Source: Acidobacteriota bacterium (lineage in GTDB: Bacteria; Acidobacteriota; Thermoanaerobaculia; Gp7-AA8). Taken from it: a DNA stretch of 64,000 nucleotides. The notes beneath the pieces are model-generated. The model worked only from the letters and a program-made list of their open reading frames with translations, was not told where the DNA came from and made no database searches. Shown here piece by piece: positions 1-64,000 of this stretch. Positions within the stretch are counted from its first letter, which is position 1, and each line of letters begins with the position of its first letter. The position numbers and the translations under genes were made by a program. The stretch is taken from contig JAJXWV010000078.1 of assembly GCA_021781455.1 (NCBI GenBank), positions 3,991 to 67,990 on the forward strand. Reading direction: 5' to 3'.

Positions 1-11
1 CGTCGCTCCGC

Positions 12-1517
<1,506 letters not shown>

Positions 1518-1877
1518 CGACCGCGGGCCTCCGTGCCCGAGACCGAAACGACCTGTGGTGGCTCTCCGGAGGGGCGGACGCAGCCCGGGTTGCGTACGCC
1601 GGCCGGCGATTGCAACCCTGACTACGTCGCTTCAGTCGTTGGTGATCGCTGATACTTCAGCGATCGCTGATACTTCGTGCGAGGTTACATGAAGACGAAG
1701 AGTCTCAGAATGTCAGAATTTGCTTCTTTTTCGTAACACAATGTTGCAATCGCGACACGGGAGCGTTACAGAATCGCCTTAACGAGCGTGTGCCCCCCTG
1801 GTTCGAGTCCGCGCGGGCTGTCCGGAGGGCAGCGCGCCACCGGGATGATCTGCCCGCGTTTCGCCGCCCGCAGCCTC

Positions 1878-2240
1878 TCAGCGCGTCCGGGTTTCCGGGT
1901 GTGCTGCAGCCTCGATCAGTCCCTGATGCTTGAGGCAGTACGGCGCCCAGGGGACGGCCTCGAGCCGTTTGGCCTCGATCGGCCCGCCGTCCACGAGACA
2001 TTTTCCGAATGTCCCGGCGTCGATGCGGCTGAGCGCCTCTCGCACCTGTTGGAGGATCGTCAGATCGAGCTCCGCCTGGGTGAAATCATCGTCGGCGGCG
2101 ACATCGGCCACGCTGGAATCACCGACGTCGTGCGCGGAATCGATGAAGTGCCCACGGCTGTCTTCGATCTCCCGCCGCGTGTGGGAAGAGAGGGTCTTCT
2201 CCATGTCGAGCAGGCGTTTCTTGTAGTGCTTGACGTTCAC
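1878..2240 (-). CDS. DksA/TraR-family zinc-finger transcription factor
   Basis: The C-terminal ~110 aa (…TQAELDLTILQQVREALSRIDAGTFGKCLVDGGPIEAKRLEAVPWAPYCLKHQ) has a DksA/TraR-like coiled-coil plus C-terminal Cys finger, with only 2 of 4 Cys retained. Start placed at a GTG preceded by AGGAGG. The long N-terminal extension in the ORF track (through the SQFSILN repeat) is rejected. Confidence 0.6.
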   Translation of the reverse strand: MNVKHYKKRLLDMEKTLSSHTRREIEDSRGHFIDSAHDVGDSSVADVAADDDFTQAELDLTILQQVREALSRIDAGTFGKCLVDGGPIEAKRLEAVPWAPYCLKHQGLIEAAAHPETRTR

Positions 2241-2278
2241 AATCGCCTCCTGTCGCTGGCAATGGGAGGGTACTACGG

Positions 2279-2341
2279 GAGAATTGAGAATTGAGAATTG
2301 AGAATTGAGAATTGAGAATTGAGAATTGAGAATTGAGAATT
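2279..2341. repeat. Heptanucleotide tandem repeat (GAGAATT)9
   Basis: Nine perfect 7-bp units read directly, ~40 bp upstream of the dksA-like start. Not a CRISPR array, since there are no spacers. Confidence 0.95.
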
Positions 2342-2354
2342 GAGAAGGCGAACC

Positions 2355-2566
2355 CGCCCCCTCATCCGCCTTCGGCACCTTCTCCCCCGCTCTGGAATCC
2401 GCGAGTGCATGATCTGAGAACTCCGACGCGGGGGAGAAGGGTCTCCATTCTTGCTTTCTCGCGAGAACGAACATCGAGGACCTTCTCCCCCGCGGCCAAC
2501 CGCGCGAAGTGTGGTGCCGTCAGCAGCGGAGCGGGGGAGAAGGTGCCGAAGGCGGATGAGGGGGCG
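2355..2566. repeat. Nested inverted-repeat element built on the motif GGGGGAGAAGG
   Basis: Outer arms of ~38 bp: cgccccctcatccgccttcggcaccttctcccccgctc at 2355-2392 and its reverse complement at 2530-2566. Inner pair: cgcgggggagaagggtc at 2427-2443 and gaccttctcccccgcg at 2480-2495. The same core palindrome recurs at 27037-27075. Confidence 0.7.
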
Positions 2567-2623
2567 CCATGCGGGATTCCGCGCCGGGATCGCGGGACAT
2601 TCAGCACTCAGCACTTCGCCCGG

Positions 2624-4333
2624 CTACAAGGTCGGCCGGCTCTCCTGCGCCATCACTCTTCCGATCTCACGCCAGGTCACGAGCTTCACGCCGTTGACCT
2701 GGAGCAGGTCGCGGAAGGCGTCGCTCGTCAGGAAGTCGAAATCGCGCTGGCGCCAGGCCGAGCCCCAGTTCGGGTGATCGACCGTGACGGACCGCATCTC
2801 CTCGTCGTCGTATGCGATGTGCACGATGAGCTCCGTCACTCCTGGCTCGAGCTTGCGGATCACGCCGGCGTAGAAGTCCCCCCATCCTTCGGGCGCGACC
2901 TCGGGGCCGATCGTCACGAAGCGGTCGATGACCACGTCGTCCGCGGTGATGAGCGGACCAAGCGACGGATCCTCGAGGAAGGCCGCCGGGATGGCCGCCG
3001 GAATCCTCCACTCCCGCGAAACGCGCAGGAGCATTCCGAACAGCGCCGCGTTCAAGTGAAGCGTGCGCATGTGCGCGTCGAGGTGCGTCGGCCTAACGCC
3101 CGCTTCGCGCAGTTTTTCGATCTGCGCGCGCACCTCGGCCTCTGCTTCCCGCACGTCGGCATGCGCGGCGGCCTGGTCCTCGGTCGCGTAGAAGTTGCCG
3201 CTCGCGTCCAGCAGCGAACGGACGTCCGCCTTCGGCAGCACTCCACCCCATCGATATCCCTTCCATTCGGCGGTCAGGGTCAGGTGCACGCCGAGGTCGG
3301 CGTCGGGGTGCTGGCGCGCCCATGCGGCGATCTCCTCGAATGAGGTACAGGGGACCATGATGCTGGCCGAGCTCACGAGCCCGCCGGTAAGCGCCCTGGT
3401 CGATGCCGCGTTGACGGAGTGCGCCATGCCGAGATCGTCGGCATGAACGATGAGGAGCTTCGTGCCTGCCGGATATCCGAGCCGCTCGGCGAGAGGCGTT
3501 GGCGAGGCCGGCGCAGGACGGACGGGCGGCGGGAAGACCTCCATCAGCGTGAAATCGACCCAGAAGATCGCTTCGGTGTTCGGCACGGCGCCCAGCAGGG
3601 CCTGGCCGATTTTCTGCGGAGGATCGTCGAATCGGATCCACCAGGGGCGGTCCGCTCTGTACCCGATCTGGAAGGCGACGGGCGCCGGCGCGAGTGCGTG
3701 GCCCCACGCGGAAAATTCTTTAACCATCGAATCGAGATCGGGAAAGATCTGCCCGTCGTTGATGAACACAATGCCGTCGCGCTCGGCCGGCGGCATCTTC
3801 TCGACGAGCCAGTGCTTCAGGAAGAGCCTGTAGTTCGAGCCGTGGCGGCGGATCGCACGGACCCACGCCCGCGCCTGCTCGTCGCTGACCGGATCGCCGG
3901 CGTCGGGCGTGCTGGAGCGGTACCACTCCACGTCGATACCGAAGCCCTGCACCGAGCGATGGCCTCCGTAGCGGCTCAGCACGACGTCGATGAGCTCCTC
4001 GACTGAAGCATGCGAGGGCTCGACCTGCAGCCAGACGCGGTAGCCGAGGCGATCGAAGCGCGCCAGCGCAGCCTCGTTGGCGTCCTCGGAAGAACCGGTG
4101 ATGAGAGGATCGCGTGCCGTCACAGGAAAGTTGAGGAGAATGCCGTTCCCGTTCTTCTTGCCCACGATCCAGATCGCTTCGGGGACGGCGCCGTCGAAAT
4201 GCTTCGCCATTTCGACTCCGGTGCGCGCCCAGTATTCCGGTCCGGGGTCATGCGGGGGACCGTAGACCGAGTATCGGAAGCCGGCGCCCTTCGGAGGAGG
4301 CGACTGAAGGCCTGTTGAGGCACACCCTGCCAT
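2624..4333 (-). CDS. Predicted lipoprotein: N-terminal TIM-barrel-like carbohydrate-hydrolase-type domain fused to a C-terminal YdjC/ChbG-family carbohydrate deacetylase
   Basis: The C-terminal half (LLIVHADDLGMAHSVNAASTRAL…HLDAH…) matches the YdjC-family N-terminal DD-G motif region. The N-terminal ~270 aa has no domain I can name, though GFGIDVEWY resembles a glycoside-hydrolase barrel strand. The annotated Met is followed by AGCAS (lipobox-like). A better signal peptide lies upstream in an adjacent frame; see findings. Confidence 0.65.
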   Translation of the reverse strand: MAGCASTGLQSPPPKGAGFRYSVYGPPHDPGPEYWARTGVEMAKHFDGAVPEAIWIVGKKNGNGILLNFPVTARDPLITGSSEDANEAALARFDRLGYRVWLQVEPSHASVEELIDVVLSRYGGHRSVQGFGIDVEWYRSSTPDAGDPVSDEQARAWVRAIRRHGSNYRLFLKHWLVEKMPPAERDGIVFINDGQIFPDLDSMVKEFSAWGHALAPAPVAFQIGYRADRPWWIRFDDPPQKIGQALLGAVPNTEAIFWVDFTLMEVFPPPVRPAPASPTPLAERLGYPAGTKLLIVHADDLGMAHSVNAASTRALTGGLVSSASIMVPCTSFEEIAAWARQHPDADLGVHLTLTAEWKGYRWGGVLPKADVRSLLDASGNFYATEDQAAAHADVREAEAEVRAQIEKLREAGVRPTHLDAHMRTLHLNAALFGMLLRVSREWRIPAAIPAAFLEDPSLGPLITADDVVIDRFVTIGPEVAPEGWGDFYAGVIRKLEPGVTELIVHIAYDDEEMRSVTVDHPNWGSAWRQRDFDFLTSDAFRDLLQVNGVKLVTWREIGRVMAQESRPTL

Positions 4334-4443
4334 CGTAAGCGCAACGAGCAGCGCCGGGAAATCCAGGCTCGTCTCTTCATGGACCGATGCTAACGACGGT
4401 CCCGCCCCCTAACAGCCGCGTCCGTCACCTCCGGGTGTGGAGA

Positions 4444-4461
4444 GCGGACATAGCTGTCCGC
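4444..4461. promoter_or_regulatory. Perfect 7-4-7 palindrome GCGGACA-TAGC-TGTCCGC in the divergent promoter region between the deacetylase-fusion gene and the rhodanese gene
   Basis: Read directly. Operator-like dyad ~55 bp upstream of the rhodanese start. Confidence 0.3.
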
Positions 4462-4515
4462 GGCGGCCGCAGTCCATGCACGAGAGTTGCTGTGCTGTTA
4501 GAGAAGGAGGAGACG

Positions 4516-4946
4516 ATGGACCAGACTCGAGCGGTGACGAATTCCGAGGAGACTCCGGTCAATCGCGTGACGGTCGACGAGGTCAGGGCACGCCTCGACC
4601 GGCGTGAGCCGATCGTCTTCGTGGACAGTCGAAGCGAAAAGGCGTGGAACGGCTCCGAAGTGAAGATCCGGGGAGCGTTCCGAGTATCGCCGGAGCGCGC
4701 CGATGAGTTCCTGTCGCGCGTTCCGAAGGACCGCGGCGGCATCATCACCTACTGCACGTGACCGAACGAAGGATCAAGCGCCCGTGTGGCGCAGGTGCTG
4801 ATTCGTGCGGGGTTCAAGGACGTGCATGCGCTGCACGGCGGGTTGGAGGCGTGGCAGTCGGCCGGCGGCGCAGTCGAGCCGAAAGATGCGACCGCCGAAA
4901 TCCGCCCGCGCGACGAACAACGCCAGGACGAAGGACGGCGGGCCTG
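4516..4946 (+). CDS. Single-domain rhodanese (sulfurtransferase) interrupted by one in-frame TGA at 4759-4761 inside the active-site loop: candidate selenoprotein or nonsense-disrupted gene
   Basis: ATG at 4516 is preceded by GAAGGAGG. The first segment ends …RGGIITYCT then TGA. The same frame continues PNEGSSARVAQVLIRAGFKDVHALHGGLEAWQSAGGAVE… to a TGA at 4944-4946. Together the two halves form a complete GlpE-like rhodanese fold. A GC hairpin (GCGCC-CGUGU-GGCGC) begins ~16 nt after the internal UGA. Confidence 0.55.
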
Positions 4947-4954
4947 ACGTGTAG

Positions 4955-5614
4955 CTACGAGGGAAGCTCGAGACCGGTGTCGTCAAGTCGCGCCGGCGCG
5001 GGCAGGTCGCGGCTCGTGACCACGTCCACGCCCGCGGAGCGCATCTCGTCGAAGGCGCGCTCGATGTCTCCCCGTTCGAGCTCCACGCCGCGGCAGGCGT
5101 CGCGGATCACGTGCGTGCGGAAGCCCAGCCTCACCGCGTCACCCGCCGACCAGAGCACGCAGTAGTCGGTGGCCAGACCGCAGAGATAGACGTCGCTGAC
5201 TCCGTTCTTCCGCAGCTCGTCTTCCAGCCCTGTCGACTTGCGGCGGCCGTTGTCGAAGAAAGCGCTGTAGCTGTCGATCGAGGGATCGGTCCCTTTGCGC
5301 ACGATCCACTGGATCCGCGAGCGGACGAGATCGGGATGAAGCTCTGCGCCTTTCGTCCCCTGAACGCAGTGATCGGGCCAGAGGATCTGCTCGAGACCCG
5401 CGAGGTCGATGACTTCTCCCGGTTTCCTGCCGGGGTGGTTGGAGGCGAAGCTGCCGTGGTTCGCGGGATGCCAGTCCTGCGTGGCCACGACCAGCCCGAA
5501 CTGCGGCTGCAGGCGGTTGATGACCGGGACGACCTCGTTTCCACGCACGGTCGGCAACGCACCACCGGGCATGAAGTCGTTCTGAACATCGACGATCACG
5601 AGTGCGCGATTCAT
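4955..5614 (-). CDS. pncA: Nicotinamidase/pyrazinamidase (isochorismatase family)
   Basis: MNRALVIVDVQNDF…ATQDWHP…LCGLATDYCV carries the catalytic Asp/Lys/Cys and the metal-binding His pattern of PncA. AAGGAG lies upstream of the ATG. Confidence 0.85.
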   Translation of the reverse strand: MNRALVIVDVQNDFMPGGALPTVRGNEVVPVINRLQPQFGLVVATQDWHPANHGSFASNHPGRKPGEVIDLAGLEQILWPDHCVQGTKGAELHPDLVRSRIQWIVRKGTDPSIDSYSAFFDNGRRKSTGLEDELRKNGVSDVYLCGLATDYCVLWSAGDAVRLGFRTHVIRDACRGVELERGDIERAFDEMRSAGVDVVTSRDLPAPARLDDTGLELPS

Positions 5615-5743
5615 CGTCGGCTGCGTCTCCTTTCATCGTTGTGAGCAAGAGATCGGCCCGGTTCATTTCCTCTTGCCGCGGATCGCCTCTTGCACGCTGC
5701 TGGTGACTGGCCCGAGATCCAACGACCAAAAGGAGAAAAAGTC

Positions 5744-6349
5744 ATGGCACAAACGAGAGACGAACGAAGTGGCAGAGGTGACATCGAGCGAGCACAGCCG
5801 CTGCAGCGCGAGCAATCCGGACGTTCCGACGAGGGACGGCGAATTCCGGCGCGGCGCGAGGCGCGGGCGTTGAGCCCGTTAGATCCGTTCGGGCTCACGC
5901 GCTCGCTCCGCAGCGAGATGGACCGTTTCTTCGACAACCTCGGCCTCCGCGGCAGCCTGTTTCCGTCCCTCAGCTTCGAGCGCGGGTTCGACGAGATGGA
6001 GCGTGCCGTCTGGTCGCCGCAGATCGAGATGTACGAGAAGGACGGCAAGATACACATCTGTGCCGATCTGCCGGGCCTGAAGAAGGACGACGTGAAGATC
6101 GACCTCAAGGACGACGTCCTGACCATCCACGGCGAGCGCCGGCGTGAGCAGCGCGATGAGGAAGGCGGATGGACCGAGCGCAGCTACGGCAGCTTCCTGC
6201 GATCGATCCCGCTTCCCGAGGGGATCAACGCCGAGAGCGCCAGCGCCCTGTTCGAGAACGGCGTTCTCAACATCATCTTCGATGCACCGAAGCGGCAGGA
6301 ATCGAGAGGGAGGTCGATCGAGATCCGCGAGGGCAGCGTGAGGAAGTGA
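5744..6349 (+). CDS. Small heat-shock protein, Hsp20/alpha-crystallin family
   Basis: Alpha-crystallin domain (…PQIEMYEKDGKIHICADLPGLKKDDVKIDLKDDVLTIHGERR…SIPLPEGINAESASALFENGVLNI). Start chosen at MAQTRDE, preceded by AAAGGAG; the longer ORF-track start is rejected. Confidence 0.85.
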   Translation: MAQTRDERSGRGDIERAQPLQREQSGRSDEGRRIPARREARALSPLDPFGLTRSLRSEMDRFFDNLGLRGSLFPSLSFERGFDEMERAVWSPQIEMYEKDGKIHICADLPGLKKDDVKIDLKDDVLTIHGERRREQRDEEGGWTERSYGSFLRSIPLPEGINAESASALFENGVLNIIFDAPKRQESRGRSIEIREGSVRK

Positions 6350-6360
6350 AGTGAGCGATA

Positions 6361-6449
6361 GGTCCCAGAGGTCTCAGAGGTCCCATCTGTCCCATGTTTC
6401 CCATTCGACGGGACCTCTGGGACTGACGGGACCTCTGGGACTCGTGGTC
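6361..6449. terminator. Double hairpin (2x CCCAGAGGTC then 2x GACCTCTGGG) between convergent hsp20 and receiver genes; likely bidirectional terminator or REP-like element
   Basis: ggtcccagaggtctcagaggtccc … gggacctctgggactgacgggacctctgggac read directly. Confidence 0.5.
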
Positions 6450-6864
6450 ATGGGCGCAATGGTCGTGCGTTCCGCGCGCAGTCGCGCACGGCGTCGCTGA
6501 GCGCCTTACGCGCAAACGGCTTGTGCAGAACGCGAAAGACACCGGCATCATCGAGGCGCTGCACGAGATCGTCGTCGTTTTCCGTGGTCGCCGCCACGAC
6601 GTGCTGCAGTGCGTCTTCCGATCCCGCCAGGAAATCGAACACGGGCGCGAATCCGGCGACCGGGCTCGGCTCAACGACCACCACGGCATAGGCGATCGTC
6701 CTCAGCCGCGCGATGGCCAGGCGCGCATCCGACACTTCGTCCACGACAAAACCCTCATTGCGGAGAATGGATGCTGCCACCCCGCAGAAGTCGGGATTGT
6801 CGTCGACAATCAGCACCGCCTGCCGCAACGCGATCTCCTCTTCTCGACGCTCCTGGCTCGTCAC
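6448..6864 (-). CDS. Atypical single-domain receiver (CheY-like) with Glu at the phospho-acceptor position
   Basis: LIVDDN (acidic pocket), HVVAATT (Thr) and VLHKPF (Lys) are conserved, but the acceptor Asp position reads AVVVVEPSP. Last gene of the kaiC operon. Confidence 0.7.
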   Translation of the reverse strand: MTSQERREEEIALRQAVLIVDDNPDFCGVAASILRNEGFVVDEVSDARLAIARLRTIAYAVVVVEPSPVAGFAPVFDFLAGSEDALQHVVAATTENDDDLVQRLDDAGVFRVLHKPFARKALSDAVRDCARNARPLRP

Positions 6865-6884
6865 GGTGAGTCACCGTCGAGGAC

Positions 6885-8453
6885 TCATGCCGTCGCTTCC
6901 ACATCGATGTTGAATCTCCTGACGAAGATCTGCTGCAGCTCCTCCACGCGGATCGGCTTCGTGAGATGCGCGTCGAAACCGGCCGCCGTGGCCTTGTCCT
7001 TGTCGTCGGCCTGGCCGAACCCGGTCAGCGCGATCAGCAGGATCGGATCGGACAGGTCCTCCCGCACGCGCCGCGCCACTTCGTAACCGTCGAGGCCGGG
7101 CATGCCGATGTCGATGATGGCCACGTCGGGACGGCTCTCCGTGATCCGGCGCAACCCGCTGTGGCCGTCCGAGGCCGTTTCCACGAGGTGCCCGAGCTTC
7201 TTGAGCTTGAGCTGCAGCAGGTCGCGGATGTCGGCGTTGTCGTCGACGATGACGATGCGCCGGGTGGCGCAGACGAGCTCCGCCGCCGTCGGCCGCGAGG
7301 GCGCCGCCGCCGGCAGGACCGCCTGTTCTTCCGCCAGCGGAAGGGTGACCGTGAAGGTGCTCCCCTGGTCCAGCCCCGGGCTTCGAGCCTCGACCTCTCC
7401 GCCGTGAAGCTGCACGAGAGTCCGCACGAGATGCAACCCGATGCCCATGCCTCCCTGAGCGCGTCCGATGGCGTTCTCGGCCTGGCTGAACAACTCGAAG
7501 ATCGAGTCGATGCGCTGCCGCGAGATGCCCACGCCGGTATCCGAGACCACGATGGCCGCCTTCCCCTCGCGCTTTTCCGTCCGGACCGCGATGCGACCGC
7601 CGGCGGTGGTGTACTTGAGAGCGTTGGTGATCAGGTTCGTGATGATCTGCTCGACGCGCAAGGCATCCGCGTGCACGACCAGAGGCTCGTCGGCGGCCTG
7701 GAAGCTGAGGCCGATCTCGCGCCGGGAGCTGTCGCCCTGCTGCGACTCCACACATTGCCGGACCACGGAGCTGAGCTCGAGCAGGCCGAGCTTCAAGGCG
7801 ATCTTCCCGGTGGTGATGCGCGACAGGTCGAGCAGATCGTCGACCAGACTGGAGAGATGGTGGGCCTGCCGCTCGATGCGCTCGGCATGCTGGGCATCGA
7901 GGGTGGCCGTCAGGGGATCGACCATCTGCGCGGCCAGGACGATCGCGCCTAACGGATTGCGCAGCTCGTGCCCCAGGATCGCCAGGAAGCGGTCGCGCTC
8001 GGTGATGCGGTCCTCGAGCTTGGCCAGAAGGTCGCGGATCTCGTATTGACGCGTCCGGGCCCTGGCCACCGCCTGAACGATGCTCACCACGCTCTTCATT
8101 CGCACCGGCCGGTCGACCAGCGTGACGTTGGCGCGCGGCCCGAGCTCCTCGAGCCGGCGCAGATAGCGGTGATCCGAATCGGGCCCAGTAAAGATCACGA
8201 TCGGGAAGTCGGACCACAAGGGCTGGTCGTCGATGAAGCTGCGCAGCGTCCGCACCACCGGCGGAACGAGGACTTCCTCGGTCGTCAGAAGCGCCAGGGA
8301 TTCGTTCCCCAGCCCCCGCTCCAGCTGCGAAACGTGCGGCACTTCGCCGGACGCCACGCCCGCGGCCTGCAGCACCCCCTTCAACAGCTCCGCGTCACGA
8401 CGGACCGGAGTGCAGATCAGTGCGGGCGAAGAGTGGACCGCCTGTTCGATCAT
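6885..8453 (-). CDS. Hybrid sensor histidine kinase: N-terminal pseudo-receiver, HisKA, HATPase_c, C-terminal canonical receiver
   Basis: H-box ILGHELRNPLGAI. ATPase N/G boxes ITNLITNALKYT, VSDTGVGI. C-terminal receiver with DDN…VAIIDIGMPGLDG…LTKP. The N-terminal ~130 aa is receiver-like but has T in place of the acceptor Asp (LALLTTEE). Confidence 0.85.
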   Translation of the reverse strand: MIEQAVHSSPALICTPVRRDAELLKGVLQAAGVASGEVPHVSQLERGLGNESLALLTTEEVLVPPVVRTLRSFIDDQPLWSDFPIVIFTGPDSDHRYLRRLEELGPRANVTLVDRPVRMKSVVSIVQAVARARTRQYEIRDLLAKLEDRITERDRFLAILGHELRNPLGAIVLAAQMVDPLTATLDAQHAERIERQAHHLSSLVDDLLDLSRITTGKIALKLGLLELSSVVRQCVESQQGDSSRREIGLSFQAADEPLVVHADALRVEQIITNLITNALKYTTAGGRIAVRTEKREGKAAIVVSDTGVGISRQRIDSIFELFSQAENAIGRAQGGMGIGLHLVRTLVQLHGGEVEARSPGLDQGSTFTVTLPLAEEQAVLPAAAPSRPTAAELVCATRRIVIVDDNADIRDLLQLKLKKLGHLVETASDGHSGLRRITESRPDVAIIDIGMPGLDGYEVARRVREDLSDPILLIALTGFGQADDKDKATAAGFDAHLTKPIRVEELQQIFVRRFNIDVEATA

Positions 8454-8478
8454 GGCGCGGCTCTTTCTCCCCCGATGC

Positions 8479-9963
8479 TCAAGGCGCGCCCATCCCTAAC
8501 GGCGGGTTCACTTCTTCGATGACCGGCGTGCCGGAAAGGACGCCGCGGAATCGCGTGAGCGCCGAGCCGATCTTGATCCCGTGCGCGGTGATCTGCAGCT
8601 CGCGAATCGAGGTCTCGTGAGCGCCGCTCCGCTTCTTGATCACCGAAATCGCCTTCCGGACCTGCCCCTGCGCTTCGAAATACCGGAGAAGAACCACGGA
8701 GTCGGCCAGATAGCTGATGTCCACGGTCGTCATCATCTGGCTACCGAGAAGACCGTGCTGCGCGAACACGAGAATCGTGGCGATGCCGTGCTGTCCGAGA
8801 AACGCCAGCAGCTCGTGCAGGTGGAGAAGGAGGTACTTCTCCTCGGGCATGGCATTGAGATAGCCGTTCAGGCTGTCGATGATCAGGACGCGCACGTCGT
8901 GATGCTCGACGGCCTCGCGAACCAGTTGCGCGAACTCGCCCGGCTGCAGCTCCGCCGGATCGACCTGCTGCACCATGATCTTTCCTGCCGCCACGAGCTC
9001 GGTCAGGTTGTAGCCGATGGCGTCGGAGCGATTGAACAGCGTGGTCAGGCTCTCGTCGAACGTGAAGAAGGCCGCGCCCTCGCCGCGCTGTGCCGCCGCC
9101 ACCGCGTACTGAGTGGCCAGCGCCGACTTCCCCGATCCGGCCGGACCCATGATCAGCGTGCTGGTGCCGCGGTCGAGGCCGCCGCCGAGAAGCGAGTCGA
9201 CTTCCGGGATCCCGCTGGAGACGAAGCTCTGCATGACGCGCATGCGCGACTCCGCCGCCACCAGGCGCGGGTAAACGACGATGCCCCCGGTGATGATGTT
9301 GAAATCGTGGTAGCCGGCGCGGAACTTCAGTCCGCGCACTTTCACCATCTGCAGCCGCCGGCGGGCCATGCCGTAATTCGGAGTGAAGCGCTCCATCTCC
9401 AGCACGCCGTGAGGGACGCTCTGCAGCTGCATGTCCTTCACGTCGGAGGTGCGGTCGTCGAGCAGCAGCGCCGTGATCCTGCGGGAATCGAAGAACTGCT
9501 TCAGGGCCAGGATCTGCTTCCGGTAGCGCAGAGAGCTCTGCGCCAGCAGACGAATCTCGGAGAGCGAGTCGAGCACCACCCGGTCGGGCGCGGCCTCGTC
9601 GATGGCGTCGAGCATCTTCTTGACCGCCGGACCGAGCTCGATCTCCGAGGCCTGGAAAATCGTGGAGTCTTCCTCGGCCAGCTCGTCCTCTCCGACCAGC
9701 TGCTCGACGATCTGGATGGGATCGAGATTCCATCCGTGCGATCGGGCCACGGCCCGCAGGTCGCGTTCCGATTCCGACATGGTGATGTACAGACCCCGCT
9801 CGCCGTTCCTCGCTCCCTCGAGCAGAAACTGCAGGGAGAGCGTCGTCTTGCCGACGCCGGGGTCGCCCTGGACGAGGTAAATGTGATTGCGCGGAAAGCC
9901 GCCATTCAGGATCCGGTCGAGCCCCTCGATTCCGGTGGCGGCGGCGTCGTCTTCAAAAGACAT
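8479..9963 (-). CDS. kaiC: KaiC-family double-domain RecA-like ATPase
   Basis: Two tandem KaiC/RadA-like domains, each with a Walker A (GDPGVGKTTLSLQF; GPAGSGKSALATQY), Walker B and catalytic Glu. 494 aa. AAGGAG before the ATG. Confidence 0.85.
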   Translation of the reverse strand: MSFEDDAAATGIEGLDRILNGGFPRNHIYLVQGDPGVGKTTLSLQFLLEGARNGERGLYITMSESERDLRAVARSHGWNLDPIQIVEQLVGEDELAEEDSTIFQASEIELGPAVKKMLDAIDEAAPDRVVLDSLSEIRLLAQSSLRYRKQILALKQFFDSRRITALLLDDRTSDVKDMQLQSVPHGVLEMERFTPNYGMARRRLQMVKVRGLKFRAGYHDFNIITGGIVVYPRLVAAESRMRVMQSFVSSGIPEVDSLLGGGLDRGTSTLIMGPAGSGKSALATQYAVAAAQRGEGAAFFTFDESLTTLFNRSDAIGYNLTELVAAGKIMVQQVDPAELQPGEFAQLVREAVEHHDVRVLIIDSLNGYLNAMPEEKYLLLHLHELLAFLGQHGIATILVFAQHGLLGSQMMTTVDISYLADSVVLLRYFEAQGQVRKAISVIKKRSGAHETSIRELQITAHGIKIGSALTRFRGVLSGTPVIEEVNPPLGMGAP

Positions 9964-10063
9964 CGCTGTTTCTCCTTGTGGTGCGACCCGTTGGTGGTTC
10001 TCTTTTCAAAATCCCCGCCCACCGGCACGAGAGATGCTCTCGGAGATTTCGGGAGGCCGCCGG

Positions 10064-11002
10064 ATGGCGTCATCCACCGCAGTCAAAATTCAAAATCCAA
10101 GCCGACTCGACCTTTTGCGCGAGGCGCACCTTCTCGGACCTGCGAACGGCGAAGCCTTCGACCGGCTGACCCGGATGGCCTCGAGGCTTCTCGATGCGCC
10201 GGGCGCGCTGATCTACCTGGCCGGGGAAGGGCACGGGTTCTACGGAAGTGTCATTGGAGGCGTTGCGGCGCCGCATGCTGACGTCGGGGGCGAAGGCCTT
10301 CTGCAGCGGGCGATACGCTCTCCGGCTGCGGTGGCCATCGATGACATCCATGCGGCGGGGATCGTCTCCGATCCTCTGCTCGGCGACTTCCATGCGCAGG
10401 CCTTTCTCGGTGCGCCTCTCGTCGTTCGCGGAATCGCCCTCGGCTCGTTCATCGTCGTCGACGTCCGGCCGCGGCACTGGTCGGAGCCGGAGATCCGCCT
10501 GATCGGCAGGCTCGCGCAGTCGGCGGCCGGCGAGATCGAGCTTCGTCTGGCCGCAACGGCAGTGGAGAGCTCGCGCGAAGGGACGCCGAAAGAAGCCTCG
10601 GCGAGCAACCGCCGCCGCGTCCTCATTGCCGAAGACGACGCGCCGATGCGAAAGCTCATCGTGCACTGCCTCGCCGGCGACGATTACGAAATCGAGGAGG
10701 CCCACGACGGGCGGGAGACCCTGGAGATCCTCCGGAAGCAACGGGTGGACGCCCTGGTTCTCGACCTGATCATGCCCGATCTCTCCGGCTGGGACGTCCT
10801 GCAGAAGCGCACCGAGGACGAGCGTCTGCGCCAGATTCCGGTGATCGTGGTCAGCGGCCGGCGCGGCCCCGACATCGCCCGAGCCGTGGCCTTCGGAATC
10901 TCGGGACTCCTGCCGAAGCCGTTCGAGGCCGGCGACCTGCGCGAGCTGGTCCGGTCGTGCCTGACCGAGAATCGAGCCGGCGGCCGCATCGCGGCGCACT
11001 GA
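10064..11002 (+). CDS. GAF-domain response regulator (GAF + canonical receiver)
   Basis: N-terminal GAF-like region (…GALIYLAGEGHGFYGSV…FLGAPLVVRGIALGSFIVVD…) followed by a receiver with AEDD…LVLDLIMPDLSGWD…LPKP. Start chosen at MASSTAV after GGGAGG; the ORF-track N-terminus would overlap kaiC. Confidence 0.7.
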   Translation: MASSTAVKIQNPSRLDLLREAHLLGPANGEAFDRLTRMASRLLDAPGALIYLAGEGHGFYGSVIGGVAAPHADVGGEGLLQRAIRSPAAVAIDDIHAAGIVSDPLLGDFHAQAFLGAPLVVRGIALGSFIVVDVRPRHWSEPEIRLIGRLAQSAAGEIELRLAATAVESSREGTPKEASASNRRRVLIAEDDAPMRKLIVHCLAGDDYEIEEAHDGRETLEILRKQRVDALVLDLIMPDLSGWDVLQKRTEDERLRQIPVIVVSGRRGPDIARAVAFGISGLLPKPFEAGDLRELVRSCLTENRAGGRIAAH

Positions 11003-11280
11003 TTCTTCAGGAGTCGTCGCGCGTCTTGTCGGGACGCACCGGGGACAGGCCGGGCAGATCGGGCATCATCGGCGGCAGTGGTGGTGGCTCCGGCGGAGGG
11101 AGCACCGGTTGCACGTCGGGACCGTCCGGTATGTTGAGGATGTCGATCTCCGGACCCTCGAATGGCCCAGGTCGACAACACCGTCGACGCAACCACGACC
11201 CTTCGCTCGATTCTGACGACGGCCGGCGTGCGCGATCGCTCCTCGCTCAAGGTGATCCAGCCCGAATAGCAGCGTCGCCG

Positions 11281-11345
11281 CCTGTCCCACCCGGGGGGCC
11301 TCTGAGGACAGGCTGGAAAGCCTGTCCCACACGGGGGGCACACGT
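11281..11345. repeat. REP-like element: GACAGGCT-GGAA-AGCCTGTC hairpin flanked by two CCTGTCCCACMCGGGGGG copies
   Basis: Read directly. A related element (CAGGCTGGAAAGCCTG x2 + CCCCACACGGGG) occurs at 49350-49410. Confidence 0.6.
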
Positions 11346-11399
11346 CAGTTTGTCCCCACGATGACCGGAGCGGTGGAAAGCGTCTAGCATCCTCAATCA

Positions 11400-13568
11400 A
11401 TGTCGTCCACGTCCGCCGGGATCCAGATCGTCGAGTTCATTGCTGCGCTTTCGCGCGCCTGGAAAAAGCTCGCCGCCTACCCGCCCGGCCATCCCGAGGT
11501 CGTCACCTCGCTCCAGGCGCTCAATCAACGGCTGGCCGAACTTCGCGGACCGGCCGGCGAAGTCGTTCTCGGCGTGGGCGCCGATGCGCTCGTCTACGGC
11601 GCCCTCGACATCACCTCCGCCGGCGCCCGGAAGCTCGCCCAGGCGCTCTACTCCCGCGGAGTGGCCGTGCTGCGCCTCGGAGCCGACACCAACATGCAGG
11701 AGATCGAAACGTTCCTGCGCCTTCTCGGCACGGGCGGCCCCGTTGATCCGAGGCGCGTGCTCTGGGAGGAGCTGACCGCCAACGGGGTGATCAACATCAA
11801 CCTGCAGCCGGTCAGTTACGGCACCGTCCAGGTCACGGACGGAGTGAGGGAACATCCGGAGAAGGAAGAAGAACGTTCGCTGTGGGACGAAGTGCTGAGG
11901 GCGCTCCTGAACAATCAGCAGTTCTCGGCGACATTGCGCGACCTGCCGCCGCACATCACTTCGGCCGACAAGCTGGCGAAGATGATCGCGGAGTACGCAG
12001 CGACGCCCGAGGAACAGGCCAGGCCGGTCGATGCGCAGGCCAGCTCCGGAATTCAGTTGCGCGAGCGCAGCGAAGAGGCCTTCCACCGCTTTTTCTTTCA
12101 GACCGTCGGCCACCACATTGCCACGATGACGGGGCAGAAAAAGCAGAACTCGCTGGAGCAGGCGGTGCAGTTGCTGCGCAGCCTGCCGGAGCAGCTCCGG
12201 CGTCCGCTGATCCGGGCCATCGCCGAGGCGCTGGCCTCGGACGACGGCTCGGCGGCGCTCCTGCGCGATTTCGCGAGTGAGCTTCCGAACGACGAAGTGC
12301 TCGACGCCCTTCGCTATCTCTCCTCGATGGACAAGCTGTCCAATCAGTCGCTGACGCTGCTGCATTCGATGTCGACGACGGAGGCCTCGCGGACCCAGGC
12401 GGCATCGAAAGAAGTGCTCGCGGATGTCATTCGTTTGTTCGGTGAAGACGACGTCGCTCGATTCAACCCCACCGAGCACGATGTGACGTTGAAGAGGATC
12501 TCGGTCGAGATTCCAATCGTTCCACCCGAAGCGATGCAGGGAATCGAGCCGGCCGGCGACCGCATCGATCCGGCCGCGAATGTCGAGATCCTGCGGCACT
12601 TCTTGGACGTGCTGCTCCTCCTCCTGGTGGGCCGTGACACGACGGCACCGCCCGCGACGACTCTGGCCCATCTGGAAGGAATCTTCCCGCCCCTTCTGGC
12701 AGCCGAGGAATACGACCATCTCGGGATCGTGGTGCAGCGCCTTCTCGGAGTGGCGACGTCGACTCCAGACGAGGAAGTGAAGACCGCCGCGCACGCATCG
12801 CTCCGCCGCATCAGCGACCTGATCGTCGAGCAGGCCACGGGTGCGTCGGACGAAGGCCTCACGAAGATGCAGCGGCTGATCGCCGCGCTTGACGTTCATG
12901 CGCGCCAGAGCTTCCTGGAAAAACTGGCACTGGAGAGCAACCGCTCACGACGACGGCGGCTCTTGAACTACATCGCCGCGCAGGGGACGTCGATCGTCCC
13001 TCAGGTGATCGCCTATCTGAACGACGAGCGATGGTACGTCGTGCGGAACATGATCGTGCTGCTCCGTGCGGTGAAGGACCAGACCTCGCTGCCCGAGATA
13101 CGCAGGCTGGCGCGCCATTCCGATCTTCGCGTGAGGATGGAGGCGCTGAAGAGTCTTTTCGCCATGGACGCGAACGTCCCGCCGACTCTCCTGGACAACC
13201 TCTTCAACGACACCGATCCGAAGGTCGGACAGACCGCGGTCGCACTGGCCGGAAACTACGCCATCAAAGAAGCCGTCGACCCACTCCTGCGGATCATCCA
13301 GGACCACGATTACCTCGGCGCCAGGCGGCCGTTGCGCGTCAAGGTCATCAGCGCACTCGGCGAAATCGGCGATCCGCGTGCCCTCGCGGCGATGCAGAAG
13401 TTCTTCACTTTCTCTTTCCTCCCCTGGCCGCCGCGGGAGGAACGCTATGCGGCCTGGCAGTCGCTCGCCGGATATCCGCCGGAAGCGCGGAAGCCACTCG
13501 TGGAGTCCGGGCTCAAGTCGTCTGACGGTCATGTGCGCGAGATCTGTTCGCGGATGAGGAACAGCTGA
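11400..13568 (+). CDS. Large protein with a novel N-terminal 'YPPGHP' domain, central helical region and C-terminal HEAT/PBS-lyase-like repeats
   Basis: 722 aa. The C-terminus has tandem HEAT-like repeats (…DLRVRMEALKSLFAMD…DPKVGQTAVALAGNYAIKEAVDPLLRII…RVKVISALGEIGDPRALAAM…). The N-terminal ~110 aa aligns with the N-terminus of the next gene. Confidence 0.6.
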   Translation: MSSTSAGIQIVEFIAALSRAWKKLAAYPPGHPEVVTSLQALNQRLAELRGPAGEVVLGVGADALVYGALDITSAGARKLAQALYSRGVAVLRLGADTNMQEIETFLRLLGTGGPVDPRRVLWEELTANGVININLQPVSYGTVQVTDGVREHPEKEEERSLWDEVLRALLNNQQFSATLRDLPPHITSADKLAKMIAEYAATPEEQARPVDAQASSGIQLRERSEEAFHRFFFQTVGHHIATMTGQKKQNSLEQAVQLLRSLPEQLRRPLIRAIAEALASDDGSAALLRDFASELPNDEVLDALRYLSSMDKLSNQSLTLLHSMSTTEASRTQAASKEVLADVIRLFGEDDVARFNPTEHDVTLKRISVEIPIVPPEAMQGIEPAGDRIDPAANVEILRHFLDVLLLLLVGRDTTAPPATTLAHLEGIFPPLLAAEEYDHLGIVVQRLLGVATSTPDEEVKTAAHASLRRISDLIVEQATGASDEGLTKMQRLIAALDVHARQSFLEKLALESNRSRRRRLLNYIAAQGTSIVPQVIAYLNDERWYVVRNMIVLLRAVKDQTSLPEIRRLARHSDLRVRMEALKSLFAMDANVPPTLLDNLFNDTDPKVGQTAVALAGNYAIKEAVDPLLRIIQDHDYLGARRPLRVKVISALGEIGDPRALAAMQKFFTFSFLPWPPREERYAAWQSLAGYPPEARKPLVESGLKSSDGHVREICSRMRNS

Positions 13569-13571
13569 GCC

Positions 13572-14657
13572 ATGGAACGCCTCGCCAGCATCATCGCCGC
13601 GGCCATCAACATGGTGGCACTGTATCCGCCGAATCACCCACGTGTGCAGCACGCCATCCTGGAGGTTCTGCAGGCCTTTCGAGAAGCGCTGCAGACCACG
13701 GGGGAGGAAGCGGCCTCGTATCTGCTCGTCGGCGACGACCTGCTGGCAGCCAACCAGGTGATCCGCGAAACGACACTTCCGGTCCGCGAATTCATCGGGG
13801 TGCTGAAGCAGCGTGGAGTGGAGAGCCTGGCACTCCTGCCGGGCGCCGATGAGCAGGAGATCATGCACCTGGTCACCGGCCTGGCCACGGGAGAAGCGCT
13901 GGAGTCGTCCACGCACGTCCAGCTCGGCACCGTTCACCTGGTCATGGACGAGAAACCGAAGGACGAAGAGCTGCGGCAGGACCTCGTCACGCAGTTCGAG
14001 CTCATGCGAGAGGCCTGGGCGCGCTTTCGCGTGGAACGAAAGCTTCCCGTCGATCAGCTGGAAGAGCTGGTGTGGAGCCTGATCGATTCGGTGGGGTCCA
14101 CGGCCCGGGCCATGTTGCCGCTGGCGAGATTGAGAGAGCTCGACGAGTACACGTTCGTCAACGCCATCAACGTTTCGCTGCTGGTCCTCGCCCAGGCCCG
14201 CTCACTCGGGATCTGGGGGCCCATGCTGCACGCCTTCGGCATGGCCGGCCTCCTCCACGACATCGGCAAGATGTCGATTCCGCCGAGCATTCTGAACAAA
14301 GCCGGCAAGCTGGACGACGACGAGTGGAAGGTCATGATGAGCCATCCATCCGAGGGAGCGTCGTACCTGTTGCAGATGGAGGGAGCGCCGCCGCTGAGCA
14401 TCATCGTGGCGTTCGAGCACCATCTCCGGCATGACGGCCGGCCCAACTACCCGCTCATCCGCGGGCGTCACAGTCCGCACCTGGCCAGTCGCATGACGGC
14501 CATCGCCGATGCCTACGACGGCATGTGCGCGACGCGGCCGTATCAGACCTCGGTCAGCCGCACCGCGGCCATGGAAGTCCTGAAGGCCAGGGCCCAAACG
14601 TTCTACGACCCGATGCTCGTAGCGAATTTCATCCGGATCGTCGGCGCAAACGCCTGA
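13572..14657 (+). CDS. HD-GYP domain c-di-GMP phosphodiesterase with the same novel N-terminal 'YPPxHP' domain
   Basis: HD-GYP signature HDIGK…EHHLRHDGRPNYP. The N-terminus (IIAAAINMVALYPPNHPRVQHAILEVL…) is homologous to the N-terminus of the preceding gene. Only 3 bp separate it from the upstream stop. Confidence 0.8.
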   Translation: MERLASIIAAAINMVALYPPNHPRVQHAILEVLQAFREALQTTGEEAASYLLVGDDLLAANQVIRETTLPVREFIGVLKQRGVESLALLPGADEQEIMHLVTGLATGEALESSTHVQLGTVHLVMDEKPKDEELRQDLVTQFELMREAWARFRVERKLPVDQLEELVWSLIDSVGSTARAMLPLARLRELDEYTFVNAINVSLLVLAQARSLGIWGPMLHAFGMAGLLHDIGKMSIPPSILNKAGKLDDDEWKVMMSHPSEGASYLLQMEGAPPLSIIVAFEHHLRHDGRPNYPLIRGRHSPHLASRMTAIADAYDGMCATRPYQTSVSRTAAMEVLKARAQTFYDPMLVANFIRIVGANA

Positions 14658-14665
14658 ACGAGATC

Positions 14666-14770
14666 GCAGATCACAGATCGCAGATCGCAGGTTTCCTCTC
14701 CGGCGAGCTGCGAACTGAGACCTGCGACCTGAGAGTCGAGACCCGCGACCTGAGACCCGAGACCTGCGAC
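14666..14770. repeat. Two short tandem-repeat arrays upstream of glgX: ~3x CAGATCGCAGAT-like and ~4x GAGACCYGCGACCT-like
   Basis: gatcgcagatcacagatcgcagatcgcag … gagacctgcgacctgagagtcgagacccgcgacctgagacccgagacctgcgacc read directly. They end 15 bp before the glgX RBS AAAGGAG. Confidence 0.6.
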
Positions 14771-14787
14771 CTTCAAAGGAGACGACG

Positions 14788-16914
14788 ATGACCACGACTG
14801 AAATGAGTCCCGTCCCTGATCATGCGCTCAGGACGGAAGCCCCGCCGCGTCAGCACGCCGTCGGGGCCGGACATCCTCACCCTCTCGGCGCGCGTGTCGA
14901 TCGGCAGGGCGTCAACTTCTCAGTCTTCTCCCAGAACGCCACGGGAGTCGAGCTGCTGCTCTTCGAGGGGCACGATTCGCCGCAGCCGTACCAGACGATC
15001 CGCCTCGACCCGGTGCAGAACCGCTCGTACGGCTTCTGGCATTGCCACGTGGCCGGGCTGAAGGCCGGCGCCCATTACGCCTATCGCGTCGAAGGGGAGT
15101 GGTCGCCGGAAGCGGGCCATCGCTTCAACCGCAACAAGGTCCTGATCGACCCGTGGTCCTTCGGCAATAGCAACACGCTCTGGGTCCGCGGAGACGCCTG
15201 CAGCATGGACGACAACGTCGCCACCTCGATGCGCAGCGTGGTCATCGACGCCGGCTCCTACGACTGGGAGGGCGATCGTCCGCTGGACCGCCCCATGCGC
15301 GAATCGATCATCTACGAGATGCACGTCCGCGGCTTCACGCGATCGGCGCGCATCGCCCATCCCGGAACCTTTCGCGGCGTGATCGAGAAGATTCCTTATC
15401 TGCGAGAGCTCGGCATCACCGCCGTGGAGCTGCTCCCGATCATGGAGTACGACGAGAAGGAGATCCTCCGCCTGGCGCCCGACGGCACTCCCCTCACCAA
15501 CTACTGGGGCTACAGCACCATCGGATTCTTCGCGCCCACCAGCAACTACTGCGTCTCTTCGGAGGCCGGCGGCCAGCTCGACGAGTTCCGCGACATGGTC
15601 AAGGCCCTGCATAAGGCCGGCATCGAAGTCATCCTCGACGTCGTCTTCAACCACACCAGCGAAGGCAACCACCTCGGGCCGACCATCAACTACAAGGGCT
15701 TCGCCAACTCCATCTACTACCACCTCTCGCCGTTGAACCGCGCTTACTACATGGATTACAGCGGCTGCGGCAACACGATGAACTGCAATCACCCGCTCGT
15801 GCAGAAACTGATCGCCGAGAGCCTGGAGTTCTGGACGCGCGACATGCACGTGGACGGCTTCCGCTTCGACGAGGGATCGATCCTCTCCCGCGGTGAAGAC
15901 GGCGCCCCCATGGCCCACCCGCCCATCATCTGGCGCATCGAGTTCGACGAGGCCCTGGCGGACACGAAAGTCATCGCCGAAGCGTGGGACGCGGCCGGCC
16001 TTTACCAGATCGGCTACTTCCCGGGGTTGCGCTGGGGCGAGTGGAACGGCCGCTATCGCGACGCCATCAGGCGCTTCGTGGCCGGCCAGCCCGGTATCGT
16101 CGGCGAGGTGGCCACGCGCATTGCCGGGAGCTCCGATCTCTACCAGCAGAACGGTCGCGCGCCTGCAAACAGCGTCAACTTCATCACCTGCCACGACGGC
16201 TTCACGCTCAATGACCTCGTCAGCTACAACGACAAGCACAATGAGGCCAACGGCGAGGACAGCCGCGACGGAGTCAACGAGAACTGCAGCTGGAACTGCG
16301 GAGTCGAAGGGCCGACCGAGGATCCTGCCGTCGAAGCCCTGCGCAACCGGCAGGTGAAGAACTTCGCGGCCATCCTGCTGCTGTCCGAAGGCGTGCCCAT
16401 GATCCTCGGCGGAGACGAGATCCGCCGGACCCAGCACGGGAACAACAACGGTTACTGCCAGGACAACGAGACCAGCTGGTTCGACTGGCGACTGTTGAAC
16501 GAACACTCCGACGTCTTCCGCTTCTTCAGCCACATGATCGCCTTCCGCAGACAGCAGGTGCCCCTCAAGCGCCTCTCGTTCTTCACCGGTCGCGTCAACG
16601 AGCGCGGTCTTCCCGACATCGCCTGGCACGGCTGTGCGCTCGGCAGTCCCGGATGGCACGACCCGTGGTCCCGCGTGCTCTCCTACACCATGGGCGGCGA
16701 GGGGAACGACCTGGACCTGCACGTCATCCTCAACATGTCGGACGAGACCCTCGACTTCGAATTGCCGAAACCCGGAAAGCGCTCGTGGCATCGCTTCGTC
16801 GACACCTCTCTGCCGTCGCCGCATGACATCTGCGAGCCGGGCCAGCAGCCAGTCGTGCCGGATGGCAAGGTCGCCGTCACGCCGCGCACGGTGGTCGTGC
16901 TCGTGTCGCGGTGA
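14788..16914 (+). CDS. glgX: Glycogen debranching enzyme (isoamylase-type GH13)
   Basis: N-terminal CBM48-like region plus GH13 catalytic motifs (DVVFNHT, GFRFDEG, EAWD, CHDGFTLND). 708 aa. Strong RBS. Confidence 0.85.
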   Translation: MTTTEMSPVPDHALRTEAPPRQHAVGAGHPHPLGARVDRQGVNFSVFSQNATGVELLLFEGHDSPQPYQTIRLDPVQNRSYGFWHCHVAGLKAGAHYAYRVEGEWSPEAGHRFNRNKVLIDPWSFGNSNTLWVRGDACSMDDNVATSMRSVVIDAGSYDWEGDRPLDRPMRESIIYEMHVRGFTRSARIAHPGTFRGVIEKIPYLRELGITAVELLPIMEYDEKEILRLAPDGTPLTNYWGYSTIGFFAPTSNYCVSSEAGGQLDEFRDMVKALHKAGIEVILDVVFNHTSEGNHLGPTINYKGFANSIYYHLSPLNRAYYMDYSGCGNTMNCNHPLVQKLIAESLEFWTRDMHVDGFRFDEGSILSRGEDGAPMAHPPIIWRIEFDEALADTKVIAEAWDAAGLYQIGYFPGLRWGEWNGRYRDAIRRFVAGQPGIVGEVATRIAGSSDLYQQNGRAPANSVNFITCHDGFTLNDLVSYNDKHNEANGEDSRDGVNENCSWNCGVEGPTEDPAVEALRNRQVKNFAAILLLSEGVPMILGGDEIRRTQHGNNNGYCQDNETSWFDWRLLNEHSDVFRFFSHMIAFRRQQVPLKRLSFFTGRVNERGLPDIAWHGCALGSPGWHDPWSRVLSYTMGGEGNDLDLHVILNMSDETLDFELPKPGKRSWHRFVDTSLPSPHDICEPGQQPVVPDGKVAVTPRTVVVLVSR

Positions 16915-16942
16915 AGATTCGAGGCGGCGTAGCCGCCGACAC

Positions 16943-17124
16943 AATTTAGCGGCGGCCGTCAGGCCGCCGCCCGCTCAGACAGCCCTTGGTCCGAGCGCGC
17001 GAAGCACGCGACAGATCCTCGTGTCTGTTCCTCCAGACTGCTGTCGGACACTTCGTGCCCTCGTACGCTGGGTGCGATTGCTTATTCCGGCGGCCTGACG
17101 GCCGCCGCTAAATTCTGGCGGCGG
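16943..17124. mobile_element. MITE-like non-coding element: 27-bp perfect terminal inverted repeats (AATTTAGCGGCGGCCGTCAGGCCGCCG) around a 128-bp core
   Basis: Arm 1 at 16943-16969 and arm 2 at 17098-17124 are exact reverse complements. Additional short GC hairpins flank at 16921-16936 and 17127-17139. No ORF inside. Confidence 0.4.
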
Positions 17125-17149
17125 CTTTGCCGCCTATGCGAATGCGGCA

Positions 17150-17215
17150 GCGCACAGCAGTGATAGCACTCAGGACTCAGCACTCAGCACTCAGCACTCA
17201 GGACTCAGCACTCGT
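17150..17215. repeat. Tandem CTCAG(G)ACT / CAGCACT-type repeats upstream of the molybdenum hydroxylase operon
   Basis: ctcaggactcagcactcagcactcagcactcaggactcagcactcg read directly. The same motif forms a hairpin at 36420-36480. Confidence 0.6.
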
Positions 17216-17310
17216 CACCGCATCGCATCGGCTGGTGACGATCGTTACGACCTCGACCGCGCCACGGGCGAACCATGGACGTGCATTCCATCGTCCGATC
17301 GGAGGTCCTC

Positions 17311-17946
17311 ATGTCGGATTCCACCAAGGGAGTTTCCCGCCGCGGATTCCTCAAGGGCGCGGGGAGCGCCGCCGCCGCCACGGCGCTGCTCGACTCGGCG
17401 GTCCTCACGGTGCGTGAGGCGACCGCGCAGATCACCGGTCCTCCGGTCTACGGCCCCGGCCGCACGGAACTGGCGCTCCACGTGAACGGTTCCGAGCGCA
17501 CCGTTCTCGTCGAGCCGCGCACCACCCTCGCCGCCGCCTTGCGCGACGAGCTCGATCTGACCGGCACGAAGGTGGTCTGCGATCGCGGCGCCTGCTCGGG
17601 ATGCACGGTCTGGATCGACGGCCTTCCGGTGGCCTCCTGCATGACCCTGGCGATCGACGCCGCCGGCAGGAAGATCACGACGATCGAGGGTCTGGCCACG
17701 GGCGACAAGCTGCACCCGGTGCAGGAGGCCTTCATCGAAAAGGACGCCATGCAGTGCGGCTTCTGCACTCCCGGCATGGTGATGACCGCGGCGGCGCTGC
17801 TGGAGCGGAATCCCGATCCCACGCTCGACGACGTGAAGGAGGCCGTGAGCGGCAACCTCTGCCGCTGCGCGGTCTACCCGCAGGTCTTCGAGGCCACTCT
17901 GGCCGCGGCGAAGAAGCGGAAGGCTAGCCAGATCGCAGGTAGCTAG
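17311..17946 (+). CDS. Molybdenum hydroxylase (xanthine dehydrogenase/aldehyde oxidoreductase family) small [2Fe-2S] subunit with Tat signal peptide
   Basis: The twin-arginine motif SRRGFLKG follows MSDSTKG. There are two [2Fe-2S] Cys clusters (CDRGACSGCTV; QCGFCTPGMVM…CRC). GGAGG RBS. The earlier ORF-track Met is rejected. Confidence 0.85.
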   Translation: MSDSTKGVSRRGFLKGAGSAAAATALLDSAVLTVREATAQITGPPVYGPGRTELALHVNGSERTVLVEPRTTLAAALRDELDLTGTKVVCDRGACSGCTVWIDGLPVASCMTLAIDAAGRKITTIEGLATGDKLHPVQEAFIEKDAMQCGFCTPGMVMTAAALLERNPDPTLDDVKEAVSGNLCRCAVYPQVFEATLAAAKKRKASQIAGS

Positions 17947-18008
17947 TGCGCTTTGCCAAAGACTTGCGCTCCGCCCTCTGCGCTCCAGACATCGAGGAGT
18001 GACCGATC

Positions 18009-20324
18009 ATGACCGAAGAAACAAGCAGGAAGACCCGCCCCGAGACGCTGACCGTCGGGATCGCGGGATCGAGGCTCACCACGACGCAGCGGGAAGTCCC
18101 AGCCAACGATCCGCCACCGCTGCCGCCTAACAGCGATCTCCACGTCGTCGGCAAGCGCGTTCCGCGCATCGACGGCGCCCGCATCGTCACCGGCGCGGCC
18201 CGATACACAGCCGACATCCGGCTGCCGGGCATGCTCTACGCGCGGATGATCACCTCGCCGCATCCGCACGCGCGCATCGCCTCGATCGACACCGCGGCCG
18301 CTGCGGCCTGTCCTGGAGTGCGCGCCGTGCACGTGCTCGATCGCTACGAGAAGGATCCCATCGTCCGTTATGCCGGACAGCCGGTCGCCGCCGTCGCTGC
18401 CGTCTCGCAGGCGGCGGCCGACGAGGCCGCGCGCCTGGTGCGGATCGCCTGGGAGCCGCTCCCCTTCGTCGTCGACGTCGAGTCTGCACGCGCCGCCGAT
18501 GCTCCGCTCGTCTATCCGCCGAATCCCGACGACAAGGTGCCGCGCAAGGGCAATGTCCGCGGTCCGGTGAAGCGAGGACCGCGCGGCAAGCCCGCCGGAG
18601 ACGCCCTCGACGCTCTCGCCAATTCCCCCGTCGTCGTCGACCACACCTATCGCACGCAGGTCCAGACGCACGCCACGCTCGAGACTCACGGCGTCGTCGC
18701 CGACTGGCAGCCCGGCTCCGCGATCGTCTACGCATCCACGCAGGCCACGGTCGCCTTTCGCGACGAGCTCGCCGAGGTGTTCGGAATCCCCAAGGCCCGC
18801 ATCCGCATCATCACCGAGTACATGGGCGGCGGCTTCGGCTCGAAGCTCGGAATGGGACCGTATGGCGTGCTCGCCCTTCATCTCTCGAAAAAGGCGGGCA
18901 GGCCGGTCCGCCTGATGCTCGATCGGCGCGAGGAGCAGCGCTGCACCGGCAACCGCCCCAGCTCCGTCCAGCACCTCCGCCTCGGCGCAACCAGAGACGG
19001 CAAGCTGACGGCCATTCACCTGTCGAGTTACGGCACCGGCGGCGTGGGCGGCGGCGCCGGCAGCGCCGGCCCCGCGCAGAACATGTACGACTGCCCGAAC
19101 GTCGAGACCGAAGAAGCGGACGTGTTCACGCACGCCGGCCCGTCGGCGGCCATGCGCGCTCCCGGCCATCCGCAGGGTTGCTTCGCGCTCGAACAGTCGA
19201 TCGATGCAGTGGCCGAGAAGCTCGGCATCGACCCTCTGCGACTGCGCGACCTCAACGACAGCAACGCCGCCCGCCGCGAGGAACGGCGCATCGGCGCCGA
19301 GATGATCGGCTGGTCTGCCCGCCACAAGCCGGGCGCCGACAAGGGAACCATCCGGCGCGGCATCGGCGCCGCGCAGTCGATCTGGTACCGCTTCGTGCGG
19401 CTCGACTCCGCCTGCGAAGTGCGGCTGGACCGCGAAGGGTCGGTGGAGATCGTCAGCGCCGTCCAGGACATCGGCACCGGCATCCGTACCGTCCTCGCGC
19501 AGGTCGTGGCCGAAGAGCTGGGCATCGATCCGCGCGGGGTCATCGTCAGGATCGGCGACACCTCCTTCCCCGCCGGACCCTCGTCGGGCGGCAGCCTGAC
19601 CACGGGCTCGATCACGCCCCCGGCGCGCAACGCCGCTCACGGCGTGCGCACGCAACTCCTCGAGGTCGCCGCTCCGCTGCTGAAGGCGGATCCTGCCCAT
19701 CTCGACCTGCGCGAAGGACGCGTGGTGGTCAAGAGCGACCCCTCGCGCAGCATCTCCCTGCGCGAGGCGGCGGCGAAGATCGGCCCCGACCAGATCGCCG
19801 TTCGCGCGCGCCGAAGCGAGGATTACGGCACCCCGCCCCTGCCGCCCGGTCAGACCTCCGGAATGGGCCTGGAGATCTACGGCGGCGTCCAGTTCGCCCA
19901 GGTGGCCGTCGACACGGGAACCGGCGCGATCAAGGTGGAGCGGGTGGTGGCGGTGCACGACTGCGCGCGTCCGATGAACCCGCTCACCATCGAGAGCCAG
20001 ATCAAGGGCGGCATCATCCAGGGAATCTCGTATGCCCTGTTCGAGGACCGCACGCTCGACGCGAACGCCGGGCTGATGGTCAATCCGAACCTGGAGATGT
20101 ACAAGATCGCCGGCTCGCGCGAAACGCCGGTCATCGACGTTCACCTGCTCGAGGAATACATCGGCCGCACTTCGACCGACGCCGGCGGCATCGGCGAGCC
20201 CGCCACGATTCCGACGGCCGCGGCCGTGGCCAACGCCGTCCACAACGCCCTCGGCGTGCGCATGCTGGAGCTGCCGATGACCCCTGACCGCGTGCTCAGT
20301 GCACTGCGCACCGTGAGGAGCTGA
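18009..20324 (+). CDS. Molybdenum hydroxylase large molybdopterin-binding subunit
   Basis: 771 aa with N-terminal a/b-hammerhead and MoCo-binding regions typical of the XDH/CoxL/PaoC family (GKRVPRIDG…, GGGFGSK…, catalytic Glu region …DCARPMNPL…). Confidence 0.85.
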   Translation: MTEETSRKTRPETLTVGIAGSRLTTTQREVPANDPPPLPPNSDLHVVGKRVPRIDGARIVTGAARYTADIRLPGMLYARMITSPHPHARIASIDTAAAAACPGVRAVHVLDRYEKDPIVRYAGQPVAAVAAVSQAAADEAARLVRIAWEPLPFVVDVESARAADAPLVYPPNPDDKVPRKGNVRGPVKRGPRGKPAGDALDALANSPVVVDHTYRTQVQTHATLETHGVVADWQPGSAIVYASTQATVAFRDELAEVFGIPKARIRIITEYMGGGFGSKLGMGPYGVLALHLSKKAGRPVRLMLDRREEQRCTGNRPSSVQHLRLGATRDGKLTAIHLSSYGTGGVGGGAGSAGPAQNMYDCPNVETEEADVFTHAGPSAAMRAPGHPQGCFALEQSIDAVAEKLGIDPLRLRDLNDSNAARREERRIGAEMIGWSARHKPGADKGTIRRGIGAAQSIWYRFVRLDSACEVRLDREGSVEIVSAVQDIGTGIRTVLAQVVAEELGIDPRGVIVRIGDTSFPAGPSSGGSLTTGSITPPARNAAHGVRTQLLEVAAPLLKADPAHLDLREGRVVVKSDPSRSISLREAAAKIGPDQIAVRARRSEDYGTPPLPPGQTSGMGLEIYGGVQFAQVAVDTGTGAIKVERVVAVHDCARPMNPLTIESQIKGGIIQGISYALFEDRTLDANAGLMVNPNLEMYKIAGSRETPVIDVHLLEEYIGRTSTDAGGIGEPATIPTAAAVANAVHNALGVRMLELPMTPDRVLSALRTVRS

Positions 20325-20326
20325 CC

Positions 20327-21295
20327 ATGGATCGCTTCGAATACGTGAGCGCAACGACGGTGGCCGAGGCTCTGGCCCAGCTCGGTGAAGGACGCCAGGT
20401 GAAAGCCGGCGGGATCGACCTGCTGGACCGGATGAAGGAAGGCCTCTCCTCGCCGAAGCGGATAGTCAACATACGTACTATCTCGGAATTGGACGGCGTG
20501 GAGATCGACGCCTCCGGCCTGACGATCGGGCCGACCACCACCCTGGCCACCGTGGCCGCGCATGAGCCGCTCCGCGATTCGTATCGGGCCATCGCCGATG
20601 CGGCGCGCGCCGCCGCCACGCCCCAGATCCGCAATGTGGCCACGGCAGGGGGCAACCTGCTGCAGCGGCCGCGCTGCTGGTACTTCCGCGAACGCGATTT
20701 CGATTGCCTGCGCAAGGGCGGCCAGGGATGCTTCGCGCAGGACGGAGCGAACCGCTATCACGCCATCTTCGGCAACGACCTCTGCGCGATGGTGCATCCG
20801 TCCGACCTCGCCGTTCCTCTGACCGCCTTTGACGCCGTTCTCGACCTGACCAGCGCCAAAGGAACGCGAAAGGTTCCGATCTCCACGTTCTACGTCGGGC
20901 CGGAGACCGATCCCACGCGCGAGACCGACCTGCACCGCGACGAGCTCCTGACGGCCATCCGCGTCCCGGCACCACCGCCCGGCACCCGCTCCGCCTACTT
21001 CAAACAGAAGGAAAAGGAGAGCGCCGATTGGCCGCTCGCCGGCGTGGCGGTGGCGCTGCAGATTTCCAGCGGAGTCGTCCAGCGCGCCTCGGTCGTCCTC
21101 GGCGCGGTGGCCGCCACTCCCTGGAGATCGAAACCCGCCGAAGCCGCGCTGACCGGGCGCGCCATCGACGAGGCCGCGGCGAGGCGCGCCGCAGCAGCGG
21201 CTGTCGCGGATGCGAAACCGCTCGCCTGGAACGGATACAAAGTCGCGGTCCTCGAGACCATCATCCGCAGAACCATCCTGGAGGCGGCATCGTGA
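20327..21295 (+). CDS. Molybdenum hydroxylase FAD-binding (medium) subunit
   Basis: CoxM/XdhB-like FAD-binding domain (…AGGNLLQRPRCWYFRE…) followed by a CO-dehydrogenase-flavoprotein C-terminal-like domain. 3 bp after the large-subunit stop. Confidence 0.8.
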   Translation: MDRFEYVSATTVAEALAQLGEGRQVKAGGIDLLDRMKEGLSSPKRIVNIRTISELDGVEIDASGLTIGPTTTLATVAAHEPLRDSYRAIADAARAAATPQIRNVATAGGNLLQRPRCWYFRERDFDCLRKGGQGCFAQDGANRYHAIFGNDLCAMVHPSDLAVPLTAFDAVLDLTSAKGTRKVPISTFYVGPETDPTRETDLHRDELLTAIRVPAPPPGTRSAYFKQKEKESADWPLAGVAVALQISSGVVQRASVVLGAVAATPWRSKPAEAALTGRAIDEAAARRAAAAAVADAKPLAWNGYKVAVLETIIRRTILEAAS

Positions 21296-21498
21296 GTGAA
21301 CCTGTCTGTCGTCTGCTGCGCACGAAGAGCGAGCAACCCCTGCCGTCGGGCGATGAATGGCTTCCGTGGACGAGCGGCGAATCGTCGACGGCCACGTACT
21401 GGTGCCTGGCGACCATGGAGGCGGCCGGTCCCGACGGCGAATTCGCGCACCCGCACGTCTGCGCCATGAAGCGCGCCTGTTTCGAGCGCAAGGAGTGA
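21289..21498 (+). CDS. Small Cys-rich protein translationally coupled to the hydroxylase operon (GTG start overlapping the upstream stop)
   Basis: VSEPVCRLLRTKSEQPLPSGDEWLPWTSGESSTATYWCLATMEAAGPDGEFAHPHVCAMKRACFERKE. It has 4-5 Cys/His in a CxxL…WCL…HxHVC…AC arrangement. No recognised family. Confidence 0.3.
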   Translation: MVSEPVCRLLRTKSEQPLPSGDEWLPWTSGESSTATYWCLATMEAAGPDGEFAHPHVCAMKRACFERKE

Positions 21499-21507
21499 AT
21501 CACCCGA

Positions 21508-21584
21508 TCTGAGATTTGAGATTGATGATTGATGAACCGAAGCGGATTTTGGACTTCGGTTCATCAATCATCAATCTCAAATCA
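21508..21584. repeat. ~75-bp perfect palindromic element (GAGATTGATGATTGATGAACCGAAG … CTTCGGTTCATCAATCATCAATCTC)
   Basis: Read directly. A second copy of the same arms is at 51121-51187. Confidence 0.75.
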
Positions 21585-21692
21585 CAAATCCGACGGCGCC
21601 GTCTGCGTTACCATTTCTGCGGGCACACGCGTGTCGTCATCACGCGCGAACAACTGGCCCGCACCATCGAGCAGAGCTGTAAGGAGGCAATG

Positions 21693-21758
21693 ATGGCCAA
21701 AGGCACCAGTCAGCATAAGGAAAAGAAGAAACCGAAAAAGGACCCCAAGAAGAAGTAG
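21693..21758 (+). CDS. Candidate 21-aa Lys-rich peptide (MAKGTSQHKEKKKPKKDPKKK) after a strong SD
   Basis: TAAGGAGG lies 5 nt upstream of the second ATG. The ORF is short and could be incidental. Confidence 0.25.
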   Translation: MAKGTSQHKEKKKPKKDPKKK

Positions 21759-21831
21759 CCCGCCACGCCGCCGCGCGGAGACATCCCGGCCGTGTCCAGC
21801 CGGGCCCGCGCGGCGGCGGCTCCACTCCCCC

Positions 21832-22020
21832 ATGCCTGCAACTCTCCCCATGAGCTGTCCCTACTGCGGGGAGCTCGTCGAACTGGGCATCGATGAAGAC
21901 GGCGGGAGCCGTCAGGAATTCGTGCAGGACTGTCCGGTATGCTGCCAGCCGTGGCAGGTCGCGGTCAGGCGCGACGCCGACGGCGTCTGGAGCGCCTCGC
22001 TCCGGACCGCCGACGAGTAG
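21832..22020 (+). CDS. Cysteine-rich CPxCG-family small protein
   Basis: CPYCGE…DCPVCCQPW matches the CPXCG zinc-ribbon-like small protein family. Confidence 0.6.
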   Translation: MPATLPMSCPYCGELVELGIDEDGGSRQEFVQDCPVCCQPWQVAVRRDADGVWSASLRTADE

Positions 22021-22094
22021 ACCTGACCGATTCGAGCAGGAGCAACGATGAGCTCACGGCGGCTCGTCCGATGAAGTGACCGCTGCGGTCGCGC

Positions 22095-22919
22095 TCAAGG
22101 CGGCGCGACGAGCTGCAGGCGCGACCGCACGATCTGCTGCCAGCGTGAGCGCTGATTCATCGGATCGCCGGCTGCGATCAGAGGAGTGAGTCCATCGCGG
22201 CGAAGGATCGACTGGTGGCGCGCCAGTTCGGCTTCGAGGTCGCTGGCGGACCGCAACGGATGGGTCCGAACCTCAGGATCGAACAGTCGCTCGAGAAGGG
22301 CGACGGCCTTCTGCAGCGCCCGCGTACGCCACAGCGGCGTCGCAGCCACGGTGGCGACCTCGACGAGCTCGGCGTCGTCGATCGTCCACGAGCGGAACTT
22401 CGCCAGGATCGGGCCGAACGACAGCGCCGCGTCGAGGTTCCCGACGAGGTCCAGCCAGATGCCCGACGGATGGACGAACGTGTCAACGCAGCGCCGGCTC
22501 CCTTGTGACGCATCCGAGCAGTCGCGCATCAGCAGAGTAAAGCCGAGGTCGGTGGCCGCGGCGCGGTAGGGAGCAAGCTTCGCGCACATCAGGGCCGCGC
22601 CGTTGTTGCGGCACAGGGCCGCGCGATCAGGGCCGTTGGCCCGGCCTTCGATGTCTTTCGGAAGTGCGCTCATGACGCCGGTCGCAACCTCTGTGGCAAA
22701 TATTGGCTCCCATCCTATTGATGTCAATGCAATAAGGAACAGGCGGCACCGCCGCCGTAGAAATTGAGGGTACGGAGTGCCCGGCATACCAGGGTCATCT
22801 GTCGCGCGCTTGGTGTGCACGGCGCGACTCCGGCGGGCGGACGCCGGCCTGACAGGCTCAGCAGATCGCGGCGGCGGCGCCTCCGACGCCTCGCAACGAG
22901 CGCGACAGCATGACACCAC
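22095..22919 (-). CDS. Hypothetical protein (start uncertain; likely begins near MSALPKD, ~22700)
   Basis: Good coding composition in the C-terminal ~200 aa. No recognisable domain. Confidence 0.4.
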   Translation of the reverse strand: MVSCCRARCEASEAPPPRSAEPVRPASARRSRAVHTKRATDDPGMPGTPYPQFLRRRCRLFLIALTSIGWEPIFATEVATGVMSALPKDIEGRANGPDRAALCRNNGAALMCAKLAPYRAAATDLGFTLLMRDCSDASQGSRRCVDTFVHPSGIWLDLVGNLDAALSFGPILAKFRSWTIDDAELVEVATVAATPLWRTRALQKAVALLERLFDPEVRTHPLRSASDLEAELARHQSILRRDGLTPLIAAGDPMNQRSRWQQIVRSRLQLVAPP

Positions 22920-23001
22920 GTAAGATGCTTATTAGAAATGACTTACATGGGCAGTAGCCTGGTATCCCCTTCGCAATGACTCATGCCAGGAGGTCAGGAC
23001 A

Positions 23002-23286
23002 ATGACATCAGGAATCATGCATAAGATTGGTGCTGTCGTGCTCAGCTCGAGCCTGTTGCTGACGGCCGGAAGCGCATTCGCAAACCAGTGGTCGAAGCCG
23101 CATAGCCGTACCCGCGGCGCGGTCATCGGCGCAGCGGCCGGCGCAGTGCTCGGCCCTCCCGGGATGATCGCCGGCGCCGCGATCGGCAACGGCGTCCAGG
23201 CCGCGCGTCACTCGCAGGCTAAACATCACACGTATCGAACCGCGAGGCGCCACTACCGGCATTACCGGCGTCACCGGTCGTACTGA
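23002..23286 (+). CDS. Small secreted glycine-zipper protein with His/Arg/Tyr-rich C-terminal tail
   Basis: Signal peptide (…LLLTAGSAFA). Glycine-zipper segment GAVIGAAAGAVLGPPGMIAGAAIGNG. Tail HHTYRTARRHYRHYRRHRSY. AGGAGG RBS. Confidence 0.6.
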   Translation: MTSGIMHKIGAVVLSSSLLLTAGSAFANQWSKPHSRTRGAVIGAAAGAVLGPPGMIAGAAIGNGVQAARHSQAKHHTYRTARRHYRHYRRHRSY

Positions 23287-23307
23287 CGTGACTTCGTGAA
23301 CGCATTC

Positions 23308-23346
23308 AGCGGCCGGCGCGCCACAGCGCCGGCCGCTTTTTTTTGC
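23308..23346 (+). terminator. Rho-independent terminator (GCCGGCGCGCCACAGCGCCGGCCGC + T8)
   Basis: GC-rich hairpin followed by TTTTTTTT, directly after the 23002-23286 gene. Confidence 0.75.
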
Positions 23347-23659
23347 GCGGAGACGGACTACATCATCACGCCGCCGACCTTCCAACGCCTTGGCGTTCGG
23401 GCCATCGAGACCCAAAAACACGCTCAGGAAGCGCCGATGCCTCGCTGGCGCCAAGGGTCTCAGCCGCTGGCGGAAAGCATTCCCCGGGAAACGTTTCGCG
23501 CCGGCCAGTCAATCCGGCGCTCAGGACATGAACCCGCGGACGGTCCGTTTGTAAAGGGACAGCATTCCCGTCCCGCCGCGCTGAACGGATGAGCTCCGCT
23601 CGGCGCCGTGCCCGCGGTTCTGGACGGGATTACAATCGCATCGCACGACGGAGGATCTC

Positions 23660-24265
23660 ATGGTGTCGAAACGCGTGTTGGCCGCCCTGTTTCTCTCGCA
23701 AGCGATCGCCGCGGTCGCCTTCGCCCAGAGTGCGGTAACGCCGGCGAGCGCGCCGGACGCCGCTGTCGCCGCTCCCGACGAGTTCGGCCGCGTCTCGGGC
23801 GGAGAGCTCAATGTCATCACGAAGCACAGCGACCGGTTTTCGGGCTCTTTCGGCATCGGGATGTCGAGATCGCAGATGCCGTTCGCGACCGGCACCAGCG
23901 GATCGTTGAACCGCTACAACGCCACTCTGGGCGGCACGATCGTCCCCGACCGGGCCTGGTTCTTCGCCTCCGCGGAGAAGAGCAATTCGCTGTTCTCCCC
24001 TCCCTTCGCCTCGGCGCTCCCTCAGAGCATGAGAGCGGACACTCGCCGGATCGATACCAACATGAGCGCGCAGATCGGCGACCGGCAGAGCCTCGCCGCT
24101 TCGTTTGCTTCGGGACAGTATCCCGGCGTCACGACCGCCACTCTCCCTACGTCATTCATGTCACTGCACTACACGGGTGTCGTTTCGCCCAACAGTTTCT
24201 TCAGCGCGACGTTCTCCCGTACCAGCGGCGCGCAGCAGGAGATCTTCGCCATTCCCCCGCGATAG
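23660..24265 (+). CDS. Secreted protein resembling only the N-terminal part of a large outer-membrane (TonB-receptor-like) protein; possibly a truncated remnant
   Basis: Signal peptide MVSKRVLAALFLSQAIAAVAFAQ. The segment RYNATLGGTIVPDRAWFFASAEKSN resembles plug/N-terminal segments of large OM barrels. Only 201 aa. Confidence 0.35.
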   Translation: MVSKRVLAALFLSQAIAAVAFAQSAVTPASAPDAAVAAPDEFGRVSGGELNVITKHSDRFSGSFGIGMSRSQMPFATGTSGSLNRYNATLGGTIVPDRAWFFASAEKSNSLFSPPFASALPQSMRADTRRIDTNMSAQIGDRQSLAASFASGQYPGVTTATLPTSFMSLHYTGVVSPNSFFSATFSRTSGAQQEIFAIPPR

Positions 24266-24276
24266 AGCTCCGAACC

Positions 24277-24340
24277 ACAGGGGCACAGAGCGAACAGAGG
24301 ACTCAGCGATTTCTCTGTGTGCTCTGTGCCTCTGTGGTTG
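24277..24340. terminator. Near-perfect 25-bp inverted repeat hairpin (CCACAGGGGCACAGAGCGAACAGAG / CTCTGTGTGCTCTGTGCCTCTGTGG) just after the stop codon
   Basis: Read directly; 2-3 mismatches between arms. Confidence 0.5.
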
Positions 24341-24488
24341 ATTGTCGTCTCGCGATCTCCTCATCCGCAGACATGCCGCGTGTGACGAAACCGTGTCCCC
24401 TTCAACAGAATCGCGGTCCCGTCGTTCTTCGCTATGAGGCCCGGGGTGTGCTCGCGAAACATCGACACGCCGCCGGCGTCTTAACGAC

Positions 24489-25241
24489 ATGTCCAGATCC
24501 CTCTTCGTGAAAAAGCTATCCGTGCTCGGGGTCGCCCTGCTCCTCGCACTGCCGGCGTTCGCCCAGTCAAGGCGCGGAGTCGGGCAACGAAGCCGGTCGG
24601 CACCGGGAACGGGCGACCCGGAGTCGGATCTAGCTCCGTGGCTGTACATCGAGAAGGGAGCGACGCTGCCGATCACCACGCCGCTCGTCCTCTACTGGCT
24701 TCCGGCCTCGAGCGAAGAGATGGAGCGCTCTCCACTGCTGACCTCGCGCGCTCTCATCGCAGATTCCGCGAGCTGCGTCGCGCTCGAGGCGGTCGTTCCG
24801 GACAACGAGGCCATGGCCGCGAAGCTCGGCGCGGCAGGCAGGCTGCCGATGGCCGTCCTGACCGACCGACATGGCAACGTGGTCCGGCGCGTGGAGAACG
24901 TGGGAGGCGCTCTCCGCCAGCCCGCAGTCGAGCAGATGGTGGCGGACGAGCTCAGCGCCCGCAATGAAGCGATGTACCACGACATCACCGAGGCCAGACG
25001 TCGAGCCGGCACCGGCAACAAGCAGGGCGCCATCGACCGCTACCAGAAGATCTGGGACGACCGCTGCCTCTTCCCGCTGGCGGGAGAGGAGGCGAAGAAG
25101 GCCTTGAAGGCACTCGGTGTCGTCGTTCAGGAACCGGCCGCCACCCTCGCCAGCGATCCGTACCTCAACGCTCCTCCCTCCGCGCTTCCAGAATCGAAGC
25201 AAGCTCCCGGCAAGTCCAGGAATCCGCCCGGGTCGCAATAG
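24489..25241 (+). CDS. Secreted hypothetical protein
   Basis: Signal peptide MSRSLFVKKLSVLGVALLLALPAFAQ. Coding-like composition. No recognised domain. Confidence 0.5.
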   Translation: MSRSLFVKKLSVLGVALLLALPAFAQSRRGVGQRSRSAPGTGDPESDLAPWLYIEKGATLPITTPLVLYWLPASSEEMERSPLLTSRALIADSASCVALEAVVPDNEAMAAKLGAAGRLPMAVLTDRHGNVVRRVENVGGALRQPAVEQMVADELSARNEAMYHDITEARRRAGTGNKQGAIDRYQKIWDDRCLFPLAGEEAKKALKALGVVVQEPAATLASDPYLNAPPSALPESKQAPGKSRNPPGSQ

Positions 25242-25283
25242 ACGATCGAAAACCCGGGGCATCAGGAGACGCAGAAACCCTCC

Positions 25284-25529
25284 ATGCCGCCCGCTCCGCA
25301 GACCTCGGCGCGCACGCTCGTCGCGTTCTTCGCGCTGACGTTCGCGGTCACCTGGTCGTTTTTCATCACCGCCGGAACGCTGACAGGGCTCATTCCCGGA
25401 GCGCTCCGGATGCTCGTGATCATGCTGGGAGTGTTCACTCCCGCGATGGTCGCGCTCCTGTTCACCGCGCGGGCCGAGGGATCGACGGGAGTGCTGGCCC
25501 TGCTCGGCCGCAGGGCTGTGACGATCTGA
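25284..25529 (+). CDS. Small hydrophobic membrane protein (2 predicted TM helices), unknown function
   Basis: 81 aa, hydrophobic. Could be a gene fragment. Confidence 0.3.
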   Translation: MPPAPQTSARTLVAFFALTFAVTWSFFITAGTLTGLIPGALRMLVIMLGVFTPAMVALLFTARAEGSTGVLALLGRRAVTI

Positions 25530-25610
25530 TGGCGCTCGTGATCCCGGTCACGGAATGCGGCGGATTCGCGCCCTAGGTTGCTGCGCAAAGCACAATCCGG
25601 CCAGGAGGCA

Positions 25611-25645
25611 CAAAAAAGGGGGCGTACCGCCCCCTTTTCTTTTAT
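25611..25645. terminator. Bidirectional intrinsic terminator (A5-GGGGGCG-TAC-CGCCCCC-T4CT4)
   Basis: aaaaagggggcgtaccgcccccttttctttt read directly. Confidence 0.7.
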
Positions 25646-25712
25646 CCCCGTGACGACGCGCGTGTGCGTGTCGCGTTCCGACGACCCAGTCAACCAAGGA
25701 GGTCTTTTGCCC

Positions 25713-26969
25713 ATGCGTAGAGGATTCACGATTCCGTCAACGGGAGGAAACCATCTCAGTAACAAGCGCCCCGCGGCAGGCCGCTGTTCGGGCCAGGACG
25801 GCTTCACGCTGGTCGAGCTGCTGGTGGTCATCGCCGTCATCGCCATCCTGATCGGGCTGCTGCTGCCGGCGGTGCAGAAGGTACGCGAGGCGGCCAACCG
25901 CGCCGGCTGCTCGAACAACCTGCGCACCATCGCGAACGCCGAGATGAAGTACTTCGCGACGCATCGCACGTATGCCAGCTCGTTCGACAGCCTCGGGCTC
26001 TCCGACCAGTTTCCGAACAATCAGAACGGCGGCTACGAGTTCGCGATCAACGGCAACGAGACGCGGTTCCTCGCCACCGGCACGCCGGCGGCTCCGGGTG
26101 TGACCGCCTCCGTCGATTGTCAGATCGATCAGGGCAATCGGGTGGTTTGCGGGCCGAATCCGAAATCCGACATGGGCCGCCGCCGGATGTTCGCGGCCGT
26201 CAACAGCGAGGCCGCTCACAGCATTGCCATGCTGCTGGCGCAGATGCCCGATGCTCTGAAGCAGGTCGTTCCCGCGCTGCAGGGCAATCACGCCGTCAGC
26301 GACGTCTTTCACCGGCTGGACCTCAACGGCGACGGCTTTGTCAGTCCCGCCGAGATCGTCAGCGCCCAGGGAGCGGACACCACCGGCGCACTCGGAGAGC
26401 TGCTGCCGGCCGTTCAGCGCGACCTGCAACTCGGCCTCGCCGGCGAAAACCTCTCGAAGCTGCCGGGCGTGAGTCTGGCCATGCTCACCTCGGCCGCGCC
26501 TAACAGCAATTCCTCGGTCAACCTCAACGGCGACCTCGGAATCGTCAGGAGCACGACTCCTCTCACCAACGGGAACGTGGTCTCTGCCATCGAGCTGGCC
26601 GGTTTCTGTGACGGCAGTGTGCGGCCCGTTGAGGGCGGCAGCAATCAGCTCAACGGCCGCAGCACTGGTTTCTTCTCTCCGCTCGCATCGGCCGATCCGA
26701 AGAATCAGTCGTGGTCGGGACCGATCACCTTTACGGCCCCGAACGGCAACATACTCGACGGCGTCCTCATCGGCCTGCTCCTGCCTGCGGTGAGGATCGG
26801 TGGTGCCGGCGGGCTGAGCGGGCTCGTGATCATCACCGACGGTACCTCGAACACTCTGCAGGGAGCGTTCGGCCCGGCAATGATCGGAGGCCTCACATCG
26901 ACGGACCCGAACTTCCAGAGCTCCTCGTTCCGCCTGAAATCGTTCGCAGTTTCGTCCGGCGGCGATTGA
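25713..26969 (+). CDS. Prepilin-type N-terminal cleavage/methylation-domain protein (DUF1559-like pseudopilin-like family)
   Basis: [34 protein letters not shown] is a class III signal/pilin N-terminal helix. The C-terminal region contains [19 protein letters not shown]. The upstream ORF-track extension is rejected. Confidence 0.75.
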
Positions 26970-27036
26970 CCGAAGCACTTGTGACGACGGACAGGCTGAG
27001 AACCTGTCGTCCACGTGTTCTTTCCGGGATTGAAGA

Positions 27037-27075
27037 CCCTTCTCCCCCGCGCGCAACGGGGGAGAAGGTGCCGGC
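27037..27075. repeat. Palindromic REP-like element CCCTTCTCCCCCGCGCGCAACGGGGGAGAAGG (same core as 2355-2566)
   Basis: Read directly. Lies between convergent genes. Confidence 0.65.
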
Positions 27076-27081
27076 AGGATT

Positions 27082-28062
27082 TCAGACGAACATCGCGTCG
27101 GCGAGCCGCTGCAGCATCGGCAGGCCTCGAATCTCGGTCTCGTACAGCGGCACGATGGCGCGGACGCTTCCGTCGAACTTCTGCCACACGGTGCGCATGT
27201 GCTCTTCCTGCATGGTCACGCGATTCTTGACGAAGTCCGCGGATTGCGCGTCGAGTGAGCTCTTGTCGATGAGCATGTTGACCAGGACGCCTCCCACCGG
27301 AATCCCGAAATCGTGGAACCACTGGATGAAGCGCGTGATGACGGCGATCGGAAGCGCTTCCGGCAGCGCGACGAAGAAGAACGAGGTCTTCTCGGGATCC
27401 GTGAGCAGCACGCGACCGTGCTCCATGCGGTCGCGGAAGGAGACCAGGTAGTCCATGAGGGGATCCTGCTGCTTCTTCTTGGTGAAGGAGAGCAATTCGC
27501 GCAGGGTTCTCGCCTCCTCGCGGCTCTTGAGCATCTTGTTGACCCAGAGCGAGTAGACCTTCGACATCCCGAGAAGACGGCGTGCGTTCGCCGTGGGAGC
27601 AGTGTCGAAGACATAGACGTCGTACTCGTTCTTGAACATGAGATCGATCATGTTCTCGAACATCGCCGACTCCTCGAAGGCCGGGTTCATTGTGGCCGAG
27701 GCGACGAAGTCTTCGGCCTTGGTGGAGATGTCCGCGAATTTGAGGAACCACTGGATCTTTTCGCGAATCTCGGTCTTCGAGCGCTCGATCGTGTCCTTGG
27801 TCTCGATCTCGTAGGCCCAGAGGTTGGGCACTCCGTCCACAGCTGTGTGTTTGCCGAGGACGTTCTGACCGAGAAGACTGGTGAGGCTGTGGACCGGGTT
27901 GGTCGAGGCGAGCATCGTCCGGCGTCCCTGCCTGGCCAGCCAGACCGCGGTGGCCGCGGCGAAGACCGTCTTTCCGACGCCGCCCTTGCCCCCGAAGAAG
28001 ACGAACTTGAGATTGCCGTGCGCCTTCAGGTAATCGCGCATGGATGTCTGAATGTCGGGCAT
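27082..28062 (-). CDS. ArsA/Get3-family ATPase (deviant Walker A; signature degenerated to DTAPTA)
   Basis: FFGGKGGVGKT P-loop. STNPVHSL matches the STDPAHS(L) region. DTAPTANARRLL sits in place of DTAPTGH. 326 aa, single-domain (Get3-like size). GGGGGAGGG RBS. Confidence 0.8.
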   Translation of the reverse strand: MPDIQTSMRDYLKAHGNLKFVFFGGKGGVGKTVFAAATAVWLARQGRRTMLASTNPVHSLTSLLGQNVLGKHTAVDGVPNLWAYEIETKDTIERSKTEIREKIQWFLKFADISTKAEDFVASATMNPAFEESAMFENMIDLMFKNEYDVYVFDTAPTANARRLLGMSKVYSLWVNKMLKSREEARTLRELLSFTKKKQQDPLMDYLVSFRDRMEHGRVLLTDPEKTSFFFVALPEALPIAVITRFIQWFHDFGIPVGGVLVNMLIDKSSLDAQSADFVKNRVTMQEEHMRTVWQKFDGSVRAIVPLYETEIRGLPMLQRLADAMFV

Positions 28063-28079
28063 GGTCTTACCCTCCCCCG

Positions 28080-29072
28080 TTAGCGGGCCGTGACGAGCGC
28101 CTCGCCATACATGATTCCGGCGAGTTTCTCGATCATCGGCAGGCCGGTGACGTCGCGCTCCAGTTCCGGAACGTAGGCCAGAACGTCGTTGCCGAACGTC
28201 GCGCGGATGGTGTCGAGGTACTTGTCCTGCATCAGGATGCGATTGCGCAGATAGTCGGGGATGGACTGTTTGAGCAACTCGTGGGGAATGACGCGATTCA
28301 CCACATAGCCCCCAATGGGGACGTCGAACTGCGCGAACAGCTTTGCCGCCTTCTGAGTGTCGATGATGATCATGTCCTCGGGCACGACCACGAAGAAGAA
28401 AGCCGTCTTCGCCTTGTCCGTAAGAATGGAGGACGAGGCATTGATCCGTCCCTTGATGTAAACGAGCTCATTGAGGATCTCGTCCTGTTCCGTCTGTTTT
28501 TCTCTCTTGAGACGGCTGACCATCTCTTCGTACTCGCGCATGTCCTCGCGCAGCTTGGTCACCTTGTTGATCCACTCGTCGTAAACCTTGGCCATGCTCA
28601 GGTAATACAGAGCGTGGCCGAGAGGAACGAGGTCGTAGATGTAGTAGTCATAGCTGCCCTCGACCACGACGTCCACCACGGCGTCGAAAATCGCGCTCTC
28701 CTCCATGGCCGGTTCTGCACTGGCCGCCTGGATGTAATGCTCGATCTCCTCCGGCACTGACGGGAGGCCGTAGCGGTCGCGGATCTTCGCCCGAATCTCC
28801 TCCTGGTACGCCTTGATGTGCGAGTCGGCGTCGATCTCCTGGGCCCAGAGGTTCTCCATGATTTTCACGGGGCCTTTTCCGAAGATGTCGCGCTGGAAGA
28901 TATCGGTGAGCGACGCCTGCGGGTCGACCGAGAAGACCAGGACCTTCTTGCCCTGCGCGGCGAGCCAGTAGGCCGTGGCGGCCGAGAAAGTGGTCTTGCC
29001 GAGACCTCCCTTGCCGCCGAACATGATGTAGCGACGATCGGGGTTCTGTTGAAAAACCTCTTTCATCCCCAT
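28080..29072 (-). CDS. ArsA/Get3-family ATPase, second paralog (signature DLVPLGH)
   Basis: MFGGKGGLGKT P-loop. VDPQASLTD. DLVPLGHALYYL. 330 aa. Its stop is 18 bp from the downstream paralog. Confidence 0.8.
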   Translation of the reverse strand: MGMKEVFQQNPDRRYIMFGGKGGLGKTTFSAATAYWLAAQGKKVLVFSVDPQASLTDIFQRDIFGKGPVKIMENLWAQEIDADSHIKAYQEEIRAKIRDRYGLPSVPEEIEHYIQAASAEPAMEESAIFDAVVDVVVEGSYDYYIYDLVPLGHALYYLSMAKVYDEWINKVTKLREDMREYEEMVSRLKREKQTEQDEILNELVYIKGRINASSSILTDKAKTAFFFVVVPEDMIIIDTQKAAKLFAQFDVPIGGYVVNRVIPHELLKQSIPDYLRNRILMQDKYLDTIRATFGNDVLAYVPELERDVTGLPMIEKLAGIMYGEALVTAR

Positions 29073-29117
29073 TGAGTCCTCACTCTCTATGTCCTAATGC
29101 CTTCGTTTTCTCGCGCG

Positions 29118-29402
29118 TTAGAACATGGCATCGGATACGTCCTTCTCGCGGAGCATCCGGCGCTTCCATGTCGCAATCTGCGGGACGACATAGGGCAGCA
29201 ACCTGAGGCTGTAATAAGGAGGGAGAATGGGGATTCCGAGCATGTCGCCCATGGTGATGAGGATGAACAGGTGCTCCATGGAGGCGCGTGTCCGTAGGGC
29301 GGCTCGGCTCATGTCGTGTGCCGACATGCCGTAAATGGTTTCCTTGAAGCCGCTCCATAATCCCTTGAAGCCGCCGGGCCTTTCCAATTTCTTGTCTGTC
29401 AC
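29118..29402 (-). CDS. Small hydrophobic protein, paralog A (partner of the Get3-like ATPases)
   Basis: 94 aa, GTG start after AAGGAG. Core RASMEHLFILITMGDMLGIPILPPYYSLRLLPYV…WKRRMLRE. Clearly paralogous to the next gene. No recognised family. Confidence 0.6.
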   Translation of the reverse strand: MTDKKLERPGGFKGLWSGFKETIYGMSAHDMSRAALRTRASMEHLFILITMGDMLGIPILPPYYSLRLLPYVVPQIATWKRRMLREKDVSDAMF

Positions 29403-29419
29403 TGCTGTCTCCTTTGGCC

Positions 29420-29676
29420 TTACACACCGTGAAGGTGATGTTCGTGTTCGTCTCCCAATTGGTGTTCGCGAAGCATCCGCCGTTTCCAGCCCTTGACTGA
29501 GCCGGCGACATACGGAAGCAGACGAAGGGCATAATAGGGTGGCATGACGGGCACGCCGATCATGTCGCCGAAGGTGACGAGGATGAAGAGCCGCTCCATT
29601 GAGGCGCGTATCTCCAGGGCCTGCTGCGCGGTCTCGTATCCGAACATGCCATACAGGAATTCGCGGAACGCCTTCA
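29420..29676 (-). CDS. Small hydrophobic protein, paralog B
   Basis: 85 aa from MKAFREFLYGMFGYE…RASMERLFILVTFGDMIGVPVMPPYYALRLLPYV…WKRRMLRE, with a His-rich tail. The ORF-track N-terminal ~200 aa is rejected because the opposite strand is coding there. Confidence 0.55.
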
Positions 29677-29725
29677 TCCAGCTCCCGTGCTTCACCGCCG
29701 GACCGCTGCCTCCCGGAGGACGACG

Positions 29726-30364
29726 GTGAATGCGGCCGTGATCATCGTCGTGGCTGTTGTCATGGGCTGGTTCGCCGTCGGCAGCATCTGGAACGTCCGC
29801 AGGGGAAACGCCGTCCTGCGCTGGCTGCAGGATGGGCTCCCGCTTGTCGGCGAGCGCACCACAGTGCGCTGGCTCGGCACTACGTCCGTGGAGATGGTGA
29901 TCGGCCAGGCCAGGAAACCGTTCGATCAGGTGACGCTGGTGGTATTCCTCGAGCCGAGAGACGTGCCGTGGATCTGGGGCCCATCTCGCCTGCGGGGCCG
30001 GCGCGACACCCTGATCTTCCGGGCTCGCCTCGGAACGACGCCGGTCGTCGATCTCGAGGCATTCGACCCCGCCAGCTGGTCGGGGCGCGAGGCCCGCTCC
30101 CGGACCACCGCCGAACGATGGACCCTGCGCGAGCCGAAGCGCGCCGGCGACCTGCCCCTCTACTACAAGCTCGAAGGAGGGATGGCCATCGCCGACGCCC
30201 TCCTCGGGCTCGCACGCGAAGGCGGAATGACGGTGCGCCGCCTCTCCGTCCGTCGCGCCGAGCCCCACCTGCAGCTTCATGTCGATCTTCCCCCCGCCTC
30301 CGCCCCTGCGGCGGAGTTCTTCGGTACTCTGCGTGCCCTCGGCGAGACCGCGGCACGCTGTTAG
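29726..30364 (+). CDS. Membrane-anchored hypothetical protein (N-terminal TM helix + ~190-aa soluble domain), divergent from the small-protein/ATPase operon
   Basis: GTG start after GGAGGA. Strong GC3 bias. AAVIIVVAVVMGWFAVGSIW helix. No known domain. Confidence 0.5.
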   Translation: MNAAVIIVVAVVMGWFAVGSIWNVRRGNAVLRWLQDGLPLVGERTTVRWLGTTSVEMVIGQARKPFDQVTLVVFLEPRDVPWIWGPSRLRGRRDTLIFRARLGTTPVVDLEAFDPASWSGREARSRTTAERWTLREPKRAGDLPLYYKLEGGMAIADALLGLAREGGMTVRRLSVRRAEPHLQLHVDLPPASAPAAEFFGTLRALGETAARC

Positions 30365-30377
30365 GCGCCCCTTCTCC

Positions 30378-32297
30378 TCATGCGTGCACCGGGGCCGCTG
30401 GCGCCGGGACTGCCGGCGTCGCGGAGTAGCGCCGATAGGCCTTCAATCCATCCCACCCGATCACGATTGCCGCGACCAGCAGCAGCGCCGCGACCACGAT
30501 CATGGCCCAGGCACCGGCCACCGGAAGCCCGCTCATCTTCGGATTCGCGGCGATGGTCACATAGAGATTTCGAGCCGTGACGATCGTGGCGAACAACGTG
30601 GTGAAGTACATGAACAGCATCGGATAGAGGGCGTAACTCGGATTCCGCTTCTCCGACTTCAGCCAGACCGAGACCACCAGCAGGCTCAGCGCCGCCATGA
30701 GCTGATTCGAGGCGCCGAACATCTGCCACAGGTACACCCACGTCCCGGTGAGCACCAGGGCCATGGTGAGCAGCATCGAGATGATGCTCGAGACGTGCAT
30801 GTTGCGGACGAGAGGAATCGTCTCGCCGACCCATTCGGTCAGCGTCACGCGCATGACGCGGAAGACCAGCTGCGTCACGGTGAGCACGATCATGACGAAG
30901 GCACCGAACCCCAGGGCCGTGCCGAAGACCTCGGGGATGACCGTGAACGTGCCGGCGTAGATCAGTTTGCCGACGCCTGCTGCGAAACGGCCGCCACCAC
31001 CGCCCGCACCCGCGATGGAGACTGCCATCAGCGAGAGAAGGGCCAGCGTGTACTCGCCGAACATCGAGCCGGCGCCGACCGGAAGGCCATCGGTCTCGTA
31101 CTCGAGCTGCCGGGCGGTGCCGACCGATCCGACCAGAGCATGCCAGCCGGAGATCGCGCCACAGGCGATCGTCACGAACAGCATCGGCCACAGCGGCTGC
31201 CACGCCGCTCCGGCCTGCGGCCAGGCGAACCCGAGGTTCTTCACAGCGGCCAGAGCAAAGGCGCCGATCGTGTTCCCGGCCGAGTCCACCACCCCGGTCA
31301 GCGGTGCGACGAGAGCACCGATGGCGCTCAGAACGATCGTAATGAGCATCACCCAGAATCCGATGTAGTTGACCGGCTGCGCGAAACGCCAGATGGGCAT
31401 GTTCGCGCCCATGTACGAGAAGACGAACAGGAACAGCATCCACAGGAGATAGTTCGGAAGCGTCTTCACCAGTCCGGTCGCCGCGTCGTAGGCAGACGTG
31501 GTCGGCCGCTTGCCGTCCTTGCCCGGGACCGGGACGCGCGGATCGGAGTTCGTGGGATCAACGATGCTGATGAGAGGTTGTTTGTCCGAGATCTTGTCCA
31601 CCGTGGCATTCAAGCCGGCGATGGCGCGGCCGACCGGCCCCTGCACAAGGGCACCGTTGGCGTCCTTGTGCTGCCCCATCGGACCGACGGCCATGGCCGC
31701 GAGCGTCACCGCCACGACGATCCCGGTGACGACGATCAGGTCCATCTTCCACCGGTACATCATCTGGCCCGCGAGCAGGCCCATGAGAGCCAGCATGATG
31801 ATCCCCAGAGGAACGTCGGGACGGGCCGAAAGGATGGCCGCCAGGATTCCGACGAACGCTCCGGCCAGCAGCATCAGATAGAAAAAGATGAAGACGAAGA
31901 GAATCGTCCGGGTGCGCGGAGCGATGAGTTTGTGCGAGATCGCACTCAGGCTGTTTCCGTCGTTGCGGACGGCAACCATGATGGCCGAGTAATCGCTGAC
32001 CCAGCCGATGAAGCTGACCCCGATGACCAGCCACAGCAGCGAGGGAAACCATCCCCAGATGTTCGCCGCGGTGATGACCCCGACGATGGGCCCTGCCGCG
32101 GCAATCGACTTGAAGTGGTAGCCGTAGAGGACGTTCTTGCTCGTCGGCATGAAGTCGACACCGTCCATGTACATGGTGGCCGGCGTTGCGCGTTTGACGT
32201 CGGTCTGGATGACGCTTCGGTCGATTCGACGCGCGTAGTAGTTGTAGGCCACATAGATGACGATCACCGCGATGACCACGATCCACAACGTGTTCAT
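30378..32297 (-). CDS. cstA: Carbon starvation protein A (peptide/pyruvate transporter family)
   Basis: 639 aa polytopic protein with the CstA N-terminal signature (…YGYHFKSIAAAGPIVGVITAANIWGW…). AGGAGG RBS. Confidence 0.9.
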   Translation of the reverse strand: MNTLWIVVIAVIVIYVAYNYYARRIDRSVIQTDVKRATPATMYMDGVDFMPTSKNVLYGYHFKSIAAAGPIVGVITAANIWGWFPSLLWLVIGVSFIGWVSDYSAIMVAVRNDGNSLSAISHKLIAPRTRTILFVFIFFYLMLLAGAFVGILAAILSARPDVPLGIIMLALMGLLAGQMMYRWKMDLIVVTGIVVAVTLAAMAVGPMGQHKDANGALVQGPVGRAIAGLNATVDKISDKQPLISIVDPTNSDPRVPVPGKDGKRPTTSAYDAATGLVKTLPNYLLWMLFLFVFSYMGANMPIWRFAQPVNYIGFWVMLITIVLSAIGALVAPLTGVVDSAGNTIGAFALAAVKNLGFAWPQAGAAWQPLWPMLFVTIACGAISGWHALVGSVGTARQLEYETDGLPVGAGSMFGEYTLALLSLMAVSIAGAGGGGGRFAAGVGKLIYAGTFTVIPEVFGTALGFGAFVMIVLTVTQLVFRVMRVTLTEWVGETIPLVRNMHVSSIISMLLTMALVLTGTWVYLWQMFGASNQLMAALSLLVVSVWLKSEKRNPSYALYPMLFMYFTTLFATIVTARNLYVTIAANPKMSGLPVAGAWAMIVVAALLLVAAIVIGWDGLKAYRRYSATPAVPAPAAPVHA

Positions 32298-32669
32298 GGA
32301 ACGCTCCTCCTATCGTTCGGGTGAGATGGCCGATGTGCGGTCGCGGGGCGAGAGGGGACCGGGCCAGAGCGTTCGTGTTCAGACCCGATACCGAGTCATC
32401 GAAGCGACTGCGTGATTGCTGCTCAATTACCACTTTTCCAGCGGGAATGCCGTGATTCAGAGATAACGATATCAGGTGTTCTTGCTCCGCGCTCCGCCAG
32501 AGGCCGTGCTCCTGCGCGAAGCACTCTGGAGTGCGGCGCCTTGCTGCCGCTTTGCCATGCGTAGCCGAAATGGATGCACCAAACGGCGACCGGCATTCCG
32601 AGGGCGCGCTCTTCATGTTCGCCTGAGCGTCAATGCGCCTTAGAATCAGCGGGTTCGCACCGCGGCCGA

Positions 32670-34436
32670 ATGGAGACTGCCCTCCTCCTCCGGCCTCTGA
32701 TCCCTTTTGAACCCGCCATGAACGACAAGCGAAATCTCATCGCCCAGTGGGCGTTCGACACGCGGCCGCTCCTGCTGCGTTTTCACCTCTGGCTCGAAGA
32801 CGTGGAGGTGGAGCGCGCGCAGGACGGTCCCGTCTCCGCCGTCACCTTCACGCCGCGCGGCATCGCCCGCTGCCTGGCCATGACCTCCGCCGCCACCGCC
32901 CTCGGCACACGCCTCTTCGGCGATTTCGGAGCTGGAGCGGGCAAAGACAAGGTGACCTACAACCAGTTCAAGAAGTCGGCTGACGCCATCAGCGCCTACG
33001 CGATGAGCGAAGGGCTGTGGAGCCTCACCCGCACGCTTCCGGAAAACCACGCCATCATGGTGTCGCTGGGCGAAGGGCTCATGCCGAAAGCGGGGGAGAC
33101 CCCGGAGATGGGGGCCAACCCGCTCCTCGGATTCGGCCGCGTCTACGCTCGTCCCGAAGTGGCGAAGACCGTCGATCGCCGGGTGCGCCGGCTGCTCAAC
33201 GAGCCGGGACACACGTTCGAGCAGTTCCACGGATGGCTGAAGAATCGCGGCATCACGCTGTGGGGCGCGGCGGTCGACACGCTGGAGTGCACATCGCGCT
33301 TCGCCGAAGGAAAGGCGACCGGGCCGATGACGGTGTTGCACCTGTTCGACTCGCCGCTGAAGATGGCGCGGCCGTACGAGTCGTACATCGGCTGCCTGAC
33401 CGTGCCGCGACGCGTGACTGCCGCCGCCGAGGCGGCGTCGGTGCTGCTCGATTACCGGACGCCGCGCAAACAGGTCGTCGAGTGCATCGAGAAAGCCTAT
33501 CCCGGCATCCACCGCGAGAACATTCACGTCTGGACCCTTCGCGGGAAGAGCCGTGAGACGCGGCTTCGGCCGCTCTGGGACGAATGGACGGCACTGGGCG
33601 TGAATCTCGTCGACGACGGATGGAAGACGCCCTCCGGCATCGCCGTCTTCACCGACTCCGGGACGTACGCGCCGACATTCCTGGTCGGCTCATTTGCAGC
33701 GAACGGGCAGACACACGTCTTTCTCTGCGACGGCTATGCCGCGTCGGCCGAGGCAATGCAGGCGGCCAGTCTGTGCGAGGTGCTCGACGTCGACGCCACC
33801 ATGCAGGTCTTCTCGTCGACCTTCGAGCTGCCGATCGCGGCCGAAGCGCGGGCCATGGCCGGCGATGGCGATTTCGGCGGCGACGCGAAGATGGCCGAGC
33901 GCTACCGGCAGGCCATCCGCGATGCCGAGCTCTCCAACGTCCCGCTGCGCAAGCGCGTTCTCCGCGCGGATGATTTCCTTCCCGAGAAGGATTGGAGCGT
34001 GCTGGCGAGCGTGGGCTACATGTGCGATGACCCGTACACAGGCGCGCCCGGCGTCGTCCAGGTCGGCGACGGCGTCTACAAAGTGACGACGCGCCTGGCC
34101 ACTCGCAGGGCGTCGTCGAAGATCACGTTCACGCTGCGGCTCATGGAATCGCTCGAGCAGGCCCGCCAGGTGTTCAGCCCTCTGCTGGTGCGCTTCTTCT
34201 CCGGCGTCGATCACACCCGCCGGCCGGTCAAGATCTCCGACTCCGGCAGAATCCGCAACGAGCTGCAGACGATGCTCTCGCAGGCGCTCGAACACCACGG
34301 CGAGATGATCCGCGTGCACTTCGACCGCATCGACCCGCAGGTGCTGCCGATCGAGAAGCAGAATTCAATCCGCACCGTCCTCGAGTGGTACAAGCGCGAG
34401 CACCCGGTGTGGTTCGACTGGCTGGAGATCGGGTAG
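32670..34436 (+). CDS. Hypothetical ~590-aa cytoplasmic protein, no recognised domain
   Basis: Long ORF with consistent codon bias. Start ambiguous between METALL at 32670 and MNDKRN at 32718. Confidence 0.45.
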   Translation: METALLLRPLIPFEPAMNDKRNLIAQWAFDTRPLLLRFHLWLEDVEVERAQDGPVSAVTFTPRGIARCLAMTSAATALGTRLFGDFGAGAGKDKVTYNQFKKSADAISAYAMSEGLWSLTRTLPENHAIMVSLGEGLMPKAGETPEMGANPLLGFGRVYARPEVAKTVDRRVRRLLNEPGHTFEQFHGWLKNRGITLWGAAVDTLECTSRFAEGKATGPMTVLHLFDSPLKMARPYESYIGCLTVPRRVTAAAEAASVLLDYRTPRKQVVECIEKAYPGIHRENIHVWTLRGKSRETRLRPLWDEWTALGVNLVDDGWKTPSGIAVFTDSGTYAPTFLVGSFAANGQTHVFLCDGYAASAEAMQAASLCEVLDVDATMQVFSSTFELPIAAEARAMAGDGDFGGDAKMAERYRQAIRDAELSNVPLRKRVLRADDFLPEKDWSVLASVGYMCDDPYTGAPGVVQVGDGVYKVTTRLATRRASSKITFTLRLMESLEQARQVFSPLLVRFFSGVDHTRRPVKISDSGRIRNELQTMLSQALEHHGEMIRVHFDRIDPQVLPIEKQNSIRTVLEWYKREHPVWFDWLEIG

Positions 34437-34628
34437 GCATCACGAGACCGCGGAAAACACGAGATACACGAACAATGGAGAGCATGAGGCGGACAGACGA
34501 GAGAGAGCCTGCGCCTCGTGCTCTGACCCCTTTCGTGTGTTTCGTGGTTTGTGCATCGCCATTGCACGCCGCTATCATCATGCCACCCGTACAACTGAAT
34601 ACGACCTGACGCCCCGACGGAGGATCTG

Positions 34629-35057
34629 ATGAAGAACCTTTCCGACGTTCTGAAAGCAAAGGGGACGACCGTGTTTTCCGTGCGCCCGACCGACAACGTG
34701 CACGATGCCGTGAAACTGATGGACGAGAAGGGGGTGGGCGCTCTGCTCGTCGTCACGGAAGACGGCCTGGCGGGCATCCTCTCGGAGCGCGATGTGGCGC
34801 GCAAGATCACGCTCACCGGAAGGATCGCCCGGCAGACGCCGACCTCGGAAATCATGACCGACCACGTCACCTGCGTCGCTCCCGACCTCGACATTCACGA
34901 GGCCATGGCGATCATGACCGAACAGCGGGTGCGCCACCTCCCGGTGCTCAACGGTAAACAGCTCGTCGGCGTCGTCTCGATCGGCGATCTGGTGAAGGCG
35001 ATCATCGAAGACCAGAAGTTCACGATCGAGCAGCTGCAGAACTACATCACGTCGTGA
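34629..35057 (+). CDS. CBS-domain pair protein
   Basis: Two CBS motifs (…VHDAVKLMDEKGVGALLVV…; …IHEAMAIMTEQRVRHLPVLNGKQLVGVVSIGDLV…). GGAGGA RBS. Confidence 0.85.
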   Translation: MKNLSDVLKAKGTTVFSVRPTDNVHDAVKLMDEKGVGALLVVTEDGLAGILSERDVARKITLTGRIARQTPTSEIMTDHVTCVAPDLDIHEAMAIMTEQRVRHLPVLNGKQLVGVVSIGDLVKAIIEDQKFTIEQLQNYITS

Positions 35058-35059
35058 GC

Positions 35060-35280
35060 GGCTGAGGGCAGGGCCGCCCCCGTCACTCTGAGCCGGCGGA
35101 GCCGCGGGGAAGGGTGGTTGGGTGGAGCGGCGCAGCGCGGCGAAGAGTCTCAAAATTGCACGATCGCGGTGAGCCTGCTGTCACACGCGATCCGCTCCCG
35201 CCTAACCATCGTCCCGGTAAGAGACTCTTCGCCGCGCTCCACCGCCCCCGCCCATCCACCACCCCCGCGGTTTGGGTTTG
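35060..35280. repeat. ~220-bp structured non-coding region with a 25-bp inverted repeat (GGTGGAGCG(GCGCAG)CGGCGAAGAGTCTC … GAGACTCTTCGCCGCGCTCCACC) and flanking G/C-tract pairings
   Basis: Arms at 35118-35150 and 35220-35243 read directly. Part of a ~520-bp ORF-free stretch. It begins with the GCCCCCGTCACTCTGAG motif also seen at 52056 and 63117. Confidence 0.45.
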
Positions 35281-35577
35281 CTCGTGTTCGCGGAAACCGC
35301 GTGGTTCCCAGGGACTTCGTGGCCTCGATTTCCGTGACCGACAAGGAGCTCCGCGCTCGCGATTTCATCTCCAGCTTCGCCGGCATCTGCCGCACGATCA
35401 CGCCGATTGCCCGCTTCGTGGCGCGGGCACTCGACATGGCGTGGTGAAACGGAGAGCGGAACTCCGTTCCGCAGTCGCCGGCGGTCCCTCGCCGGCGACT
35501 TTCGCGCGGCGATCGCCGAGGTCGGCCGCGGAGACCGCGGCCGACTGCGGGTCGGGAGACCCGCGCTCCACTCGCGA

Positions 35578-36420
35578 CTAGCCCAAGACCGGAGACGCGA
35601 CCGGCGAAGCGGCCAGACCGCTCAGCGAATCTGCACTCCGTCGGCCTGCGACAGATCCAAAGCACTCGGTGCATCGCGCGTGCCCCACGTGTAGTACAGG
35701 CCGAGGTAGCTGACCCGTGTGATGCTCGCCGGCGACGGAGTGGCCGCCCATGAACAGCAGGCTGAGGGTGCCGCGGAGCGTGTAGTAGCCGCCGGCGTCG
35801 AGCAGCGTCGACCCGCGCGAGTCGATGCTCGGCGCCCCCTGATGGAACACTTCCCCGCCTAACGTCAGCCGGTTCGAAAGCTGGCGCTGCAAGAGCCACC
35901 CGGCGAAGGGCGCATCCTTCATCCCCGGCGCGCGGTTGATCACGTATCCGCCGCCGCCATAGGTCGTCCATGGTCCGTTGCTCTTCTGAAGCCAGATCGG
36001 GAGCCTCGCCCAGAGGTGGCCGTTGCCGAGGCCGCGGGAAGCATTGCCGGTCGGAAGCTCGAGCATCGGGAAAGCCCCGATCTGCGGCCGAACCTTCGTT
36101 TCTTCGACGAAGCGGTACTTGATTCCGAGCTCGATGTCGCCGAGGCCATGCGAACCGTCCGGACTCACACCAGCGACGGGCACGACGATGTGGAATTGAA
36201 GGTTCGGCGCGAAGCCGGCGTTGAACTCGAACGCGGGCCACGCCGTTGTCGTGACGTCCGATCGATCGGCGGTTCCGAACAGATAGGCCTCGAAATGGCG
36301 ATACGGCACCGGTTCGGGGTCGTCAGTCTGGAAAGGCGGACCGGCGAGAGCGCCCGTGGCGCTGCATAGAAGCGTGAATGCGAAGAGCAGCCGCGCGAAT
36401 CTCGTGAAAGCGAGAGACAT
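35578..36420 (-). CDS. Outer-membrane beta-barrel protein (MetA-pathway/phenol-degradation-like 'transporter' family) with an apparent frameshift near the 3' end
   Basis: Signal peptide MSLAFTRFARLLFAFTLLCSATGALA followed by GPPFQTDDPEPV, typical of this OM family. After …GGHSVAGEHHTG the annotated frame reads non-barrel sequence. The +1 frame reads VSYLGLYYTWGT…GVQIR* with a stop near 35622, which looks like a barrel terminal strand. Confidence 0.5.
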   Translation of the reverse strand: MSLAFTRFARLLFAFTLLCSATGALAGPPFQTDDPEPVPYRHFEAYLFGTADRSDVTTTAWPAFEFNAGFAPNLQFHIVVPVAGVSPDGSHGLGDIELGIKYRFVEETKVRPQIGAFPMLELPTGNASRGLGNGHLWARLPIWLQKSNGPWTTYGGGGYVINRAPGMKDAPFAGWLLQRQLSNRLTLGGEVFHQGAPSIDSRGSTLLDAGGYYTLRGTLSLLFMGGHSVAGEHHTGQLPRPVLHVGHARCTECFGSVAGRRSADSLSGLAASPVASPVLG

Positions 36421-36480
36421 ACCGAGTGCTGAGTCCTGAGTCCTGAGGTCGCCCCACTCAGGACTCAGCACTCAGGACTT
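36420..36480. repeat. Hairpin built from the CTCAGGACTCAGCACTCAGG motif (inverted copies)
   Basis: accgagtgctgagtcctgagtcctgagg … ccactcaggactcagcactcaggac read directly. Related to the tandem array at 17150-17215. Confidence 0.6.
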
Positions 36481-36495
36481 CTAAGAGGGCGGACA

Positions 36496-36672
36496 TTACT
36501 CGAGATCTTCAGGTTCGTTGTCCGCGAGCTCGTCGAGCAAGTCCTCCGGATCCCGTGGCGGATTCTCGCCACTGTGCTCCTCCCGCCCTGCCCCTTCGTA
36601 GCCCAGAGCTTCGGATCCGACAATGGCATCGATTGTCTTGTCGTCTTCGGTCGGCCGTTTCTCGTCACTCAT
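36496..36672 (-). CDS. Candidate 58-aa highly acidic small protein (MSDEKRPTEDDKTIDAIVGSEALGYEGAGREEHSGENPPRDPEDLLDELADNEPEDLE)
   Basis: Uninterrupted frame found by manual translation. Below the ORF-track size cutoff. No obvious SD. Confidence 0.25.
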   Translation of the reverse strand: MSDEKRPTEDDKTIDAIVGSEALGYEGAGREEHSGENPPRDPEDLLDELADNEPEDLE

Positions 36673-36742
36673 GCTTTCGAACGCAGCAAGGGGCGCGCCG
36701 GAAAAAGAGCCGGCGGTCGTCCTGGAGAGGAATTTCCGGTCG

Positions 36743-39700
36743 TCACTGCGTTCCCGCTCGCAGCTCGGTGAGCTGTCCCGCCTTGATCACCGTGAGCGTT
36801 GCCGAGACGGTGCCGTCGGTGTAGCTGAGTGTGGGTAGCCCGATTGTCGATCGTGCACCATCGAGTGCAGCGCGGAGCTCGGTAAGGTGCAGGCGTTTGA
36901 TCGTCGTGCTCCCCGCCGAGAGAGTCGAATCCGTGAAGGCGGCCGGCGCTAGTCCGGCTGCCGCGCGCATCGCGTTGACTGCCGTGCGCAGTTGCGTGAT
37001 GTGCACAGCCTTGATCCAAACACCGCTGAGAACGGCGTCGTCGAAGACGGTCGTCGTGGCGGGGTCGATGGCCGTGAACGCCGACGTGCCGCCAGCGACT
37101 GTCGCGCGAACCTTGTAGAGATAGGTCGTGTCTGTGGCGAGCCCGCTGTCGGTTTCCGACGTTCCCGCAGGACTGGAGACGAGGGTGTATGGACCGTTGA
37201 GTGAGCTTCGCCAGACCTCGTAACCCGTCGCATCGGTGACGGTGGACCAGGTCAGATCCACCTGCGAGCTGCTCGTCGCCGTGGCGGAGAGCGATGCTGG
37301 CGCATTGAGGGCGTAGTACGTGAAGCCATTCACTGCTGTGGCGCTGCCGCCACTCCCAGCAACGACGACGTCCACGGCGCCCACCGCATGCGCAGGAGTC
37401 GTGAACGTCGCCGTCGTGTCCATCGTGCTCGTCATCGCCGCTGCGTTGCCGCCGATCGTCACGCTCGCCTCCGAGAGGGCGTAGCCCGTGATCGTGACCT
37501 GGTCCCCTCCTGCCGCGCGGCCATTGCTCGGGTTGATGCTGATGATCGTGGGAGCGGCGTTCCCTGTGATCAGCACGAGGCGCTGGATGCTCGGAATGGC
37601 GTTCGTAACGATCGTGGCGCGATAGCAGCCGTTGGCGAGCCCCGCCAGCCGCGGCGTGCGGAAGAACTGATCGCTCCATGGCCCCCCCGGACCGACGAAC
37701 AGCGTCTGGTCGTTGTCCACGCGCTGCAGTTGGAGGAGGGGGTAGTTCGTTGGGGAACTGTTGAACGAACCGTTGGACGATTCGAAGCCTCCGCGGAAGC
37801 CGTTGCCGAAGAGCATGATCGTAGCCGGCTGGGAAAAGCCCCAATCTACGGCAACGATGACGGGGCGCATGGAATCGGCAAAGCCGGCACCCGCGTCGTA
37901 GAGCTCGGCCGTCACGGAGCCGTCGCCTGTGTTCCCACCTGCAATGAGTACCTTCCCGTTCGGCAGCAGCGTCGCCCCGTGGGCGTCGCGTGACGTGCCG
38001 AGACTTCCAGTGGCGGCGAACAACCCGCTTGCCGGGTCGTACAACTCGGCCGACGACAGGCGTCCGGCGGTTCCGTCCCCGCCGGCGAACAGCACCTTGC
38101 CGTTCGCGAGCAACGTCGCCGTACCGCTGCCGCGTCCTTCGACCAGGTTTCCGGTATTGCTGAACGAGCCGCTCGTCAGGTCGTACAACTCGGCCGAAGC
38201 CCGATAACCGCCGGGGCCGCTTCCACCGGCGATCAGCACCTTCCCGTTCGGCAGCAGCGTCGCCGTATGGAGATACCGCGCCGTCGCGAGACTGCCTGTG
38301 GCTGTGAACGTCCCGCTCACCGGATCGTATAGCTCTGCCGATGTCGTGTACCCCGGACCATAGCCGCTCGCAATGAGCACCTTGCCGTTCGGCAGCAGAG
38401 TCGCGGTGTGGTGGCCGCGTGCTGTGATCAGGCTGCCCGTCGCTGTGAACGTGTGGTTTACCGAGTCGTACACCTCGGCCGACGACAGGTAGACGTCTGT
38501 GTATCCGCCGGCAATGAGCACATTCCCGTTTGGCAACAGCGTCGCCGTGTGGAGCTGCCGGCCCGTGGCGAGACTTCCGCCCGCTGTGAACAAGCCGGTG
38601 AACGGGTCGTACAGTTCGGCCGAGGTCGCGTACCCGGTTGCGCCAATGCCGCCGGCAACGAGAACCTTCCCGTCGGTCAGTAGCGTCGCCGTATGCGAGA
38701 TGCGTCCGGTGGCCAGGCTACCCGTGGCCGTGAATGTCCCGGTCGACGGTTCATACAGCTCGGCCGAAGCGAGATACCCGCCGCTGCCGAAACCGCCGAC
38801 GACCAGGACTCTGCCGTCCGTCAGCATCGTCATCGTCGGATACTGCCGGCCCGCAGTGGGACTTCCCGTGCCCGCAAACACGCCCACGGCCGGGTCGTAC
38901 AGCTCGGCCGATATGGAGGACCCGCCGGCAATCAGCACCTTCCCATTCGACAACAAGGTCGCCGTCGCAATACCACGCTCGCCCGCGAGAGTTCCGGCGT
39001 TGCTGAACGTTCCGCCTACCGGGTCATACAGTTCGGCCGAGGTCAGGGGCGAGCCGAGCCTGACGCCGCCGGCAAAGAGCACTGTACCGTTCGGCAGCAG
39101 CGTCGCCGACACGTAGTAACGCGCGATGGCGAGACTTCCCGTGTTGCTGAACGTGCCCAACTCAGGGTCGTAGAGTTCAGCCGAGGTCAGGCCGGCGTAG
39201 CCGCTGGCGGCGTTTCCACCAGCGATCAGCACCTTTCCGTTCGCCAGCAACGTTGACGAATGGAGATACCGCGCCGTGCCAAGGCTTCCCGTGGCGCTGA
39301 ACGTGCCGCTCGCCGGATCGTAGAGCTCGGCCGACGCCAGGACAGTGGTTGTGTAACCAGCACCCTGCCCACCGGAGATCAGCACCTTCCCGTTGGCAAG
39401 CAGCGTTGCCGTGTGCTCGAACCTCCATGTGGTCATGTCTCCCGTGGCGCTGAACGTGCCGCTCGTCGGATCGTACAACTCCGCCGACTTCAAGAGCGCC
39501 GTCCTTCCTTCCCCGCCAGCGATCAGGACCTTCCCGTTCGGCAGCAGTGTCGCCGTATGGCGGTCCCGGCTGAAGCCCATGGTCCCGGTGACGCTGAACG
39601 TCCCTGTCGCCGGGTCGTACAGTTCTGCCGACTGTCCGACGATCAGCACCTTCCCGTTCGGCAGCAGCGTTGCCGTGTGGTAGGCCCGAGCCCCGCTCAT

Positions 39701-40654
39701 GCTTCCGGTGGCGCTGAACGTGCCGGTTGCCGGGTCGAACAACTCGGCCGACGCCAATGGCTCGATGTTGCCGTCGTATCCGCCGGCGATCAAGACCTTC
39801 CCATTCGGCAGCAGTGTCGCCGTATGGGTCCCCCTTGCAGTGCCAAGACTTCCTGTGACGCTGAACGATGGATCAACGACCAGCGGATATGCGAGTCCCT
39901 CCGTGCTCAGCGTCATGCGAAGGGTCTGCGTGGCCTTTCCATCGCCGACGAGCGTCCACTTCGCATGTGACTCGGAACGCCGCCCCGCCGCATCGACCAC
40001 CCACGGCCGGTCGATCTGCAGGATGGCGGGCAACTGACTGAACCGCCCTGACGCGATTGTGGTGGAAACTTTACTCGTCTTGGGCAGAAAGCGGATGGCT
40101 CCTCCGTCCATCACCACGGCGCTTACCCCGCGCATCTCCACGATTTCGTAGTCGTAGACGAGCGGTGCGCTCTTGTCATGCAGCAAGAGCAGCTCTTCGC
40201 TGCGTCCGCTGTCCGGAATTTCGAGAACATCGACCGAGCCGTACGTGCCCTGATAGATCAGCTTTCCGTTTGTGGCCTCCGCCAGCGCGCCGCGGGCGTC
40301 GACAGCGCGCAGAACAACGCGTTGGCTACCGAGCGTGACGACCAGAGGATCCTTGTAGAACCGGGGCCAGGTTATGTGCAGCGTCGTTGCGGCGTCCGCG
40401 AGTGCCGTTGGGTCGGGAATTCCGGGCAGATCAGCTCTTGACGAAGCTTGCTCGAAGTGTGCGCGCAAGCCTGACACGACAGCACGGCCAACCGTCTCCA
40501 CGGCTGGTTCGAATGTCGCCGAAGTCTGGACTGGCACGGAGGGGAACTCGTCGCGCAGCTGCCGCTCGACCGGATGCATCGGCGCAGCGTCGAGCGTCAG
40601 GGCCGCGCAGAACAGCAGCATGGAACTCGCAGGGACCGATCTGGCAGACCGCAT
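36743..40654 (-). CDS. Very large secreted Kelch-repeat protein with IPT/TIG and fibronectin-III domains
   Basis: Signal peptide MRSARSVPASSMLLFCAALTLDAAP. About 20 tandem Kelch motifs (…TATLLPNGKVLIAGG…AELYDP..GTFS.TGS…). Then IPT/TIG-like segments (APTIISINPSNG…VTITG…; AVDVVVAGSGGSATAVNGFTY) and an FN3 domain (…LTWSTVTDATGYEVWRS…TTYLYKVRA…). Confidence 0.8.
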   Translation of the reverse strand: MRSARSVPASSMLLFCAALTLDAAPMHPVERQLRDEFPSVPVQTSATFEPAVETVGRAVVSGLRAHFEQASSRADLPGIPDPTALADAATTLHITWPRFYKDPLVVTLGSQRVVLRAVDARGALAEATNGKLIYQGTYGSVDVLEIPDSGRSEELLLLHDKSAPLVYDYEIVEMRGVSAVVMDGGAIRFLPKTSKVSTTIASGRFSQLPAILQIDRPWVVDAAGRRSESHAKWTLVGDGKATQTLRMTLSTEGLAYPLVVDPSFSVTGSLGTARGTHTATLLPNGKVLIAGGYDGNIEPLASAELFDPATGTFSATGSMSGARAYHTATLLPNGKVLIVGQSAELYDPATGTFSVTGTMGFSRDRHTATLLPNGKVLIAGGEGRTALLKSAELYDPTSGTFSATGDMTTWRFEHTATLLANGKVLISGGQGAGYTTTVLASAELYDPASGTFSATGSLGTARYLHSSTLLANGKVLIAGGNAASGYAGLTSAELYDPELGTFSNTGSLAIARYYVSATLLPNGTVLFAGGVRLGSPLTSAELYDPVGGTFSNAGTLAGERGIATATLLSNGKVLIAGGSSISAELYDPAVGVFAGTGSPTAGRQYPTMTMLTDGRVLVVGGFGSGGYLASAELYEPSTGTFTATGSLATGRISHTATLLTDGKVLVAGGIGATGYATSAELYDPFTGLFTAGGSLATGRQLHTATLLPNGNVLIAGGYTDVYLSSAEVYDSVNHTFTATGSLITARGHHTATLLPNGKVLIASGYGPGYTTSAELYDPVSGTFTATGSLATARYLHTATLLPNGKVLIAGGSGPGGYRASAELYDLTSGSFSNTGNLVEGRGSGTATLLANGKVLFAGGDGTAGRLSSAELYDPASGLFAATGSLGTSRDAHGATLLPNGKVLIAGGNTGDGSVTAELYDAGAGFADSMRPVIVAVDWGFSQPATIMLFGNGFRGGFESSNGSFNSSPTNYPLLQLQRVDNDQTLFVGPGGPWSDQFFRTPRLAGLANGCYRATIVTNAIPSIQRLVLITGNAAPTIISINPSNGRAAGGDQVTITGYALSEASVTIGGNAAAMTSTMDTTATFTTPAHAVGAVDVVVAGSGGSATAVNGFTYYALNAPASLSATATSSSQVDLTWSTVTDATGYEVWRSSLNGPYTLVSSPAGTSETDSGLATDTTYLYKVRATVAGGTSAFTAIDPATTTVFDDAVLSGVWIKAVHITQLRTAVNAMRAAAGLAPAAFTDSTLSAGSTTIKRLHLTELRAALDGARSTIGLPTLSYTDGTVSATLTVIKAGQLTELRAGTQ

Positions 40655-40876
40655 TCCGTCGCCTCCGTTGGCTGTTCGTGCAAGAGGGCCGGCGCGCGCG
40701 TAGTGGACGCCAGGACGAATCGGACGATCAGCGGGATCATCGACCACGTGTTGTGGAGTGCGATCACGCTGTCAGCTTTGCCACTAGAGGGCCGTGACCC
40801 GCGCCACCGGTCACTGTTCGACGAGAGAGGCGATTCCTTGTGGAGATGCGCCGTGTCGCGTCAGACACCTCCAAAC

Positions 40877-41614
40877 TCATGAGTTCCTCGCCAGATCGAG
40901 ATTCTGATCGAGGAACGGAGCCGCACCGCTCGCCAACACGCCGCGTGAGCCGGCAGCGCGCCGCAGAACACTCGGCGAACAGACTGCGATCGTGACCGTG
41001 TCGAGCAACACGTAGAGAAGCCCGACGCCGCTCGGTGGATTGGCGGAGTGCAGGCCCACGAACGGAACTTGAGCAGTCCAGTGCCAGTTGCCAATCGACG
41101 TGCCGAGCCATTCGAGAAGCATCGTGGCGATGAAGGCCATCGACAGAAGAAGCTGATTGCGCGAGCGCATCACACAGACAGCCGCGGCGATCCACCAGAC
41201 GAGGCCCCACTGATCGTTGAACGCAGCGAAGCCGACTGCAGCGATGAGGCTGCCGGCGACGAGGACGCCGCGGGTGATCCGCCGTTCCAGTCGGCAGAGC
41301 GCCGGCTGCCTCGCGCTCTCGGCGGCGAGCGCATAGAACACGCCGTGGCCGAACGGCACGTAGAGTGGGATCAGGGCGTTGCGATAGCTGTAGAGTCCCC
41401 AGCCGAGCGAGAGGAGCACCTCGCCCGTCGTGGCAATGAGGATCGCCGCACCGATCCGGCTCGCTTCGTTCGATCCCCGCGCGAAGAGCCAGAGGAATGC
41501 GGCGGTGGCCGCGCCGAGTGCCAGCTGCGGGATCAGACCGCGCCTGTCGGCGATGAGAAGCAGCGGAATGAAGAACGCCGCCGCCCCGGCAAAAACGATG
41601 AAATGCCTCTGCAC
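40877..41614 (-). CDS. Polytopic membrane protein, unknown function
   Basis: 245 aa with ~7 hydrophobic helices. No motif recognised. Confidence 0.45.
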   Translation of the reverse strand: MQRHFIVFAGAAAFFIPLLLIADRRGLIPQLALGAATAAFLWLFARGSNEASRIGAAILIATTGEVLLSLGWGLYSYRNALIPLYVPFGHGVFYALAAESARQPALCRLERRITRGVLVAGSLIAAVGFAAFNDQWGLVWWIAAAVCVMRSRNQLLLSMAFIATMLLEWLGTSIGNWHWTAQVPFVGLHSANPPSGVGLLYVLLDTVTIAVCSPSVLRRAAGSRGVLASGAAPFLDQNLDLARNS

Positions 41615-41764
41615 GCGTCATTGTCGCCGATCATCAGGAGCGCGGGTGCCGATGCGTGAAGAACCACCCTCACGATCTACCTGAGGCAAGAAATGACGCG
41701 AGTTGCGGACGCGCTGCTGCGCGTCCCTACCTGCCCTGGTTTCGTGGCTGCGCAAATCTCACGA

Positions 41765-44700
41765 TCACATGCCGCTCGTCGACGGCTCGGGCCTGATCAC
41801 GATGTCCGCTCCGGCACGCCTTCTCCGCCGGGCACGCAGCCACTCCAGGCCGTCGTCGACGAGGCTGTATCCCGCCGGCACGACGAACAGCGTCAGCAGC
41901 GTGGACACGGCCATCCCGCCGATCAGTGCCATGGCCATCGGCCGCTGCACCTCGGCGCCGGGGCCGATCGCGAGCGCAGGAGGAATGGCCCCTGCGATCG
42001 TGGCGATGGACGTCATCAGGATCGGCCGCAATCGGATCGGACAAGCCTGCAGCAGCGCTTCGTGCTGCGGCACTCCCTTGCCGCGGATCTGATTCGTGAA
42101 GTCGACCAGCATGATCGAGTTCTTCTTCGCGATCCCCACCAGCAGGATCAGCCCCAGCATGCTGTAGACGTTGAGGCTCTGGTTGCCCAGCAGGAGCGCA
42201 AAGAGAGCGCCGCTGATCGAAAACGGCAGGGCCAGCAGCACGACGACGGGGTGCCAGAAAGAGTTGAACTGCGAGGCCAGCACCATGTACGCGATCAGCA
42301 GGCCGAGGCCGAACGCGAACCAGAGGGACTGGAACGAGTCGCGGAAGGTTTTCGTGCTGCCCGAGATCACGGCGCGGTAGCCGTCGGGGAGCACGGCCCG
42401 GGCGATGGCCAGCGAGTTGTCGACGGCCGCGGCCTGCGAAGCGCCGGGAGTGACGTTCGCGAAAATCGTGATGGCTCGCTCACGGTCGCGGCGCGTGACA
42501 GCCTGCAGCGTCGGCGCCTGGTCGATCCGGACCAGCTCGCCCAGACGAACCAGCTCGCCGTTCCCCGTCCTGACCAGCAGGCGCTGAATGTCCTCGGGCC
42601 TTTCGCGCTGCGGAGCCAGCAGCCGCCCGCGGATGTCGAAGCGCCGCCCCTTGTCCTTGAACTTGCCGATGCGCGCGCCGCCGATGGCCGCGTTCACGGT
42701 CTCGCCGATGGCGCTCATGCTCACGCCGAGATCCGCCGCACGGTCGCGGTCGGGAACGACCTGCACTTCGGGCATGCCCACCTGATAGTCGGTGTCGACG
42801 TCGGTGGTCAGCCCCGACTGCCGCATCCGCTCGGCGATCTCGCGCGCCGACTTCGCCAGCACGTTCCAGTCGGGACCGCGCACGTTGAACTCGATCGGGA
42901 ATCCGCCGCCTCGCGACGGGCTGAAGCCGGTCTGGGAGATGTCCTGCAGCACGACGCGACCGCCGGGAATCGTGTTGGCGTACTTGCGCACCACGTCCAT
43001 GAACTCGAGCTGCGTCATGCGCCGGCCGAGCTTCTTGTCGATCGGCCGGTCGCGCGGCTCTTTCATGTTCACGTAGGCCTGGCCGGAATTGACGTCACTT
43101 CCGCCTCCCACACTTCCCGCAAACAACGTGACCTCAGGTCGGGAAACCAGGAACTTCTCGATCTGCCGGAAATAGCGGTCCGTGGCGTCGAGGCTCGTCC
43201 CGACCGGCGTCTGGAACCGGATGGTGAAGCGGCTCATGTCCTGGCTGGGCATGAACTCCTGGCGCAGCAGGAAGATCGTGCCGAGGGAGAGGACGAAGAA
43301 GACGAACGATCCGGCGAGCACCAAGCCGCGGTGGCGCAGGACGGGCTCGAGTGCGCGGAGGTAGAACTCCGACAGCCGCTTGAAGAGCGAGTCCATGGTG
43401 CGGCCGACGCGGCCGCGGTGCTCCATCTCCAGGAACTGCGAGCAGCGCATCGGTGCGAGAGTGAGGGCCTCGAGCAGCGAGAGCGCCACGGCCACGGAGA
43501 TGGTCACACCGAACTGGAAGAAGAACTTCCCGATGATCCCTTTCATGAAAGCCACCGGCAGGAAGATCGAGACGATGGCCAGGGTGGTGGCCGCGGCGGC
43601 GAAGGTGATCTCGCGCGCGCCCACCGAGGCGGCCCTGACCTTCCCCTCGCCCATCTCCCGGTGCCGGTAGATGTTTTCCAGCACCATGATGGCGTCGTCG
43701 ACGACGATGCCGACGACGAGCGTCAGGCCTAACACCGTGTACGTGTTGAGCGTGAAGCCGAAGGCGTAAATGACGATGAACGTGCCGAGAATCGAGGTGG
43801 GAATGGCCAGCAGGATGTTGACCGTCGTCGACCACGAGCCGAGGAACAGCCAGCAGACGAAGCCCGTCAGGAGCGCGGCCAGGAACAGCGTGAAGAGGAT
43901 CTCGTGGATGGAGCGCTCGATGAAGGTGGTGGTGTCCCAGTTGATGTTGAGCTTGAGCCCTTCCGGCAACTGCGACTGGAGGACCTTCATCCTCTCCTTG
44001 ACGTCGCGCCCCACCTGCACCGCGTTCGCACCGCGCAGCTTGGTGATGCCAAACCCGATCGAAGTCTCGCCCATGGCCCGCATCAGGCGGCGCCGGTCCT
44101 CCAGCCCGTCTTCGACGACAGCGACGTCCTTGAGCCTGACGGGCGCGCCGTTGACGTACCTGACGACCAGATTGCGGAAGGCCTCCATGTCGATGGCCTC
44201 GCCCTGGGCGCGCACGTTCATCTCGCGTGCTGCGCCTTCGATGCGGCCGGCCGGAACTTCCTGATGCTCGCGGGCGATGGCGTTGTTGACATCGAGGACT
44301 GTCAACCCGTGCGCCTCCAGCCGCGGCGCGTCGTACCAGACACGCACGTTGCGGTCGCGGAAGCCGAAGACGTGGATCTCGCCCACCCCGTCGATCATCT
44401 GCAGCTGTGGGCGGATCACGTTGCGGACGTAGTCGGCGAGGAAGATCGGCGACCGGTCACCCGACAGCGCCAGGTTGATGATCGACTGATCCTCGGGATT
44501 GCGCTTCGAGATCGACGGCGGGTCGATCTCGCGGGGAAGATCGTGTACGGCCTGCGAGACCTTCGTCTGCACGTCCTGCAGGGCGGCGTCGATGTTGCGG
44601 CCGATGTCGAACTCCAGGGTGAGGTTCGCCGAGCCCTGGCGCGCGGTGGACGACATCTGCTGCACGCCTTCGACCGTCGAGAGCGAATCCTCGAGAACGT

Positions 44701-44974
44701 CGACGACGTCGGTCTCCATGATCTCGGGCGAAGCGCCCGGCCATGAGATGCCGACGTTGACGATGGGGAAGTCGACGTCGGGATTCTGGCTGATGCCGAG
44801 GCCGCGGAAGACGGTCCCGAATCCCGTGTAGCAGAGGACGCCGAAGCCGATCAGGGCCACCATCAGGATCCAGGCGAAAACGTGGTTGCGGATGGAGATG
44901 TCCGCCAGCGTCATGCCCGTGGCAATCGTCTTGGGATCCTCGACGGGGGCGGGCGCTCCGTGAAATTCGCTCAT
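41765..44974 (-). CDS. RND-family efflux transporter (AcrB/HAE1-like inner-membrane pump)
   Basis: 1069 aa with 12-TM RND architecture and N-terminal signature …IRNHVFAWILMVALIGFG…PIVNVGISWPGASPE…. 4-bp overlap with the upstream adaptor gene. Confidence 0.9.
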   Translation of the reverse strand: MSEFHGAPAPVEDPKTIATGMTLADISIRNHVFAWILMVALIGFGVLCYTGFGTVFRGLGISQNPDVDFPIVNVGISWPGASPEIMETDVVDVLEDSLSTVEGVQQMSSTARQGSANLTLEFDIGRNIDAALQDVQTKVSQAVHDLPREIDPPSISKRNPEDQSIINLALSGDRSPIFLADYVRNVIRPQLQMIDGVGEIHVFGFRDRNVRVWYDAPRLEAHGLTVLDVNNAIAREHQEVPAGRIEGAAREMNVRAQGEAIDMEAFRNLVVRYVNGAPVRLKDVAVVEDGLEDRRRLMRAMGETSIGFGITKLRGANAVQVGRDVKERMKVLQSQLPEGLKLNINWDTTTFIERSIHEILFTLFLAALLTGFVCWLFLGSWSTTVNILLAIPTSILGTFIVIYAFGFTLNTYTVLGLTLVVGIVVDDAIMVLENIYRHREMGEGKVRAASVGAREITFAAAATTLAIVSIFLPVAFMKGIIGKFFFQFGVTISVAVALSLLEALTLAPMRCSQFLEMEHRGRVGRTMDSLFKRLSEFYLRALEPVLRHRGLVLAGSFVFFVLSLGTIFLLRQEFMPSQDMSRFTIRFQTPVGTSLDATDRYFRQIEKFLVSRPEVTLFAGSVGGGSDVNSGQAYVNMKEPRDRPIDKKLGRRMTQLEFMDVVRKYANTIPGGRVVLQDISQTGFSPSRGGGFPIEFNVRGPDWNVLAKSAREIAERMRQSGLTTDVDTDYQVGMPEVQVVPDRDRAADLGVSMSAIGETVNAAIGGARIGKFKDKGRRFDIRGRLLAPQRERPEDIQRLLVRTGNGELVRLGELVRIDQAPTLQAVTRRDRERAITIFANVTPGASQAAAVDNSLAIARAVLPDGYRAVISGSTKTFRDSFQSLWFAFGLGLLIAYMVLASQFNSFWHPVVVLLALPFSISGALFALLLGNQSLNVYSMLGLILLVGIAKKNSIMLVDFTNQIRGKGVPQHEALLQACPIRLRPILMTSIATIAGAIPPALAIGPGAEVQRPMAMALIGGMAVSTLLTLFVVPAGYSLVDDGLEWLRARRRRRAGADIVIRPEPSTSGM

Positions 44975-46107
44975 CGCCCCGCCGCCGCCTTTGCCGGCCG
45001 GGCGCTCTTCGCGTCGACGCTCTCGACGTCGATTCCATCGGAGAGACGGTCGGAGCCTTCGATCACGATCGTCTCCCCCGCCTTCAACCCGCCGATGATC
45101 TCGACGGTTCCGCCACCGGTGCGCAGTCCGATCTGGACGGGGCGCTCCCTCGCTTTTCCGTTCTCCACGACATAGACGACGAAACCGCGTTCGCTGGCCT
45201 GGATCGCGCTCTCGGTGACCACCACGGCGTTCTTGTTCGTTCCCGTCGCCAGAGTGACCTCGGCGAAAAATCCAGGCTTGAGATCGCCCGGGTTGTCGAC
45301 CCAGGCGAGCACCTCGACCTGGCGCGTCGCCGGGTCGGCGACCTTGTTGACGTGGTAGACGCGCGCCGCGAACTCCTTTTCGCCGAGCGACGCCACGCGG
45401 AAGGTCACGACCTGCCCTTCCTGCGCCTTCATCGACTCCGATTCGGAGATCTTGAATCGAAGGCGCAGCCGGCGCGGATCGAGGAGCGTCGCCACGAGAG
45501 TGCCGACCTGCACGAACTGGCCGGTCTCGATGGTCCGCGTGTTGATCTGCCCGGCGCGCGGCGCACGGACGGACGAGCGTTCCAGATTCTGCTGCGCAAT
45601 TTTCAGCGCGGCGTCTGCCGCGGCCGCATCAGCCGCCAGACGCTCGGTCTCCTGGCGGGAACGGTTCAGCTCCTCGACGGCCACCAGCTGGCTCTTGGCG
45701 AGCTCGTCGCGCCGCGCCAGATCGGATTGGGCGCGCTTCCAGTCGGCGATCGCGCGCCGGTGCGCGGCCACGGCCTGCTCGACCTGCAGCCGGTACCGCT
45801 CAGGGTCGATGCGTGCCAGAACCTTCGCCGGCCACACGCGGTCGCCGGCCTGAAACGACACTTCCTTCGCCGCCCCGCTGACCTCGGCCGTGATCTGAAC
45901 CAGTTCCTCCGGCTCCAGCGATCCGAGCGCCTTGACCTTATAAACGACGTCGTGGGCGGCGACCGTGGACGTGCGTACCGCGAGACCTCGGCCACGCTTG
46001 CTCGCCGTCGCCGAGCTGTTTGCGTCTCGGCAGGCGAAGGAGACAGCGGAGACAAAGGCAGCGGCGAGTAGCACTTTGGCAGTTGCTGGTACGGGATGCC
46101 TCATCAT
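44971..46107 (-). CDS. RND efflux periplasmic adaptor (membrane fusion protein, HlyD/AcrA family)
   Basis: Lipoyl/beta-barrel MFP core (…VQITAEVSGAAKEVSFQAGDRVWPAKVLARIDPERYRLQVEQA…). Lipoprotein-like N-terminus …AFVSAVSFAC. Confidence 0.8.
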   Translation of the reverse strand: MMRHPVPATAKVLLAAAFVSAVSFACRDANSSATASKRGRGLAVRTSTVAAHDVVYKVKALGSLEPEELVQITAEVSGAAKEVSFQAGDRVWPAKVLARIDPERYRLQVEQAVAAHRRAIADWKRAQSDLARRDELAKSQLVAVEELNRSRQETERLAADAAAADAALKIAQQNLERSSVRAPRAGQINTRTIETGQFVQVGTLVATLLDPRRLRLRFKISESESMKAQEGQVVTFRVASLGEKEFAARVYHVNKVADPATRQVEVLAWVDNPGDLKPGFFAEVTLATGTNKNAVVVTESAIQASERGFVVYVVENGKARERPVQIGLRTGGGTVEIIGGLKAGETIVIEGSDRLSDGIDVESVDAKSARPAKAAAGR

Positions 46108-46196
46108 GAAGAAACAAGGATCGCGTGATCTCGCTTCGACGGACGCGGCGGTTCTCGCGCAGGCGTGTAGTCAGGGACACGAGGCGGGGTGATGGG

Positions 46197-46303
46197 CGGT
46201 TGCGCGGTTACGCGGTTACGCGGTTGCGCGGTTGCGCGGTGTTCGAAGCGATCGATCCGTCGATGCACCGCGGGACCCCGTAACCGCGCAACCGCGTAAC
46301 CAA
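46197..46303. repeat. Octanucleotide tandem array (GGTTRCGC x5) forming a long hairpin with a downstream inverted copy (GCGTAACCGCGCAACCGCGTAACC)
   Basis: ggttgcgcggttacgcggttacgcggttgcgcggttgcgcgg at 46197-46240 and its complement at 46278-46303. Lies just after the stop of the minus-strand ICMT gene and upstream of the RND operon. Confidence 0.7.
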
Positions 46304-46317
46304 CGTCTGATGACAAG

Positions 46318-46911
46318 TCAAACGATGTACGGGATGAATCGCTTGCGGCTCTTCATGAACGCGGCGTAGGGCTCGCCGATCGCCTCGACCAGCGCGCGCT
46401 CCTCGACCGACACTCGATAGGAGTACACGGCGAAGGAACCAGCGATCAGGATCACTGCGCTGGCCCAGCTGCCGAGGGCGATGCCGATGCCGGTGAACAT
46501 CAGGATGCCGGCGGTGTACGAGGGATGGCGCACGAACCTGTATGCGCCGCGGTCGATGACCGGCTGATCGGCGCGAGCGCGGACATCCCCCGTGAAGTAC
46601 TCGCCCAGGATGCGGAAGCAGTGCCGGCGAAGAAGGCTTGCGGCGATCAGAAGCGCGACACCGGCGCTGAAGGCCGGGACCTGCGCAGCGGCGGGAAAAC
46701 GAAAGAGGCGGAGCGACGCCGCCGGAAAGGCGAGCAACATCCCCAGGAATTGCCCGATCATGATCACGCGGATGGATCCGGCGTCCTTCGAGTCGGGAGC
46801 GGCGGCTGAGCGCCGTCCCCGCTGGACGATCATGAATTCGACGGAGAACGCCCAGAACAGCACCAGCCAGAAAACGACTGCATAAGGCCAGACGAAGACC
46901 AGCGGTCGCAT
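46318..46911 (-). CDS. Isoprenylcysteine carboxyl methyltransferase (ICMT)/phospholipid methyltransferase-family membrane protein
   Basis: C-terminal signature YRFVRHPSYTAGILMFTGIGIALGSW…EERALVEAIGEPYAAFMKSRKRFIP typical of the ICMT/PEMT fold. 4-5 TM helices. Confidence 0.8.
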   Translation of the reverse strand: MRPLVFVWPYAVVFWLVLFWAFSVEFMIVQRGRRSAAAPDSKDAGSIRVIMIGQFLGMLLAFPAASLRLFRFPAAAQVPAFSAGVALLIAASLLRRHCFRILGEYFTGDVRARADQPVIDRGAYRFVRHPSYTAGILMFTGIGIALGSWASAVILIAGSFAVYSYRVSVEERALVEAIGEPYAAFMKSRKRFIPYIV

Positions 46912-47324
46912 GCGCCCTCCGAGTCCGTGTTATGTCGAGGCGAACAGGTTAAGCATCCGCCGGCGGGAGGGCAACTGCGGTCACTCCGCGGCCACGGCGC
47001 CACGGCTCTGGTGGCGGGGCCGGCGAAGCAGAAAGACGAACGGGACCATCGCCACGAAGACGACGGCGATGGCGCGGAAGGCATGGAGAAAGGCCGTGAT
47101 TTCTTCAGGCTCTCTACGCTGCAGGGAGGTGCAGCAGCGTGTCCGCAACCTTCGTCACTTCCTCGACCGTCACTTCCGCGCCCCGACCAGAGATTCGGGC
47201 GCACTGCTGCGCGTCCCTGCCCACTCTTGGGCCTGCTTCAACGCCCTTGATTCAGGCTGAAGAGTCGCGGTCGTCACGACTCTTGCAATCGCCCCAATGC
47301 GTCTTCGTGATTTCCGGCCCGGTG

Positions 47325-49343
47325 ATGTCCTCTCGCGAAATGAAAGAGCCCGTTCCGATTGCCCGCGATCAGCGGGCCGCACGCCAGCGCCATCAGCTCG
47401 AGCGGGAAGGTGTGCCTTACAAGCTCCTGATCGATTCGGTCAAGGACTATTCGATCTTCATGCTCGACCCGACGGGCCAGATCGTCTCGTGGAACGCCGG
47501 CGCCGAGCGAATCAAGGGCTACACGGCCGACGAGGCCATCGGCCGCCATTTCTCGATCTTCTACACGCGCAAGGACCTCGAGAACGGAAGGCCGCAGCGC
47601 AATCTGGAGGACGCGCGATCGTTCGGCCGCACCGAGGACGAGGGCTGGCGAGTCCGCAAGGACGGCACGCATTTCTGGGCCAACGTGACCATCACCGCGC
47701 TGCGCGACCGCGAAGGTACGCTCGTGGGTTTCGCCAAGGTCACGCGCGACCTGACCCTGCGCCGCGAGGCGGAACGGCACCTGCGCGAAAGCGAAGAGCG
47801 ATTCCGCCTCCTTGTCGAATCCGTGAAGGACTACGCCATCTTCATGCTCGATCCCGCCGGCCGCATCGTCTCCTGGAACAACGGCGCCGAGAAAATCAAG
47901 GGCTACAAGGCCGACGAGATCATCGGCAAGCACTTCTCGATTTTCTACACGCCCGAGGACATCGCTCGCGCCAAACCGGAAAAGGAGCTGCGCGTCGCCG
48001 TCGAAGAAGGACGGGTGGAAGACGTGGGATGGCGCGTGCGAAAGGACGGCACGCGTTTCAAGGCCGACGTCATCATCACGGCCGTGTGGGACGAGGGCGG
48101 AGGTCTGCGCGGGTACGCCAAGATCACCCGAGACATCACCGACCAGGAGCGCGCCGAGGCAGAGCGGTCCACGTTGCTCGAGGCGCGCGTCCGCGCCGAC
48201 GAGACCAACCGCGCCAAGGATGAATTCCTGATGACGCTCTCGCACGAGCTGCGCACGCCCATGACCTCGATCATGGGATGGGCGCGCATGCTCGCTGACG
48301 GCCATCTCTCACCCGAGGAGTCGCGAACCGCGGTGAACTCGATTCTGGAGAGCTCCCTGGCTCAGTCCACCATCGTCGACGACGTGCTCGACGTGTCGCG
48401 GCTGATGACCGGGAAGCTGAAGCTTCACATCAGCGTGGTGGAGCCGGAAAAGCTGGCCGCCGATCTCGTGGCCGCCCTGACCCCCGCGGCGCGAGCGAGG
48501 CAGATCGATCTCGTCGCCGACATCGCCCCCGACATCGGCGTGGTGCCGGCCGACGCCGACCGCCTGCGACAGGTCATCTGGAATCTCCTCTCCAACGCCA
48601 TCAAGTTCTCGCCCAAAGGCCGGCCGGTGGTTCTGCGCATGAGCCGCGCGGGATCGAATCTCGACATCCGCGTGGAAGACCGCGGACCGGGAGTGCCCGC
48701 CGAAATCCTCCCCTCGATCTTCCAGCCGTTCGTACAGGCCGACAGCTCCTCGACGCGCCGCCACGGCGGGCTCGGCCTGGGCCTCACGATCGTGCGCAAT
48801 CTCACCGAGCTGCACGGCGGAAGCGTCGGCGTGAAGAACCTTCCGGAGGGAGGGACCTGCTTTCAGGTGCTCATCCCCATCGCTGCACTGCATGCGGTCG
48901 CACCGCCTTTGCCGATCGCCCGCGAAGCGGAAGCTCGTGAGAAGAGCAACAGCATCCGCCTCGACGGGGCCAAGATCCTCTTCGTCGACGATCACGCCCA
49001 GTCACGCGAAGTGGTCACCGCGATGCTCTCGCACGCAGGTGCCTCGGTCCTGGCCACGGCCTCGGTGGCCGAGGCGCTCGACGTGGTCAACGGGCTGCAG
49101 CCCGACCTGATCATGACCGACATCGCCCTCCCCGAGTCGGACGGCTTCGAGCTGGCCCGCGAGGTGCGGGAACGACAGCGCACGGGAGCCCTGCAACGCG
49201 CGCGCGTCATCGCCTTCACGGCATTCCGGCGTGCCGGAGTCTCGAATCCCGACGCGGACACCCTGTTCGACGACTGGCTGCTGAAGCCTCTCGATCCCAC
49301 CGACCTGATCACCGCGGTGGTCCGGAACCTCGGCCGCATGTGA
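47325..49343 (+). CDS. PAS/PAC sensor hybrid histidine kinase (2 PAS, HisKA, HATPase_c, C-terminal receiver)
   Basis: Two near-identical PAS blocks (DYSIFMLDPTGQIVSWNAGAERIKGY…; DYAIFMLDPAGRIVSWNNGAEKIKGY…). H-box MTLSHELRTPMTSI. ATPase boxes. Receiver with KILFVDDH…DLIMTDIALPESDG. Confidence 0.85.
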   Translation: MSSREMKEPVPIARDQRAARQRHQLEREGVPYKLLIDSVKDYSIFMLDPTGQIVSWNAGAERIKGYTADEAIGRHFSIFYTRKDLENGRPQRNLEDARSFGRTEDEGWRVRKDGTHFWANVTITALRDREGTLVGFAKVTRDLTLRREAERHLRESEERFRLLVESVKDYAIFMLDPAGRIVSWNNGAEKIKGYKADEIIGKHFSIFYTPEDIARAKPEKELRVAVEEGRVEDVGWRVRKDGTRFKADVIITAVWDEGGGLRGYAKITRDITDQERAEAERSTLLEARVRADETNRAKDEFLMTLSHELRTPMTSIMGWARMLADGHLSPEESRTAVNSILESSLAQSTIVDDVLDVSRLMTGKLKLHISVVEPEKLAADLVAALTPAARARQIDLVADIAPDIGVVPADADRLRQVIWNLLSNAIKFSPKGRPVVLRMSRAGSNLDIRVEDRGPGVPAEILPSIFQPFVQADSSSTRRHGGLGLGLTIVRNLTELHGGSVGVKNLPEGGTCFQVLIPIAALHAVAPPLPIAREAEAREKSNSIRLDGAKILFVDDHAQSREVVTAMLSHAGASVLATASVAEALDVVNGLQPDLIMTDIALPESDGFELAREVRERQRTGALQRARVIAFTAFRRAGVSNPDADTLFDDWLLKPLDPTDLITAVVRNLGRM

Positions 49344-49349
49344 GCCGCC

Positions 49350-49410
49350 GCCCATCGTGCAGGCTGGAAAGCCTGCGCACGCGAAGGGCAGGCTGGAAAG
49401 CCTGCCCCAC
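49350..49410. repeat. REP-like element: two CAGGCTGGAAAGCCTG hairpins (GGAA loop) plus CCCCACACGGGG; between convergent genes
   Basis: gcaggctggaaagcctgcgcacgcgaagggcaggctggaaagcctgccccacacggggcgg read directly. Same family as 11281-11345. Confidence 0.65.
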
Positions 49411-49419
49411 ACGGGGCGG

Positions 49420-49839
49420 CTAACTCCGGGAGCGCTTCTTTCGTCGCGGGCGGCCGTAGAGGTCGCGCAGCTCGTCCTTGGCGCGTTCCAGCCGATTTCG
49501 CTGCGACGCAGAGAGCTGCCTGCCGGCGCGGTCGATGTAGAAGCTCAGCATCGACATCGCCGAGCGGAACGGTTCGCTCTTCCGGCGATGGCTCTGCTCG
49601 GCCGAACGCTTCAGCGACCGGGCGATGGCCCGCGGATCGGAGCGCGAGAAGACTCCCACTCCCGAGCGCCGCGCCTTCGACAGACCGATGGCGATGGCCT
49701 GCTTCGTGGAGCGCGCGCCGTGCTTCCCCTGCCGCACGTGCTCGATCTCCTCGCGAACGAATTCCCCCGCCTGCGTCGAGGGAGCCTTCCCTTCGCTCCT
49801 GTCGCGTCTCGCTCTTCTGATGGTGTCTCTTTCGGCCAT
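49420..49839 (-). CDS. Small basic hypothetical protein
   Basis: 139 aa, Arg/Lys-rich (…STKQAIAIGLSKARRSG…). No named domain recognised. Confidence 0.4.
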   Translation of the reverse strand: MAERDTIRRARRDRSEGKAPSTQAGEFVREEIEHVRQGKHGARSTKQAIAIGLSKARRSGVGVFSRSDPRAIARSLKRSAEQSHRRKSEPFRSAMSMLSFYIDRAGRQLSASQRNRLERAKDELRDLYGRPRRKKRSRS

Positions 49840-49920
49840 TTGCGCTCCTTCGGTCCCGACGCGTTAAAGGTGCAACCCGCTGGCCAGAACGAGATCCGCC
49901 GGAGGTGGCGGCGCGGCGCC

Positions 49921-50565
49921 TTACTTCGCTGCGGCGTCGAGCGGTACGGCGGCAGCGGCGCCGGTCTGGAGGGTCACGCCGCGGGCGACGAGCTCCGGCC
50001 AGGGATCGACCGCAACGCCCTTCCACCACTGGCCGCCCGGAGGAAGAACGCCGATCGCGAAGTGGAGGTGCGGCGTGTTCGCCGGAGCGTTTCCGGTCGT
50101 GCCGACGTATCCGATGACCTCGCCCTGCCTGAGCTGCTCGCCCTCCGCCAGACCGTCGCGGTAATGGTCGAGGTGCGCGTAGTAGTAGACGCGCCGCGAT
50201 GCGACGTCGAACTCGTAGATCGTCAGTCCTCCGGCCCGGCTCGTGAAGAGCTTGCGAACGCTCCCGTCGACGGCTGCCAGCACAGGAGTGCCGCGCGGAG
50301 CCAGGATGTCGATGGCCTCGTGCGTACGTCCGCCCGAGCGGCGGCCCTCGAAGCTGTCGCGCAGCGCCTCGCGCCGGACGCCGGCCACCGGAATGACCAT
50401 CGTCGCGGAACCAGGCGACTGGAGCGCGGAGCCGTCTGCCGGTTTCGGCAGCACGGGCCCGGAGTGCGCGCCCATCGCATAAACGAGCGCCCCGCCGACC
50501 ACCCAGCCGGAGAGCAGGATCATCGAGGTTCTCACGGCAATGAGAAGGAGCACTCGCCGAGCCAT
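49921..50565 (-). CDS. Peptidase M23 family (LytM-type metalloendopeptidase) with signal peptide
   Basis: HEAIDILAPRGTPV…DGSV…GLTIYEF and YAHLDH…GYVGTTGNAPANTPHLHFAI match the HxxxD…HxH zinc motifs. Start chosen at MARRVLLLIAV; the ORF-track extension is rejected. Confidence 0.8.
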   Translation of the reverse strand: MARRVLLLIAVRTSMILLSGWVVGGALVYAMGAHSGPVLPKPADGSALQSPGSATMVIPVAGVRREALRDSFEGRRSGGRTHEAIDILAPRGTPVLAAVDGSVRKLFTSRAGGLTIYEFDVASRRVYYYAHLDHYRDGLAEGEQLRQGEVIGYVGTTGNAPANTPHLHFAIGVLPPGGQWWKGVAVDPWPELVARGVTLQTGAAAAVPLDAAAK

Positions 50566-50802
50566 CTTCCTGGCGGACACGGCCGTAGCCGGCGGGCTCA
50601 GCGGCGGAGATCTCACGGACGACAGTCTTAGCACATCAGTTCGGGTCGCTCCGTGACCTGGATGCCGGCGATTGTGGAACAGGAGAAGGAGACGCGCAGC
50701 CTCGACGATTGCCATGCGGGATGACGACTGCGCTGTCTCAAGTCTAAGCAACGAAGGCCGGCGACGAGCCGGCCTTCATCATGACTGCATGACCGCGAAG
50801 GG

Positions 50803-51046
50803 TTAGAACACGACGCGCATGGCGTCGAACAGGTCGCGCCGCTCCCACGAGCCGTTCACCGAAATGTGGTCACCGCGATGAGCATTGATTCGGTACCGCG
50901 GGTCGAGGTGGCGGGTGTCGATCTTGACCGCCGCGCCGCTCGCGTCATCGCGCATCCAGACATAGCCGAGGCGCTGAGCTGACCAGCAGCACGAAGGCGA
51001 TGACCATCGCGAACCGTGCCGCAAACCACTTGTTGTATCCCATCGA
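50803..51046 (-). CDS. Candidate small secreted protein split by a 1-nt frameshift (signal peptide in one frame, mature part in the next)
   Basis: AGGAGG lies 8 nt before ATG MGYNKWFAARFAMVIAFVLLVSSA…, which hits a stop at 50945. The adjacent frame continues QRLGYVWMRDDASGAAVKIDTRHL…DLFDAMRVVF* to 50803. Confidence 0.3.
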
Positions 51047-51120
51047 ATAGCCTCCTATTGTGAGCTCGACTTCACAGCGAATACTCGCAAAGGAATTGCC
51101 ACCTTCGAACGAATTTAGGA

Positions 51121-51187
51121 GCTGAGATTGATGATTGATGAACCGCAGCGGCCGTCTTCGGTTCATCAATCATCAATCTCAAATCCA
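51121..51187. repeat. Second copy of the GAGATTGATGATTGATGAACC…GGTTCATCAATCATCAATCTC palindromic element
   Basis: Arms identical to 21508-21584; the central loop differs. Confidence 0.75.
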
Positions 51188-51350
51188 AGATCGTAGGAAT
51201 GACCGCTTTCCGTGACGCACTGTCCTCCCACGGAGATACCCGCTGGCCGGCCGGAATCACCGGTCCGCCGCAAAGTGCTGAAAACACGAGAAGCATCTCT
51301 GGCGCACCGATCGCACAAATACCGTCGGGCCCGTTCGTCCGGAGGTGCCG

Positions 51351-52028
51351 ATGAAACGACTGCTCTGCCTGGCGCTCTTTCTTTTCTGCGCCGCTCCATT
51401 GTTCGCGATCCAGACGAACCTCATCGATGACGTCATCCGCATGTCGCGATCGCACGTCGCCGACGAGACCATCATCGAGTTCGTCCAGAGCAGCCCCGAG
51501 CGCATCTCCGTCACCGCCGACGACATGATCGCCATGACGAGCGCGGGCGTGTCGCAGCCAGTCATCAACGCCGTGCTCGAAAAGGCGAAGACCGCCGCTC
51601 CGACGGACGCGGTACCATCGACGTCGACGCAGTCCCAACCGGCCGCCGCACCAGCTCCCGAAACGACCGGGCAGACTCCTCCGCCCGACCAGGGCGGCTG
51701 CCTCACGTTCGATCCTCCGGTCTCCCTCGTCTTTCCGTTCTACGGGACTTTCATCCCGCCGCAGTTGTGGGACCCGTACTGGTACCAGCCACGGCTCGAC
51801 ATCCGCGGAGGCCCGCCGGTCGCGAGAGCACCCGGGCAGCAGGTGGCTTCGCCGGTCGTGAATCGTCCTTCCGTGGAAGCGCAAAGTCCGCGCGAATCCG
51901 GTGATCGCGGGTCGACAGGCGCCCGAGCGCCGCGTCCTGCCGAGCGCTCCGGCGGTGGTGGCTCCCCATCGCGGTCCGGCGGCAGCAGACCCACGGCGGG
52001 TGGCCACTCATCCGGGCGCAGGCAGTGA
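51351..52028 (+). CDS. Secreted Pro/Gly-rich hypothetical protein
   Basis: Signal peptide MKRLLCLALFLFCAAPLFA. N-terminal ~80-aa folded region, then a low-complexity P/S/G/R tail. Confidence 0.55.
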   Translation: MKRLLCLALFLFCAAPLFAIQTNLIDDVIRMSRSHVADETIIEFVQSSPERISVTADDMIAMTSAGVSQPVINAVLEKAKTAAPTDAVPSTSTQSQPAAAPAPETTGQTPPPDQGGCLTFDPPVSLVFPFYGTFIPPQLWDPYWYQPRLDIRGGPPVARAPGQQVASPVVNRPSVEAQSPRESGDRGSTGARAPRPAERSGGGGSPSRSGGSRPTAGGHSSGRRQ

Positions 52029-52285
52029 TCCGGACTCGCTGACTCAGGGCAACGAGCCCGTCACTCTGAACTAAGCAGATGATTCTTCGCGCGGTGCGCA
52101 GATTTCCTTGCCCCAGGTGACAGTGCAACCGGTCCCCGCCCCGCGGACGGCTTCAATGATCGCCACGCGAAAGTCGCCTCCGCCCCCTCATCCGCCTCCA
52201 TGTTGCGTAAGTTCGCACCGTTCTCTATTTCTGCTCAGCCTCTGAGCAGGCGGAGACGGAACCCCGTCACCCGGCCTAACAAGCG

Positions 52286-53011
52286 CTAGGCAACGCGCTC
52301 CAGCAGCGTCGCCAGGTAGAAGGCCCGGCGGCGCTCCGCCGCGGGCTCGAGGCCGGGAGTGGCGCGAAAGATGTCGTGGATCCGCCGCGTCATCCGCGAC
52401 GGCGGATCGACTGCGAAGAAGAAGTGATCGACCACGAGCAGCAGCCCGCCCGGCTCCAGGATGCCGGCGATCCTGGAAGCCAGTGCGCCCACCACGCCAT
52501 CGTCGAGCGGCAACAGGTAGTAAAGGACGTCCGCCAGAACCACGAGGTCGAACCGCGAGCCTTCGGCCAGCGTGGTGATGTCCGCCTGGACGTACTCGAT
52601 GTTCGGCTGGCCCTGCGACAGCGATCGCGCCTGCGCCGCGGCCTCTGCCGAGAGGTCGATGCCGAGAACGTGATCGGCGTGGGGAGCGAGAAGGCGCGTG
52701 AAACCGCCCAGACCGCAGCCCACGTCGAGAGCACGCCTGTACGGCCGCTTCGGGAGCATGGACAGGAGCGCCTGGTATTTCCGGCGCTGGTATCGGAACT
52801 GCGGGGCCACGCTGGCGTAGGGATCGCTGCCGGCAGCGTAGAGCTGATCGAAAGCCGCAGCCGACGCTCCGTTCGACCGCAGCCTGGCCAGCGCGGCGTC
52901 GGTCCGCGCGCTTCGAATCCAGAAGGCGATGTCGCGCAGAGTCATGAAAAAGTCCCGCGGCTCTTCGCAAAGCGTCTGCCCGGGCACGGGATTCTTGGCG
53001 CTCCCCGACAT
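52286..53011 (-). CDS. Class I SAM-dependent methyltransferase (NodS-like)
   Basis: Motif I ALDVGCGLGGFTRLLA, motif II RFDLVVLADVLYY, motif III LLEPGGLLLV. Start chosen at MSGSAKNP to avoid overlap with the Kdo-transferase gene. Confidence 0.7.
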   Translation of the reverse strand: MSGSAKNPVPGQTLCEEPRDFFMTLRDIAFWIRSARTDAALARLRSNGASAAAFDQLYAAGSDPYASVAPQFRYQRRKYQALLSMLPKRPYRRALDVGCGLGGFTRLLAPHADHVLGIDLSAEAAAQARSLSQGQPNIEYVQADITTLAEGSRFDLVVLADVLYYLLPLDDGVVGALASRIAGILEPGGLLLVVDHFFFAVDPPSRMTRRIHDIFRATPGLEPAAERRRAFYLATLLERVA

Positions 53012-53034
53012 GGCAGCATCGTACCTGACGGAAG

Positions 53035-54267
53035 TCACGACTGCGGCCGGAATCGTGACGCTGCCAGCTCCTCGATCCGGGTGGCACATGCCGCCGCCGC
53101 GCCGCTGCGGGCGACGGCAAACGCTCGTGCGTTTCCGGCCAGCCGGTCACGCTCCGCGCCGTCCCGGAGAAGCTCCTCGATCGTCGCTGCGAGATCGCGG
53201 GCGGTCGTCATCCGGAGCGCACCGGCGCTCTGCATTCCCTGGGCGGTCTCGCGAACTCGATCGACGCACGGGCCGACGACGATCGCGCAGCCGGCGCGCG
53301 CCGGCTCGAACAGGTCGTGGCCACCGACGCCGGCGAAGGTGCCGCCGATGACAGCAATGTCCGCCTGCGCATAGATCGCGGAGAGCGCGCCCATGCGGTC
53401 GACCACCTCCACCCGCCCCGCCGGCCAGAGGGAAGCAACGGTCCGCCGGACGTCGCGCGCCCGGCGCGGATGCCGCGGCACCAGCACGATCTTCGGGTCC
53501 GACCCGGGGGAAAGAGCACGACAGGCCTCGATGACGATCCTCTCCTCGCCCGGATGAGTGCTGGCCGCAACCACCACCTTTCCGGCACGTGAGCCGCGAC
53601 TGGAGCGGTCGTGCGCGATCAGGCAGGCATCGGCTTTCAGACTGCCGGAGATCGTCACCCGTTCCGACGGCGCGCCGATCGCGAGATAGCGCGCCTTCTC
53701 TTCCTCATCGACGGCGAGGATCGCTCCGGCCGTCGCCAGGATGGGCGCGAAGAAGCGGCGGAACAGCCGGTACCACCGCGCGGCAGGCGGATCGATGCGA
53801 CCCCCGGCGACGATCAGCGGAATGCCGCGTCTCCGGCACGCCAGGAAGAGGTTCGGCCAGATCTCCGTCTCGATCACGACCACCGCGTCGGGTCTGATCG
53901 CTTCGAGCCATCGATCGACGCCGCCGCGGCGGTCCCAGGCCCAGGCCGTGATGCGCTCGACCTCAGGATGATGTTGATGGATCCGGAGCGCAGTCCGGCG
54001 CGCGTCCTCGTTGCCGGCGCTGATCGCGAACGACCAGCCGCGTGCCGCGAGCTCGTGCACGATCGCGGAGGCGGCATTCATTTCCCCCGCGGAAACGGCG
54101 TGCGCGAGGAGCCGCGGTCCTGACGGAGCCGGGCTCGGGTCGATGCGTCCCAATCTCTCGGCCAGCGTCCGCCACTTCGATGTCCCGAAGGCGATGCGCA
54201 CGATCTCGAGAGGAACGAGAGCGATCCACACCACGATCTCGATGGCGATCGAGTAGAAGAGGATCAT
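53035..54267 (-). CDS. waaA: 3-deoxy-D-manno-octulosonic acid (Kdo) transferase, GT30
   Basis: N-terminal TM anchor MILFYSIAIEIVVWIALVPL. GT30 N-terminal domain (…HAVSAGEMNAASAIVHEL…VVVIETEIWPNLF…) and C-terminal GT-B domain (…VDRMGALSAIYAQADIAVIGGTF..GGHDLFEPARAGCAIVVGP). Confidence 0.8.
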   Translation of the reverse strand: MILFYSIAIEIVVWIALVPLEIVRIAFGTSKWRTLAERLGRIDPSPAPSGPRLLAHAVSAGEMNAASAIVHELAARGWSFAISAGNEDARRTALRIHQHHPEVERITAWAWDRRGGVDRWLEAIRPDAVVVIETEIWPNLFLACRRRGIPLIVAGGRIDPPAARWYRLFRRFFAPILATAGAILAVDEEEKARYLAIGAPSERVTISGSLKADACLIAHDRSSRGSRAGKVVVAASTHPGEERIVIEACRALSPGSDPKIVLVPRHPRRARDVRRTVASLWPAGRVEVVDRMGALSAIYAQADIAVIGGTFAGVGGHDLFEPARAGCAIVVGPCVDRVRETAQGMQSAGALRMTTARDLAATIEELLRDGAERDRLAGNARAFAVARSGAAAACATRIEELAASRFRPQS

Positions 54268-54544
54268 GCCGAGGCAGCGGGAGGGCGCCAGGCGATGGCC
54301 ATCGTGGCGCGCTGGCGCATTGCAGACCGCAGCGACCGGCCGACCACGCCGCACTCACCGTTCAAGCGCATCGGTCGAATGGTACTGAATTCGCGCTCCG
54401 CTCGGGATCATCGAGTCGAACTTCGATGCCCGACGGTTTCACGGTCACTCTTCGCGCACAAGTCGGAAATGACGCATCGAGCATGATTGGGAAGGCTGCG
54501 GTATGCTGTCGAAAAATCGCAATCGGCCAACGAAGCGAGGTCCC

Positions 54545-55439
54545 GATGAAGATCACGAGGCTGTTGTCACTTGCCCTCTGTCTCGCCGCCGGCGTCATGG
54601 TCCCCTGCTCCTTCGGTCAAAGTCTGATCCCGGGCATGTTAGGCCCCTACAATGGAGCCACGGTAGACACCAACGGCGTTTCCACGGCGACGCCCGACGG
54701 TCCCTGTGCCGTTCCGTCGCGCAGCGGTACGAACCTCACGCTCTACACTCCCTGGAGCGTCGATCCGGTCAACGGCTATTTGTGCGGTCTCGACAGCGTC
54801 ACCGGGAAATACACGGCGATCTGCCGCACGACGCCCGGTGGGCTCTTCCAGATGATCGCCATCACCGGCTATTCCGCTTTTCGTCATGCTCCGGGCAAAG
54901 TCAGCACCTCCGCCGCGGGCTCCTTCCCCAGCACCTTCACGTACACGCAGAGCGGCGTCGGACCGCCGAAGAGCGGGACCGGCCAGCTCGTCGACCAGAA
55001 CGGCGACGGAATCTTCGACGGCATCACCCTGGCCGGACCGGGCCTGAACGTCACCCTGCCGTTCGTCTACGTCGACGTCAACGGCGACGGCTTTGCCGAC
55101 TTCATCAGTATCCCGTGGTCGCAGGCCGCGCTCGTCGGAGTGAACCCGAACAGCAGCGTTCTCACGCCAGGCGCGGGCGGTCCCAATCCACAGGTCTGGG
55201 TTCCGCTCGCCGACACGAACGGCGACGGGAAACCCGATTCGATCATGCTCGACCTCGACGGCGACGGGGTTCCGGACCCGGACGTGTTCTCGTCGCCCGC
55301 GCTCGGCCCGGTCTCCGCGCCGGCGACGCTGGCTCCGTCGACCCCGGTGCCGGCGTTCTCGGAATGGGGCATTCTCGCTGTCATTCTGGCGCTCGCGACG
55401 GTGGGGCTGTGGCAGGTGAAGGTACACAGTCACGTCTGA
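54545..55439 (+). CDS. Secreted Asp/Gly-rich (calcium-binding-like DxNGDG repeats) protein with C-terminal IPTL/PEP-CTERM-like sorting signal
   Basis: Signal peptide MKITRLLSLALCLAAGVMVPCSFGQ. Repeated DQNGDGIFDG / DVNGDGFADF / DTNGDGKPDS / DLDGDGVPDPD motifs. C-terminus PAFSEWGILAVILALATVGLWQVKVHSHV (motif + TM + basic tail). The ORF-track N-terminal extension is rejected. Confidence 0.6.
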
Positions 55440-55477
55440 ACGCCGCGGCGTCCGGCACGCTCACCACGGAAATCCCC

Positions 55478-55666
55478 ATGCGCAGGTGGCTCTCCACGAC
55501 GGCGATTCTGTTTGGCGGCCTGATGTTGACGACGGTCGTGATCCAGTTCGCCGCGATCGGCGTGCTGGACATCAGCTCCGGACGGCTCTTCGCCAGCTGC
55601 GGAGTGGCGGCCGCGCAGGCCATCGCCGTCGCGGCTCTTCTCAGGTACGCGGACGGCAGACAATGA
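55478..55666 (+). CDS. Small 2-TM membrane protein translationally coupled (ATGA overlap) to lpxB
   Basis: [62 protein letters not shown]. Its stop overlaps the lpxB ATG. Confidence 0.35.
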   Translation: MRRWLSTTAILFGGLMLTTVVIQFAAIGVLDISSGRLFASCGVAAAQAIAVAALLRYADGRQ

Positions 55667-56859
55667 ACGTGCTGGTGAGCGCCGGCGAAGTGTCGGGGGA
55701 CATCATCGGTGCCCTGATCGCGGAGGAGCTGCTGCGCCGCGATCCCTCCGTTCACGTGTGGGGACTGGGCGGCTCGCGAATGAGCGCCGCCGGAGTGACG
55801 GTCGCGGCGAGGACGAACCACCTCGGCCGCGTCGGCGTGAGCGAGAGCTTTTCCGCGATCCTGCCGCTGGTGCGCGCGTTCGCCGCGGTGCGCCGGGAGA
55901 TTCGCCGCGCCCGCCCCGATGTGGCAATCCTCGTCGCCAACGACCTCTTCAACGTCGTCCTGGGACGCTGGCTGCGCGCCCGGGGCATCCCCACGCTCGC
56001 GGTCTTCCCTCCGCAGGTCTGGATCTGGAAAGCGGCGGCTCGCGTCTTCAGCGGCAGCTGGGACGTCGTGGCGGCATCGTTCCCCGACGAACAACGCGTC
56101 TATTCACGCCACGTGCGAACGGTCTTCATCGGACATTACCTCGCCGACCGGCTGGGCCGCGCCACTCCGGCCGAGCGCGACGCGGCACGGGCCTCACTCG
56201 GCGCCGGCGGCGCGGTGGTCGGCCTCTTTCCGGGCAGCCGCGTTCACGAGCTGGAGATTCTCACGCCCCTGCTGCTCGACGCCGCAGCCCTGTTGTTGAA
56301 GAGCGATCCGTCGATGCGATTCGTCATGGCCATCGCGGAACGCGCCGATGAGCCGCGCATCGCCGCAGAGATCGCCAGGCGCGGGCTCACGGCAAACATC
56401 GCCCTCGTCCACGACAGCCACGCTGCCATCCGCGCCAGCGACCTTCTGCTGATGGCCTCCGGCACGGCCACGCTGGAGGCCTCGATCATCGGGACGCCGA
56501 TGATCGTGCTCTATCGCGTGCAGCGGATCACGATGTCGATCGTGCGCCTGGCCATCCGCCTGGGGTTGATGGATTCGGAGACGATATCGTTGCCGAACCT
56601 GATCCTGGAGGGGCCCGTGGTTCCCGAGGTCAGCCAGGAGCGGCTCTCGGCCGATCGCGTCGTGGAAGAGGCGAAACAGCTGCTCGCTGACCGCGAACGC
56701 CTGGCCGCGATGTCCGAACGGCTGTCCCGCGTCTCCGCGGCCGTGGACGGCCACGGCAGCGTGCAGCGCATCGCCGATCTCGTCGAAGAACTGGGATTGC
56801 GGCGCGCGCCGCTGTGTCAGGATCTTCCCGCGGTGGCTCTGGAAGGAGGCTCGGCGTGA
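55663..56859 (+). CDS. lpxB: Lipid-A-disaccharide synthase, GT19
   Basis: [13 protein letters not shown]…VWGLGG… N-terminal signature and GT19 architecture throughout. 398 aa. Confidence 0.85.
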
Positions 56860-57920
56860 CGGTGCAGACGCTCGGAGAGATCGCTCATGCGATCGGAGGA
56901 GTGGTGGACGGTGATCCTTCGCGGATCGTCGAACGGGTGCGCGGCATCGAGCAGGCCGGGAGGCGCGAGATCGCAGTCGTCTTCGACGCCCGGCATTTCC
57001 ACGCCATCGACAACTCGACCGCGGAGGCTCTGGTCATCCCCGCCGACTGCGCGACCACGCGTCGGAATGTCATTCGAACGTCCGACCCGCGCAAGAAACT
57101 GGCGCAGCTGCTGGCGCTCTTCAACGGCTCGGAGGACGTCGCGGCTGGCGTCAGCGCCCGTGCATTCGTGGCGCCGAGCGCAACGATCGGCCAGTCCGCA
57201 TCCATCGCGGCGGGTGCGTGGATCGGCGAGCACGTCGTCATCGGCGACAGAGTGCGCATTCACGCCAACGCCGTCGTCGGCGACTGCAGTGTGCTCGGCG
57301 ACGATTGCGTGATCCACCCGAACGTCACGATTTACGCGCAATCGCGCCTCGGCAAGCGCGTCGTCGTGCACGCCGGCACGGTGATCGGCAGCGACGGCTT
57401 CGGATTCGTGGAGGGCGAGAACGGCAGAGAGAAGATCCCTCAGGTGGGCTTCGTCGAGATCGGCGACGACGTCGAGATCGGTGCGAACTGCGCGATCGAC
57501 CGCGCCACCCTGGAGGTGACGCGCATCGGCGCGGGCAGCAAGATCGACAACCTCGTGCAGATCGGCCACAACAGCCAGATCGGTCCCGGATGCGTGCTCA
57601 TCGGCCAGGCCGGAGTGGCAGGAAGCGTCACTCTGGGCCCCGGCGTGATGATCGGCGGCCAGTCCGGCATTGCCGATCACGTCACCATCGGAGCGGGCGT
57701 GGTCATCGGGGCCAAGAGCGGTGTTCATTCCGATATCGCGGAAGGCGAGTGGCTGGGCAGCCCTGCCCTTCCCCGCGAGCGCGCCGGGCGGATGCTGGCC
57801 TTTCTCCCTCACCTTCCCGCATACCGGGAGCGAGTGCGCGATCTCGAAGCGCGCGTCCAGCAGCTGCAGAAGATGGTTGAGGGCCTTCTGGAAAGGAACG
57901 CCAAACGGACGGAGCCATGA
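56856..57920 (+). CDS. lpxD: UDP-3-O-acylglucosamine N-acyltransferase (left-handed beta-helix), with C-terminal coiled-coil extension
   Basis: GTG start overlapping the lpxB stop. N-terminal LpxD domain, then long hexapeptide-repeat region (…[32 protein letters not shown]…[37 protein letters not shown]…). Confidence 0.8.
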
Positions 57921-59017
57921 CTCGACGCATCGTCGTCACCGGAATGGGAGCGGTCACGCCGCACGGCGACCTCGCGCAATCGGTCGCCGCCGTCGCCGCC
58001 GGCCGGAGCGCCATCGGGCCGGTGCGGTCGTTCGAGACGAGCTCGTTCACGCAGACGCTCGCCGGCGAATGCCTGGTCTTCGATCCACGCCCCTGGTTTC
58101 GGCCGGCGAAGGCGCTGAAGCTGACCGACCGCAGAACGCGCTTCGCCGTCGCCGCTGCGGCCATGGCCGTCGCGGACGCAGGCCTCGATGCCGCGGCCGT
58201 CGAGCCCGCAGGCGTCGTGATCGGAACGAGCGGGTCCGATGTGCAGACCGAGGACGTCGGACGGGCTCTCGGCGGACCGGAGGAGGGCGACGCACGTGAC
58301 ATCGACTACTTCGCCGGGCGCGTCCTGCGCCGGCTCAATCCGCTCTGGCTCCTGGTGAATCTGGCCAACATGGCCAGCGCTCACGTGGCCATCCAGCTGG
58401 GAGCGCGCGGCCCGAACTCCACGATCACCACCGACTGGATCGCCGGACTGCAGGCCATCGGCGAAGCTGCCCGATGGATCGCCGGCGGCGAGTCCGATCT
58501 CGTGGTCGCCGGCGCGGCCGACAGCGGCGTGCTTCCGTTCGCGTTCGCCTCGTTCGAAGAGTCGGGATTTTTCGAAGGCGGCGAGCCGCGCTTCGTCCCC
58601 GGCGAGGGTGCCGCGGCGTTCGTCGTCGAGGAGCTCGGGCACGCCCGGGCGCGCGGCGGCCGGATCATCGCCGAGATCACCGGCTACGCGTCTGCCCAGG
58701 GCGATCTGGCCACCGCCGCGCGGCGTTCGCTCGATCAGTCCGGCACGGCCGGCGAGGACGTGGACGCGGTTTACGACGCGGCAGTTTTTACGCCGCGCCA
58801 TCGCCATCTCGACGACGCGGCCGCCGATGCGCTCTTCACCAACGCGCCCTCCCGATTCGAATGCAGCTCGCTCCTCGGCCACGCCCTCGCCGCATCGGCG
58901 CCCGTGGCCCTGGCCGTCGCTGCGGCCAGCAGGCCGCCCGGGACGATCCTGGTCAATTCCGTCGGTGCGTTCGGTCAGGCCGCGTCGATCGTGATCAAGG
59001 GAAGGGTGGCGGCATGA
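57917..59017 (+). CDS. Beta-ketoacyl synthase-like protein lacking the active-site Cys (chain-length-factor/KS-beta-like partner)
   Basis: Thiolase-fold KS homology ([15 protein letters not shown]…). The position of TACASG reads TTDWIAG, and the HGTGT and GHS His motifs are absent. Confidence 0.75.
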
Positions 59018-59019
59018 AG

Positions 59020-59412
59020 CCTCTGCCCGAGGATCTCGAGAAGAGCGTCATTGGCATCGTGGCGGAGGCGCTCAGCCTGGACCCTCGGGAAGTGAAACTG
59101 CATTCTTCCCTCATGGACGACCTCGGTGCGGAGTCCATCGACTTCATCGACATCGTCTTCCGCCTGGAGTCGGAGTACGACCTGATCATCCCGGAGCAGG
59201 AGCTGTGGGCCGGATCGATGGATATCGATGCAAACGACCCCGAGGCCATCGAGCGCGGCGTGGACGACCTGCGCCGGAAGATGCCCGATTTCGCCTGGGA
59301 GCGCTTTCCGGGCCCGGTCGGAAAGACCAACCTGCCGCGGCTCATCACCGTCAGCACGATCGTCGACTACCTGCGCAGGCGCGTCGACGCCGCCCCTGCC
59401 GGAGCGTCATGA
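59020..59412 (+). CDS. Acyl carrier protein (extended, 130 aa) with DLGAESIDFIDIV phosphopantetheine site
   Basis: ACP helix II motif LGAESID. Flanked by the KS-like and KS genes (3-bp gap, 4-bp overlap). Confidence 0.7.
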   Translation, partial: PLPEDLEKSVIGIVAEALSLDPREVKLHSSLMDDLGAESIDFIDIVFRLESEYDLIIPEQELWAGSMDIDANDPEAIERGVDDLRRKMPDFAWERFPGPVGKTNLPRLITVSTIVDYLRRRVDAAPAGAS

Positions 59413-60689
59413 CCCGGCGGGTGGTCGTGACGGGAATCGGCGTCATCGCGCCGAACGGACGCGACGTGAAGAGCTTCGCCAGCGCGCTCGCCGCAGGTCG
59501 CTCGGCAGTGCGCCCCATCCGCCGCTTCGCCACCAGCTCGTATCCGACGCGCATTGCCGCCGAGATCGACGATTTCGAATGGACCGAGCGCACCGAGCCG
59601 CCCGCCGGCTGGCGCACCTTCGACCGCATCACCCGCTTCGCCACCGCGGCGGCCGCCCAGGCCATCGCCGACGCACGGCTCGATCCGGCCGGCCTCGATC
59701 GCACGGGCGTCGTCATCGCTGCCGGCTTCGGCAGCTACGACCACGAGGAAGTCTTCACCTCGTGCGCCGCCGGGTTTGGTGGCGACGGAGAGTTCGACTG
59801 GACGGCCTTTCGCGAACAGTTCCGGCGCTCGGTCAAGCCGCGGCCTGCGGAGCGGAGGACGCCGGGCTCGGTGCCGGCCCTCGTCGCCAGCCACTTCGGA
59901 TTTCGCGGCCCGGTGATGGCGGTGATGACTGCCTGCGCTGCCGGGACGCAGGCGCTGGGCGACGGCGCTCGGTGGATCCGCTGCGGCGACGCCGACGTCG
60001 TGATCGCCGGCGGCGCCGATTCGGAGATCTATCCGATGGGGCTGGCCTCGTTCTGTCTGCTGCACGCGCTCTCGACGCGCAACGATTGCCCGGAACGCGC
60101 CAGCCGTCCATTCAGCGCGACGCGCGACGGCTTCGTCCTCGGCGAGGGCAGCGGCGTGCTCGTGCTCGAGGAGCTGGAGCACGCACGCGGGCGCGGCGCG
60201 GAGATTTACGCGGAGCTTCTCGGCTTCGGCTCGGCCTGCGATTCGTTCCGCGTCACCGATCCGCATCCGGACGGGATCGGTGCGGCCCTGGCCATGAAGC
60301 GTGCCCTCCACCAGGCCGGGCTGAGCACCGCCGATGTCGACTACGTCAACGCCCACGGAACCTCGACGCCGCTCAACGACCGCATCGAGTCGCGCGCAAT
60401 CCGCCAGCTGTTCGGCGACCACGCTTCCGGTCTGGCCGTCAGCTCGACGAAGTCGATGATCGGCCATCTCACCGTGGCCGCCGGAGCGGTGGAAGCGATC
60501 GCCACGATCATGGCCATCCGCGAGAACATCGCGCATCCGACGATCAACCTCGAGGATCCTGATCCGGAGTGCGATCTCGATTTCGTGCCCAATCGGGCCA
60601 GGACCATGACCATCGACGTGGCCCTTTCGAATTCGTTTGCGTTCGGAGGACAGTGCGCGAGCATCGCCATCGGGAGGTACGCGCCGTGA
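59409..60689 (+). CDS. Beta-ketoacyl-ACP synthase (FabF/KAS II-like, catalytically complete)
   Basis: Active-site Cys in MTACAAGTQA. His in NAHGTSTPLND and SSTKSMIGHLTVAAG. C-terminal NSFAFGGQCASIAIG. Confidence 0.85.
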   Translation: MTRRVVVTGIGVIAPNGRDVKSFASALAAGRSAVRPIRRFATSSYPTRIAAEIDDFEWTERTEPPAGWRTFDRITRFATAAAAQAIADARLDPAGLDRTGVVIAAGFGSYDHEEVFTSCAAGFGGDGEFDWTAFREQFRRSVKPRPAERRTPGSVPALVASHFGFRGPVMAVMTACAAGTQALGDGARWIRCGDADVVIAGGADSEIYPMGLASFCLLHALSTRNDCPERASRPFSATRDGFVLGEGSGVLVLEELEHARGRGAEIYAELLGFGSACDSFRVTDPHPDGIGAALAMKRALHQAGLSTADVDYVNAHGTSTPLNDRIESRAIRQLFGDHASGLAVSSTKSMIGHLTVAAGAVEAIATIMAIRENIAHPTINLEDPDPECDLDFVPNRARTMTIDVALSNSFAFGGQCASIAIGRYAP

Positions 60690-61378
60690 TGCGTCTGCAC
60701 TCCGCGGTCCGGCCGTTCGCGCTCGCCGCCGGACGCCTGTTTGCACTCTGGCTGCGATCGCTGCGCGTGCGCATGCAGGTGCACGGAAGCTGGATCGATC
60801 GTGCGGACTTCGTCGCCGGCAACGGCCTCTTCGCGTTCAGCGAGCGCGACCTCCTCGCGGTGGCCGCGGCCGCGGAAGGACGCCATCTCCTGGTTCTCGT
60901 CGACGCCAGCGCAGATGGCGACTGGGCCGTCGCAATCGCGTCCGCGCTGGGATGCCGGTTCGTGCGCGGCTCGAGCCTTCATCAGGGCCTCGGCGCGCTC
61001 CGCGATCTGATCCACGCGCTCGAAGGGAACGATCGCCCGGCGGCGTTCGTGGTGGACGGGCCGGTCGGTCCGGCCGGTGAAGCGAAGCCCGGCATCGCCG
61101 CATGCGCCGCACTGACCGGCAGGCCGATCGTGCCGGTGGCCGCGGCCGCACGGTGGCGGATCGCCTTTCCGCGAAGCTGGGCCGGTCATTATCTTCCGCT
61201 GCCGTGGTCGCGGGTGGCGATCGTCGTCGGCGAGCCGCTCGTGGTTCGCCGCGGTGCCTCGCGAGAGGAGATCGATGCCATGGCGCGGGCGATCACGATC
61301 GCGCTCGAGGACCTGCGCGCCAAGGCCCTGGCCGCACTCGCCGCTCCCGCGATGAGGATGGAGTCGACAGCCGCGTGA
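60689..61378 (+). CDS. DUF374-family protein (lysophospholipid acyltransferase-like; typically linked to Kdo transferase/lipid A genes)
   Basis: …LLVLVDASADGDWAVAIASALGCRFVRGSS…FVVDGPVGPAGEAKPGIAACAALTGRPIVPV matches the DUF374 consensus (…GSSSRGG…PDGPRGP…G…LA..sG.PI.P). Confidence 0.65.
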   Translation: MRLHSAVRPFALAAGRLFALWLRSLRVRMQVHGSWIDRADFVAGNGLFAFSERDLLAVAAAAEGRHLLVLVDASADGDWAVAIASALGCRFVRGSSLHQGLGALRDLIHALEGNDRPAAFVVDGPVGPAGEAKPGIAACAALTGRPIVPVAAAARWRIAFPRSWAGHYLPLPWSRVAIVVGEPLVVRRGASREEIDAMARAITIALEDLRAKALAALAAPAMRMESTAA

Positions 61379-62130
61379 AGCGATTCTTCCTGCTCTGGCT
61401 GATGCTCCTGGCGATCGAGACGGCGGCCGCGGTCGCGATCTCGGTCCTCATCCTCCACTCGGTGGACGCGCGGCTCGAGCCCTTCCTGACCGGACTGATT
61501 GCACCCGCGGTCCAGGCCGCTCTGCTCCTCTGGTTCTTCCCGCGTCTGCGTGACCGCGGGTTCGTGACGCCGGGTGAGGCGATCCGCTCCCGGCCGGTTG
61601 CCACGGCGGCGGCGGTCCTCCTCGGTGCGGGTGCGGTGCTGACGACGCTCGTGGTCGTGCGAGTCGCGCCGGCACGACTTTTCGACCTCGCCCGTGGCGC
61701 TGCCGCAGTGGCGGGCGCCGCGGCGTTCTTCATCGCCGGATGGCGGCGCACTCGCGGCGCCTTCTCTGCAGGTGCGATGCTCGTGATCATCGCCATCGCT
61801 ACCGGTCGCGCGGAAGCGATCTCCTCGCACGTTCTTCCTTCGCAGCCGATGGGCACCCGCTGGCTGGCCTTCGGTCTGATCTCGGCAGTGGTGGTGCTCG
61901 TGCTTCTGTTCCATGCCGTCACCGCGCTGCGCGGCTCATCGCCGCACGCCGCAACGTGGCTGGAGTGGTCGCTGGCTCCGGCGATGCTCGCCGCCCTGAT
62001 CATCCTGGCGAATTTCTACTCGCGGCCGTTGTTGACGCCCGCTTCGTCTCTGGCGGCAAACGCGTGCGGACTGGCCGCCGCGGGCCTGGCATTTCTCGCC
62101 TCGATCGCCTCGCTGCAGCGGAGCTCGTGA
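61375..62130 (+). CDS. Polytopic membrane protein of unknown function inside the lipid A cluster
   Basis: GTG start overlapping the upstream stop. ~7 hydrophobic helices. No motif recognised. Confidence 0.45.
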   Translation: MKRFFLLWLMLLAIETAAAVAISVLILHSVDARLEPFLTGLIAPAVQAALLLWFFPRLRDRGFVTPGEAIRSRPVATAAAVLLGAGAVLTTLVVVRVAPARLFDLARGAAAVAGAAAFFIAGWRRTRGAFSAGAMLVIIAIATGRAEAISSHVLPSQPMGTRWLAFGLISAVVVLVLLFHAVTALRGSSPHAATWLEWSLAPAMLAALIILANFYSRPLLTPASSLAANACGLAAAGLAFLASIASLQRSS

Positions 62131-63128
62131 TGGCCAGACGGCTGCTCGACCTCGTCATTTCGGTCCGCGACCTGTTGGCGGCGGTCGTGGTCGCGATCGT
62201 TCTCGCTCCGATCTGGTTCCTTCCCTGGCGGCCGGCGTGCTGGCTGGCGCGCCGCTATGGGTTCATCGCCTTCGTGTTCTGGGGCGAAGAAAGGCGCGCC
62301 GGCATGATCAACCTGCGCCGCTCGTACGGCGTCTCGATGTCGCGACACGAGGCCAGGCGCTCGATCGCAATCGTGTTCTCGAATCTCGCCCGGAGCATCG
62401 CCGAGGCCATGCAGTTCGTGCACAGGTTCGGCCGCGGCGAAGAATGGCGGACGATCTACCGCCTCGAGGATCCTGACCTCGCGCAGCGCATCCTCGACGA
62501 TCCACGTCCGAAGATCTTTGCCACCGCCCACCTCGGATCGTGGGAAGTGACCACGCTGATTCTGCAGCGCGCGCTGGGCTCGGGAGCCGGTATCGCACGA
62601 CGCATCGACAACCGCTGGCTCGACCGGCTGGTCAAGGCGGTGCGCCTCGATGACCCCTCGCAGTGGATCGAGAAGCGAGGAGGAGCGGCCGAGGCGCTGC
62701 GCCGGCTGCGCAATGGCCAGAGCGTGGTCATGCTCGTCGACGAGAACGGCGGATGGCGCGGACCGTTCGTCGAATTCTTCGGCCGCCCTGCCTCCACCCG
62801 GAAAACGCCGGCGCTGCTGTCGCTCCTCACCGGCGCGCCGATCGTCGTCGGTGCCGCCATCCGCGACGAGAGCGCGCCACAGCCTGCATTCATCTTCCGG
62901 CTCGCCATGATCGATGCAGCGGCCGAAGATCTGACGCAGCCCGACTCGCTCATCCCGCTCACGGCCAGGATTCAGGCCATCCTCGAAGCGTGGATTCGGG
63001 AGACGCCGCGTCAGTGGCGATGGATCCACTGGAGGTGGCGAACCCGGAGCGACGGCAGCGCGGAACGCTACACGCGCCGCGATCTGGACGAAGCGTTCGC
63101 TTCTCCCGCGCCCCCGCCGTCACTCTGA
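62130..63128 (+). CDS. Lipid A biosynthesis late acyltransferase (LpxL/HtrB/LpxXL family, LPLAT superfamily)
   Basis: N-terminal TM helix. HLGSWE is the Hx4D/E acyltransferase catalytic motif. Family-typical C-terminal W-rich region (…RQWRWIHWRWR…). Confidence 0.75.
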   Translation: MARRLLDLVISVRDLLAAVVVAIVLAPIWFLPWRPACWLARRYGFIAFVFWGEERRAGMINLRRSYGVSMSRHEARRSIAIVFSNLARSIAEAMQFVHRFGRGEEWRTIYRLEDPDLAQRILDDPRPKIFATAHLGSWEVTTLILQRALGSGAGIARRIDNRWLDRLVKAVRLDDPSQWIEKRGGAAEALRRLRNGQSVVMLVDENGGWRGPFVEFFGRPASTRKTPALLSLLTGAPIVVGAAIRDESAPQPAFIFRLAMIDAAAEDLTQPDSLIPLTARIQAILEAWIRETPRQWRWIHWRWRTRSDGSAERYTRRDLDEAFASPAPPPSL

Positions 63129-63481
63129 GAGGCTGTGCGGAAATCGAGAGCGGCGCGGACGCGCACACTTGTCATTCCGAGCGTCAGCGAGGAATCCGGG
63201 TGGGCTGGGGCGCGCTACGTTGAGCGGTTTCAGCACATTCAGGGGTCGCGGAGCCCTGCCTCTCCCTGAGAATTCGCCTGTGTTGAGCGCGGTTGAGGAG
63301 ATGTCGGGATGGCATCGAGCCGGGATGTCGTCCGACAATCGCAGATCTGTGAGACGATCCAGCGTCTGTTTGCGGGCCGTCGCACCTCGCGCGCCGGTAC
63401 GATCCTCGATGGGTCCCGGCTCAGGATGCGGTCCTGACGATCGCGTCCGCATATCTCAGCGACAAGAAAGAAGATTGATTC

Positions 63482-64000
63482 ATGCCCTTTTCCTCATTCG
63501 GACTTCACCCCGACCTGCTGCGCGGAGTCAGCGACCTCGGCTTCCAGCGGCCCACCCCGATCCAGAGCGAGTCCATTCCCCCGGCCGTGGCCGGCAAGGA
63601 CGTGCTGGCCTGCGCGATGACGGGCAGTGGCAAGAGTGCGGCCTTCCTGCTGCCGATCCTCAACCGGCTGCTCGCCAAGAAGCGCGGAACCACGCGCGCC
63701 CTCATCCTCACGCCGACCCGCGAGCTCGCCGCACAGATCGACGAGCATCTGCGCGACCTGGCCGTCCACACGCCGCTCTCCGGCGCAGCCGTTTATGGCG
63801 GCGTCGGAATGGGACCGCAGGAACACGCCTTCCGCAGCGGCGTCGACGTCATCGTGGCCACCCCCGGACGGCTGCTCGATCATTTTCAGCATCCCTATGC
63901 CAGGCTCGACGGGCTGGAGATCCTCGTCCTCGACGAGGCCGACCGCATGCTGGACATGGGATTTCTCCCCGACATCCGTCGCGTGCTGAAGCACCTGCCC
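63482..64000 (+). CDS. DEAD-box ATP-dependent RNA helicase (N-terminal part; runs off the window end)
   Basis: Q-motif (F…LG…PTPIQ). Motif I AMTGSGKSAAF, Ia TPTRELA, Ib, II LVLDEADRMLDMGF. Confidence 0.8.
   Translation, partial: MPFSSFGLHPDLLRGVSDLGFQRPTPIQSESIPPAVAGKDVLACAMTGSGKSAAFLLPILNRLLAKKRGTTRALILTPTRELAAQIDEHLRDLAVHTPLSGAAVYGGVGMGPQEHAFRSGVDVIVATPGRLLDHFQHPYARLDGLEILVLDEADRMLDMGFLPDIRRVLKHLP

Follow-up and report, generated by a model that had tools for sequence, protein, structure and literature searches.

An in-frame UGA codon in the active-site loop of a single-domain rhodanese gene: a probable selenoprotein related to the CxU family NF041203

Introduction

Two forms of rhodanese that contain selenocysteine (Sec) bear closely on the gene described here. 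In the first, Sec forms part of a CxU motif. This rhodanese selenoprotein, of which TKB26178.1 is an example, appears in one review as 'form 3, NF041203' (PMC13188914) and in another as 'COG0607 form 2' (PMC9312934), and both credit it to Zhang and Gladyshev (2005, Bioinformatics 21:2580). According to these reviews, most such predicted selenoproteins have no known function (PMC9312934, PMC13188914). The second is a rhodanese-related sulfurtransferase with a UxU motif, found in the delta-proteobacterial symbionts of Olavius algarvensis (PMC1976440). Acidobacteria and Chloroflexi are both known to contain selenoproteins (PMC1794560).

The stretch of DNA analysed here, 64 kb in length and referred to below as the window, contains a rhodanese gene whose frame is crossed by one TGA codon. 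The original prediction offered two principal readings, a selenoprotein with a Cys-Thr-Sec motif or a very recent nonsense mutation. Our comparisons favour the first: positions 4516-4947 very probably constitute one gene, encoding a 143-residue single-domain rhodanese selenoprotein in which UGA is recoded as Sec. We prefer this reading because the UGA and the frame that follows it are conserved in more than 100 species and are paired with Cys in other homologs, because the downstream segment is under purifying selection, because a covarying hairpin specific to the TGA forms follows the codon, and because the protein matches a curated (seleno)protein family, NF041203.

Results

A single reading frame with one in-frame TGA

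The features of the locus are as follows.

4505..4510, forward strand: Shine-Dalgarno sequence AGGAGG, 5 nt upstream of the ATG at 4516, read directly from the sequence
4516..4947, forward strand: predicted rhodanese selenoprotein gene, 143 codons plus the stop TGA at 4945-4947; codon 82, TGA, is the predicted Sec
4753..4761, forward strand: C-T-U motif of the active-site loop, TGC (Cys80), ACG (Thr81) and TGA (predicted Sec82)
4778..4792, forward strand: candidate SECIS apical hairpin, 5-bp stem GCGCC/GGCGC, loop CGUGU, 16 nt after the UGA
4786..4947, forward strand: 53-aa ORF of the automatic annotation, with an in-frame GTG start

Translation places the single in-frame TGA at 4759-4761, in the active-site loop as predicted, and this codon is the sole interruption of the frame 4516-4947. 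Its context is ...GGIITYCT-(UGA)-PNEGSSARVAQVL... or, in a longer form, ...KDRGGIITYCT-(UGA)-PNEGSSARVAQVLIRAGFKDVHALHGGLEAW...; the motif reads TYC-T-[TGA]-PNEGSSARVA, with Y-C-T-[UGA] at 4750-4761. The complete rhodanese that had been proposed for 4516-4946 is indeed encoded in a single frame and spans the Pfam domain PF00581 from end to end, but its true end is at 4947. The good codon bias reported for both halves is borne out by codon-position GC contents that are coding-like on each side of the TGA, GC1/2/3 being 0.63/0.50/0.82 upstream and 0.80/0.52/0.75 downstream. The gene is flanked by a YdjC-domain gene (2624-4333) and an isochorismatase-family gene (4955-5614), both on the reverse strand.

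TGA is the commonest ordinary stop codon in the window, terminating 19 of its 28 long ORFs, and a reassigned genetic code is therefore not the explanation. The codon at 4759-4761 is the only in-frame TGA flanked by long ORFs in the 64 kb that is neither an antisense shadow nor a gene junction. Examination of the remaining in-frame TGAs between long ORFs across the 64 kb yielded no further selenoprotein gene, all being shadows or junctions of this kind; the TGA at 13566-13568, for instance, lies at the junction of a HEAT-repeat gene and an HD-domain gene.

Protein family and active site

With Cys substituted at the TGA, the translated protein matches the Pfam Rhodanese family PF00581 with an E-value of 2.2e-11 and 44.6 bits, against a gathering score of 22.2, over profile positions 1-101/102. 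The top match among NCBIfam models is NF041203.1, 'rhodanese_LYCAU, rhodanese-related (seleno)protein' (106.7 bits, E 6e-31). This score is 8 bits under the curated cutoff of 115 and some 70 bits ahead of the next match. When ten orthologs were scored against the same model, only a deltaproteobacterial one (L028, 117 bits) passed, the others lying between 77 and 105 bits. The window gene either belongs to the NF041203 CxU family or sits just outside it. Since only one of the ten tested orthologs passes the cutoff, the YCTU proteins of soil Acidobacteriota and Chloroflexota form a wider shell around curated NF041203. The C-x-U motif of that family is present as Y-C-T-[UGA], so the resemblance to CxU motifs first remarked on because of the Cys two positions before the UGA extends to the best-matching family. 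The description of the protein as GlpE-like holds at the level of the fold only, as it scores 33.9 bits with the GlpE-type model NF001195, for which the cutoff is 102.

The AlphaFold model of a Cys homolog (P0002, pLDDT 87.9) has the rhodanese fold, with a TM-score of about 0.77 to solved rhodanese domains. Its central strand ends at the Tyr and is followed by a six-residue loop, C-T-C-P-N-E, and by a helix that begins at D-S-S. In this secondary structure, the first Cys occupies the canonical catalytic position and the Sec position follows two residues further on in the loop. Of two HMMER alignments to 6mxv, the first likewise places Cys80 on the catalytic Cys; the other places the UGA position there, producing a canonical U-X4-S loop, U-P-N-E-G-S. 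The claim that the loop is two residues longer than CX4R accordingly stands if Cys80 is catalytic, as in the model and the first alignment, and falls if the UGA position is. Under either alignment, the Cys and Sec positions are two residues apart in the active-site cradle.

P0012, a close relative of 115 aa from the search of cluster representatives, retains neither the Cys nor the residue at the Sec/Cys position (IITYRTEHYEASSARAAQ) but still has the S-S-A-R-A-A helix start. Judged by its sequence, it is likely to be a catalytically dead paralog.

Conservation of the TGA and its exchange with Cys

Full-length homologs (P0002, P0003 and P0005) have Cys at the position of the window TGA, reading TYCTCPNE[ED]SS, within the pattern TYCTCPxE. 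The same TYCTCPxE pattern, with Cys at the TGA position, is found in 102 genuine Cys forms from JGI metagenomes, which were collected as a control with a scan pattern in which TGY replaced TGA.

An ortholog on a farmland-soil contig (L001), 67% identical to the window protein, carries TGA at the same codon and has an intact frame downstream (...VVTYCT-(UGA)-PSEASSARVARELLRAGWDDVHALHGGFEAWQAAGGAVEPKVS). For the 39 codons after the TGA, comparison of the window with this ortholog gives a dN/dS of 0.14 at a dS of 1.06, from which we conclude that this segment is translated and that purifying selection acts on it. The contig of the ortholog begins, within positions 1-60, with a region that contains a perfect inverted repeat of 20 nt (ttcaccgcagaggcgcagag...ctctgcgcctctgcggtgaa), and it has approximately six CACCGAA heptamers in tandem at 535-580, downstream of the gene.

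A search for related loci based on the protein alignment offered no stretch that was conserved enough, and degenerate DNA patterns across the active site were used. Scanning one genome per GTDB species with the pattern [IV]-[TA]-Y-C-T-TGA-P-x-E-x-S gave at least 120 loci. Upon translation of these species-representative loci, about 118 of 120 among the matches listed are genuine rhodanese domains with an in-frame TGA, and nearly all of those listed continue in frame as P-x-E-x-[ST]-S-A-[RGS]-[VAL]-A...GG[FL]xAW...G.P. Among the matches listed, Acidobacteriota are represented by Terriglobales, Thermoanaerobaculia, Blastocatellia and Pyrinomonadaceae, and Chloroflexota by Anaerolineae, Chloroflexia, Dehalococcoidia, Ktedonobacterales, Thermomicrobiales and Limnocylindria; Methylomirabilota/Rokubacteria, Rubrobacter, Solirubrobacterales, Armatimonadota, Verrucomicrobiia, Binatus and deltaproteobacteria are listed as well. 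The closest named relatives of the window protein among them are from Pyrinomonadaceae, at 57% and 52% identity, which makes the source organism a probable member of Acidobacteriota. Alignment of orthologs at this position, proposed as a check on the prediction, thus returns either TGA or Cys, and the TGA is not unique to the window genome.

When 1.84 billion cluster representatives (50% identity) were searched exhaustively with HMMER, four more proteins that end exactly at ...YCT came to light (P0120, P0131, P0140 and P0141). One MAG, MFD09206.bin.2.153, has an identical Sec-rhodanese protein on two contigs, 462 and 22389 (L032 and L082), which reflects either a gene duplication or redundant contigs in the bin.

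A hairpin specific to the TGA forms

The hairpin GCGCC-CGUGU-GGCGC, suggested as a SECIS about 16 nt after the UGA, is positioned exactly as described. It lies inside the codons for S-A-R-V-A-Q, where the helix after the active-site loop begins. We made an ungapped alignment of 119 TGA forms, extending from the codon before the TGA through 54 nt after it. Columns 22-27 and 33-36 (window 4777-4782 and 4788-4791) are near-invariant in these 119 forms, third codon positions included. In the five-pair core, where 4778-4782 face 4788-4792, the pairs are standard ones in 95-99% of the forms. Compensatory and wobble exchanges are seen: six from CG to UA, 26 from GC to GU, and single swaps of CG and AU. 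The loop-closing pair is A-U in 18 of the 119 sequences and G-C in 12, and the second base of the loop, a G (column 29, window 4784), is invariant. For the helix formed by columns 21-28 with 32-39, none of 500 shuffles reached the observed covariation score, and the register was better than all slid controls. Pairing in a longer lower stem (columns 21-22 with 38-39) occurs in only about one-third to one-half of the sequences, and we do not claim that this extension is conserved.

The Cys forms served as the control. A perfect 5-bp stem is present in 89% of the 119 TGA forms versus 10% of the 102 Cys forms. In subsets matched for the peptide S-A-x-x-A, the first Ala codon is GCC in 111 of 112 Sec forms versus 13 of 31 Cys forms, and the second is GCG in 102 of 112 versus 12 of 31. 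Synonymous sites in the hairpin are fixed in the Sec forms only; the constraint, being absent from the Cys forms, is tied to the TGA, as is expected of a recoding RNA element. Both the S-A-R-V-A peptide and its synonymous sites would be frozen in the TGA forms because the hairpin is written into those codons.

Folding of the window sequence 4750-4840 by itself was uninformative in this 66% GC genome (z = 0.23 versus shuffles). No Rfam family matched at gathering scores in the 64-kb window, and a search of 4500-4960 at E-values up to 10 returned three noise matches only (gabT, L-myc IRES and sR2) and no bacterial SECIS family. In the comparative data, being covarying and specific to the TGA forms, the hairpin at 4778-4792 nevertheless behaves as a bacterial SECIS would.

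Selenocysteine machinery and a proposed mechanism

Searches with tblastn using E. coli SelA, SelB and SelD (E <= 1e-5) did not find selA, selB or selD in the 64-kb window or at about 240 related loci, and ARAGORN did not find tRNA-Sec in the window or in the flanks of these loci. The Sec machinery is therefore not co-located with the rhodanese gene. ARAGORN reported a 90-nt 'tRNA-Asp (GTC)' on the reverse strand at 22248-22337, inside a high-GC3 ORF on the forward strand (22156-22569). This is not a tRNA-Sec; no Rfam tRNA reaches the gathering score in the window, and the call is probably a false positive. Elsewhere in the window, at 17239-21295 on the forward strand, is a three-gene molybdenum hydroxylase cluster encoding a [2Fe-2S] subunit, a molybdopterin-binding subunit (PF02738/PF20256) and an FAD-binding subunit (PF00941). 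Some enzymes of the molybdenum hydroxylase class use a labile selenium cofactor.

The comparative evidence, taken with the bacterial Sec pathway, suggests that the UGA at 4759-4761 would be recoded to Sec during translation with the hairpin at 4778-4792 acting as the SECIS. By analogy with that pathway, the hairpin would recruit SelB-GTP with Sec-tRNASec to the ribosome while the UGA is in the A site. The product would carry a Cys-Thr-Sec triad in the rhodanese active-site loop, for which the most likely chemistry is that of a selenol nucleophile. The selenol might be loaded with sulfane sulfur or with selenium, giving a selenopersulfide or a perselenide, or it might cycle through a selenenylsulfide with Cys80.

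Fusions and gene neighbours

In several loci, the Sec-rhodanese is the C-terminal end of an ORF of approximately 460-1070 aa (L021, L036 and L055), and long ORFs ending in a TGA-rhodanese are likewise seen in L027, L048, L064, L083, L084, L093 and L126. The N-terminal part of L021 is a Na+/H+ exchanger membrane domain (PF00999, E 3e-32), a fusion that is absent from the rhodanese forms in the selenoprotein reviews examined. A second type of fusion, in L011 and L123, consists of a trypsin-like peptidase (PF13365, E 4e-24), a predicted membrane-spanning stretch and then the Sec-rhodanese; similar lengths are found in L023, L037, L039, L045, L062, L099, L107, L110 and L120. These peptidase-TM-Sec-rhodanese fusions come from Methylomirabilota/Rokubacteria, Verrucomicrobiia and Limnocylindria MAGs.

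Clustering of the ORFs that lie up to 3.5 kb to either side of the TGA, in the window and in the genome loci, revealed no widely shared gene neighbour. A LuxR-type response regulator formed the largest group, with 13 loci, followed by a CPx-type heavy-metal P-type ATPase in 12 genome loci, which lies some 1.5 kb upstream of the rhodanese, as in L057. No other neighbour recurs, and these two do so too rarely for an operon to be called. In the window, the rhodanese locus adjoins a signalling cluster (6448-14657) that encodes a response regulator, a hybrid histidine kinase, a KaiC-like double ATPase, a GAF-response regulator and HEAT-repeat and HD-domain proteins. The gene order of this cluster is the same in all of the longer contigs that bear the gene (L002, L003 and L006).

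Alternative readings of the UGA codon

The alternative that survives best, improbable as we judge it, is that the UGA is translated without selenium, either by SECIS/SelB-like machinery that inserts Cys by means of a tRNASec-like, opal-suppressing tRNACys or by near-cognate readthrough. A selC* tRNACys with a UCA anticodon, together with a second selB copy, is known in some deltaproteobacteria, and unusual suppressor-type allo-tRNAs have been reported in Acidobacteria (PMC5389517). Moreover, the Sec at the window UGA is itself a prediction from comparison. The selC* systems described, however, are those of anaerobic Firmicutes, Nitrospirae, Thermodesulfobacteria and Proteobacteria, and not of the phyla that carry the window-type gene (PMC5389517). 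The Cys homologs simply use TGC or TGT, and there is no reason why more than 100 species should retain a costly UGA and hairpin in order to insert Cys. Finally, the family NF041203 is curated as a selenoprotein.

We consider it very unlikely that the TGA is a recent nonsense mutation, which would reduce the gene to a pseudogene yielding only an inactive 81-residue N-terminal fragment. Automatic annotation does call this 81-aa product (P0001), which is on record from 11 contigs, and a few relatives look decayed after the TGA. Two of them lose the conserved rhodanese C-terminus soon after this codon, L065 continuing as ...UPREATSTRAARRRDGRGLDVRLPS and L096 diverging in frame after ...ALKGGL; these may be frameshifted or decaying copies. 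Against this, the same TGA is present in the 67%-identical ortholog and in about 118 species of several phyla, with the frame kept in nearly all of them, and both the low downstream dN/dS and the structured element that follows the codon in TGA forms point to a functional gene. The second option of the original prediction is contradicted by this conservation of the codon and of the frame beyond it.

Equally hard to credit is a pair of separate small genes, one for the 81-aa N-terminal protein and one for a 53-aa protein starting at GTG 4786. Gene callers annotate the locus in this way in contigs L003-L007, and the in-frame GTG 4786 that they use shows that the earlier statement that the downstream half has no start of its own was incorrect. 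Neither fragment is a complete rhodanese domain, however, whereas the two joined in one frame make up PF00581 1-101/102, and the Cys homologs are single polypeptides. GTG 4786, in addition, is within the hairpin loop and is preceded by no Shine-Dalgarno sequence. The 53-aa ORF continues the frame of the N-terminal half, and the conserved GGxxAW at the end of the domain lies within it; we conclude that as a separate gene it is an artefact of taking the TGA for a stop, its residues being the C-terminal portion of the rhodanese.

The least credible proposal, a sequencing or assembly error concealing a true TGC or TGT, has in its favour only the a priori possibility of error in a metagenome assembly, and it is contradicted by the same TGA in more than 100 unrelated assemblies and in the six contigs examined. 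Of these six, three are from ENA assemblies, one is from the NCBI MAG GCA_027458965.1 and two are from independent Logan assemblies of SRA runs; across these separate assemblies and read sets, every contig matches the window without a difference over 4.8 kb.

Discussion

The selenoprotein reading corrects the annotation of the locus, in that two 'hypothetical' ORFs of 81 and 53 aa become one selenoprotein gene, and it makes it very likely that the source organism uses selenocysteine. Because the same mis-annotation is found in well over 100 species-level MAGs, the use of selenium by soil Acidobacteriota and Chloroflexota is probably under-counted. As a discovery the gene is of modest value; its family has been in the literature since 2005 and a specialist would not be surprised by it. 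The interest that remains is in the unexpectedly wide distribution of the Y-C-T-U clade in soil phyla, in the fusion forms and in the codon contrast between Sec and Cys forms. With 119 Sec and 102 Cys forms, the last of these amounts to a natural experiment on how a SECIS constrains the codons that it overlaps, in the peptide they encode as well as at their synonymous sites.

A broader proposal, which we put forward tentatively as one that could prove right but that we would stop short of calling probable, is that the Y-C-T-U rhodaneses are more than stray members of NF041203 and form a selenoprotein clade of far greater size, for the most part unannotated, that is found in soil and sediment bacteria and covers at least 118 species in about eight phyla. 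The clade would include the Na+/H+ exchanger and the trypsin-like peptidase-TM fusions, and its SECIS would be hard-wired into the S-A-R-V/A-A helix start. If this is true, the Y-C-T-U clade is among the most widespread of Acidobacteriota and Chloroflexota selenoproteins, and one that annotation systematically misses by splitting it into 81-aa and 53-aa products.

Comparison with known systems places the gene as follows. In E. coli fdhF and fdnG, the SECIS is a stem-loop directly 3' of the UGA, within the coding region, with an apical loop that contains G and U. The window hairpin is similarly 3' of its UGA and in coding sequence, with G and U in its loop, and by this analogy it would be a putative SelB site; it differs in that the stem conserved in the window family is only 5-8 bp long and has a family-specific sequence. 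As for the protein, the single-domain thiosulfate sulfurtransferases GlpE and PspE of E. coli have the same fold, size and C-terminal GGxxAW signature, but they have one catalytic Cys and no Sec, and their segment from the catalytic residue to GGxxAW is two residues shorter than that of the window protein. The Olavius UxU protein is likewise a rhodanese selenoprotein, and its two chalcogen residues have the same spacing of two positions. Both positions are Sec in that protein, whereas the first is Cys here; the analogy suggests that both positions of the C-x-U pair may be chemically active.

The closest likeness is to the CxU family NF041203, with which the window protein shares a single rhodanese domain of about 120 residues, a predicted Sec two residues after a conserved Cys (Y-C-x-U) and the existence of Cys homologs. 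It departs from that family in reading Y-C-T-U, where the name of the model gives L-Y-C-A-U, and in scoring 106.7 bits against the cutoff of 115. Overall, we conclude that the observation is genuine, if not novel: the window gene is a mis-annotated member of a selenoprotein family first described in 2005, or lies close outside that family.

Follow-up and report, generated by a model that had tools for sequence, protein, structure and literature searches.

Operons in which a KaiC homologue is encoded together with a kinase and a receiver, but without KaiB, have already been described in Pseudomonas (Terrettaz et al., bioRxiv 10.1101/2022.01.26.477890; later Environ Microbiol 2023). The Pseudomonas KaiC homologues bind the neighboring kinases, the single-domain receiver of P. 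putida binds both KaiC and the kinase, and residues 1-138 of the P. putida kinase, labelled "PAS" in the preprint, are sufficient for KaiC binding. KaiB was absent from 1255 Pseudomonas genomes. Phosphorylation of KaiC is increased in stationary phase, mutants show stress phenotypes, and the group I KaiC of P. protegens occurs in three phospho-forms that build up with culture age (10.1101/2022.01.26.477890). Non-cyanobacterial KaiC proteins with kinase genes nearby and proposed timer or stress functions are also found in Rhodopseudomonas palustris, Rhodobacter sphaeroides and Legionella, but these systems have an adjacent kaiB, which the locus described here lacks.

This locus is located in a 64-kb stretch of DNA (the window) from an acidobacterium (Thermoanaerobaculia). 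Analysis of the open reading frames and of Pfam domains confirmed the set of four genes where the original prediction had placed it, including a GAF-receiver gene divergent from kaiC (Table 1). The arrangement resembles group I of P. protegens CHA0, with a double-domain KaiC carrying SY/TY at the positions of S431/T432, a kinase gene immediately downstream, a single-domain receiver nearby and no KaiB. In contrast to Pseudomonas group I, the host is an acidobacterium, the kinase has no PAS domain but a pseudo-receiver fused directly to the DHp domain, the single-domain receiver has a Glu at the acceptor position, an EPS-sortase neighbor was not seen and a divergent gene for a GAF-receiver protein comes in addition. 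A second hybrid kinase is encoded in the window at ~48.2-49.3 kb.

Table 1. Features of the KaiC-like locus (positions within the 64-kb window).
Feature	Position	Strand	Description
kaiC-like gene	8479-9963	(-)	494 aa; two PF06745 KaiC domains, E 1.2e-79
Hybrid histidine kinase	6885-8453	(-)	522 aa; pseudo-receiver, DHp, catalytic domain, canonical receiver
N-terminal pseudo-receiver domain of the kinase	8019-8453	(-)	residues 1-145
DHp (HisKA) domain of the kinase, H162	7806-7997	(-)	Pfam HisKA 153-216
HATPase_c catalytic domain of the kinase	7332-7667	(-)	residues 263-374; Pfam E 1.5e-27
C-terminal canonical receiver of the kinase	6927-7256	(-)	Pfam Response_reg 400-509, E 1.1e-22
Single-domain Glu-receiver	6448-6828	(-)	126 aa from TTG 6828; ORF reaches GTG 6864 (138 aa)
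Long imperfect hairpin	6350-6447	(-)	9- and 18-nt direct and inverted repeats; RNA fold
Divergent intergenic region, kaiC / GAF-receiver	9964-10063	.	~100 bp
GAF + canonical receiver gene	10064-11002	(+)	312 aa from ATG 10064; Pfam GAF 5e-13, Response_reg 1.5e-21

The sequence AAGGAGAAA is located 6 nt 5' of the kaiC ATG, and GGGGGAGAAAGAG precedes the ATG of the kinase gene, which starts 25 nt after the kaiC stop codon. For the small receiver, TTG 6828 appears to be the more likely start codon than GTG 6864; it is preceded by GAGGAG, and a 99%-identical database protein begins at the equivalent of this TTG. The gaps of 25 and 20 bp reported earlier were both counted correctly, but with a start at TTG 6828 the second one, 20 nt up to GTG 6864, would increase to 56 nt. 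The ORF of the GAF-receiver gene extends in full over 9887-11002 (+). GGGAGG precedes ATG 10064, the more likely start, and this start would leave the divergent intergenic region listed in Table 1. This region presumably contains the promoters of both kaiC and the GAF-receiver gene; a scan with the sigma-70 consensus revealed no site within it. The hairpin directly 3' of the last stop codon of the operon, between convergent genes, has a folding energy of -54.8 kcal/mol (z = -5.3) and no U-tract, and is probably the 3' boundary of the operon transcript.

The KaiC-like protein has its nearest relatives in metagenome-assembled genomes of Thermoanaerobaculia, and the locus is a two-component module built on KaiC outside the cyanobacteria. 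As expected for a two-domain KaiC, Walker A motifs (GDPGVGKT and GPAGSGKS) are present in a tandem of RecA-like domains, CI (~9265-9939) and CII (~8524-9228). Alignment to KaiC structures of the PDB identified S63-E64 as the catalytic pair of CI and D303-E304 as that of CII. The paired glutamates of circadian KaiC (E77/E78 and E318/E319) are thus not found, and the S-E and D-E pairs are kept across the subfamily, with the motifs L-S-E-[ST] in CI and F-D/E-E in CII conserved in 32 KaiC homologues. The equivalents of the phosphorylation sites are T412, S417 and Y418, with Y418 at the position of T432. Among 24 homologues T412 (equivalent to T426) and a Ser or Thr at the S431 equivalent (S417 here) are conserved, and the [ST]Y pair, D-I-S-Y in this protein, occurs in 32/32 homologues examined. 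By this [ST]Y phosphosite the protein matches, at the level of sequence, "group I" of Terrettaz et al., and the context agrees with the kinase gene 25 nt downstream, a single-domain receiver after the kinase and no KaiB in the window.

With cyanobacterial KaiC the protein shares the double-domain P-loop architecture and the phosphosite Ser. It differs from it in the S-E pair of CI, in the Tyr for T432 and in its scores, which lie below the cut-offs of the circadian equivalogs (NCBIfam PRK09302 / TIGR02655; 278.2 versus 408 and 176.8 versus 546.25 bits). An A-loop and a C-terminal KaiA-binding tail are absent, the protein ending at residue 494 just past the aligned core; the KaiC of R. sphaeroides, in contrast, has an extended C-terminus (568 aa). 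Searches of the 64-kb window for KaiA, KaiB and the N-terminal domain of SasA found no similarity (best E 3.2), in agreement with the predicted absence of kaiA and kaiB from the window. A KaiB-like sequence was likewise not found in the 37 related loci, which cover 395 kb, and related loci gave no KaiA match either.

Residues 1-145 of the kinase have no Pfam match, and PF00072 fails to detect a domain in this region. The AlphaFold (AF2) model of this part (pLDDT 89.3) displays a (beta-alpha)5 topology, and all 50 matches listed in a Foldseek search against the PDB are receivers, with TM values up to 0.74. Comparison of the family with canonical receivers by hhalign gave a probability of 95.9% (E 5.5e-9), and the top match of the family profile in the PDB is the PhoB D53E mutant (E 1.9e-6). 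The receiver-like nature of the N-terminus proposed in the original prediction is thus supported by the model and by the fold and profile comparisons, and withstood the structural comparison. Of the catalytic quintet T89 alone is retained; the DD pair is replaced by T15/P16, the acceptor Asp by E59 and the Lys by R115, and the domain is therefore a pseudo-receiver. The exchanges of Asp to Glu and of Lys to Arg belong to those listed as common in pseudo-receivers. A Thr had been proposed for the acceptor position, a reading that is probably off by one residue, as two independent profile alignments place Glu59, and not T57 or T58, at this position; E59 is most likely the acceptor-equivalent residue.

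The residues D20, W80, S81, P84, R115, P116, R133, R135 and Q136 are invariant in the family, and the motifs APxGRD, (T/S)EEAL, QPxWSDxP, GNVTxxERP and RARxRQY characterize the domain. Receiver folds without catalytic residues are also known from ShkA of Caulobacter, plant PRRs and fungal Rim15p; ShkA likewise has its pseudo-receiver within a hybrid kinase, and plant PRRs and Rim15p share the exchange of Asp for Glu. Unlike these proteins, the domain described here has its own invariant motifs (QPxWSDxP, GNVTxxERP and RARxRQY), is genomically tied to KaiC and is too divergent for PF00072, and it is located at the N-terminus rather than internally as in ShkA-type pseudo-receivers. The similarity to the pseudo-receivers of CikA and KaiA suggested earlier was not recovered: these proteins are absent from the best 60 profile matches and the best 50 Foldseek matches, which are all ordinary receivers, and phmmer searches with the single sequence revealed no link to KaiA or CikA. 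A KaiB-like N-terminal domain with thioredoxin fold, as in SasA, was not found either; the domain has a receiver fold instead. The term "receiver" does not appear in the preprint on the Pseudomonas proteins, nor is the N-terminus of the kinase presented there as resembling a receiver (10.1101/2022.01.26.477890), and the pseudo-receiver nature of the KaiC-linked domain seems not to have been recorded previously. The family comprises ~2,600 clusters at 50% identity (E <= 1e-30) and was found on 218 plasmid records.

The remaining part of the kinase is that of a hybrid histidine kinase, with H162 in the motif HELRNP, a HATPase_c domain and a C-terminal receiver which is canonical as predicted, with the acceptor D448 and with T477 and K499, residues invariant in the receiver alignment. 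In an AF2 model of residues 1-240 (pLDDT 89.4) a single unbroken helix extends from residue 119 to 176, so that alpha5 of the pseudo-receiver is predicted to continue into helix 1 of the DHp domain, which carries H162. The small receiver matches PF00072 with 44.5 bits (cut-off 30.2) and keeps D21, D22, T93 and K115; in the alignment of its family the first three are invariant and K115 is nearly so. In alignments with 6qrj and CheY its E65 falls on the acceptor Asp, and a Glu (E-P-S-P) occupies the column of CheY D57 in 12/12 family members including the orthologue of locus L001, as the original prediction had stated for this protein. Because of this Glu the small receiver should be unable to take up a phosphoryl group by normal chemistry. 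The divergently encoded protein consists of a GAF domain (~10151-10537) and a receiver (~10619-10951) with the acceptor Asp in LDLIMP, and its gene is also found divergent at loci L001, L003 and L032.

The pseudo-receiver kinase is encoded immediately downstream of kaiC in all 23 assessable loci with KaiC homologues. These loci span Acidobacteriota, Pseudomonadota (Pseudomonas, Agrobacterium), Planctomycetota, Verrucomicrobiota and Gemmatimonadota; in Pseudomonas syringae (L009) the same pseudo-receiver opens the kinase. In the reverse direction, 9 kinases were picked without regard to KaiC; 7 of them have a complete kaiC directly upstream and one more has a remnant, and overlaps of the kaiC stop codon with the start codon of the kinase are frequent among these loci. 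A homologue of the kinase without a kaiC nearby was found at L026. The pseudo-receiver is constant across the linked kinases, whereas the core varies between HisKA, H-D-F-N-N type and HisKA_3, with or without PAS. The complete layout of four genes recurs in L032, where KaiC is 77% identical. The Glu-receiver and the GAF-receiver are accessories restricted to some Thermoanaerobaculia. Genes for chaperones and stress proteins (Hsp20, GroESL, J-domain, cold-shock) recur beside the module. Pairing with a pseudo-receiver kinase is the norm in this KaiC subfamily, in many bacterial phyla. The partner set, regarded as unusual in the original prediction, is a common one in view of the 23 loci, the plasmid records and the KaiB-less operons of Pseudomonas, and the KaiC-like ATPase with its kinase is an ordinary case of a stress-signaling system that has been studied in part.

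On balance we favor the interpretation that the locus is a group I KaiC-like signaling operon as in P. protegens, in which the adjacent hybrid kinase reads the state of KaiC directly, most likely through the pseudo-receiver, with an output in stress or stationary phase. By analogy with the family, the KaiC-like ATPase is probably a hexamer with ATP hydrolysis and with autophosphorylation around S417, T412 and Y418. Its nucleotide or phosphorylation state would be read by the conserved N-terminal domain of 130 residues. Since alpha5 is modeled as running unbroken into the DHp helix with H162, docking of KaiC could mechanically shift the balance of kinase and phosphatase activity. Phosphoryl groups would be transferred to D448 of the kinase's own receiver and from there perhaps to a canonical receiver, for example that of the GAF-receiver protein; transfer from a hybrid kinase to a terminal receiver normally depends on an Hpt protein. 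The small Glu-receiver is probably a non-phosphorylatable adaptor or competitor binding the kinase, KaiC or both. As physiological output, adaptation to stress or stationary phase is most likely, not a circadian rhythm; compared with the hourglass- or stress-type module suggested earlier, the experimental results on relatives point to roles in stationary phase and stress. As counterpoints, CI carries a Ser where circadian KaiC has its first catalytic Glu, so that the ATPase may behave differently from cyanobacterial KaiC; LbKaiC2, a KaiC-like protein from a cyanobacterium that is encoded beside a kinase, showed no autophosphorylation in vitro; and the mapped KaiC-binding fragment stems from a P. 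putida kinase of group III, in a region called PAS by the authors.

The KaiC-like protein might instead be a steady-state sensor or scaffold for the ATP/ADP ratio or proteotoxic stress, which gates the kinase without being a timer and whose phosphorylation is incidental or absent. The exchange of the first catalytic Glu of CI for Ser throughout the subfamily, the low ATPase activity of LbKaiC2, which also lies beside a kinase gene, together with its undetectable autophosphorylation, and the recurrent chaperone genes are consistent with this idea, and Terrettaz et al. did not decide between KaiC as a timekeeper and KaiC as an ATP sensor (10.1101/2022.01.26.477890). The conservation of Ser/Thr at the S431 equivalent and of Thr at the T426 equivalent, and the phospho-forms of P. 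protegens KaiC accumulating with culture age, argue against it, and we regard it as rather unlikely. A lower probability still is given to a purely intramolecular role of the pseudo-receiver in autoinhibition or dimerization, as in ShkA or CikA, with KaiC acting on another surface of the kinase or via the small receiver. ShkA and CikA each have a pseudo-receiver that inhibits the kinase domain of the same protein, the receivers that match best in structure (DctD, HupR and NtrX) have long alpha5 linkers and are known to dimerize, and the modeled alpha5-DHp helix is rigid; in P. putida, KaiC is a partner of the single-domain receiver as well (10.1101/2022.01.26.477890). On the other hand, among the features of the kinase only the pseudo-receiver goes along with an adjacent kaiC, the core and the PAS and receiver content being variable, and the N-terminal 138 residues of the KaiC-linked P. 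putida kinase suffice for binding; an intramolecular role and a contact with KaiC are also mutually compatible.

An ordinary KaiBC-type hourglass with kaiB outside the window, in which the kinase would read a KaiB-KaiC complex like CikA, appears very improbable. The data cover 64 kb of the genome, and the KaiC systems of Rhodopseudomonas, Legionella and Rhodobacter, which are also non-cyanobacterial, use KaiB. However, kaiB is normally adjacent to kaiC in such systems, neither the window nor the related loci yielded a KaiB-like sequence, the Pseudomonas genomes without KaiB carry the same KaiC group, and the KaiC score lies below the circadian cut-offs. Two-component genes are abundant in the window, as the second hybrid kinase illustrates, and a RecA-superfamily ATPase could have come to lie beside generic ones by chance. 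This explanation has practically no probability left, and the synteny data refute it: recurrence of the arrangement in all assessable loci from distant phyla, with translational coupling, and with the full layout in L032, goes far beyond what chance would produce.

Under the favored reading of KaiC signaling through the adjacent kinase, the locus resembles the cyanobacterial KaiABC oscillator with its outputs SasA and CikA, where KaiC is likewise coupled to a histidine kinase via a small non-phosphorylated N-terminal domain, a coupling that is predicted here. CikA and KaiA of the cyanobacterial clock contain pseudo-receivers as well, but that of CikA is C-terminal and binds KaiB, not KaiC, and the sensor domain of SasA has a KaiB-like thioredoxin fold instead of a receiver fold. 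We tentatively suggest, as a somewhat doubtful extension, that the pseudo-receiver is a dedicated KaiC-docking domain missed by Pfam, which would provide a widespread KaiB-independent direct route from KaiC to two-component signaling, and that its near-invariant acidic acceptor residue and the invariant Glu of the accessory receiver lock a phospho-mimic conformation needed for recognition of KaiC. If this is true, the pseudo-receiver would be a functional analogue of the KaiB-like domain of SasA, and the plant clock, with its Glu-containing pseudo-response regulators, would offer a parallel to the phospho-mimic lock.

The interval 6448-11002 contains four genes: three run in the same direction on the minus strand, and the fourth is divergent from them. 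The genes and domains of the original prediction (kaiC, kinase and receiver with a divergent GAF-receiver gene) were borne out, with two start codons refined. Between the kaiC-like gene and the kinase gene lie 25 nt, which contain a purine-rich ribosome-binding site. The functional residues of the hybrid kinase are H162, D448, T477 and K499. A database protein with 99% identity to the small receiver begins at TTG 6828, and GAGGAG precedes this TTG; the small receiver gene is likely to span 6448-6828 rather than to start at GTG 6864. The likely start codon of the GAF-receiver gene is ATG 10064, with GGGAGG in front of it. The nearest relatives are Thermoanaerobaculia (Acidobacteriota) MAGs with a KaiC identity of 79-85%. 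The operon recurs in identical form in the MAG GCA_027458965.1 (L034). Similarity searches of the 64-kb window with KaiA, KaiB and SasA-N query sequences gave no match, in agreement with the predicted lack of kaiA and kaiB in the window.

Coordinates of the features discussed in the text
Feature	Sequence	Position	Strand	Details
Hsp20 gene	window	5690-6349	+	convergent to the operon
Repeat hairpin	window	6350-6447		98 nt
Single-domain receiver	window	6448-6828 (ORF from GTG 6864)	-	PF00072, 44.5 bits (cut-off 30.2)
Hybrid histidine kinase	window	6885-8453	-	522 residues; HisKA 153-216, HATPase_c 263-374, receiver 400-509
kaiC-like	window	8479-9963	-	494 residues, two KaiC-type RecA-like domains, PF06745 E 1.2e-79
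GAF + receiver gene	window	start ATG 10064	+, divergent	~100 bp upstream of kaiC
HEAT-repeat and HD_5 genes	window	11400-14657	+	722 aa and 361 aa, 3 nt apart
Second repeat block	window	14661-14772		14-nt and 21-nt units, 35-nt imperfect inverted repeat
Gene following the repeat block	window	14788-16914	+	
Second hybrid histidine kinase	window	~48216-49331	+	C-terminal receiver
Hsp20 gene	L021 (Gemmatimonadaceae)	4711-5118		after the kinase
Hsp20 gene	L025 (Gemmatimonadaceae)	4894-5301		after the kinase
kaiC remnant	L027 (metagenome contig)	4479-4977		residues 6-104 fused to 429-494

Directly 3' of the small-receiver stop codon a repeat hairpin (-54.8 kcal/mol, z = -5.3) separates the operon from the convergent Hsp20 gene. 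It is made of 9-nt and 18-nt repeats, GACGGGACCTCTGGGACT occurring twice with imperfect complements, and carries no U-tract; the transcript probably ends here. Consensus scans for sigma-70 promoters and intrinsic terminators were uninformative here; the genome has 65% G+C. Another intergenic block of short-period repeats, which separates the HD-domain gene from its 3' neighbour, resembles this element in style and differs in its sequence units. The two genes 3' of the GAF-receiver gene encode a HEAT-repeat protein and an HD_5 (HD-GYP-like) protein; they probably lie outside the module, since no HEAT or HD matches were found among the related KaiC loci L001-L025. The second hybrid histidine kinase of the window is 35% identical over the core and has neither a pseudo-receiver N-terminus nor a KaiC neighbour. 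Local G+C is 0.703 at 18001-20000 and 0.594 at 28001-30000, compared with a window mean of ~0.65.

The KaiC-like protein belongs to the KaiC family but was rejected as a circadian KaiC equivalog: its scores of 278 and 177 bits fall below the respective cut-offs of 408 and 546. Alignment to crystallised KaiCs revealed that both Walker A motifs are kept and that the catalytic pairs are changed from E77/E78 to S-E in CI and from E318/E319 to D-E in CII. At the phosphosite, the equivalents of S431 (S417) and T426 (T412) are kept and T432 is replaced by tyrosine (Y418). The chain ends at residue 494 and lacks both the A-loop and the KaiA-binding tail. These sequence features are not idiosyncratic. 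In 24 homologues taken from the genome collection the CI motif reads L/M-S-E-S/T with a single exception (L-A-E-S), the CII motif is F-D-E, and the S/T-Y phosphosite is present in all 24 as well as in 8 further homologues. A TY/SY pair defines the group I KaiC-like proteins of Pseudomonas (Terrettaz et al., bioRxiv 10.1101/2022.01.26.477890). The system in the window belongs to the group I KaiC-like/kinase systems known from this genus and is not a new kind of system. Compared with cyanobacterial KaiABC-SasA/CikA, it lacks KaiA and KaiB within the 64-kb window, its KaiC-like protein differs in active-site and phosphosite residues, and the candidate reader in the kinase has a receiver fold, whereas the cyanobacterial reader has a thioredoxin fold.

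The main result is the linkage of KaiC to the kinase, which was analyzed in both directions. The forward test used 25 genomic loci encoding KaiC homologues, most of them 49-55% identical, from Burkholderiales, Caulobacteraceae, Terriglobales, Nevskia, Rhizobiales, Pseudomonas syringae, Planctomycetaceae, Steroidobacteraceae, Chthoniobacteraceae, Hyphomicrobiales and Gemmatimonadaceae. At 23 loci the contig continued downstream, and at every one of these the pseudo-receiver starts the next gene. For the reverse test, kinases with a pseudo-receiver were picked regardless of KaiC on six metagenomic contigs and three plasmids. A two-domain KaiC gene was located directly upstream on four of the six contigs, typically with a stop/start overlap; one further contig (L027) retains an internally deleted kaiC remnant and one has no kaiC. 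All three plasmids (pAt of Agrobacterium fabrum C58 and two Sphingomonas plasmids) carry the KaiC/pseudo-receiver-kinase pair. With the pairing at all assessable loci and a concordant reverse test, chance adjacency of KaiC and kinase was rejected. The kaiC-kinase order is conserved in relatives from Acidobacteriota to Agrobacterium, and the partner set, which the original prediction had considered unusual, is the regular one for these KaiC loci.

The remainder of the kinase varies: the core is of the HisKA, H-D-F-N-N or HisKA_3 type, and PAS is present or absent. The portable part that accompanies KaiC is therefore the pseudo-receiver. Its profile matched 2,634 clusters at E <= 1e-30 in a library of representatives clustered at 50% identity; with few exceptions the match lies at the very N-terminus of proteins of several hundred to ~1,000 residues. 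Only this threshold was used for counting, since the profile reached into the linker and DHp and weaker thresholds were inflated with generic kinases. The domain was also found on 218 plasmid records. Many A. fabrum plasmid records contain two separate pseudo-receiver matches each, and hence a second kinase copy on pAt, possibly a second module. The plasmid pairs are annotated as 'ATPase domain-containing protein' followed by 'response regulator', 'PAS domain-containing sensor histidine kinase' or 'ATP-binding protein'; the pair of A. fabrum C58 (ATU_RS26320 and ATU_RS26315) carries only the first two of these labels. In a word-indexed search (P0001-P0107) most database entries of the kinase family were fragments of <275 aa, and on the inspected metagenome contigs L026-L031 the kinase gene is broken up into two to four neighbouring calls. 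These breaks look like assembly frameshift errors and conceal the complete architecture from automated annotation. Kinase architectures were read from the loci because the protein search gave mostly short fragments of frameshifted genes. On L027 ~320 codons are deleted internally from kaiC, which suggests that the ATPase decays while the kinase gene persists; the pseudo-receiver kinase there is itself split by frameshifts. Three KaiC loci (L014, L017 and L022) have an extra hybrid kinase (core and receiver) that directly precedes kaiC in the same orientation, giving the order kinase - kaiC - pseudo-receiver-kinase in L017.

Kinase residues 1-145 gave no Pfam match and no single-sequence PDB match; their receiver homology is visible only by profiles and structure. 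An AlphaFold2 model from a 59-homologue alignment (pLDDT 89.3, pTM 0.85) shows five alternating strand-helix units, and all 50 Foldseek matches listed from the PDB are receivers, with TM-scores up to 0.74 and DctD, HupR, PhoB and MtrA as the best. A profile of 21 family members matched a profile of 12 canonical receivers with a probability of 95.9% (E 5.5e-9); against all PDB sequences the 60 hits shown were receivers only, the best being a PhoB mutant with D53E (E 1.9e-6). Both profile alignments have the identical register, with T15/P16 at the metal-binding Asp pair, E59 at the phospho-acceptor, T89 at the conserved Thr and R115-P116 in place of Lys-Pro. The DSSP strand ends of the model leave T58 and E59 ambiguous by one residue; E59 was taken as the acceptor equivalent because two independent profile alignments both select it. 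Thus the predicted receiver fold was confirmed and the predicted Thr acceptor was not. Position 58 is variable in the family (T, S, A, V, G or C), E59 and E60 show a conservation of at least 90%, with Asp-Asp in Gemmatimonadaceae, and D20, W80, S81, P84, R115, P116, R133, R135 and Q136 are invariant. Both exchanges, Asp to Glu and Lys to Arg, count among those commonly seen in bacterial pseudo-receivers (PMC12632262). A specific kinship to the pseudo-receivers of CikA or KaiA, to which the domain had been likened, was rejected, as neither occurred among the listed PDB profile and Foldseek matches or in single-sequence searches. In a model of residues 1-240 (pLDDT 89.4) alpha5 is a single unbroken helix from 119 to 176 that runs through H162, so the pseudo-receiver is predicted to be rigidly coupled to the DHp helix.

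The family of the small receiver is tiny, with 10 clusters in a search of 5.8 billion proteins plus the orthologue at KaiC locus L001. E-P-S-P occupies the acceptor column in all members, which substantiates the predicted Glu; the Asp pair and the Thr are kept, and Lys is replaced by Arg in one member. Judged from sequence, phospho-acceptor chemistry is lost in two of the four receiver-fold domains of the module. The small receiver is located 3' of the kinase in the window, L001 and L032; in L002, L003 and L023 it does not follow the kinase. A GAF-receiver gene occurs in L001, L003 and L032, the last of which repeats the divergent arrangement as well; L023 and L028 lack it. By this distribution both genes are lineage-specific additions to a conserved two-gene core.

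Binding and mutant data are available for the Pseudomonas relatives (Terrettaz et al., bioRxiv 10.1101/2022.01.26.477890). Their KaiC homologues self-associate and bind neighbouring kinases, strongly in the case of the group I protein of P. protegens; a P. putida kinase fragment of residues 1-138 is sufficient to bind KaiC, and the P. putida single-domain receiver binds KaiC and kinase alike. KaiC phospho-forms build up in stationary phase, and mutants respond differently to osmotic stress, oxidative stress and sulfur starvation. The preprint calls the 1-138 fragment 'PAS' and never says 'receiver'; our results suggest that this label deserves re-examination.

In the proposed mechanism the pseudo-receiver would read the nucleotide or phosphorylation state of the KaiC-like hexamer, and this state would pass via alpha5 to DHp and set the kinase/phosphatase balance. 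Phosphoryl groups would be transferred to D448 and passed on from there, with the GAF-receiver as a possible target, and the Glu-receiver may serve as a non-phosphorylatable adaptor or competitor. Recurring chaperone and stress neighbours, noticed in passing, suggest a stress-related output: in addition to Hsp20 in the window and in two Gemmatimonadaceae loci, GroES-GroEL flank the KaiC/kinase pair on the Sphingomonas plasmids (L036, L037), and J-domain and cold-shock proteins flank the pair on A. fabrum pAt (L035).

Alternatively, the pseudo-receiver may serve chiefly for autoinhibition or dimerisation, for which ShkA and CikA are a precedent; such a role is compatible with KaiC docking. A kaiB gene elsewhere in the genome, beyond the window, is unlikely, because the family-level data oppose it: KaiB is present in 0 of 1255 Pseudomonas genomes (Terrettaz et al.), and similarity searches of the related loci argue in the same direction. 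The KaiC-like protein itself may be a timer or a steady-state sensor. The altered CI catalytic pair calls for caution on this point, and so does the non-phosphorylating LbKaiC2, which likewise precedes a kinase gene, at a distance of 3 nt.

KaiC homologues without KaiA and KaiB are very common outside cyanobacteria. We did not find a KaiC-linked kinase N-terminus described as a pseudo-receiver in the searchable literature; the observation is a useful lead, short of a new category. Missing input and intermediates are named as research priorities by Terrettaz et al. At every assessable locus of this KaiC subfamily (23 of 23) the partner kinase begins with the same divergent receiver-fold domain, and the pairing spans Acidobacteriota to A. 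fabrum C58. The pseudo-receiver would thus provide a concrete, mutable candidate interface from KaiC state to phosphotransfer in genetically tractable hosts.

Follow-up and report, generated by a model that had tools for sequence, protein, structure and literature searches.

A homologous N-terminal domain on adjoining HEAT-repeat and HD-GYP-class genes of Acidobacteriota: a candidate scaffold–phosphodiesterase pair

Introduction

Of the c-di-GMP phosphodiesterases, the HD-GYP class is the less well understood. Many of these enzymes carry unrecognised N-terminal regions, as the census literature records. In PmGH of Persephonella marina (PDB 4MCW; GAF-HD-GYP), helices a1, a2 and a5 of the N-terminal GAF domain lie on one face of its beta-sheet with a short a3 and a4 on the other, and the dimer is built by this GAF domain together with the long helix alone (PMC4159591). 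In another architecture, exemplified by Bd1817 (PDB 3TM8), the N-terminal part is DUF3391, a ~120-residue domain of unknown function that nearly always occurs with HD-GYP, is joined to it by a signalling helix and folds as four beta-strands followed by two long helices (Galperin & Chou preprint). HD-GYP proteins may also act with partner proteins, as in the RpfG–GGDEF complexes of Xanthomonas, which control pilus motility (PMC4159591).

Here we describe two adjoining genes of an Acidobacteriota bacterium, A and B, whose products share an N-terminal domain and continue into a HEAT-repeat solenoid and an HD-GYP-class domain, respectively, and we compare them with these systems.

Results

Arrangement of the gene pair

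In the window, meaning the whole 64,000-nucleotide stretch of DNA that was analysed, A and B are present exactly as the original prediction had described them, as adjoining open reading frames 3 bp apart (Table 1), and the peptides that it quoted were located at A 25–32 (AAYPPGHP), B 16–23 (ALYPPNHP) and B 282–294 (EHHLRHDGRPNYP). The spacer between the TGA of A and the ATG of B reads GCC and, with an SD-like element inside the end of A, the junction has a sequence layout consistent with translational coupling. At nearly all other A/B loci the two genes are separated by 2–15 nt or overlap, in some cases through overlapping stop and start codons, and the widest gaps are 54 nt (L023/L024) and about 90 nt (L021). 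The host genome has a G+C content of 65%.

Table 1. Coordinates of genes A and B and of their features within the window.
Feature	Position	Strand	Description
Gene A	11400..13568	+	722 aa ORF: YPxxHP N-domain, acidic helical middle, basic C-terminal HEAT repeats
A N-domain	11400..11819	+	Residues 1-140; from AF2 secondary structure and hhalign to B N-domain
YPPGHP motif of A	11478..11495	+	Residues 27-32; Y27, P28, H31, P32 invariant in 42 orthologs
A middle region	11847..12899	+	Residues ~150-500; helical, acidic, with flexible low-confidence stretches (AF2)
A HEAT-repeat region	12900..13565	+	Residues ~501-722; confident solenoid, basic
A/B junction	13556..13574	+	SD-like GAGGAA 13556-13561 within A end; TGA 13566-13568; B ATG 13572
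Gene B	13572..14657	+	361 aa ORF: YPxxHP N-domain, helical linker, HD-GYP-class domain
B N-domain	13572..13946	+	Residues 1-125; AF2 model m513a46099033
YPPNHP motif of B	13623..13640	+	Residues 18-23; Y18, P19, H22, P23 invariant in 41 orthologs
B linker	13962..14141	+	Residues 131-190; helical and conserved, placed like PmGH a5 / Bd1817 S-helix
B HD-GYP-class domain	14142..14654	+	Residues 191-361; from alignment to PmGH and column statistics
Asn197 codon	14160..14162	+	Position of PmGH His189 metal ligand
Variant 'GYP' motif HHLRHDGRPNYP	14418..14453	+	Residues 283-294; canonical form HHExh(D/N)GxGYP

A shared N-terminal domain

A and B begin with a homologous alpha/beta domain of ~115–135 residues, which we call the YPxxHP domain, so that the shared N-terminal module of the original prediction proved real. 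A single BLASTP comparison of A17–112 with B8–107 gave 32% identity over 101 residues (E 4e-5), and hhalign paired the two families with a probability of 93.2% (E 3e-7) when full-length ortholog alignments were used and of 96.7% (E 3.9e-10, 96 columns) when the alignments were trimmed to the N-domain. Additionally, an N-domain HMM built from either family matches the N-domain of the other in most loci. The AF2 model of the B N-domain is a confident, compact alpha/beta fold (pLDDT 91.5, pTM 0.84) that runs a1 (2–17), YPPNHP turn, a2 (23–43), three strands (48–53, 56–59, 62–64), a3 (69–80), a strand (83–88), a4 (94–106) and a last strand (116–120). The A model repeats this order identically, with a1 (3–26), YPPGHP turn, a2 (32–49), strands at 55–59, 64–66 and 69–71, a3 (74–85), a strand (88–93), a4 (99–110) and, after an extra helix (121–127), the last strand (133–137). 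That the likeness arose by chance or composition, both N-termini being helical and rich in Ala and Leu and the genome 65% G+C, is so improbable that we regard it as refuted: pairwise identity is just 32% and a short motif also present in TPR proteins supplies part of the score, but the profile–profile alignment extends well past that motif, the HMMs match across families and the element order agrees between independent AF2 models.

In line with the original prediction, which recognised no family here, Pfam (2025 copy) has nothing in the N-terminus of A or B even at E<=1, NCBIfam (2026) has no match in either, and Foldseek of the N-domain model against PDB returned nothing significant (best E 0.3, TM<=0.27). 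No described family was found for the domain in Pfam-A, NCBIfam, PADLOC or PDB (InterPro, CDD and AFDB lay outside the search), nor did we find a paper on it within the searchable literature. Structure prediction, which had been proposed as a check, gave the two N-domains a confident fold with a common element order.

The motif itself, put forward as novel in the form AxYPPxHP, turned out to be the hallmark of the helix-turn-helix junction in TPR_10/TPR_12 repeats of the kinesin-light-chain / NPHP3 type, where it reads (A/S)LYPxxHPxV(A)xxL. The correspondence reaches an hhalign probability of 92–94% over 25–27 columns, and the N-domain profile retrieved proteins with 10–25 such repeats; however, the likeness ends at ~27 residues, after which the N-domain continues with beta-strands and no further repeats. 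A TPR_10/TPR_12 repeat array was ruled out on these grounds, a single hairpin followed by strands, and because no Pfam TPR model matches the N-domain. Since Y-P-x-x-H-P, invariant across both the A and B families, corresponds to the inter-repeat turn, its invariance is probably structural, and the models suggest a TPR-like helical hairpin packed on a five-stranded beta/alpha unit. Beyond the turn, the conserved residues differ between the A and B families and include no common conserved polar residues, which argues against a single common ligand and is more in keeping with complementary surfaces than with a ligand pocket common to both.

The N-domain of B falls in the size class of DUF3391 and is likewise joined to HD-GYP by a helix, and Bd1817 residues 97–244 align weakly to B 124–270, that is, to the linker and HD region. 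Unlike DUF3391, it starts with two helices followed by the beta/alpha part, and its conserved residues are different. An assignment to DUF3391 was rejected, as PF11871 matches none of the window proteins or family members checked and the order of secondary-structure elements is reversed.

Gene B encodes a variant HD-GYP-class protein

The C-terminal part of B, which has more than 120 full-length orthologs (52–79% identity), belongs to the HD-GYP class by profile and structure over all ~170 residues of the domain. Pfam places HD_5 (2e-15) and HD (5e-10) at residues 200–348, NCBIfam returns a NosR-type c-di-GMP PDE (2e-19), and PDB matches include V-cGAP3, PA4781 and, as the best match to the catalytic domain, PmGH (4mcw; E 4e-19 with the single sequence, 3e-30 with the family profile). 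Like PmGH, B combines an N-terminal alpha/beta domain in the ~130–150-residue range, a helical connector and a C-terminal HD-GYP domain in which most metal and catalytic residues are conserved; it differs in having no sequence-detectable GAF and in the active-site changes described below, and no scaffold partner gene with a paralogous domain has been described for PmGH.

The original prediction had called this domain canonical, a description that does not hold for its signature motif or its metal ligands. In place of HHExh(D/N)GxGYP, the window copy of B has HHLR(Y/F/H)DG(Q/R)PNYP (DGxPNYP at the GYP end), as do 119 of its 121 close orthologs, with E changed to L, a one-residue insertion and G changed to N; Y and P are invariant, and some divergent members keep GYP. 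Against the PmGH set (H189, H221, D222, H250, H276, H277 and D305, with E185 for the third metal), the window copy is incomplete: it keeps H229, D230, H258, H283, H284 and D313, along with D191, K233, D316 and R322, and has Asn197 at the position of His189. His occupies that position in 148 of 154 family members, Asn being confined to the window protein and the five proteins closest to it (P0001–P0004 and P0059). The six other ligand positions are invariant across the family, whose full set suffices for a binuclear site; the E185 equivalent is Y193, which makes a binuclear site more probable than a trinuclear one. The substrate-contact residue R314 of PmGH is conserved as R322, but the equivalent of K317 is Gln. 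For B, c-di-GMP is a putative substrate, an assignment weakened by the variant GYP motif, the Gln at the K317 position and, in the window copy, the lost metal ligand. Asn197 may leave that copy with reduced or altered activity.

It could also be that the HD-GYP has degenerated in the lineage of the window, B serving as a receptor or adaptor for cyclic dinucleotides instead of as an enzyme, with the HEAT partner as its output. Such a role would suit the restriction of Asn197 to these six proteins, the loss of activity in PmGH H189A (PMC4159591), the replacement of the family-conserved His190 by Leu in the window protein and the precedent of Bd1817, an inactive HD-GYP (PMC4159591). Yet the six other His/Asp ligands remain in place, as do D191, K233 and D316. 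Asn, moreover, is able to bind metals and may still allow a binuclear site to form, and the rest of the family keeps its His; we consider degeneration very unlikely.

Gene A encodes a HEAT-repeat protein with a scaffold-like fold

The HEAT repeats predicted for the 722-residue product of A were borne out by a Pfam HEAT_2 match at residues ~535–668 (7e-21; 74.7 bits against a gathering cutoff of 27.7) and by a solenoid fold. Matches to alphaRep reach 7e-18, and the model of the whole protein (pLDDT 77.9) matches the HEAT/ARM scaffolds PP2A A subunit and importins, showing A to have a scaffold-like fold. Full-length orthologs number more than 120 (40–81% identity), and in 42 of them the middle region is consistently acidic (mean net charge −18) and the HEAT region consistently basic (mean +8, pI ~10).

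A functional analogy with the PP2A A subunit may be drawn, in that the alpha-solenoid body of A resembles PP2A-A, importins and alphaRep most closely by structure, and A is encoded together with a metallo-phosphoesterase, the two presumably being produced in stoichiometric amounts. There is, however, no homology past the generic repeat fold, and PP2A-A binds its catalytic subunit through HEAT repeats, whereas the candidate interface of A is the shared N-terminal domain.

The two genes occur together across divergent loci

An exhaustive search with the N-domain profile yielded 501 clusters (50% identity) at E<=1e-10, in which all members with a name are Acidobacteriota, mostly Thermoanaerobaculia. 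The latter lives in soil and sediment and is represented here almost wholly by metagenome-assembled genomes. In all ~29 loci examined, A is followed by an adjacent B on the same strand; these comprise 21 of 21 Thermoanaerobaculia loci, the window and the divergent loci L023/24, L025, L028, L029, L030 and probably L027. Independent match lists for A and B point to the same pairing, with at least 30 apparent shared contigs. A lack of co-occurrence, named beforehand as evidence against a specific pairing, is decisively contradicted, and since the flanking genes differ among the loci, selection acts on the pair.

The idea of a common sensor placed on different effectors fared less well. Among the best 147 representatives we found essentially two architectures and two rare ones, and not a broad GGDEF/EAL/HK set of outputs. 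One rare form, P0313/P0397, consists of two N-domains and nothing else, and a 2xNdom gene adjoins an MshEN-T2SSE ATPase and pilins; the other, P0369, reads GGDEF-AAA_16-Ndom-Ndom-HEAT (GGDEF-STAND-2xNdom-HEAT), and such A-type modules fused to GGDEF-STAND have no adjacent HD-GYP. The GGDEF fusion and the MshEN neighbour strengthen the link to c-di-GMP independently of B, and the tandem N-domains suggest that the domain works as a pair. The proximity of YPxxHP-domain relatives to pilus genes recalls RpfG. There, however, the interaction runs through the GYP motif and involves GGDEF partners, whereas the present pair has a HEAT protein as partner and would use its duplicated N-terminal domain as the interface.

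Discussion

The best-supported reading of these data, in our view, is a scaffold–enzyme complex of A and B that controls a second messenger. Specifically, we propose that Thermoanaerobaculia-type Acidobacteriota encode a coupled two-gene module in which the N-domains pair a HEAT scaffold with an HD-GYP enzyme, to which we assign a probability of roughly 0.45. The product of A would be a ~720-residue alpha-solenoid scaffold and that of B a ~360-residue HD-GYP-class cyclic-dinucleotide phosphodiesterase; the YPxxHP domain would be the pairing module, the N-domain of the scaffold binding that of the enzyme in an A:B complex of fixed stoichiometry, and the HEAT protein would position or gate the phosphodiesterase and so shape local c-di-GMP levels. 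Physical heteromerisation, and regulation or localisation of B by A, are plausible and gain indirect support from several observations. Tandem N-domains in single chains (P0313/P0397, P0369) are typical of domains that act as dimers and count for pairing. The strict adjacency and probable translational coupling of the two genes point the same way, and PmGH offers a precedent, its dimer being built by nothing but the N-terminal domain and helix. Moreover, in a partial Mantel analysis of 21 loci, the N-domains of A and B co-diverge when HEAT and HD-GYP are controlled for (r=0.51, p=2e-4), which is the highest r of the six domain pairs and above that of either N-domain with its own protein; since r is about 0.43–0.45 for other cross pairs as well, this signal may reflect rate or saturation effects. 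No net-charge complementarity was found between the two N-domains.

Shared regulation, or a signal common to both proteins, would produce adjacency and co-divergence even without contact, and two other accounts of the N-domain have to be considered. The domain might homodimerise A and B separately, A being a scaffold or effector in its own right, such as an adaptor that responds to c-di-GMP downstream of the enzyme, and linked to B through the pathway only. HD-GYP proteins typically homodimerise via their N-terminal parts (PMC4159591), tandem N-domains fit homotypic pairing equally, and the GGDEF-STAND-fused A-type modules lack an adjoining HD-GYP, but separate homodimers leave it unexplained that the scaffold has retained, in all divergent pairs, a paralogous copy of precisely the enzyme's N-domain, and that the N-domain of A tracks that of B more closely than its own HEAT region. 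We consider them unlikely.

Ligand sensors classically occupy this place, that of an N-terminal alpha/beta domain ahead of a signalling helix, and the weak fold matches of the modelled N-domain lean towards GAF-like ligand-binding domains. It may be a cryptic, reduced GAF-like sensor. In that case the finding would reduce to a divergent PmGH-type protein, B, whose partner gene is unusual; A would be another receptor, responding to the cytoplasmic signal that B senses or to a related one, co-regulated with B and forming no complex through the N-domain. B and PmGH have nearly the same size (361 and 369 residues) and HD-GYP position (194–355 and 192–353), the modelled element order matches that of the PmGH GAF (a1 a2, b b b a3 b a4 b, linker helix), and ~30 of the top 50 Foldseek matches in PDB, all insignificant, are GAF or IclR-effector domains of the GAF-like superfamily. 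By sequence profile, however, the N-domain is not recognisable as a GAF: neither the 42 family members nor the window proteins match Pfam GAF, GAF_2 or GAF_3 at E<=1, hhalign against the bona fide GAF of a neighbouring window gene gives a probability of 0.1%, and PmGH is absent at E<=10 from PDB searches with N-domain profiles. The insignificant best Foldseek score, the presence of five strands instead of six and the lack of common conserved polar residues to line a shared pocket add to this, and we judge a GAF-like sensor somewhat unlikely.

Returning to the scaffold–enzyme module, we tentatively extend it, with some doubt, to a new heterodimerisation (or c-di-GMP-responsive) domain that would form a PP2A-like scaffold–phosphodiesterase holoenzyme, while its sister architectures (GGDEF-STAND-2xNdom-HEAT, and 2xNdom beside MshE-type pilus ATPases) would connect it to c-di-GMP synthesis and type IV pilus control. 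Acidobacteria would then localise or gate c-di-GMP degradation through the YPxxHP domain.

One of the unrecognised N-terminal regions of HD-GYP proteins is now defined as a confident, uncatalogued domain family with hundreds of 50%-identity clusters, duplicated onto a co-encoded HEAT scaffold in an arrangement that is obligatory among the loci examined. Our literature search returned no work on c-di-GMP in Thermoanaerobaculia. Should the two copies pair, the locus would illustrate clearly, at the genomic level, that a second-messenger-degrading enzyme can have a scaffold subunit of its own; it would bear on how local specificity arises in c-di-GMP signalling, and would offer a first handle on such signalling in this lineage.

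A conserved gene pair encodes two proteins with a common N-terminal domain

The two genes, predicted to encode neighbouring HEAT and HD-GYP-class proteins 3 bp apart, were recovered as ORFs A and B (table), with the HEAT_2 family of Pfam matching A at residues ~535–668 (E 7e-21) and HD_5 and HD matching B at residues 200–348 (E 2e-15 and 5e-10). Only the bases GCC separate the TGA of A from the ATG of B, and a Shine-Dalgarno-like sequence lies within the 3' end of A. Scans for promoters and terminators near the two genes detected none, a result that is uninformative at the ~65% G+C of the window and for a non-model phylum.

Coordinates of the A–B pair, its surroundings and related loci
Feature	Sequence	Coordinates	Strand	Remark
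Hybrid histidine kinase	window	6885–8453	minus	HisKA-HATPase_c-REC
Double-domain KaiC-like ATPase	window	8479–9963	minus
GAF-REC protein	window	9887–11002	plus	listed TTG start overlaps KaiC start
ORF A	window	11400–13568	plus	722 aa
A residues ~150–722	window	11847–13565		charge dipole
GAGGAA	window	13556–13561		Shine-Dalgarno-like
ORF B	window	13572–14657	plus	361 aa
B residues 48–85	window	13713–13826		Glr1262 match
Leu190 of B	window	14139–14141
Asn197 of B	window	14160–14162
GlgX-type glycogen debranching enzyme	window	14788–16914
Molybdenum hydroxylase, 2Fe-2S subunit	window	17275–17946		TAT signal
Molybdenum hydroxylase, molybdopterin-binding subunit	window	18009–20324
Molybdenum hydroxylase, FAD-binding subunit	window	20327–21295
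Split A-type gene	L030 (GCA_024277255.1)	2824–5004		315 + 405 aa (720 total)
Partner of divergent HD-GYP	L027	3668–5593		641 aa
GGDEF-STAND fusion	L022 (GCA_041574615.1)	8001–12161		1386 aa
Tandem N-domain protein	L026	2752–3705		317 aa

The N-terminal domain claimed to be common to both proteins (N-domain) was borne out by BLASTP, in which A17–112 and B8–107 share 32% identity (E 4e-5), and by profile comparison. More than 120 full-length orthologs were gathered per protein and about 40 of each were aligned; hhalign related the full-length A and B families with 93.2% probability (E 3e-7), and the trimmed N-domains with 96.7% probability (E 3.9e-10, 96 columns). The motif Y-P-x-x-H-P is invariant in both families (Y27, P28, H31 and P32 of A; Y18, P19, H22 and P23 of B). 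Given these scores and the invariant motif, the similarity is real and far beyond chance, and a chance resemblance is refuted.

An A-type gene lies immediately 5' of a B-type gene on the same strand at 21 of 21 close-family loci and in the window, usually with a gap of 2–15 nt; 15 loci came from a B-only alignment with a strict search pattern, which biases that set towards Thermoanaerobaculia. At least 30 contigs of equal size coincide between two independent homolog lists, one for A and one for B. Pairing also extends to divergent members encoding proteins of 755 then 394 aa (L023/24, where the GYP motif is canonical), 901 then 545 aa (L025), 739 then 381 aa (L028) and 747 then 384 aa (L029). 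At L030 the A-type gene, followed by a 367-aa HD-GYP gene, is called in two parts, either a real split or a frameshift or assembly error. L027 is probably also an A–B pair: upstream of a divergent 461-aa HD-GYP lies a protein without a Pfam match that carries a degenerate 'YPENNA' motif ('FVYPENNARV') and is matched weakly by the N-domain HMMs (E ~3e-3), showing faster divergence of the scaffold partner than of the enzyme. The two genes thus clearly co-occur well beyond the window, as the original prediction needed.

The flanks of the pair vary by locus and include a Bmp/ABC transporter, a PAS-histidine kinase and, in the window, KaiC, GAF-REC and GlgX genes, among others. The signalling cluster directly upstream in the window (6885–11002) is not kept beside the pair elsewhere; the true GAF-REC start is probably further downstream, since the listed one overlaps that of KaiC. 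The downstream genes (14788–21295) seem to serve routine metabolism and to have no connection with the pair. A role in anti-phage defence was rejected, with PADLOC giving noise-level Cas3-HD matches only (E~0.01) and neighbourhoods being housekeeping and variable.

The N-domain defines an uncatalogued family

Pfam gave no match in the N-terminus of A or B even at E<=1, and NCBIfam and PADLOC added none over these regions. The 132-aa N-domain alone retrieved zero matches in a word-indexed homolog search; homologs were retrieved only with full-length queries and an exhaustive profile search. Over 1.84 billion representatives, this profile search matched 3,917 clusters at E<=1e-3, a weak tail that certainly includes TPR proteins, 501 at <=1e-10 and 18 at <=1e-30. 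All members with an organism name are Acidobacteriota, mostly Thermoanaerobaculia.

Classification of the best 147 clusters with local HMMs gave, fragments aside, two main architectures, N-domain–linker–HD-GYP (~360–470 aa) and N-domain–middle–HEAT (~700–900 aa), and two rare ones: GGDEF–AAA_16 (STAND ATPase)–N-domain–N-domain–HEAT_2 (P0369, which clusters five NCBI proteins) and two tandem N-domains with nothing else (P0313/P0397). The expectation of a module joined to different outputs is thus borne out thinly: besides HD-GYP and HEAT, the partners among these 147, fragments aside, are limited to the rare GGDEF-STAND fusion, with tandem N-domains as the one other arrangement. The GGDEF-STAND gene at L022 (P0391/P0369 cluster), whose product has two tandem YPxxHP domains, lies among three PilY1-like genes and a Y1 transposase and lacks a neighbouring HD-GYP gene. 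At L026, the gene for the tandem protein (P0397; motifs 'YSPQHP' and 'YPAGHP') immediately precedes genes for an MshEN-T2SSE ATPase, Wzy_C, T2SSF and two N_methyl pilins, and a prepilin peptidase is encoded close by, which places the tandem protein within a type IV pilus/MSHA-like cluster. MshEN is a known c-di-GMP-binding domain (see PMC12448109).

AlphaFold2 modelling of B residues 1–130 from a combined 42-sequence alignment (mean pLDDT 91.5, pTM 0.84) predicted helix 2–17, the YPPNHP turn, helix 23–43, strands 48–53, 56–59 and 62–64, helix 69–80, strand 83–88, helix 94–106 and strand 116–120. When A was modelled in full (pLDDT 77.9), residues 3–137 followed the same element order, as a shared domain predicts, with an extra helix 121–127 before the last strand; beyond them, flexible segments lead to a helical middle region and confident HEAT repeats from ~residue 500. 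In 42 orthologs of A, charge is strongly polarised between an acidic middle region, with a mean net charge of −18 (pI ~4.95), and a basic HEAT region, with a mean of +8 (pI ~10); this conserved dipole could serve autoinhibition or polyanion/nucleotide binding.

The AxYPPxHP motif itself, originally taken as novel, turned out to equal a well-known inter-repeat turn of kinesin-light-chain-type TPRs. The exhaustive search returned long proteins with 9–25 short matches to profile positions 4–44, mostly 16–44, that carry '(A/S)LYPGNHPDVANSLNNVG' at 42–45-residue spacing and are TPR_12/TPR_10/TPR_NPHP3 in Pfam; five of them (P0241, P0246, P0265, P0312 and P0346; TPR_12/TPR_10) have 10–25 copies of 'ALYPGNHPDVANSLNNVG' in tandem, joined to NB-ARC/STAND or CHAT domains. 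N-domain profiles matched the TPR repeat unit with 92–94% probability, over only 25–27 columns. The invariance of the motif is therefore most simply read as that of a structural helix cap. Pfam TPR models gave zero matches in any of the 42 N-domain members, and the rest of the domain, with its beta/alpha elements, is not TPR. A weak match of A residues 20–120 to BcsC (5xw7, E 9e-4), a TPR-containing protein, probably stems from the TPR-like motif, and a cellulose-synthase link was rejected. Also rejected was homology of the B N-domain to the Gloeobacter phycobilisome linker Glr1262 (9k9w chain a9, E 5e-9): the score sums three individually insignificant repeats (i-E 0.3–4) of a ~33-aa 'R..(L/I)SVREF(I/V)..L' segment, and the A-family profile does not reproduce it against the PDB, so that we judged it a local motif.

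HD-GYPs with N-terminal regulatory or dimerisation domains (REC, DUF3391, GAF, DUF3369, MASE) are known, as are unrecognised N-termini on many HD-GYPs (Galperin & Chou census). By sequence the N-domain is none of these, and its element order differs from that of DUF3391.

B carries a variant HD-GYP-class domain

The C-terminal domain of B clearly belongs to the HD-GYP class, its family profile matching the GAF-HD-GYP protein PmGH of Persephonella marina (4MCW) at E 3e-30, and V-cGAP3 and PA4781 as well. Mapping of PmGH residues by their roles in PMC4159591 showed conservation of D183, H221, D222, K225, H250, H276, H277, D305, D308 and R314 (B D191, H229, D230, K233, H258, H283, H284, D313, D316 and R322). 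At the position of PmGH E185, B has Tyr193, a feature it shares with HD-GYPs of the 'DxYTxxHS' type, V-cGAP3 among them, and one that suggests a binuclear metal site. The description of B as a canonical HD-GYP was nevertheless overstated, because the signature is variant, HHLR(Y/F/H)DG(Q/R)PNYP versus HHExh(D/N)GxGYP, and because the window copy has Asn197 at the position of PmGH His189. This ligand is His in 148 of 154 family members, and Asn occurs only in the window protein and its five nearest relatives (P0001–P0004, P0059); H189A abolishes PmGH activity (PMC4159591). In the window protein alone, Leu takes the place of His190, which is conserved in 40 of 41 family members.

The N-domain as a candidate pairing module

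The best-supported reading, on indirect evidence throughout, is that the N-domain is a pairing module through which A and B would associate. It is favoured by the occurrence of the domain as intramolecular tandem pairs, the apparent translational coupling of the two genes, the scaffold-like remainder of A, and the PmGH dimer, which is built solely by the N-terminal domain and its connecting helix (PMC4159591). A partial Mantel analysis of 21 loci also favours it, the two N-domains showing the highest residual correlation (r=0.51, p=2e-4, against 0.26 within A and 0.09 within B), a signal that may be a rate artefact, as other cross pairs reach 0.43–0.45; electrostatic complementarity between the N-domains of A and B was tested and none was found. 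Alternatively, the N-domain could homodimerise A and B separately.

The main rival to pairing is a cryptic, reduced GAF-like sensor, consistent with the layout that B shares with PmGH, with a compatible element order and with a weak Foldseek list dominated by GAF/IclR-like domains, but opposed by TM<=0.27 and no sequence signal for GAF. Outside the YPxxHP turn, conserved residues differ between the A and B families in the 42-sequence alignment, with D55, D56, R65, E84, R85, E96 and H115 invariant in the B family and K22, R49, D62, Y66, K78, R86 and R92 in the A family; this speaks for pairing and against one ligand pocket shared by both. A further rival would have B act as a degenerate receptor within the window's own lineage; the B family looks competent for catalysis, and in the window protein catalysis may be impaired or altered, by lineage-specific loss or change.

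Our literature search found no paper describing the N-domain family or the A–B module. What is new is the definition of an uncatalogued domain family, its duplication onto an obligatorily co-encoded HEAT scaffold, and its sister fusions to GGDEF-STAND proteins and adjacency to pilus genes.

Follow-up and report, generated by a model that had tools for sequence, protein, structure and literature searches.

The question raised by this locus is what a long and perfect inverted repeat represents when it lies, with no transposase gene of its own, between a glgX gene and a molybdenum-hydroxylase operon in a 64,000-nucleotide stretch of an Acidobacteriota (Thermoanaerobaculia) genome (GCA_021781455.1, contig JAJXWV010000078.1), a stretch that is called the window in the following. 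The initial annotation, made from the letters alone, had offered two readings, a miniature inverted-repeat transposable element (MITE) and a long-stem structured RNA. Its placement of the repeat between the two gene systems agrees with the Pfam matches (Table 1). The glgX stop codon is 5 nt upstream of the element, and the element ends approximately 135-170 nt upstream of the next start codon. In the ENA contig ERZ27236853 k141_779213 (L001), which is identical to the window across this region, the start called for the 2Fe-2S subunit gene corresponds to window position 17311; genes for the Mo-cofactor and FAD subunits follow.

The left arm of the repeat is found exactly where it had been reported, and its exact reverse complement lies ten bases to the left of the reported interval (17098-17124), which gives a core of 118 nt and a total span of 172 bp in place of the 128 and 182 bp given previously. 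The symmetry is also wider than the perfect arms. With complementarity still at 92%, they reach a length of 48 nt (16922-16969 and 17088-17135), and a weaker symmetry continues through the "core" nearly to its centre, so that the whole element measures 218 bp. We observed two units of approximately 95 nt in a REPIN-like doublet, in which the 5' ends (CTGTCG) face each other with a 26-nt spacer between them. In each arm there are two self-complementary GC hairpins, and the smaller GC hairpins described earlier as abutting both ends (16923-16937 and 17120-17134) are part of the repeat unit. Hairpin 1 (16950-16969 and 17088-17107) consists of a perfect 8-bp stem closed by a loop of 4 nt, and its stem is paired 100% in 11 of 11 aligned units. 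The long stem exists because two copies of a unit, which also occurs singly, stand in inverted orientation. The fold z-score is about -10.5 for either strand of 16915-17140, and a match with up to three mismatches did not arise in any of 100 shuffles that preserved the dinucleotides of the window; the inverted repeat exceeds chance, as the initial annotation had argued. The absence of a transposase ORF was borne out as well: the ORFs in the core are all short, such as one of 41 aa at 16986-17111, and a tblastn search of the 64-kb window with the Y1 protein discussed below found no copy of the gene.

Table 1. Location of the element, its parts, its neighbours and related units. Positions are those of the window unless a locus is named; parts of the left unit are given in minus-strand order.
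Feature	Position	Strand	Remarks
Upstream gene, GlgX-type isoamylase	14788-16914	+	Pfam CBM_48, Alpha-amylase, ISOA1-3_C
Whole element, REPIN-like doublet	16920-17137	none	218 bp; two inverted ~95-nt units
Left unit	16920-17014	-	Covariance model R1, 89.1 bits; alignment A2, pair counts
Left unit, 5' end		-	CTGTC
Left unit, hairpin 0	17009-16995	-	
Left unit, spacer	16994-16970	-	
Left unit, hairpin 1	16969-16950	-	
Left unit, linker	16949-16938	-	CTAAATTGTGTC
Left unit, hairpin 2	16937-16923	-	
Left perfect arm	16943-16969	+	27 nt, AATTTAGCGGCGGCCGTCAGGCCGCCG
Central spacer between units	17015-17040	none	26 nt
Right unit	17041-17137	+	R1, 97.1 bits; alignment A2
Right unit, 5' end		+	CTGTC
Right unit, hairpin 0	17046-17060	+	
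Right unit, spacer	17061-17087	+	
Right unit, hairpin 1	17088-17107	+	CGGCGGCC-TGAC-GGCCGCCG
Right unit, linker	17108-17119	+	CTAAATTCTGGC
Right unit, hairpin 2	17120-17134	+	
Right perfect arm	17088-17114	-	27 nt, exact reverse complement of AATTTAGCGGCGGCCGTCAGGCCGCCG
Downstream gene, Tat-signal 2Fe-2S subunit	17275-17946	+	First gene of Mo-hydroxylase operon
Probable decayed second doublet	22735-22895	-	R1, 25.5 bits, E = 0.001 at 22739-22787
L027 units	1-69; 588-682	-; +	Flank ORF 124-522
L050 units	682-779; 1301-1395	-; +	Flank gene 830-1279; R1; outer partners too
L141 units	2854-2950; 3472-3566	-; +	Flank gene 3001-3450
L141 third unit	3671-3767	-	

The element is a member of a dispersed, multi-copy family. 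The pattern CGGCGGNCTNACGNCCGCCGCTA, searched for in one genome of each species, gave at least 53 matches on at least 47 stretches, and the copies in the Thermoanaerobaculia MAG JADGOA01, where R1 recovers at least 14 units on 10 contigs, yielded a unit consensus of approximately 95 nt, the alignment reaching well past the 46-nt motif. In 5' to 3' order the unit consists of CTGTC, hairpin 0 (GGGCGC-TAC-GCGCCC), TCGACGCTGG, a variable spacer of approximately 16 nt, hairpin 1 (CGGCGGCC-TGAC-GGCCGCCG), CTAAGCTCTTTC, hairpin 2 (GGCGGC-TAC-GCCGCC) and a final T. In an alignment of 11 units, compensatory changes are seen in hairpins 0 and 2. Several well-preserved singlets are matched by R1, and identical divergent doublets are present in the window, in L013, L021 and L044, and in L022, which is a Planctomycetota MAG. 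The units of the doublets are separated by 4-26 nt. L013 and L028 are 92% identical over a 132-nt stretch that takes in the "variable" spacer as well as the doublet centre. The sequences on either side of it are unrelated in the two loci, which points to duplicative spread. No direct repeat was found at the borders of five gene-less doublets, nor at the available borders of two gene-bearing pairs. Target-site duplications, which the initial annotation had proposed to look for, did not appear. Sequences resembling hairpin 1 from Verrucomicrobiota and other MAGs (e.g. L003, L007 and L011), which the pattern also caught, were considered as family members and set aside; in these R1 matches the 20-nt hairpin only and the model R2 introduced below gives no match.

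Both outer parts of the element resemble a motif already in Rfam. In a local search the left arm (16922-16969, minus strand) matches Acido-Lenti-1 (RF01687) at 31.5 bits and the right arm (17088-17134, plus strand) at 27.6 bits, with E-values of 1e-5 to 1e-4, matches that show only when short stretches are searched and that were missed, on account of the speed filters, by an E-value-mode search of the whole window. The scores are below the RF01687 gathering threshold of 37 because the stem sequence differs. The arms nevertheless align end to end with model positions 1-46 and keep the UGAC loop and the CUAAAUU linker, while the sequence of the first stem is entirely different and fully compensated, so that both arms have the two-hairpin architecture of RF01687 with its conserved loop and linker. 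What the unit shares with the Rfam family is a hairpin 1 with an N-CU.AC-G loop, a GCUA linker and a second short hairpin. A covariance model built solely from the 44 published Acido-Lenti-1 seeds (R2) finds the right unit at 34.5 bits and the left at 33.8 bits (E about 1e-5). In its original description Acido-Lenti-1 is a likely RNA, acting in trans, that occurs in Acidobacteria and Lentisphaerae and in some cases lies near group II introns (Weinberg et al. 2010, PMC2864571). Rfam lists it as "Gene; sRNA", without known function, and it has been an orphan for 16 years. In its seed alignment there are many copies per genome, often in regularly spaced clusters and sometimes in alternating orientation, which is the behaviour of a repeat. 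No link between Acido-Lenti-1 and a transposase or REP was found in the literature searched, and Weinberg et al. (PMC2864571) draw none.

Such a link is seen in the related loci. In three of them (L027, L050 and L141) two inverted units bracket a gene for an IS200-like Y1/HUH transposase, and this arrangement, which is that of a REPtron, was found in L027, L050 and L141/L142. The L027 ORF encodes 132 aa and matches Pfam Y1_Tnp (PF01797) at 6e-22 and the NCBIfam IS200/IS605 model NF033573 at 65.3 bits (cutoff 55). Against the RAYT model REP_Tyr_transpos (NF047646) it reaches only 20.6 bits, far below the cutoff of 80. The L050 protein is 65% identical to it; full-length homologues have 148-150 aa, the gene as such encoding 149 aa. 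The proteins carry the motifs DHVH, WQ and Y---Q--HH, the signature given for subclass 1.2 by Quentin et al. (2018, PMC6006769), who characterised this group as low in copy number, devoid of IS features and "REP: no". At the position of the 26-nt spacer of our doublet, the gene-bearing versions have a Y1 gene segment of approximately 520 nt, the gap between units being 518 nt in L027 and 521 nt in L050. In an Acidobacteriota MAG (L051) the matches flanking the Y1 gene pass the RF01687 threshold of 37, at 51.2 and 37.5 bits. In a Thermoanaerobaculia locus (L056) the flanking copies differ in the stem and have the same loop and foot.

The association holds in most of the metagenomic loci analysed. 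Eighty loci encoding the Y1 subclass were collected, and the 69 in which the gene has 200 nt or more of sequence on each side were counted. R2 finds a minus-strand match upstream together with a plus-strand match downstream in 32/69, a match on one flank in 22/69 and none in 15/69, that is, a match on one or both flanks in 54/69. The median distance from match to gene is 59 nt upstream and 57 nt downstream, and the density is 3.5 matches per kb within 200 nt of the Y1 gene against 0.105 per kb elsewhere, an approximately 33-fold difference. The covariance model recovers far more flanking matches than a strict regular expression (perfect stem of at least 7 bp with a C-T.AC-G loop), which detects flanking hairpins in only about 18 of the 80 loci. 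The Acido-Lenti-1 motif appears here to correspond to the outer two-thirds of a unit of repeated DNA that flanks a Y1 gene.

A short conserved foot accompanies the palindrome. Following stem 1, the trinucleotide C-T-[A/G] is near-invariant in the 72 best R2 matches (C in 72, T in 71 and A in 52 of them), which on the opposite strand reads as NTAG in front of the palindrome, with ATAG in 26 of the 72 matches, TTAG in 16 and GTAG in 9. The window has TTAG; the conserved foot is thus present, in a form that is non-canonical compared with GTAG. The NTAG foot resembles, without equalling, the GTAG foot of REP elements.

An assembly that holds the contig of the window (ERZ27236853) also has a Y1 gene of this kind. 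The protein P0243, a cluster member of the L050 transposase, is encoded on k141_2260956 (L141) of that assembly, and a second assembly, ERZ25039489, holds both L050 and L140, a 210-kb contig that is syntenic with the window. L141 and L050 are 92.7% identical, which parallels the 91-94% identity of the window and L140, and the GC content is 0.657-0.661 in the window, L140, L141 and L050. From the shared assembly, the GC content and the parallel divergence we infer that the organism of the window carries the cognate Y1 gene.

The reading that we prefer, and consider likely, is that the element is a gene-less REP-like doublet (REPIN/BIME-type) composed of two inverted three-hairpin units of approximately 95 nt, that the same units, divergent, bracket a 149-aa subclass-1.2 Y1/HUH gene, and that one such gene is present in the assembly of the window. 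With more reserve, we lean towards the wider proposal that Acido-Lenti-1 is the REP-type terminal structure of subclass-1.2 Y1/HUH transposases, and that the two form an unrecognised REPtron/REPIN-like system, which would have arisen from the IS200 side independently of the class-2 RAYTs and would be characterised by a three-hairpin unit of approximately 95 nt and by its occurrence in several non-proteobacterial phyla. The element is probably a non-autonomous repeat that relies on a subclass-1.2 Y1 enzyme for its mobilisation in trans; regarding mobility, catalysis, strand specificity and current activity we reason by analogy with TnpA(IS200/IS605) and TnpA(REP). On single-stranded DNA each unit would fold into three GC-rich hairpins. 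On the basis of the mechanisms described for IS200/IS605 TnpA and TnpA-REP (PMC8266576), the Y1 enzyme would recognise the folded hairpin 1 together with the conserved foot (CTA after the stem, or NTAG ahead of it when the other strand is read), and would cut and rejoin single-stranded DNA through a 5'-phosphotyrosine intermediate. Singlets and doublets may in this way be copied or moved in trans, without target-site duplication.

A closely related possibility, which we consider unlikely, is that the doublet is a miniature derivative of an IS200/IS605-type element formed by internal deletion. The whole unit with the Y1 gene would in that case be an active IS that moves through a single-strand "peel and paste" process, with its left and right ends, moving together, as the doublet. 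Known derivatives of this type, PATEs, are short and non-coding and retain both structured ends of an element with a Y1 transposase, they have no target-site duplication, and their parent IS is multi-copy and mobile. Our element is similar in being gene-less, in retaining two structured ends and in lacking a target-site duplication. It corresponds in form to the gene-bearing element minus approximately 500 nt, the inner boundaries (CGACAG...CTGTCG) being common to doublets and gene-bearing versions and identical, and the associated protein passes the NCBIfam IS200/IS605 model; the IS200-type Y1 (HUH) assignment through PF01797 and NF033573 applies to the associated gene and not to the gene-less element of the window. 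However, the ends of IS200/IS605 elements are non-inverted and both hairpins act on one strand (PMC8266576), whereas the units here are on opposite strands, minus upstream and plus downstream of the gene. Well-conserved singlets are also common, in contrast to what is known of PATEs, and the Y1 gene has an apparently fixed chromosomal position. The order Y1 gene, Ank-repeat protein gene, MFS gene is the same in two relatives of approximately 92% identity, an arrangement more readily accounted for by vertical inheritance of a single-copy gene than by an active IS, and subclass 1.2 has been reported as low-copy and without IS properties (PMC6006769).

Very unlikely is the explanation suggested by the Rfam entry itself, that the element comprises two small RNA genes or a single long-stem RNA. 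The arms do match RF01687 in the local search, the stems covary strongly across lineages, and it was on covariation that the motif was judged a likely RNA by Weinberg et al. (PMC2864571). Covariation is, however, equally expected of DNA hairpins that are read by a Y1 enzyme. In the 72 best R2 matches 99.7% of the cells are paired, with double-sided changes in 12 of 13 pairs; Watson-Crick pairs make up 923 of 929 cells and G-U pairs 3 of 929. In the published seeds A-C mismatches, which correspond to G-U on the other strand, outnumber G-U pairs by 20 to 6. This near-pure Watson-Crick pairing and the excess of A-C are more in line with a DNA palindrome than with an RNA transcribed from the annotated strand. 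Copies are furthermore found in both orientations, symmetrically about the transposase gene, the arms of the window stay under the Rfam gathering threshold, and a scan of the element found neither a sigma-70-like promoter nor a U-tract terminator. We conclude that the element is probably not an sRNA gene, and the long-stem structured RNA of the initial annotation finds no support as the main explanation, the stem being a by-product of the inverted units.

It is even harder to sustain that the repeat is a locally selected, non-mobile cis-regulatory stem, either a bidirectional terminator or a stabiliser of mRNA 3' ends, between glgX and the Mo-hydroxylase operon. Its position, directly behind the glgX stop codon and shortly ahead of the next start, would suit such a role, and secondary effects of this kind are known for REP/BIME elements (PMC8266576). 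The same element is, however, found at unrelated loci, and it is absent from this site in L140, the contig reached through P0241, a 90%-cluster member. In L140 there is no unit between glgX and the operon. Homology with the window ends at the glgX stop codon and restarts at window position 17191, the interval between the homologous blocks being 276 nt in the window, doublet included, and 1576 nt in L140, where it contains an ordinary stem-loop behind glgX and, encoded on the opposite strand, an ORF of 507 aa. Since L140 has a different 1.58-kb segment at the site, it does not represent a clean empty site and insertion boundaries cannot be defined from it. The closest GlgX homologues listed (75% identity; L057 to L059) had no synteny with the window. 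The element is not a conserved syntenic feature. A single copy with conserved synteny in relatives, which in the initial annotation was the pattern that would point to a cis-regulatory stem, is thus not what we observed, and the comparison with a relative that it had recommended showed absence at the same site. Termination is not favoured by the hairpins either: no T-run or U-tract follows hairpin 0, 1 or 2 of the unit, as would be expected of an intrinsic terminator, and the sole match to a terminator consensus is a weak 6-bp stem within the right unit. An effect on the 3' end of glgX or on the downstream operon is possible and would be secondary.

The element is not a classical MITE, and we give hardly any credence to a deletion derivative of a DDE-transposase IS, recognised through its TIRs and inserted with target-site duplication, since the perfect 27-bp inverted repeats, the small size and the lack of an ORF which suggest it are set against five doublets without direct repeats at their borders, half-elements that are found alone, and the fact that the only gene seen between such ends encodes a Y1/HUH and not a DDE transposase. 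The MITE proposal of the initial annotation holds in spirit, in that a miniature non-autonomous mobile element would fit a multi-copy family that is absent from L140 and whose ends flank a transposase gene; it fails in the usual sense of the term, where in addition to the points just given the "TIRs" are self-folding hairpins.

The preferred reading, a gene-less doublet of a REP-like repeat with a cognate Y1 enzyme, can be compared with the REP/BIME/REPIN systems, in which RAYT (TnpA-REP) proteins and their repeats are organised in REPtrons (Nunvar 2010; Bertels & Rainey 2011, PMC3116915; Ton-Hoang / Corneloup 2021, PMC8266576). As in REP and REPIN sequences, a palindromic unit has what appears to be a comparable short conserved foot, singlets occur beside inverted doublets with a short spacer, and the copies, which lack a target-site duplication, appear to be dispersed and intergenic. 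As in REPtrons, inverted copies of the repeat stand on either side of the cognate Y1/HUH gene, and, as for REP and RAYT, the stem sequence appears to co-vary with the enzyme lineage. There are also clear differences. The enzyme belongs to class 1, subclass 1.2 (148-150 aa), and does not qualify as a class-2 RAYT, a class whose Y motif is of the YI..NP type. The unit of approximately 95 nt has three hairpins, where a REP is one palindrome of 20-50 nt, and its foot is NTAG (TTAG in the window) as against mostly GTAG. The hosts are Acidobacteriota and Planctomycetota, unlike the Proteobacteria in which REPs are found.

A second comparison is with TIRtrons, in which longer inverted repeats stand on both sides of genes for tyrosine transposases (TIRYTs). 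Some of these repeats are self-complementary or "double palindromic", and they are moderately abundant as single, dimeric or grouped copies, Koribacter versatilis being an acidobacterial example (Di Nocera et al. 2013, PMC3733652). TIRYT proteins are mostly of subclass 2.1, with approximately 238 aa, a C-terminal HTH and repeats that contain GGGGWSAS (Quentin et al. 2018, PMC6006769). The proteins described here differ from these in being of subclass 1.2 with 149 aa, and the repeat consensus is different. The TIRYT repeats of Koribacter were considered as the identity of Acido-Lenti-1, a link that we do not claim, as their proteins are assigned to another subclass, 2.1.

The element appears ordinary in kind, and the new part appears to be the tie between Acido-Lenti-1 and the subclass-1.2 Y1 enzymes. 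A striking palindrome would accordingly be understood as a member of a repeat family and not as a regulator specific to its locus, and an orphan Rfam family would gain a testable identity, that of DNA repeats bound by a transposase in place of an sRNA gene. A Y1 subclass that was thought to be without a repeat would be given its missing partner, and REPIN/RAYT-like systems, which have been studied nearly only in Proteobacteria, would be extended to Acidobacteriota and neighbouring phyla. The pair may also offer a new combination of enzyme and hairpin for the way in which HUH enzymes read single-stranded DNA. For annotation some caution is indicated, as matches to RF01687 probably mark repeats and not RNA genes.

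The 64-kb window contains one intact and one decayed copy, and L141 adds three units around the Y1 gene. In the decayed copy, a probable second doublet, hairpin 1 is eroded, and the "CGACAG" end of hairpin 0, the linker and hairpin 2 are still recognisable. Its local alignment score of 86 is the highest among 360 segments of the window (mean 47, sd 7.7).

In L140, a syntenic contig 91-94% identical to the window, the orthologous position of window 16915-17190 (L140 8128-9703) holds a different segment of 1.58 kb, and the intergenic region between glgX and the Mo-hydroxylase operon is therefore a variable spot. The segment contains a stem-loop behind glgX and, on the opposite strand, an ORF of 507 aa, for which a Pfam search gave weak matches only and nothing significant. 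The short tandem arrays of heptamers or hexamers, which are common in the intergenic DNA (see table), include an AGCACTC array of seven copies starting 28 nt past the right unit of the doublet of inverted three-hairpin units. Only about three repeats are present at the corresponding place in L140, so that the number of copies is polymorphic. A CTACTCG array (10.7 copies) begins directly behind a unit in L041.

The remnant upstream of the ORF ending at 22095, in which hairpin 1 is eroded, is a probable decayed copy of the doublet seen at 16920-17137.

Further repeats were also observed near Y1 transposase genes. In Armatimonadia MAGs (L010 2431-3159; L023 19-372) a Y1 homologue is flanked by hairpin-1 look-alikes in convergent arrangement, opposite to the orientation of the units around Y1 genes; the look-alikes also occur in same-strand tandem arrays that repeat about every 150 nt, and the three-hairpin unit of these arrays differs from that of the window family. 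Together they possibly constitute a sister repeat/Y1 system. Beside the Y1 gene of L141, a contig of the same assembly as that of the window (ERZ27236853), a 22-nt sequence (GCATGAAGGCGCAGGTCGAGCC) is repeated four times in tandem (3570-3670) with a unit on each side, and the adjoining unit at 3671-3767 seems to be their source, through its hairpin-2 end.

In the published seed alignment of Acido-Lenti-1 (PMC2864571 supplement; alignment A4), A-C mismatches outnumber G-U pairs on the Rfam-annotated strand (20 versus 6), so that, provided wobble pairing counts, the complementary strand would be the better folder. The strand given by Rfam, or the reading as RNA altogether, may accordingly be wrong, as this imbalance hints.

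The AT-rich long hairpins (about 38% GC), which lie 30 kb apart, are a second repeat family unrelated to the REPIN-like doublet, and none of 100 shuffles matched the repeat. Their plant-miRNA-like Rfam matches were rejected as spurious, and Rfam gave no other match to them. Comparable long hairpins, matched by Rfam 'MIR1437', occur in the related Y1 locus L050 (2780-2883 and 4495-4596). The long-period tandem repeats are probably repeat domains in coding sequence.

Repeat features in the window and in L041
Feature	Location	Strand	Description
Decayed doublet copy (probable)	window 22735-22895	(-)	hairpin 0, CGACAG end, linker and hairpin 2 discernible
Heptamer/hexamer tandem arrays	window 17165-17213, 14661-14772, 2279-2346, 286-342; L041 3067-3141		
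AT-rich long hairpins	window 21507-21589, 51112-51190		near-perfect; identical 21-nt arms GAGATTGATGATTGATGAACC
Long-period tandem repeats	window 37934-38341, 39520-39752		periods 144 and 120 nt; 67-79% identity
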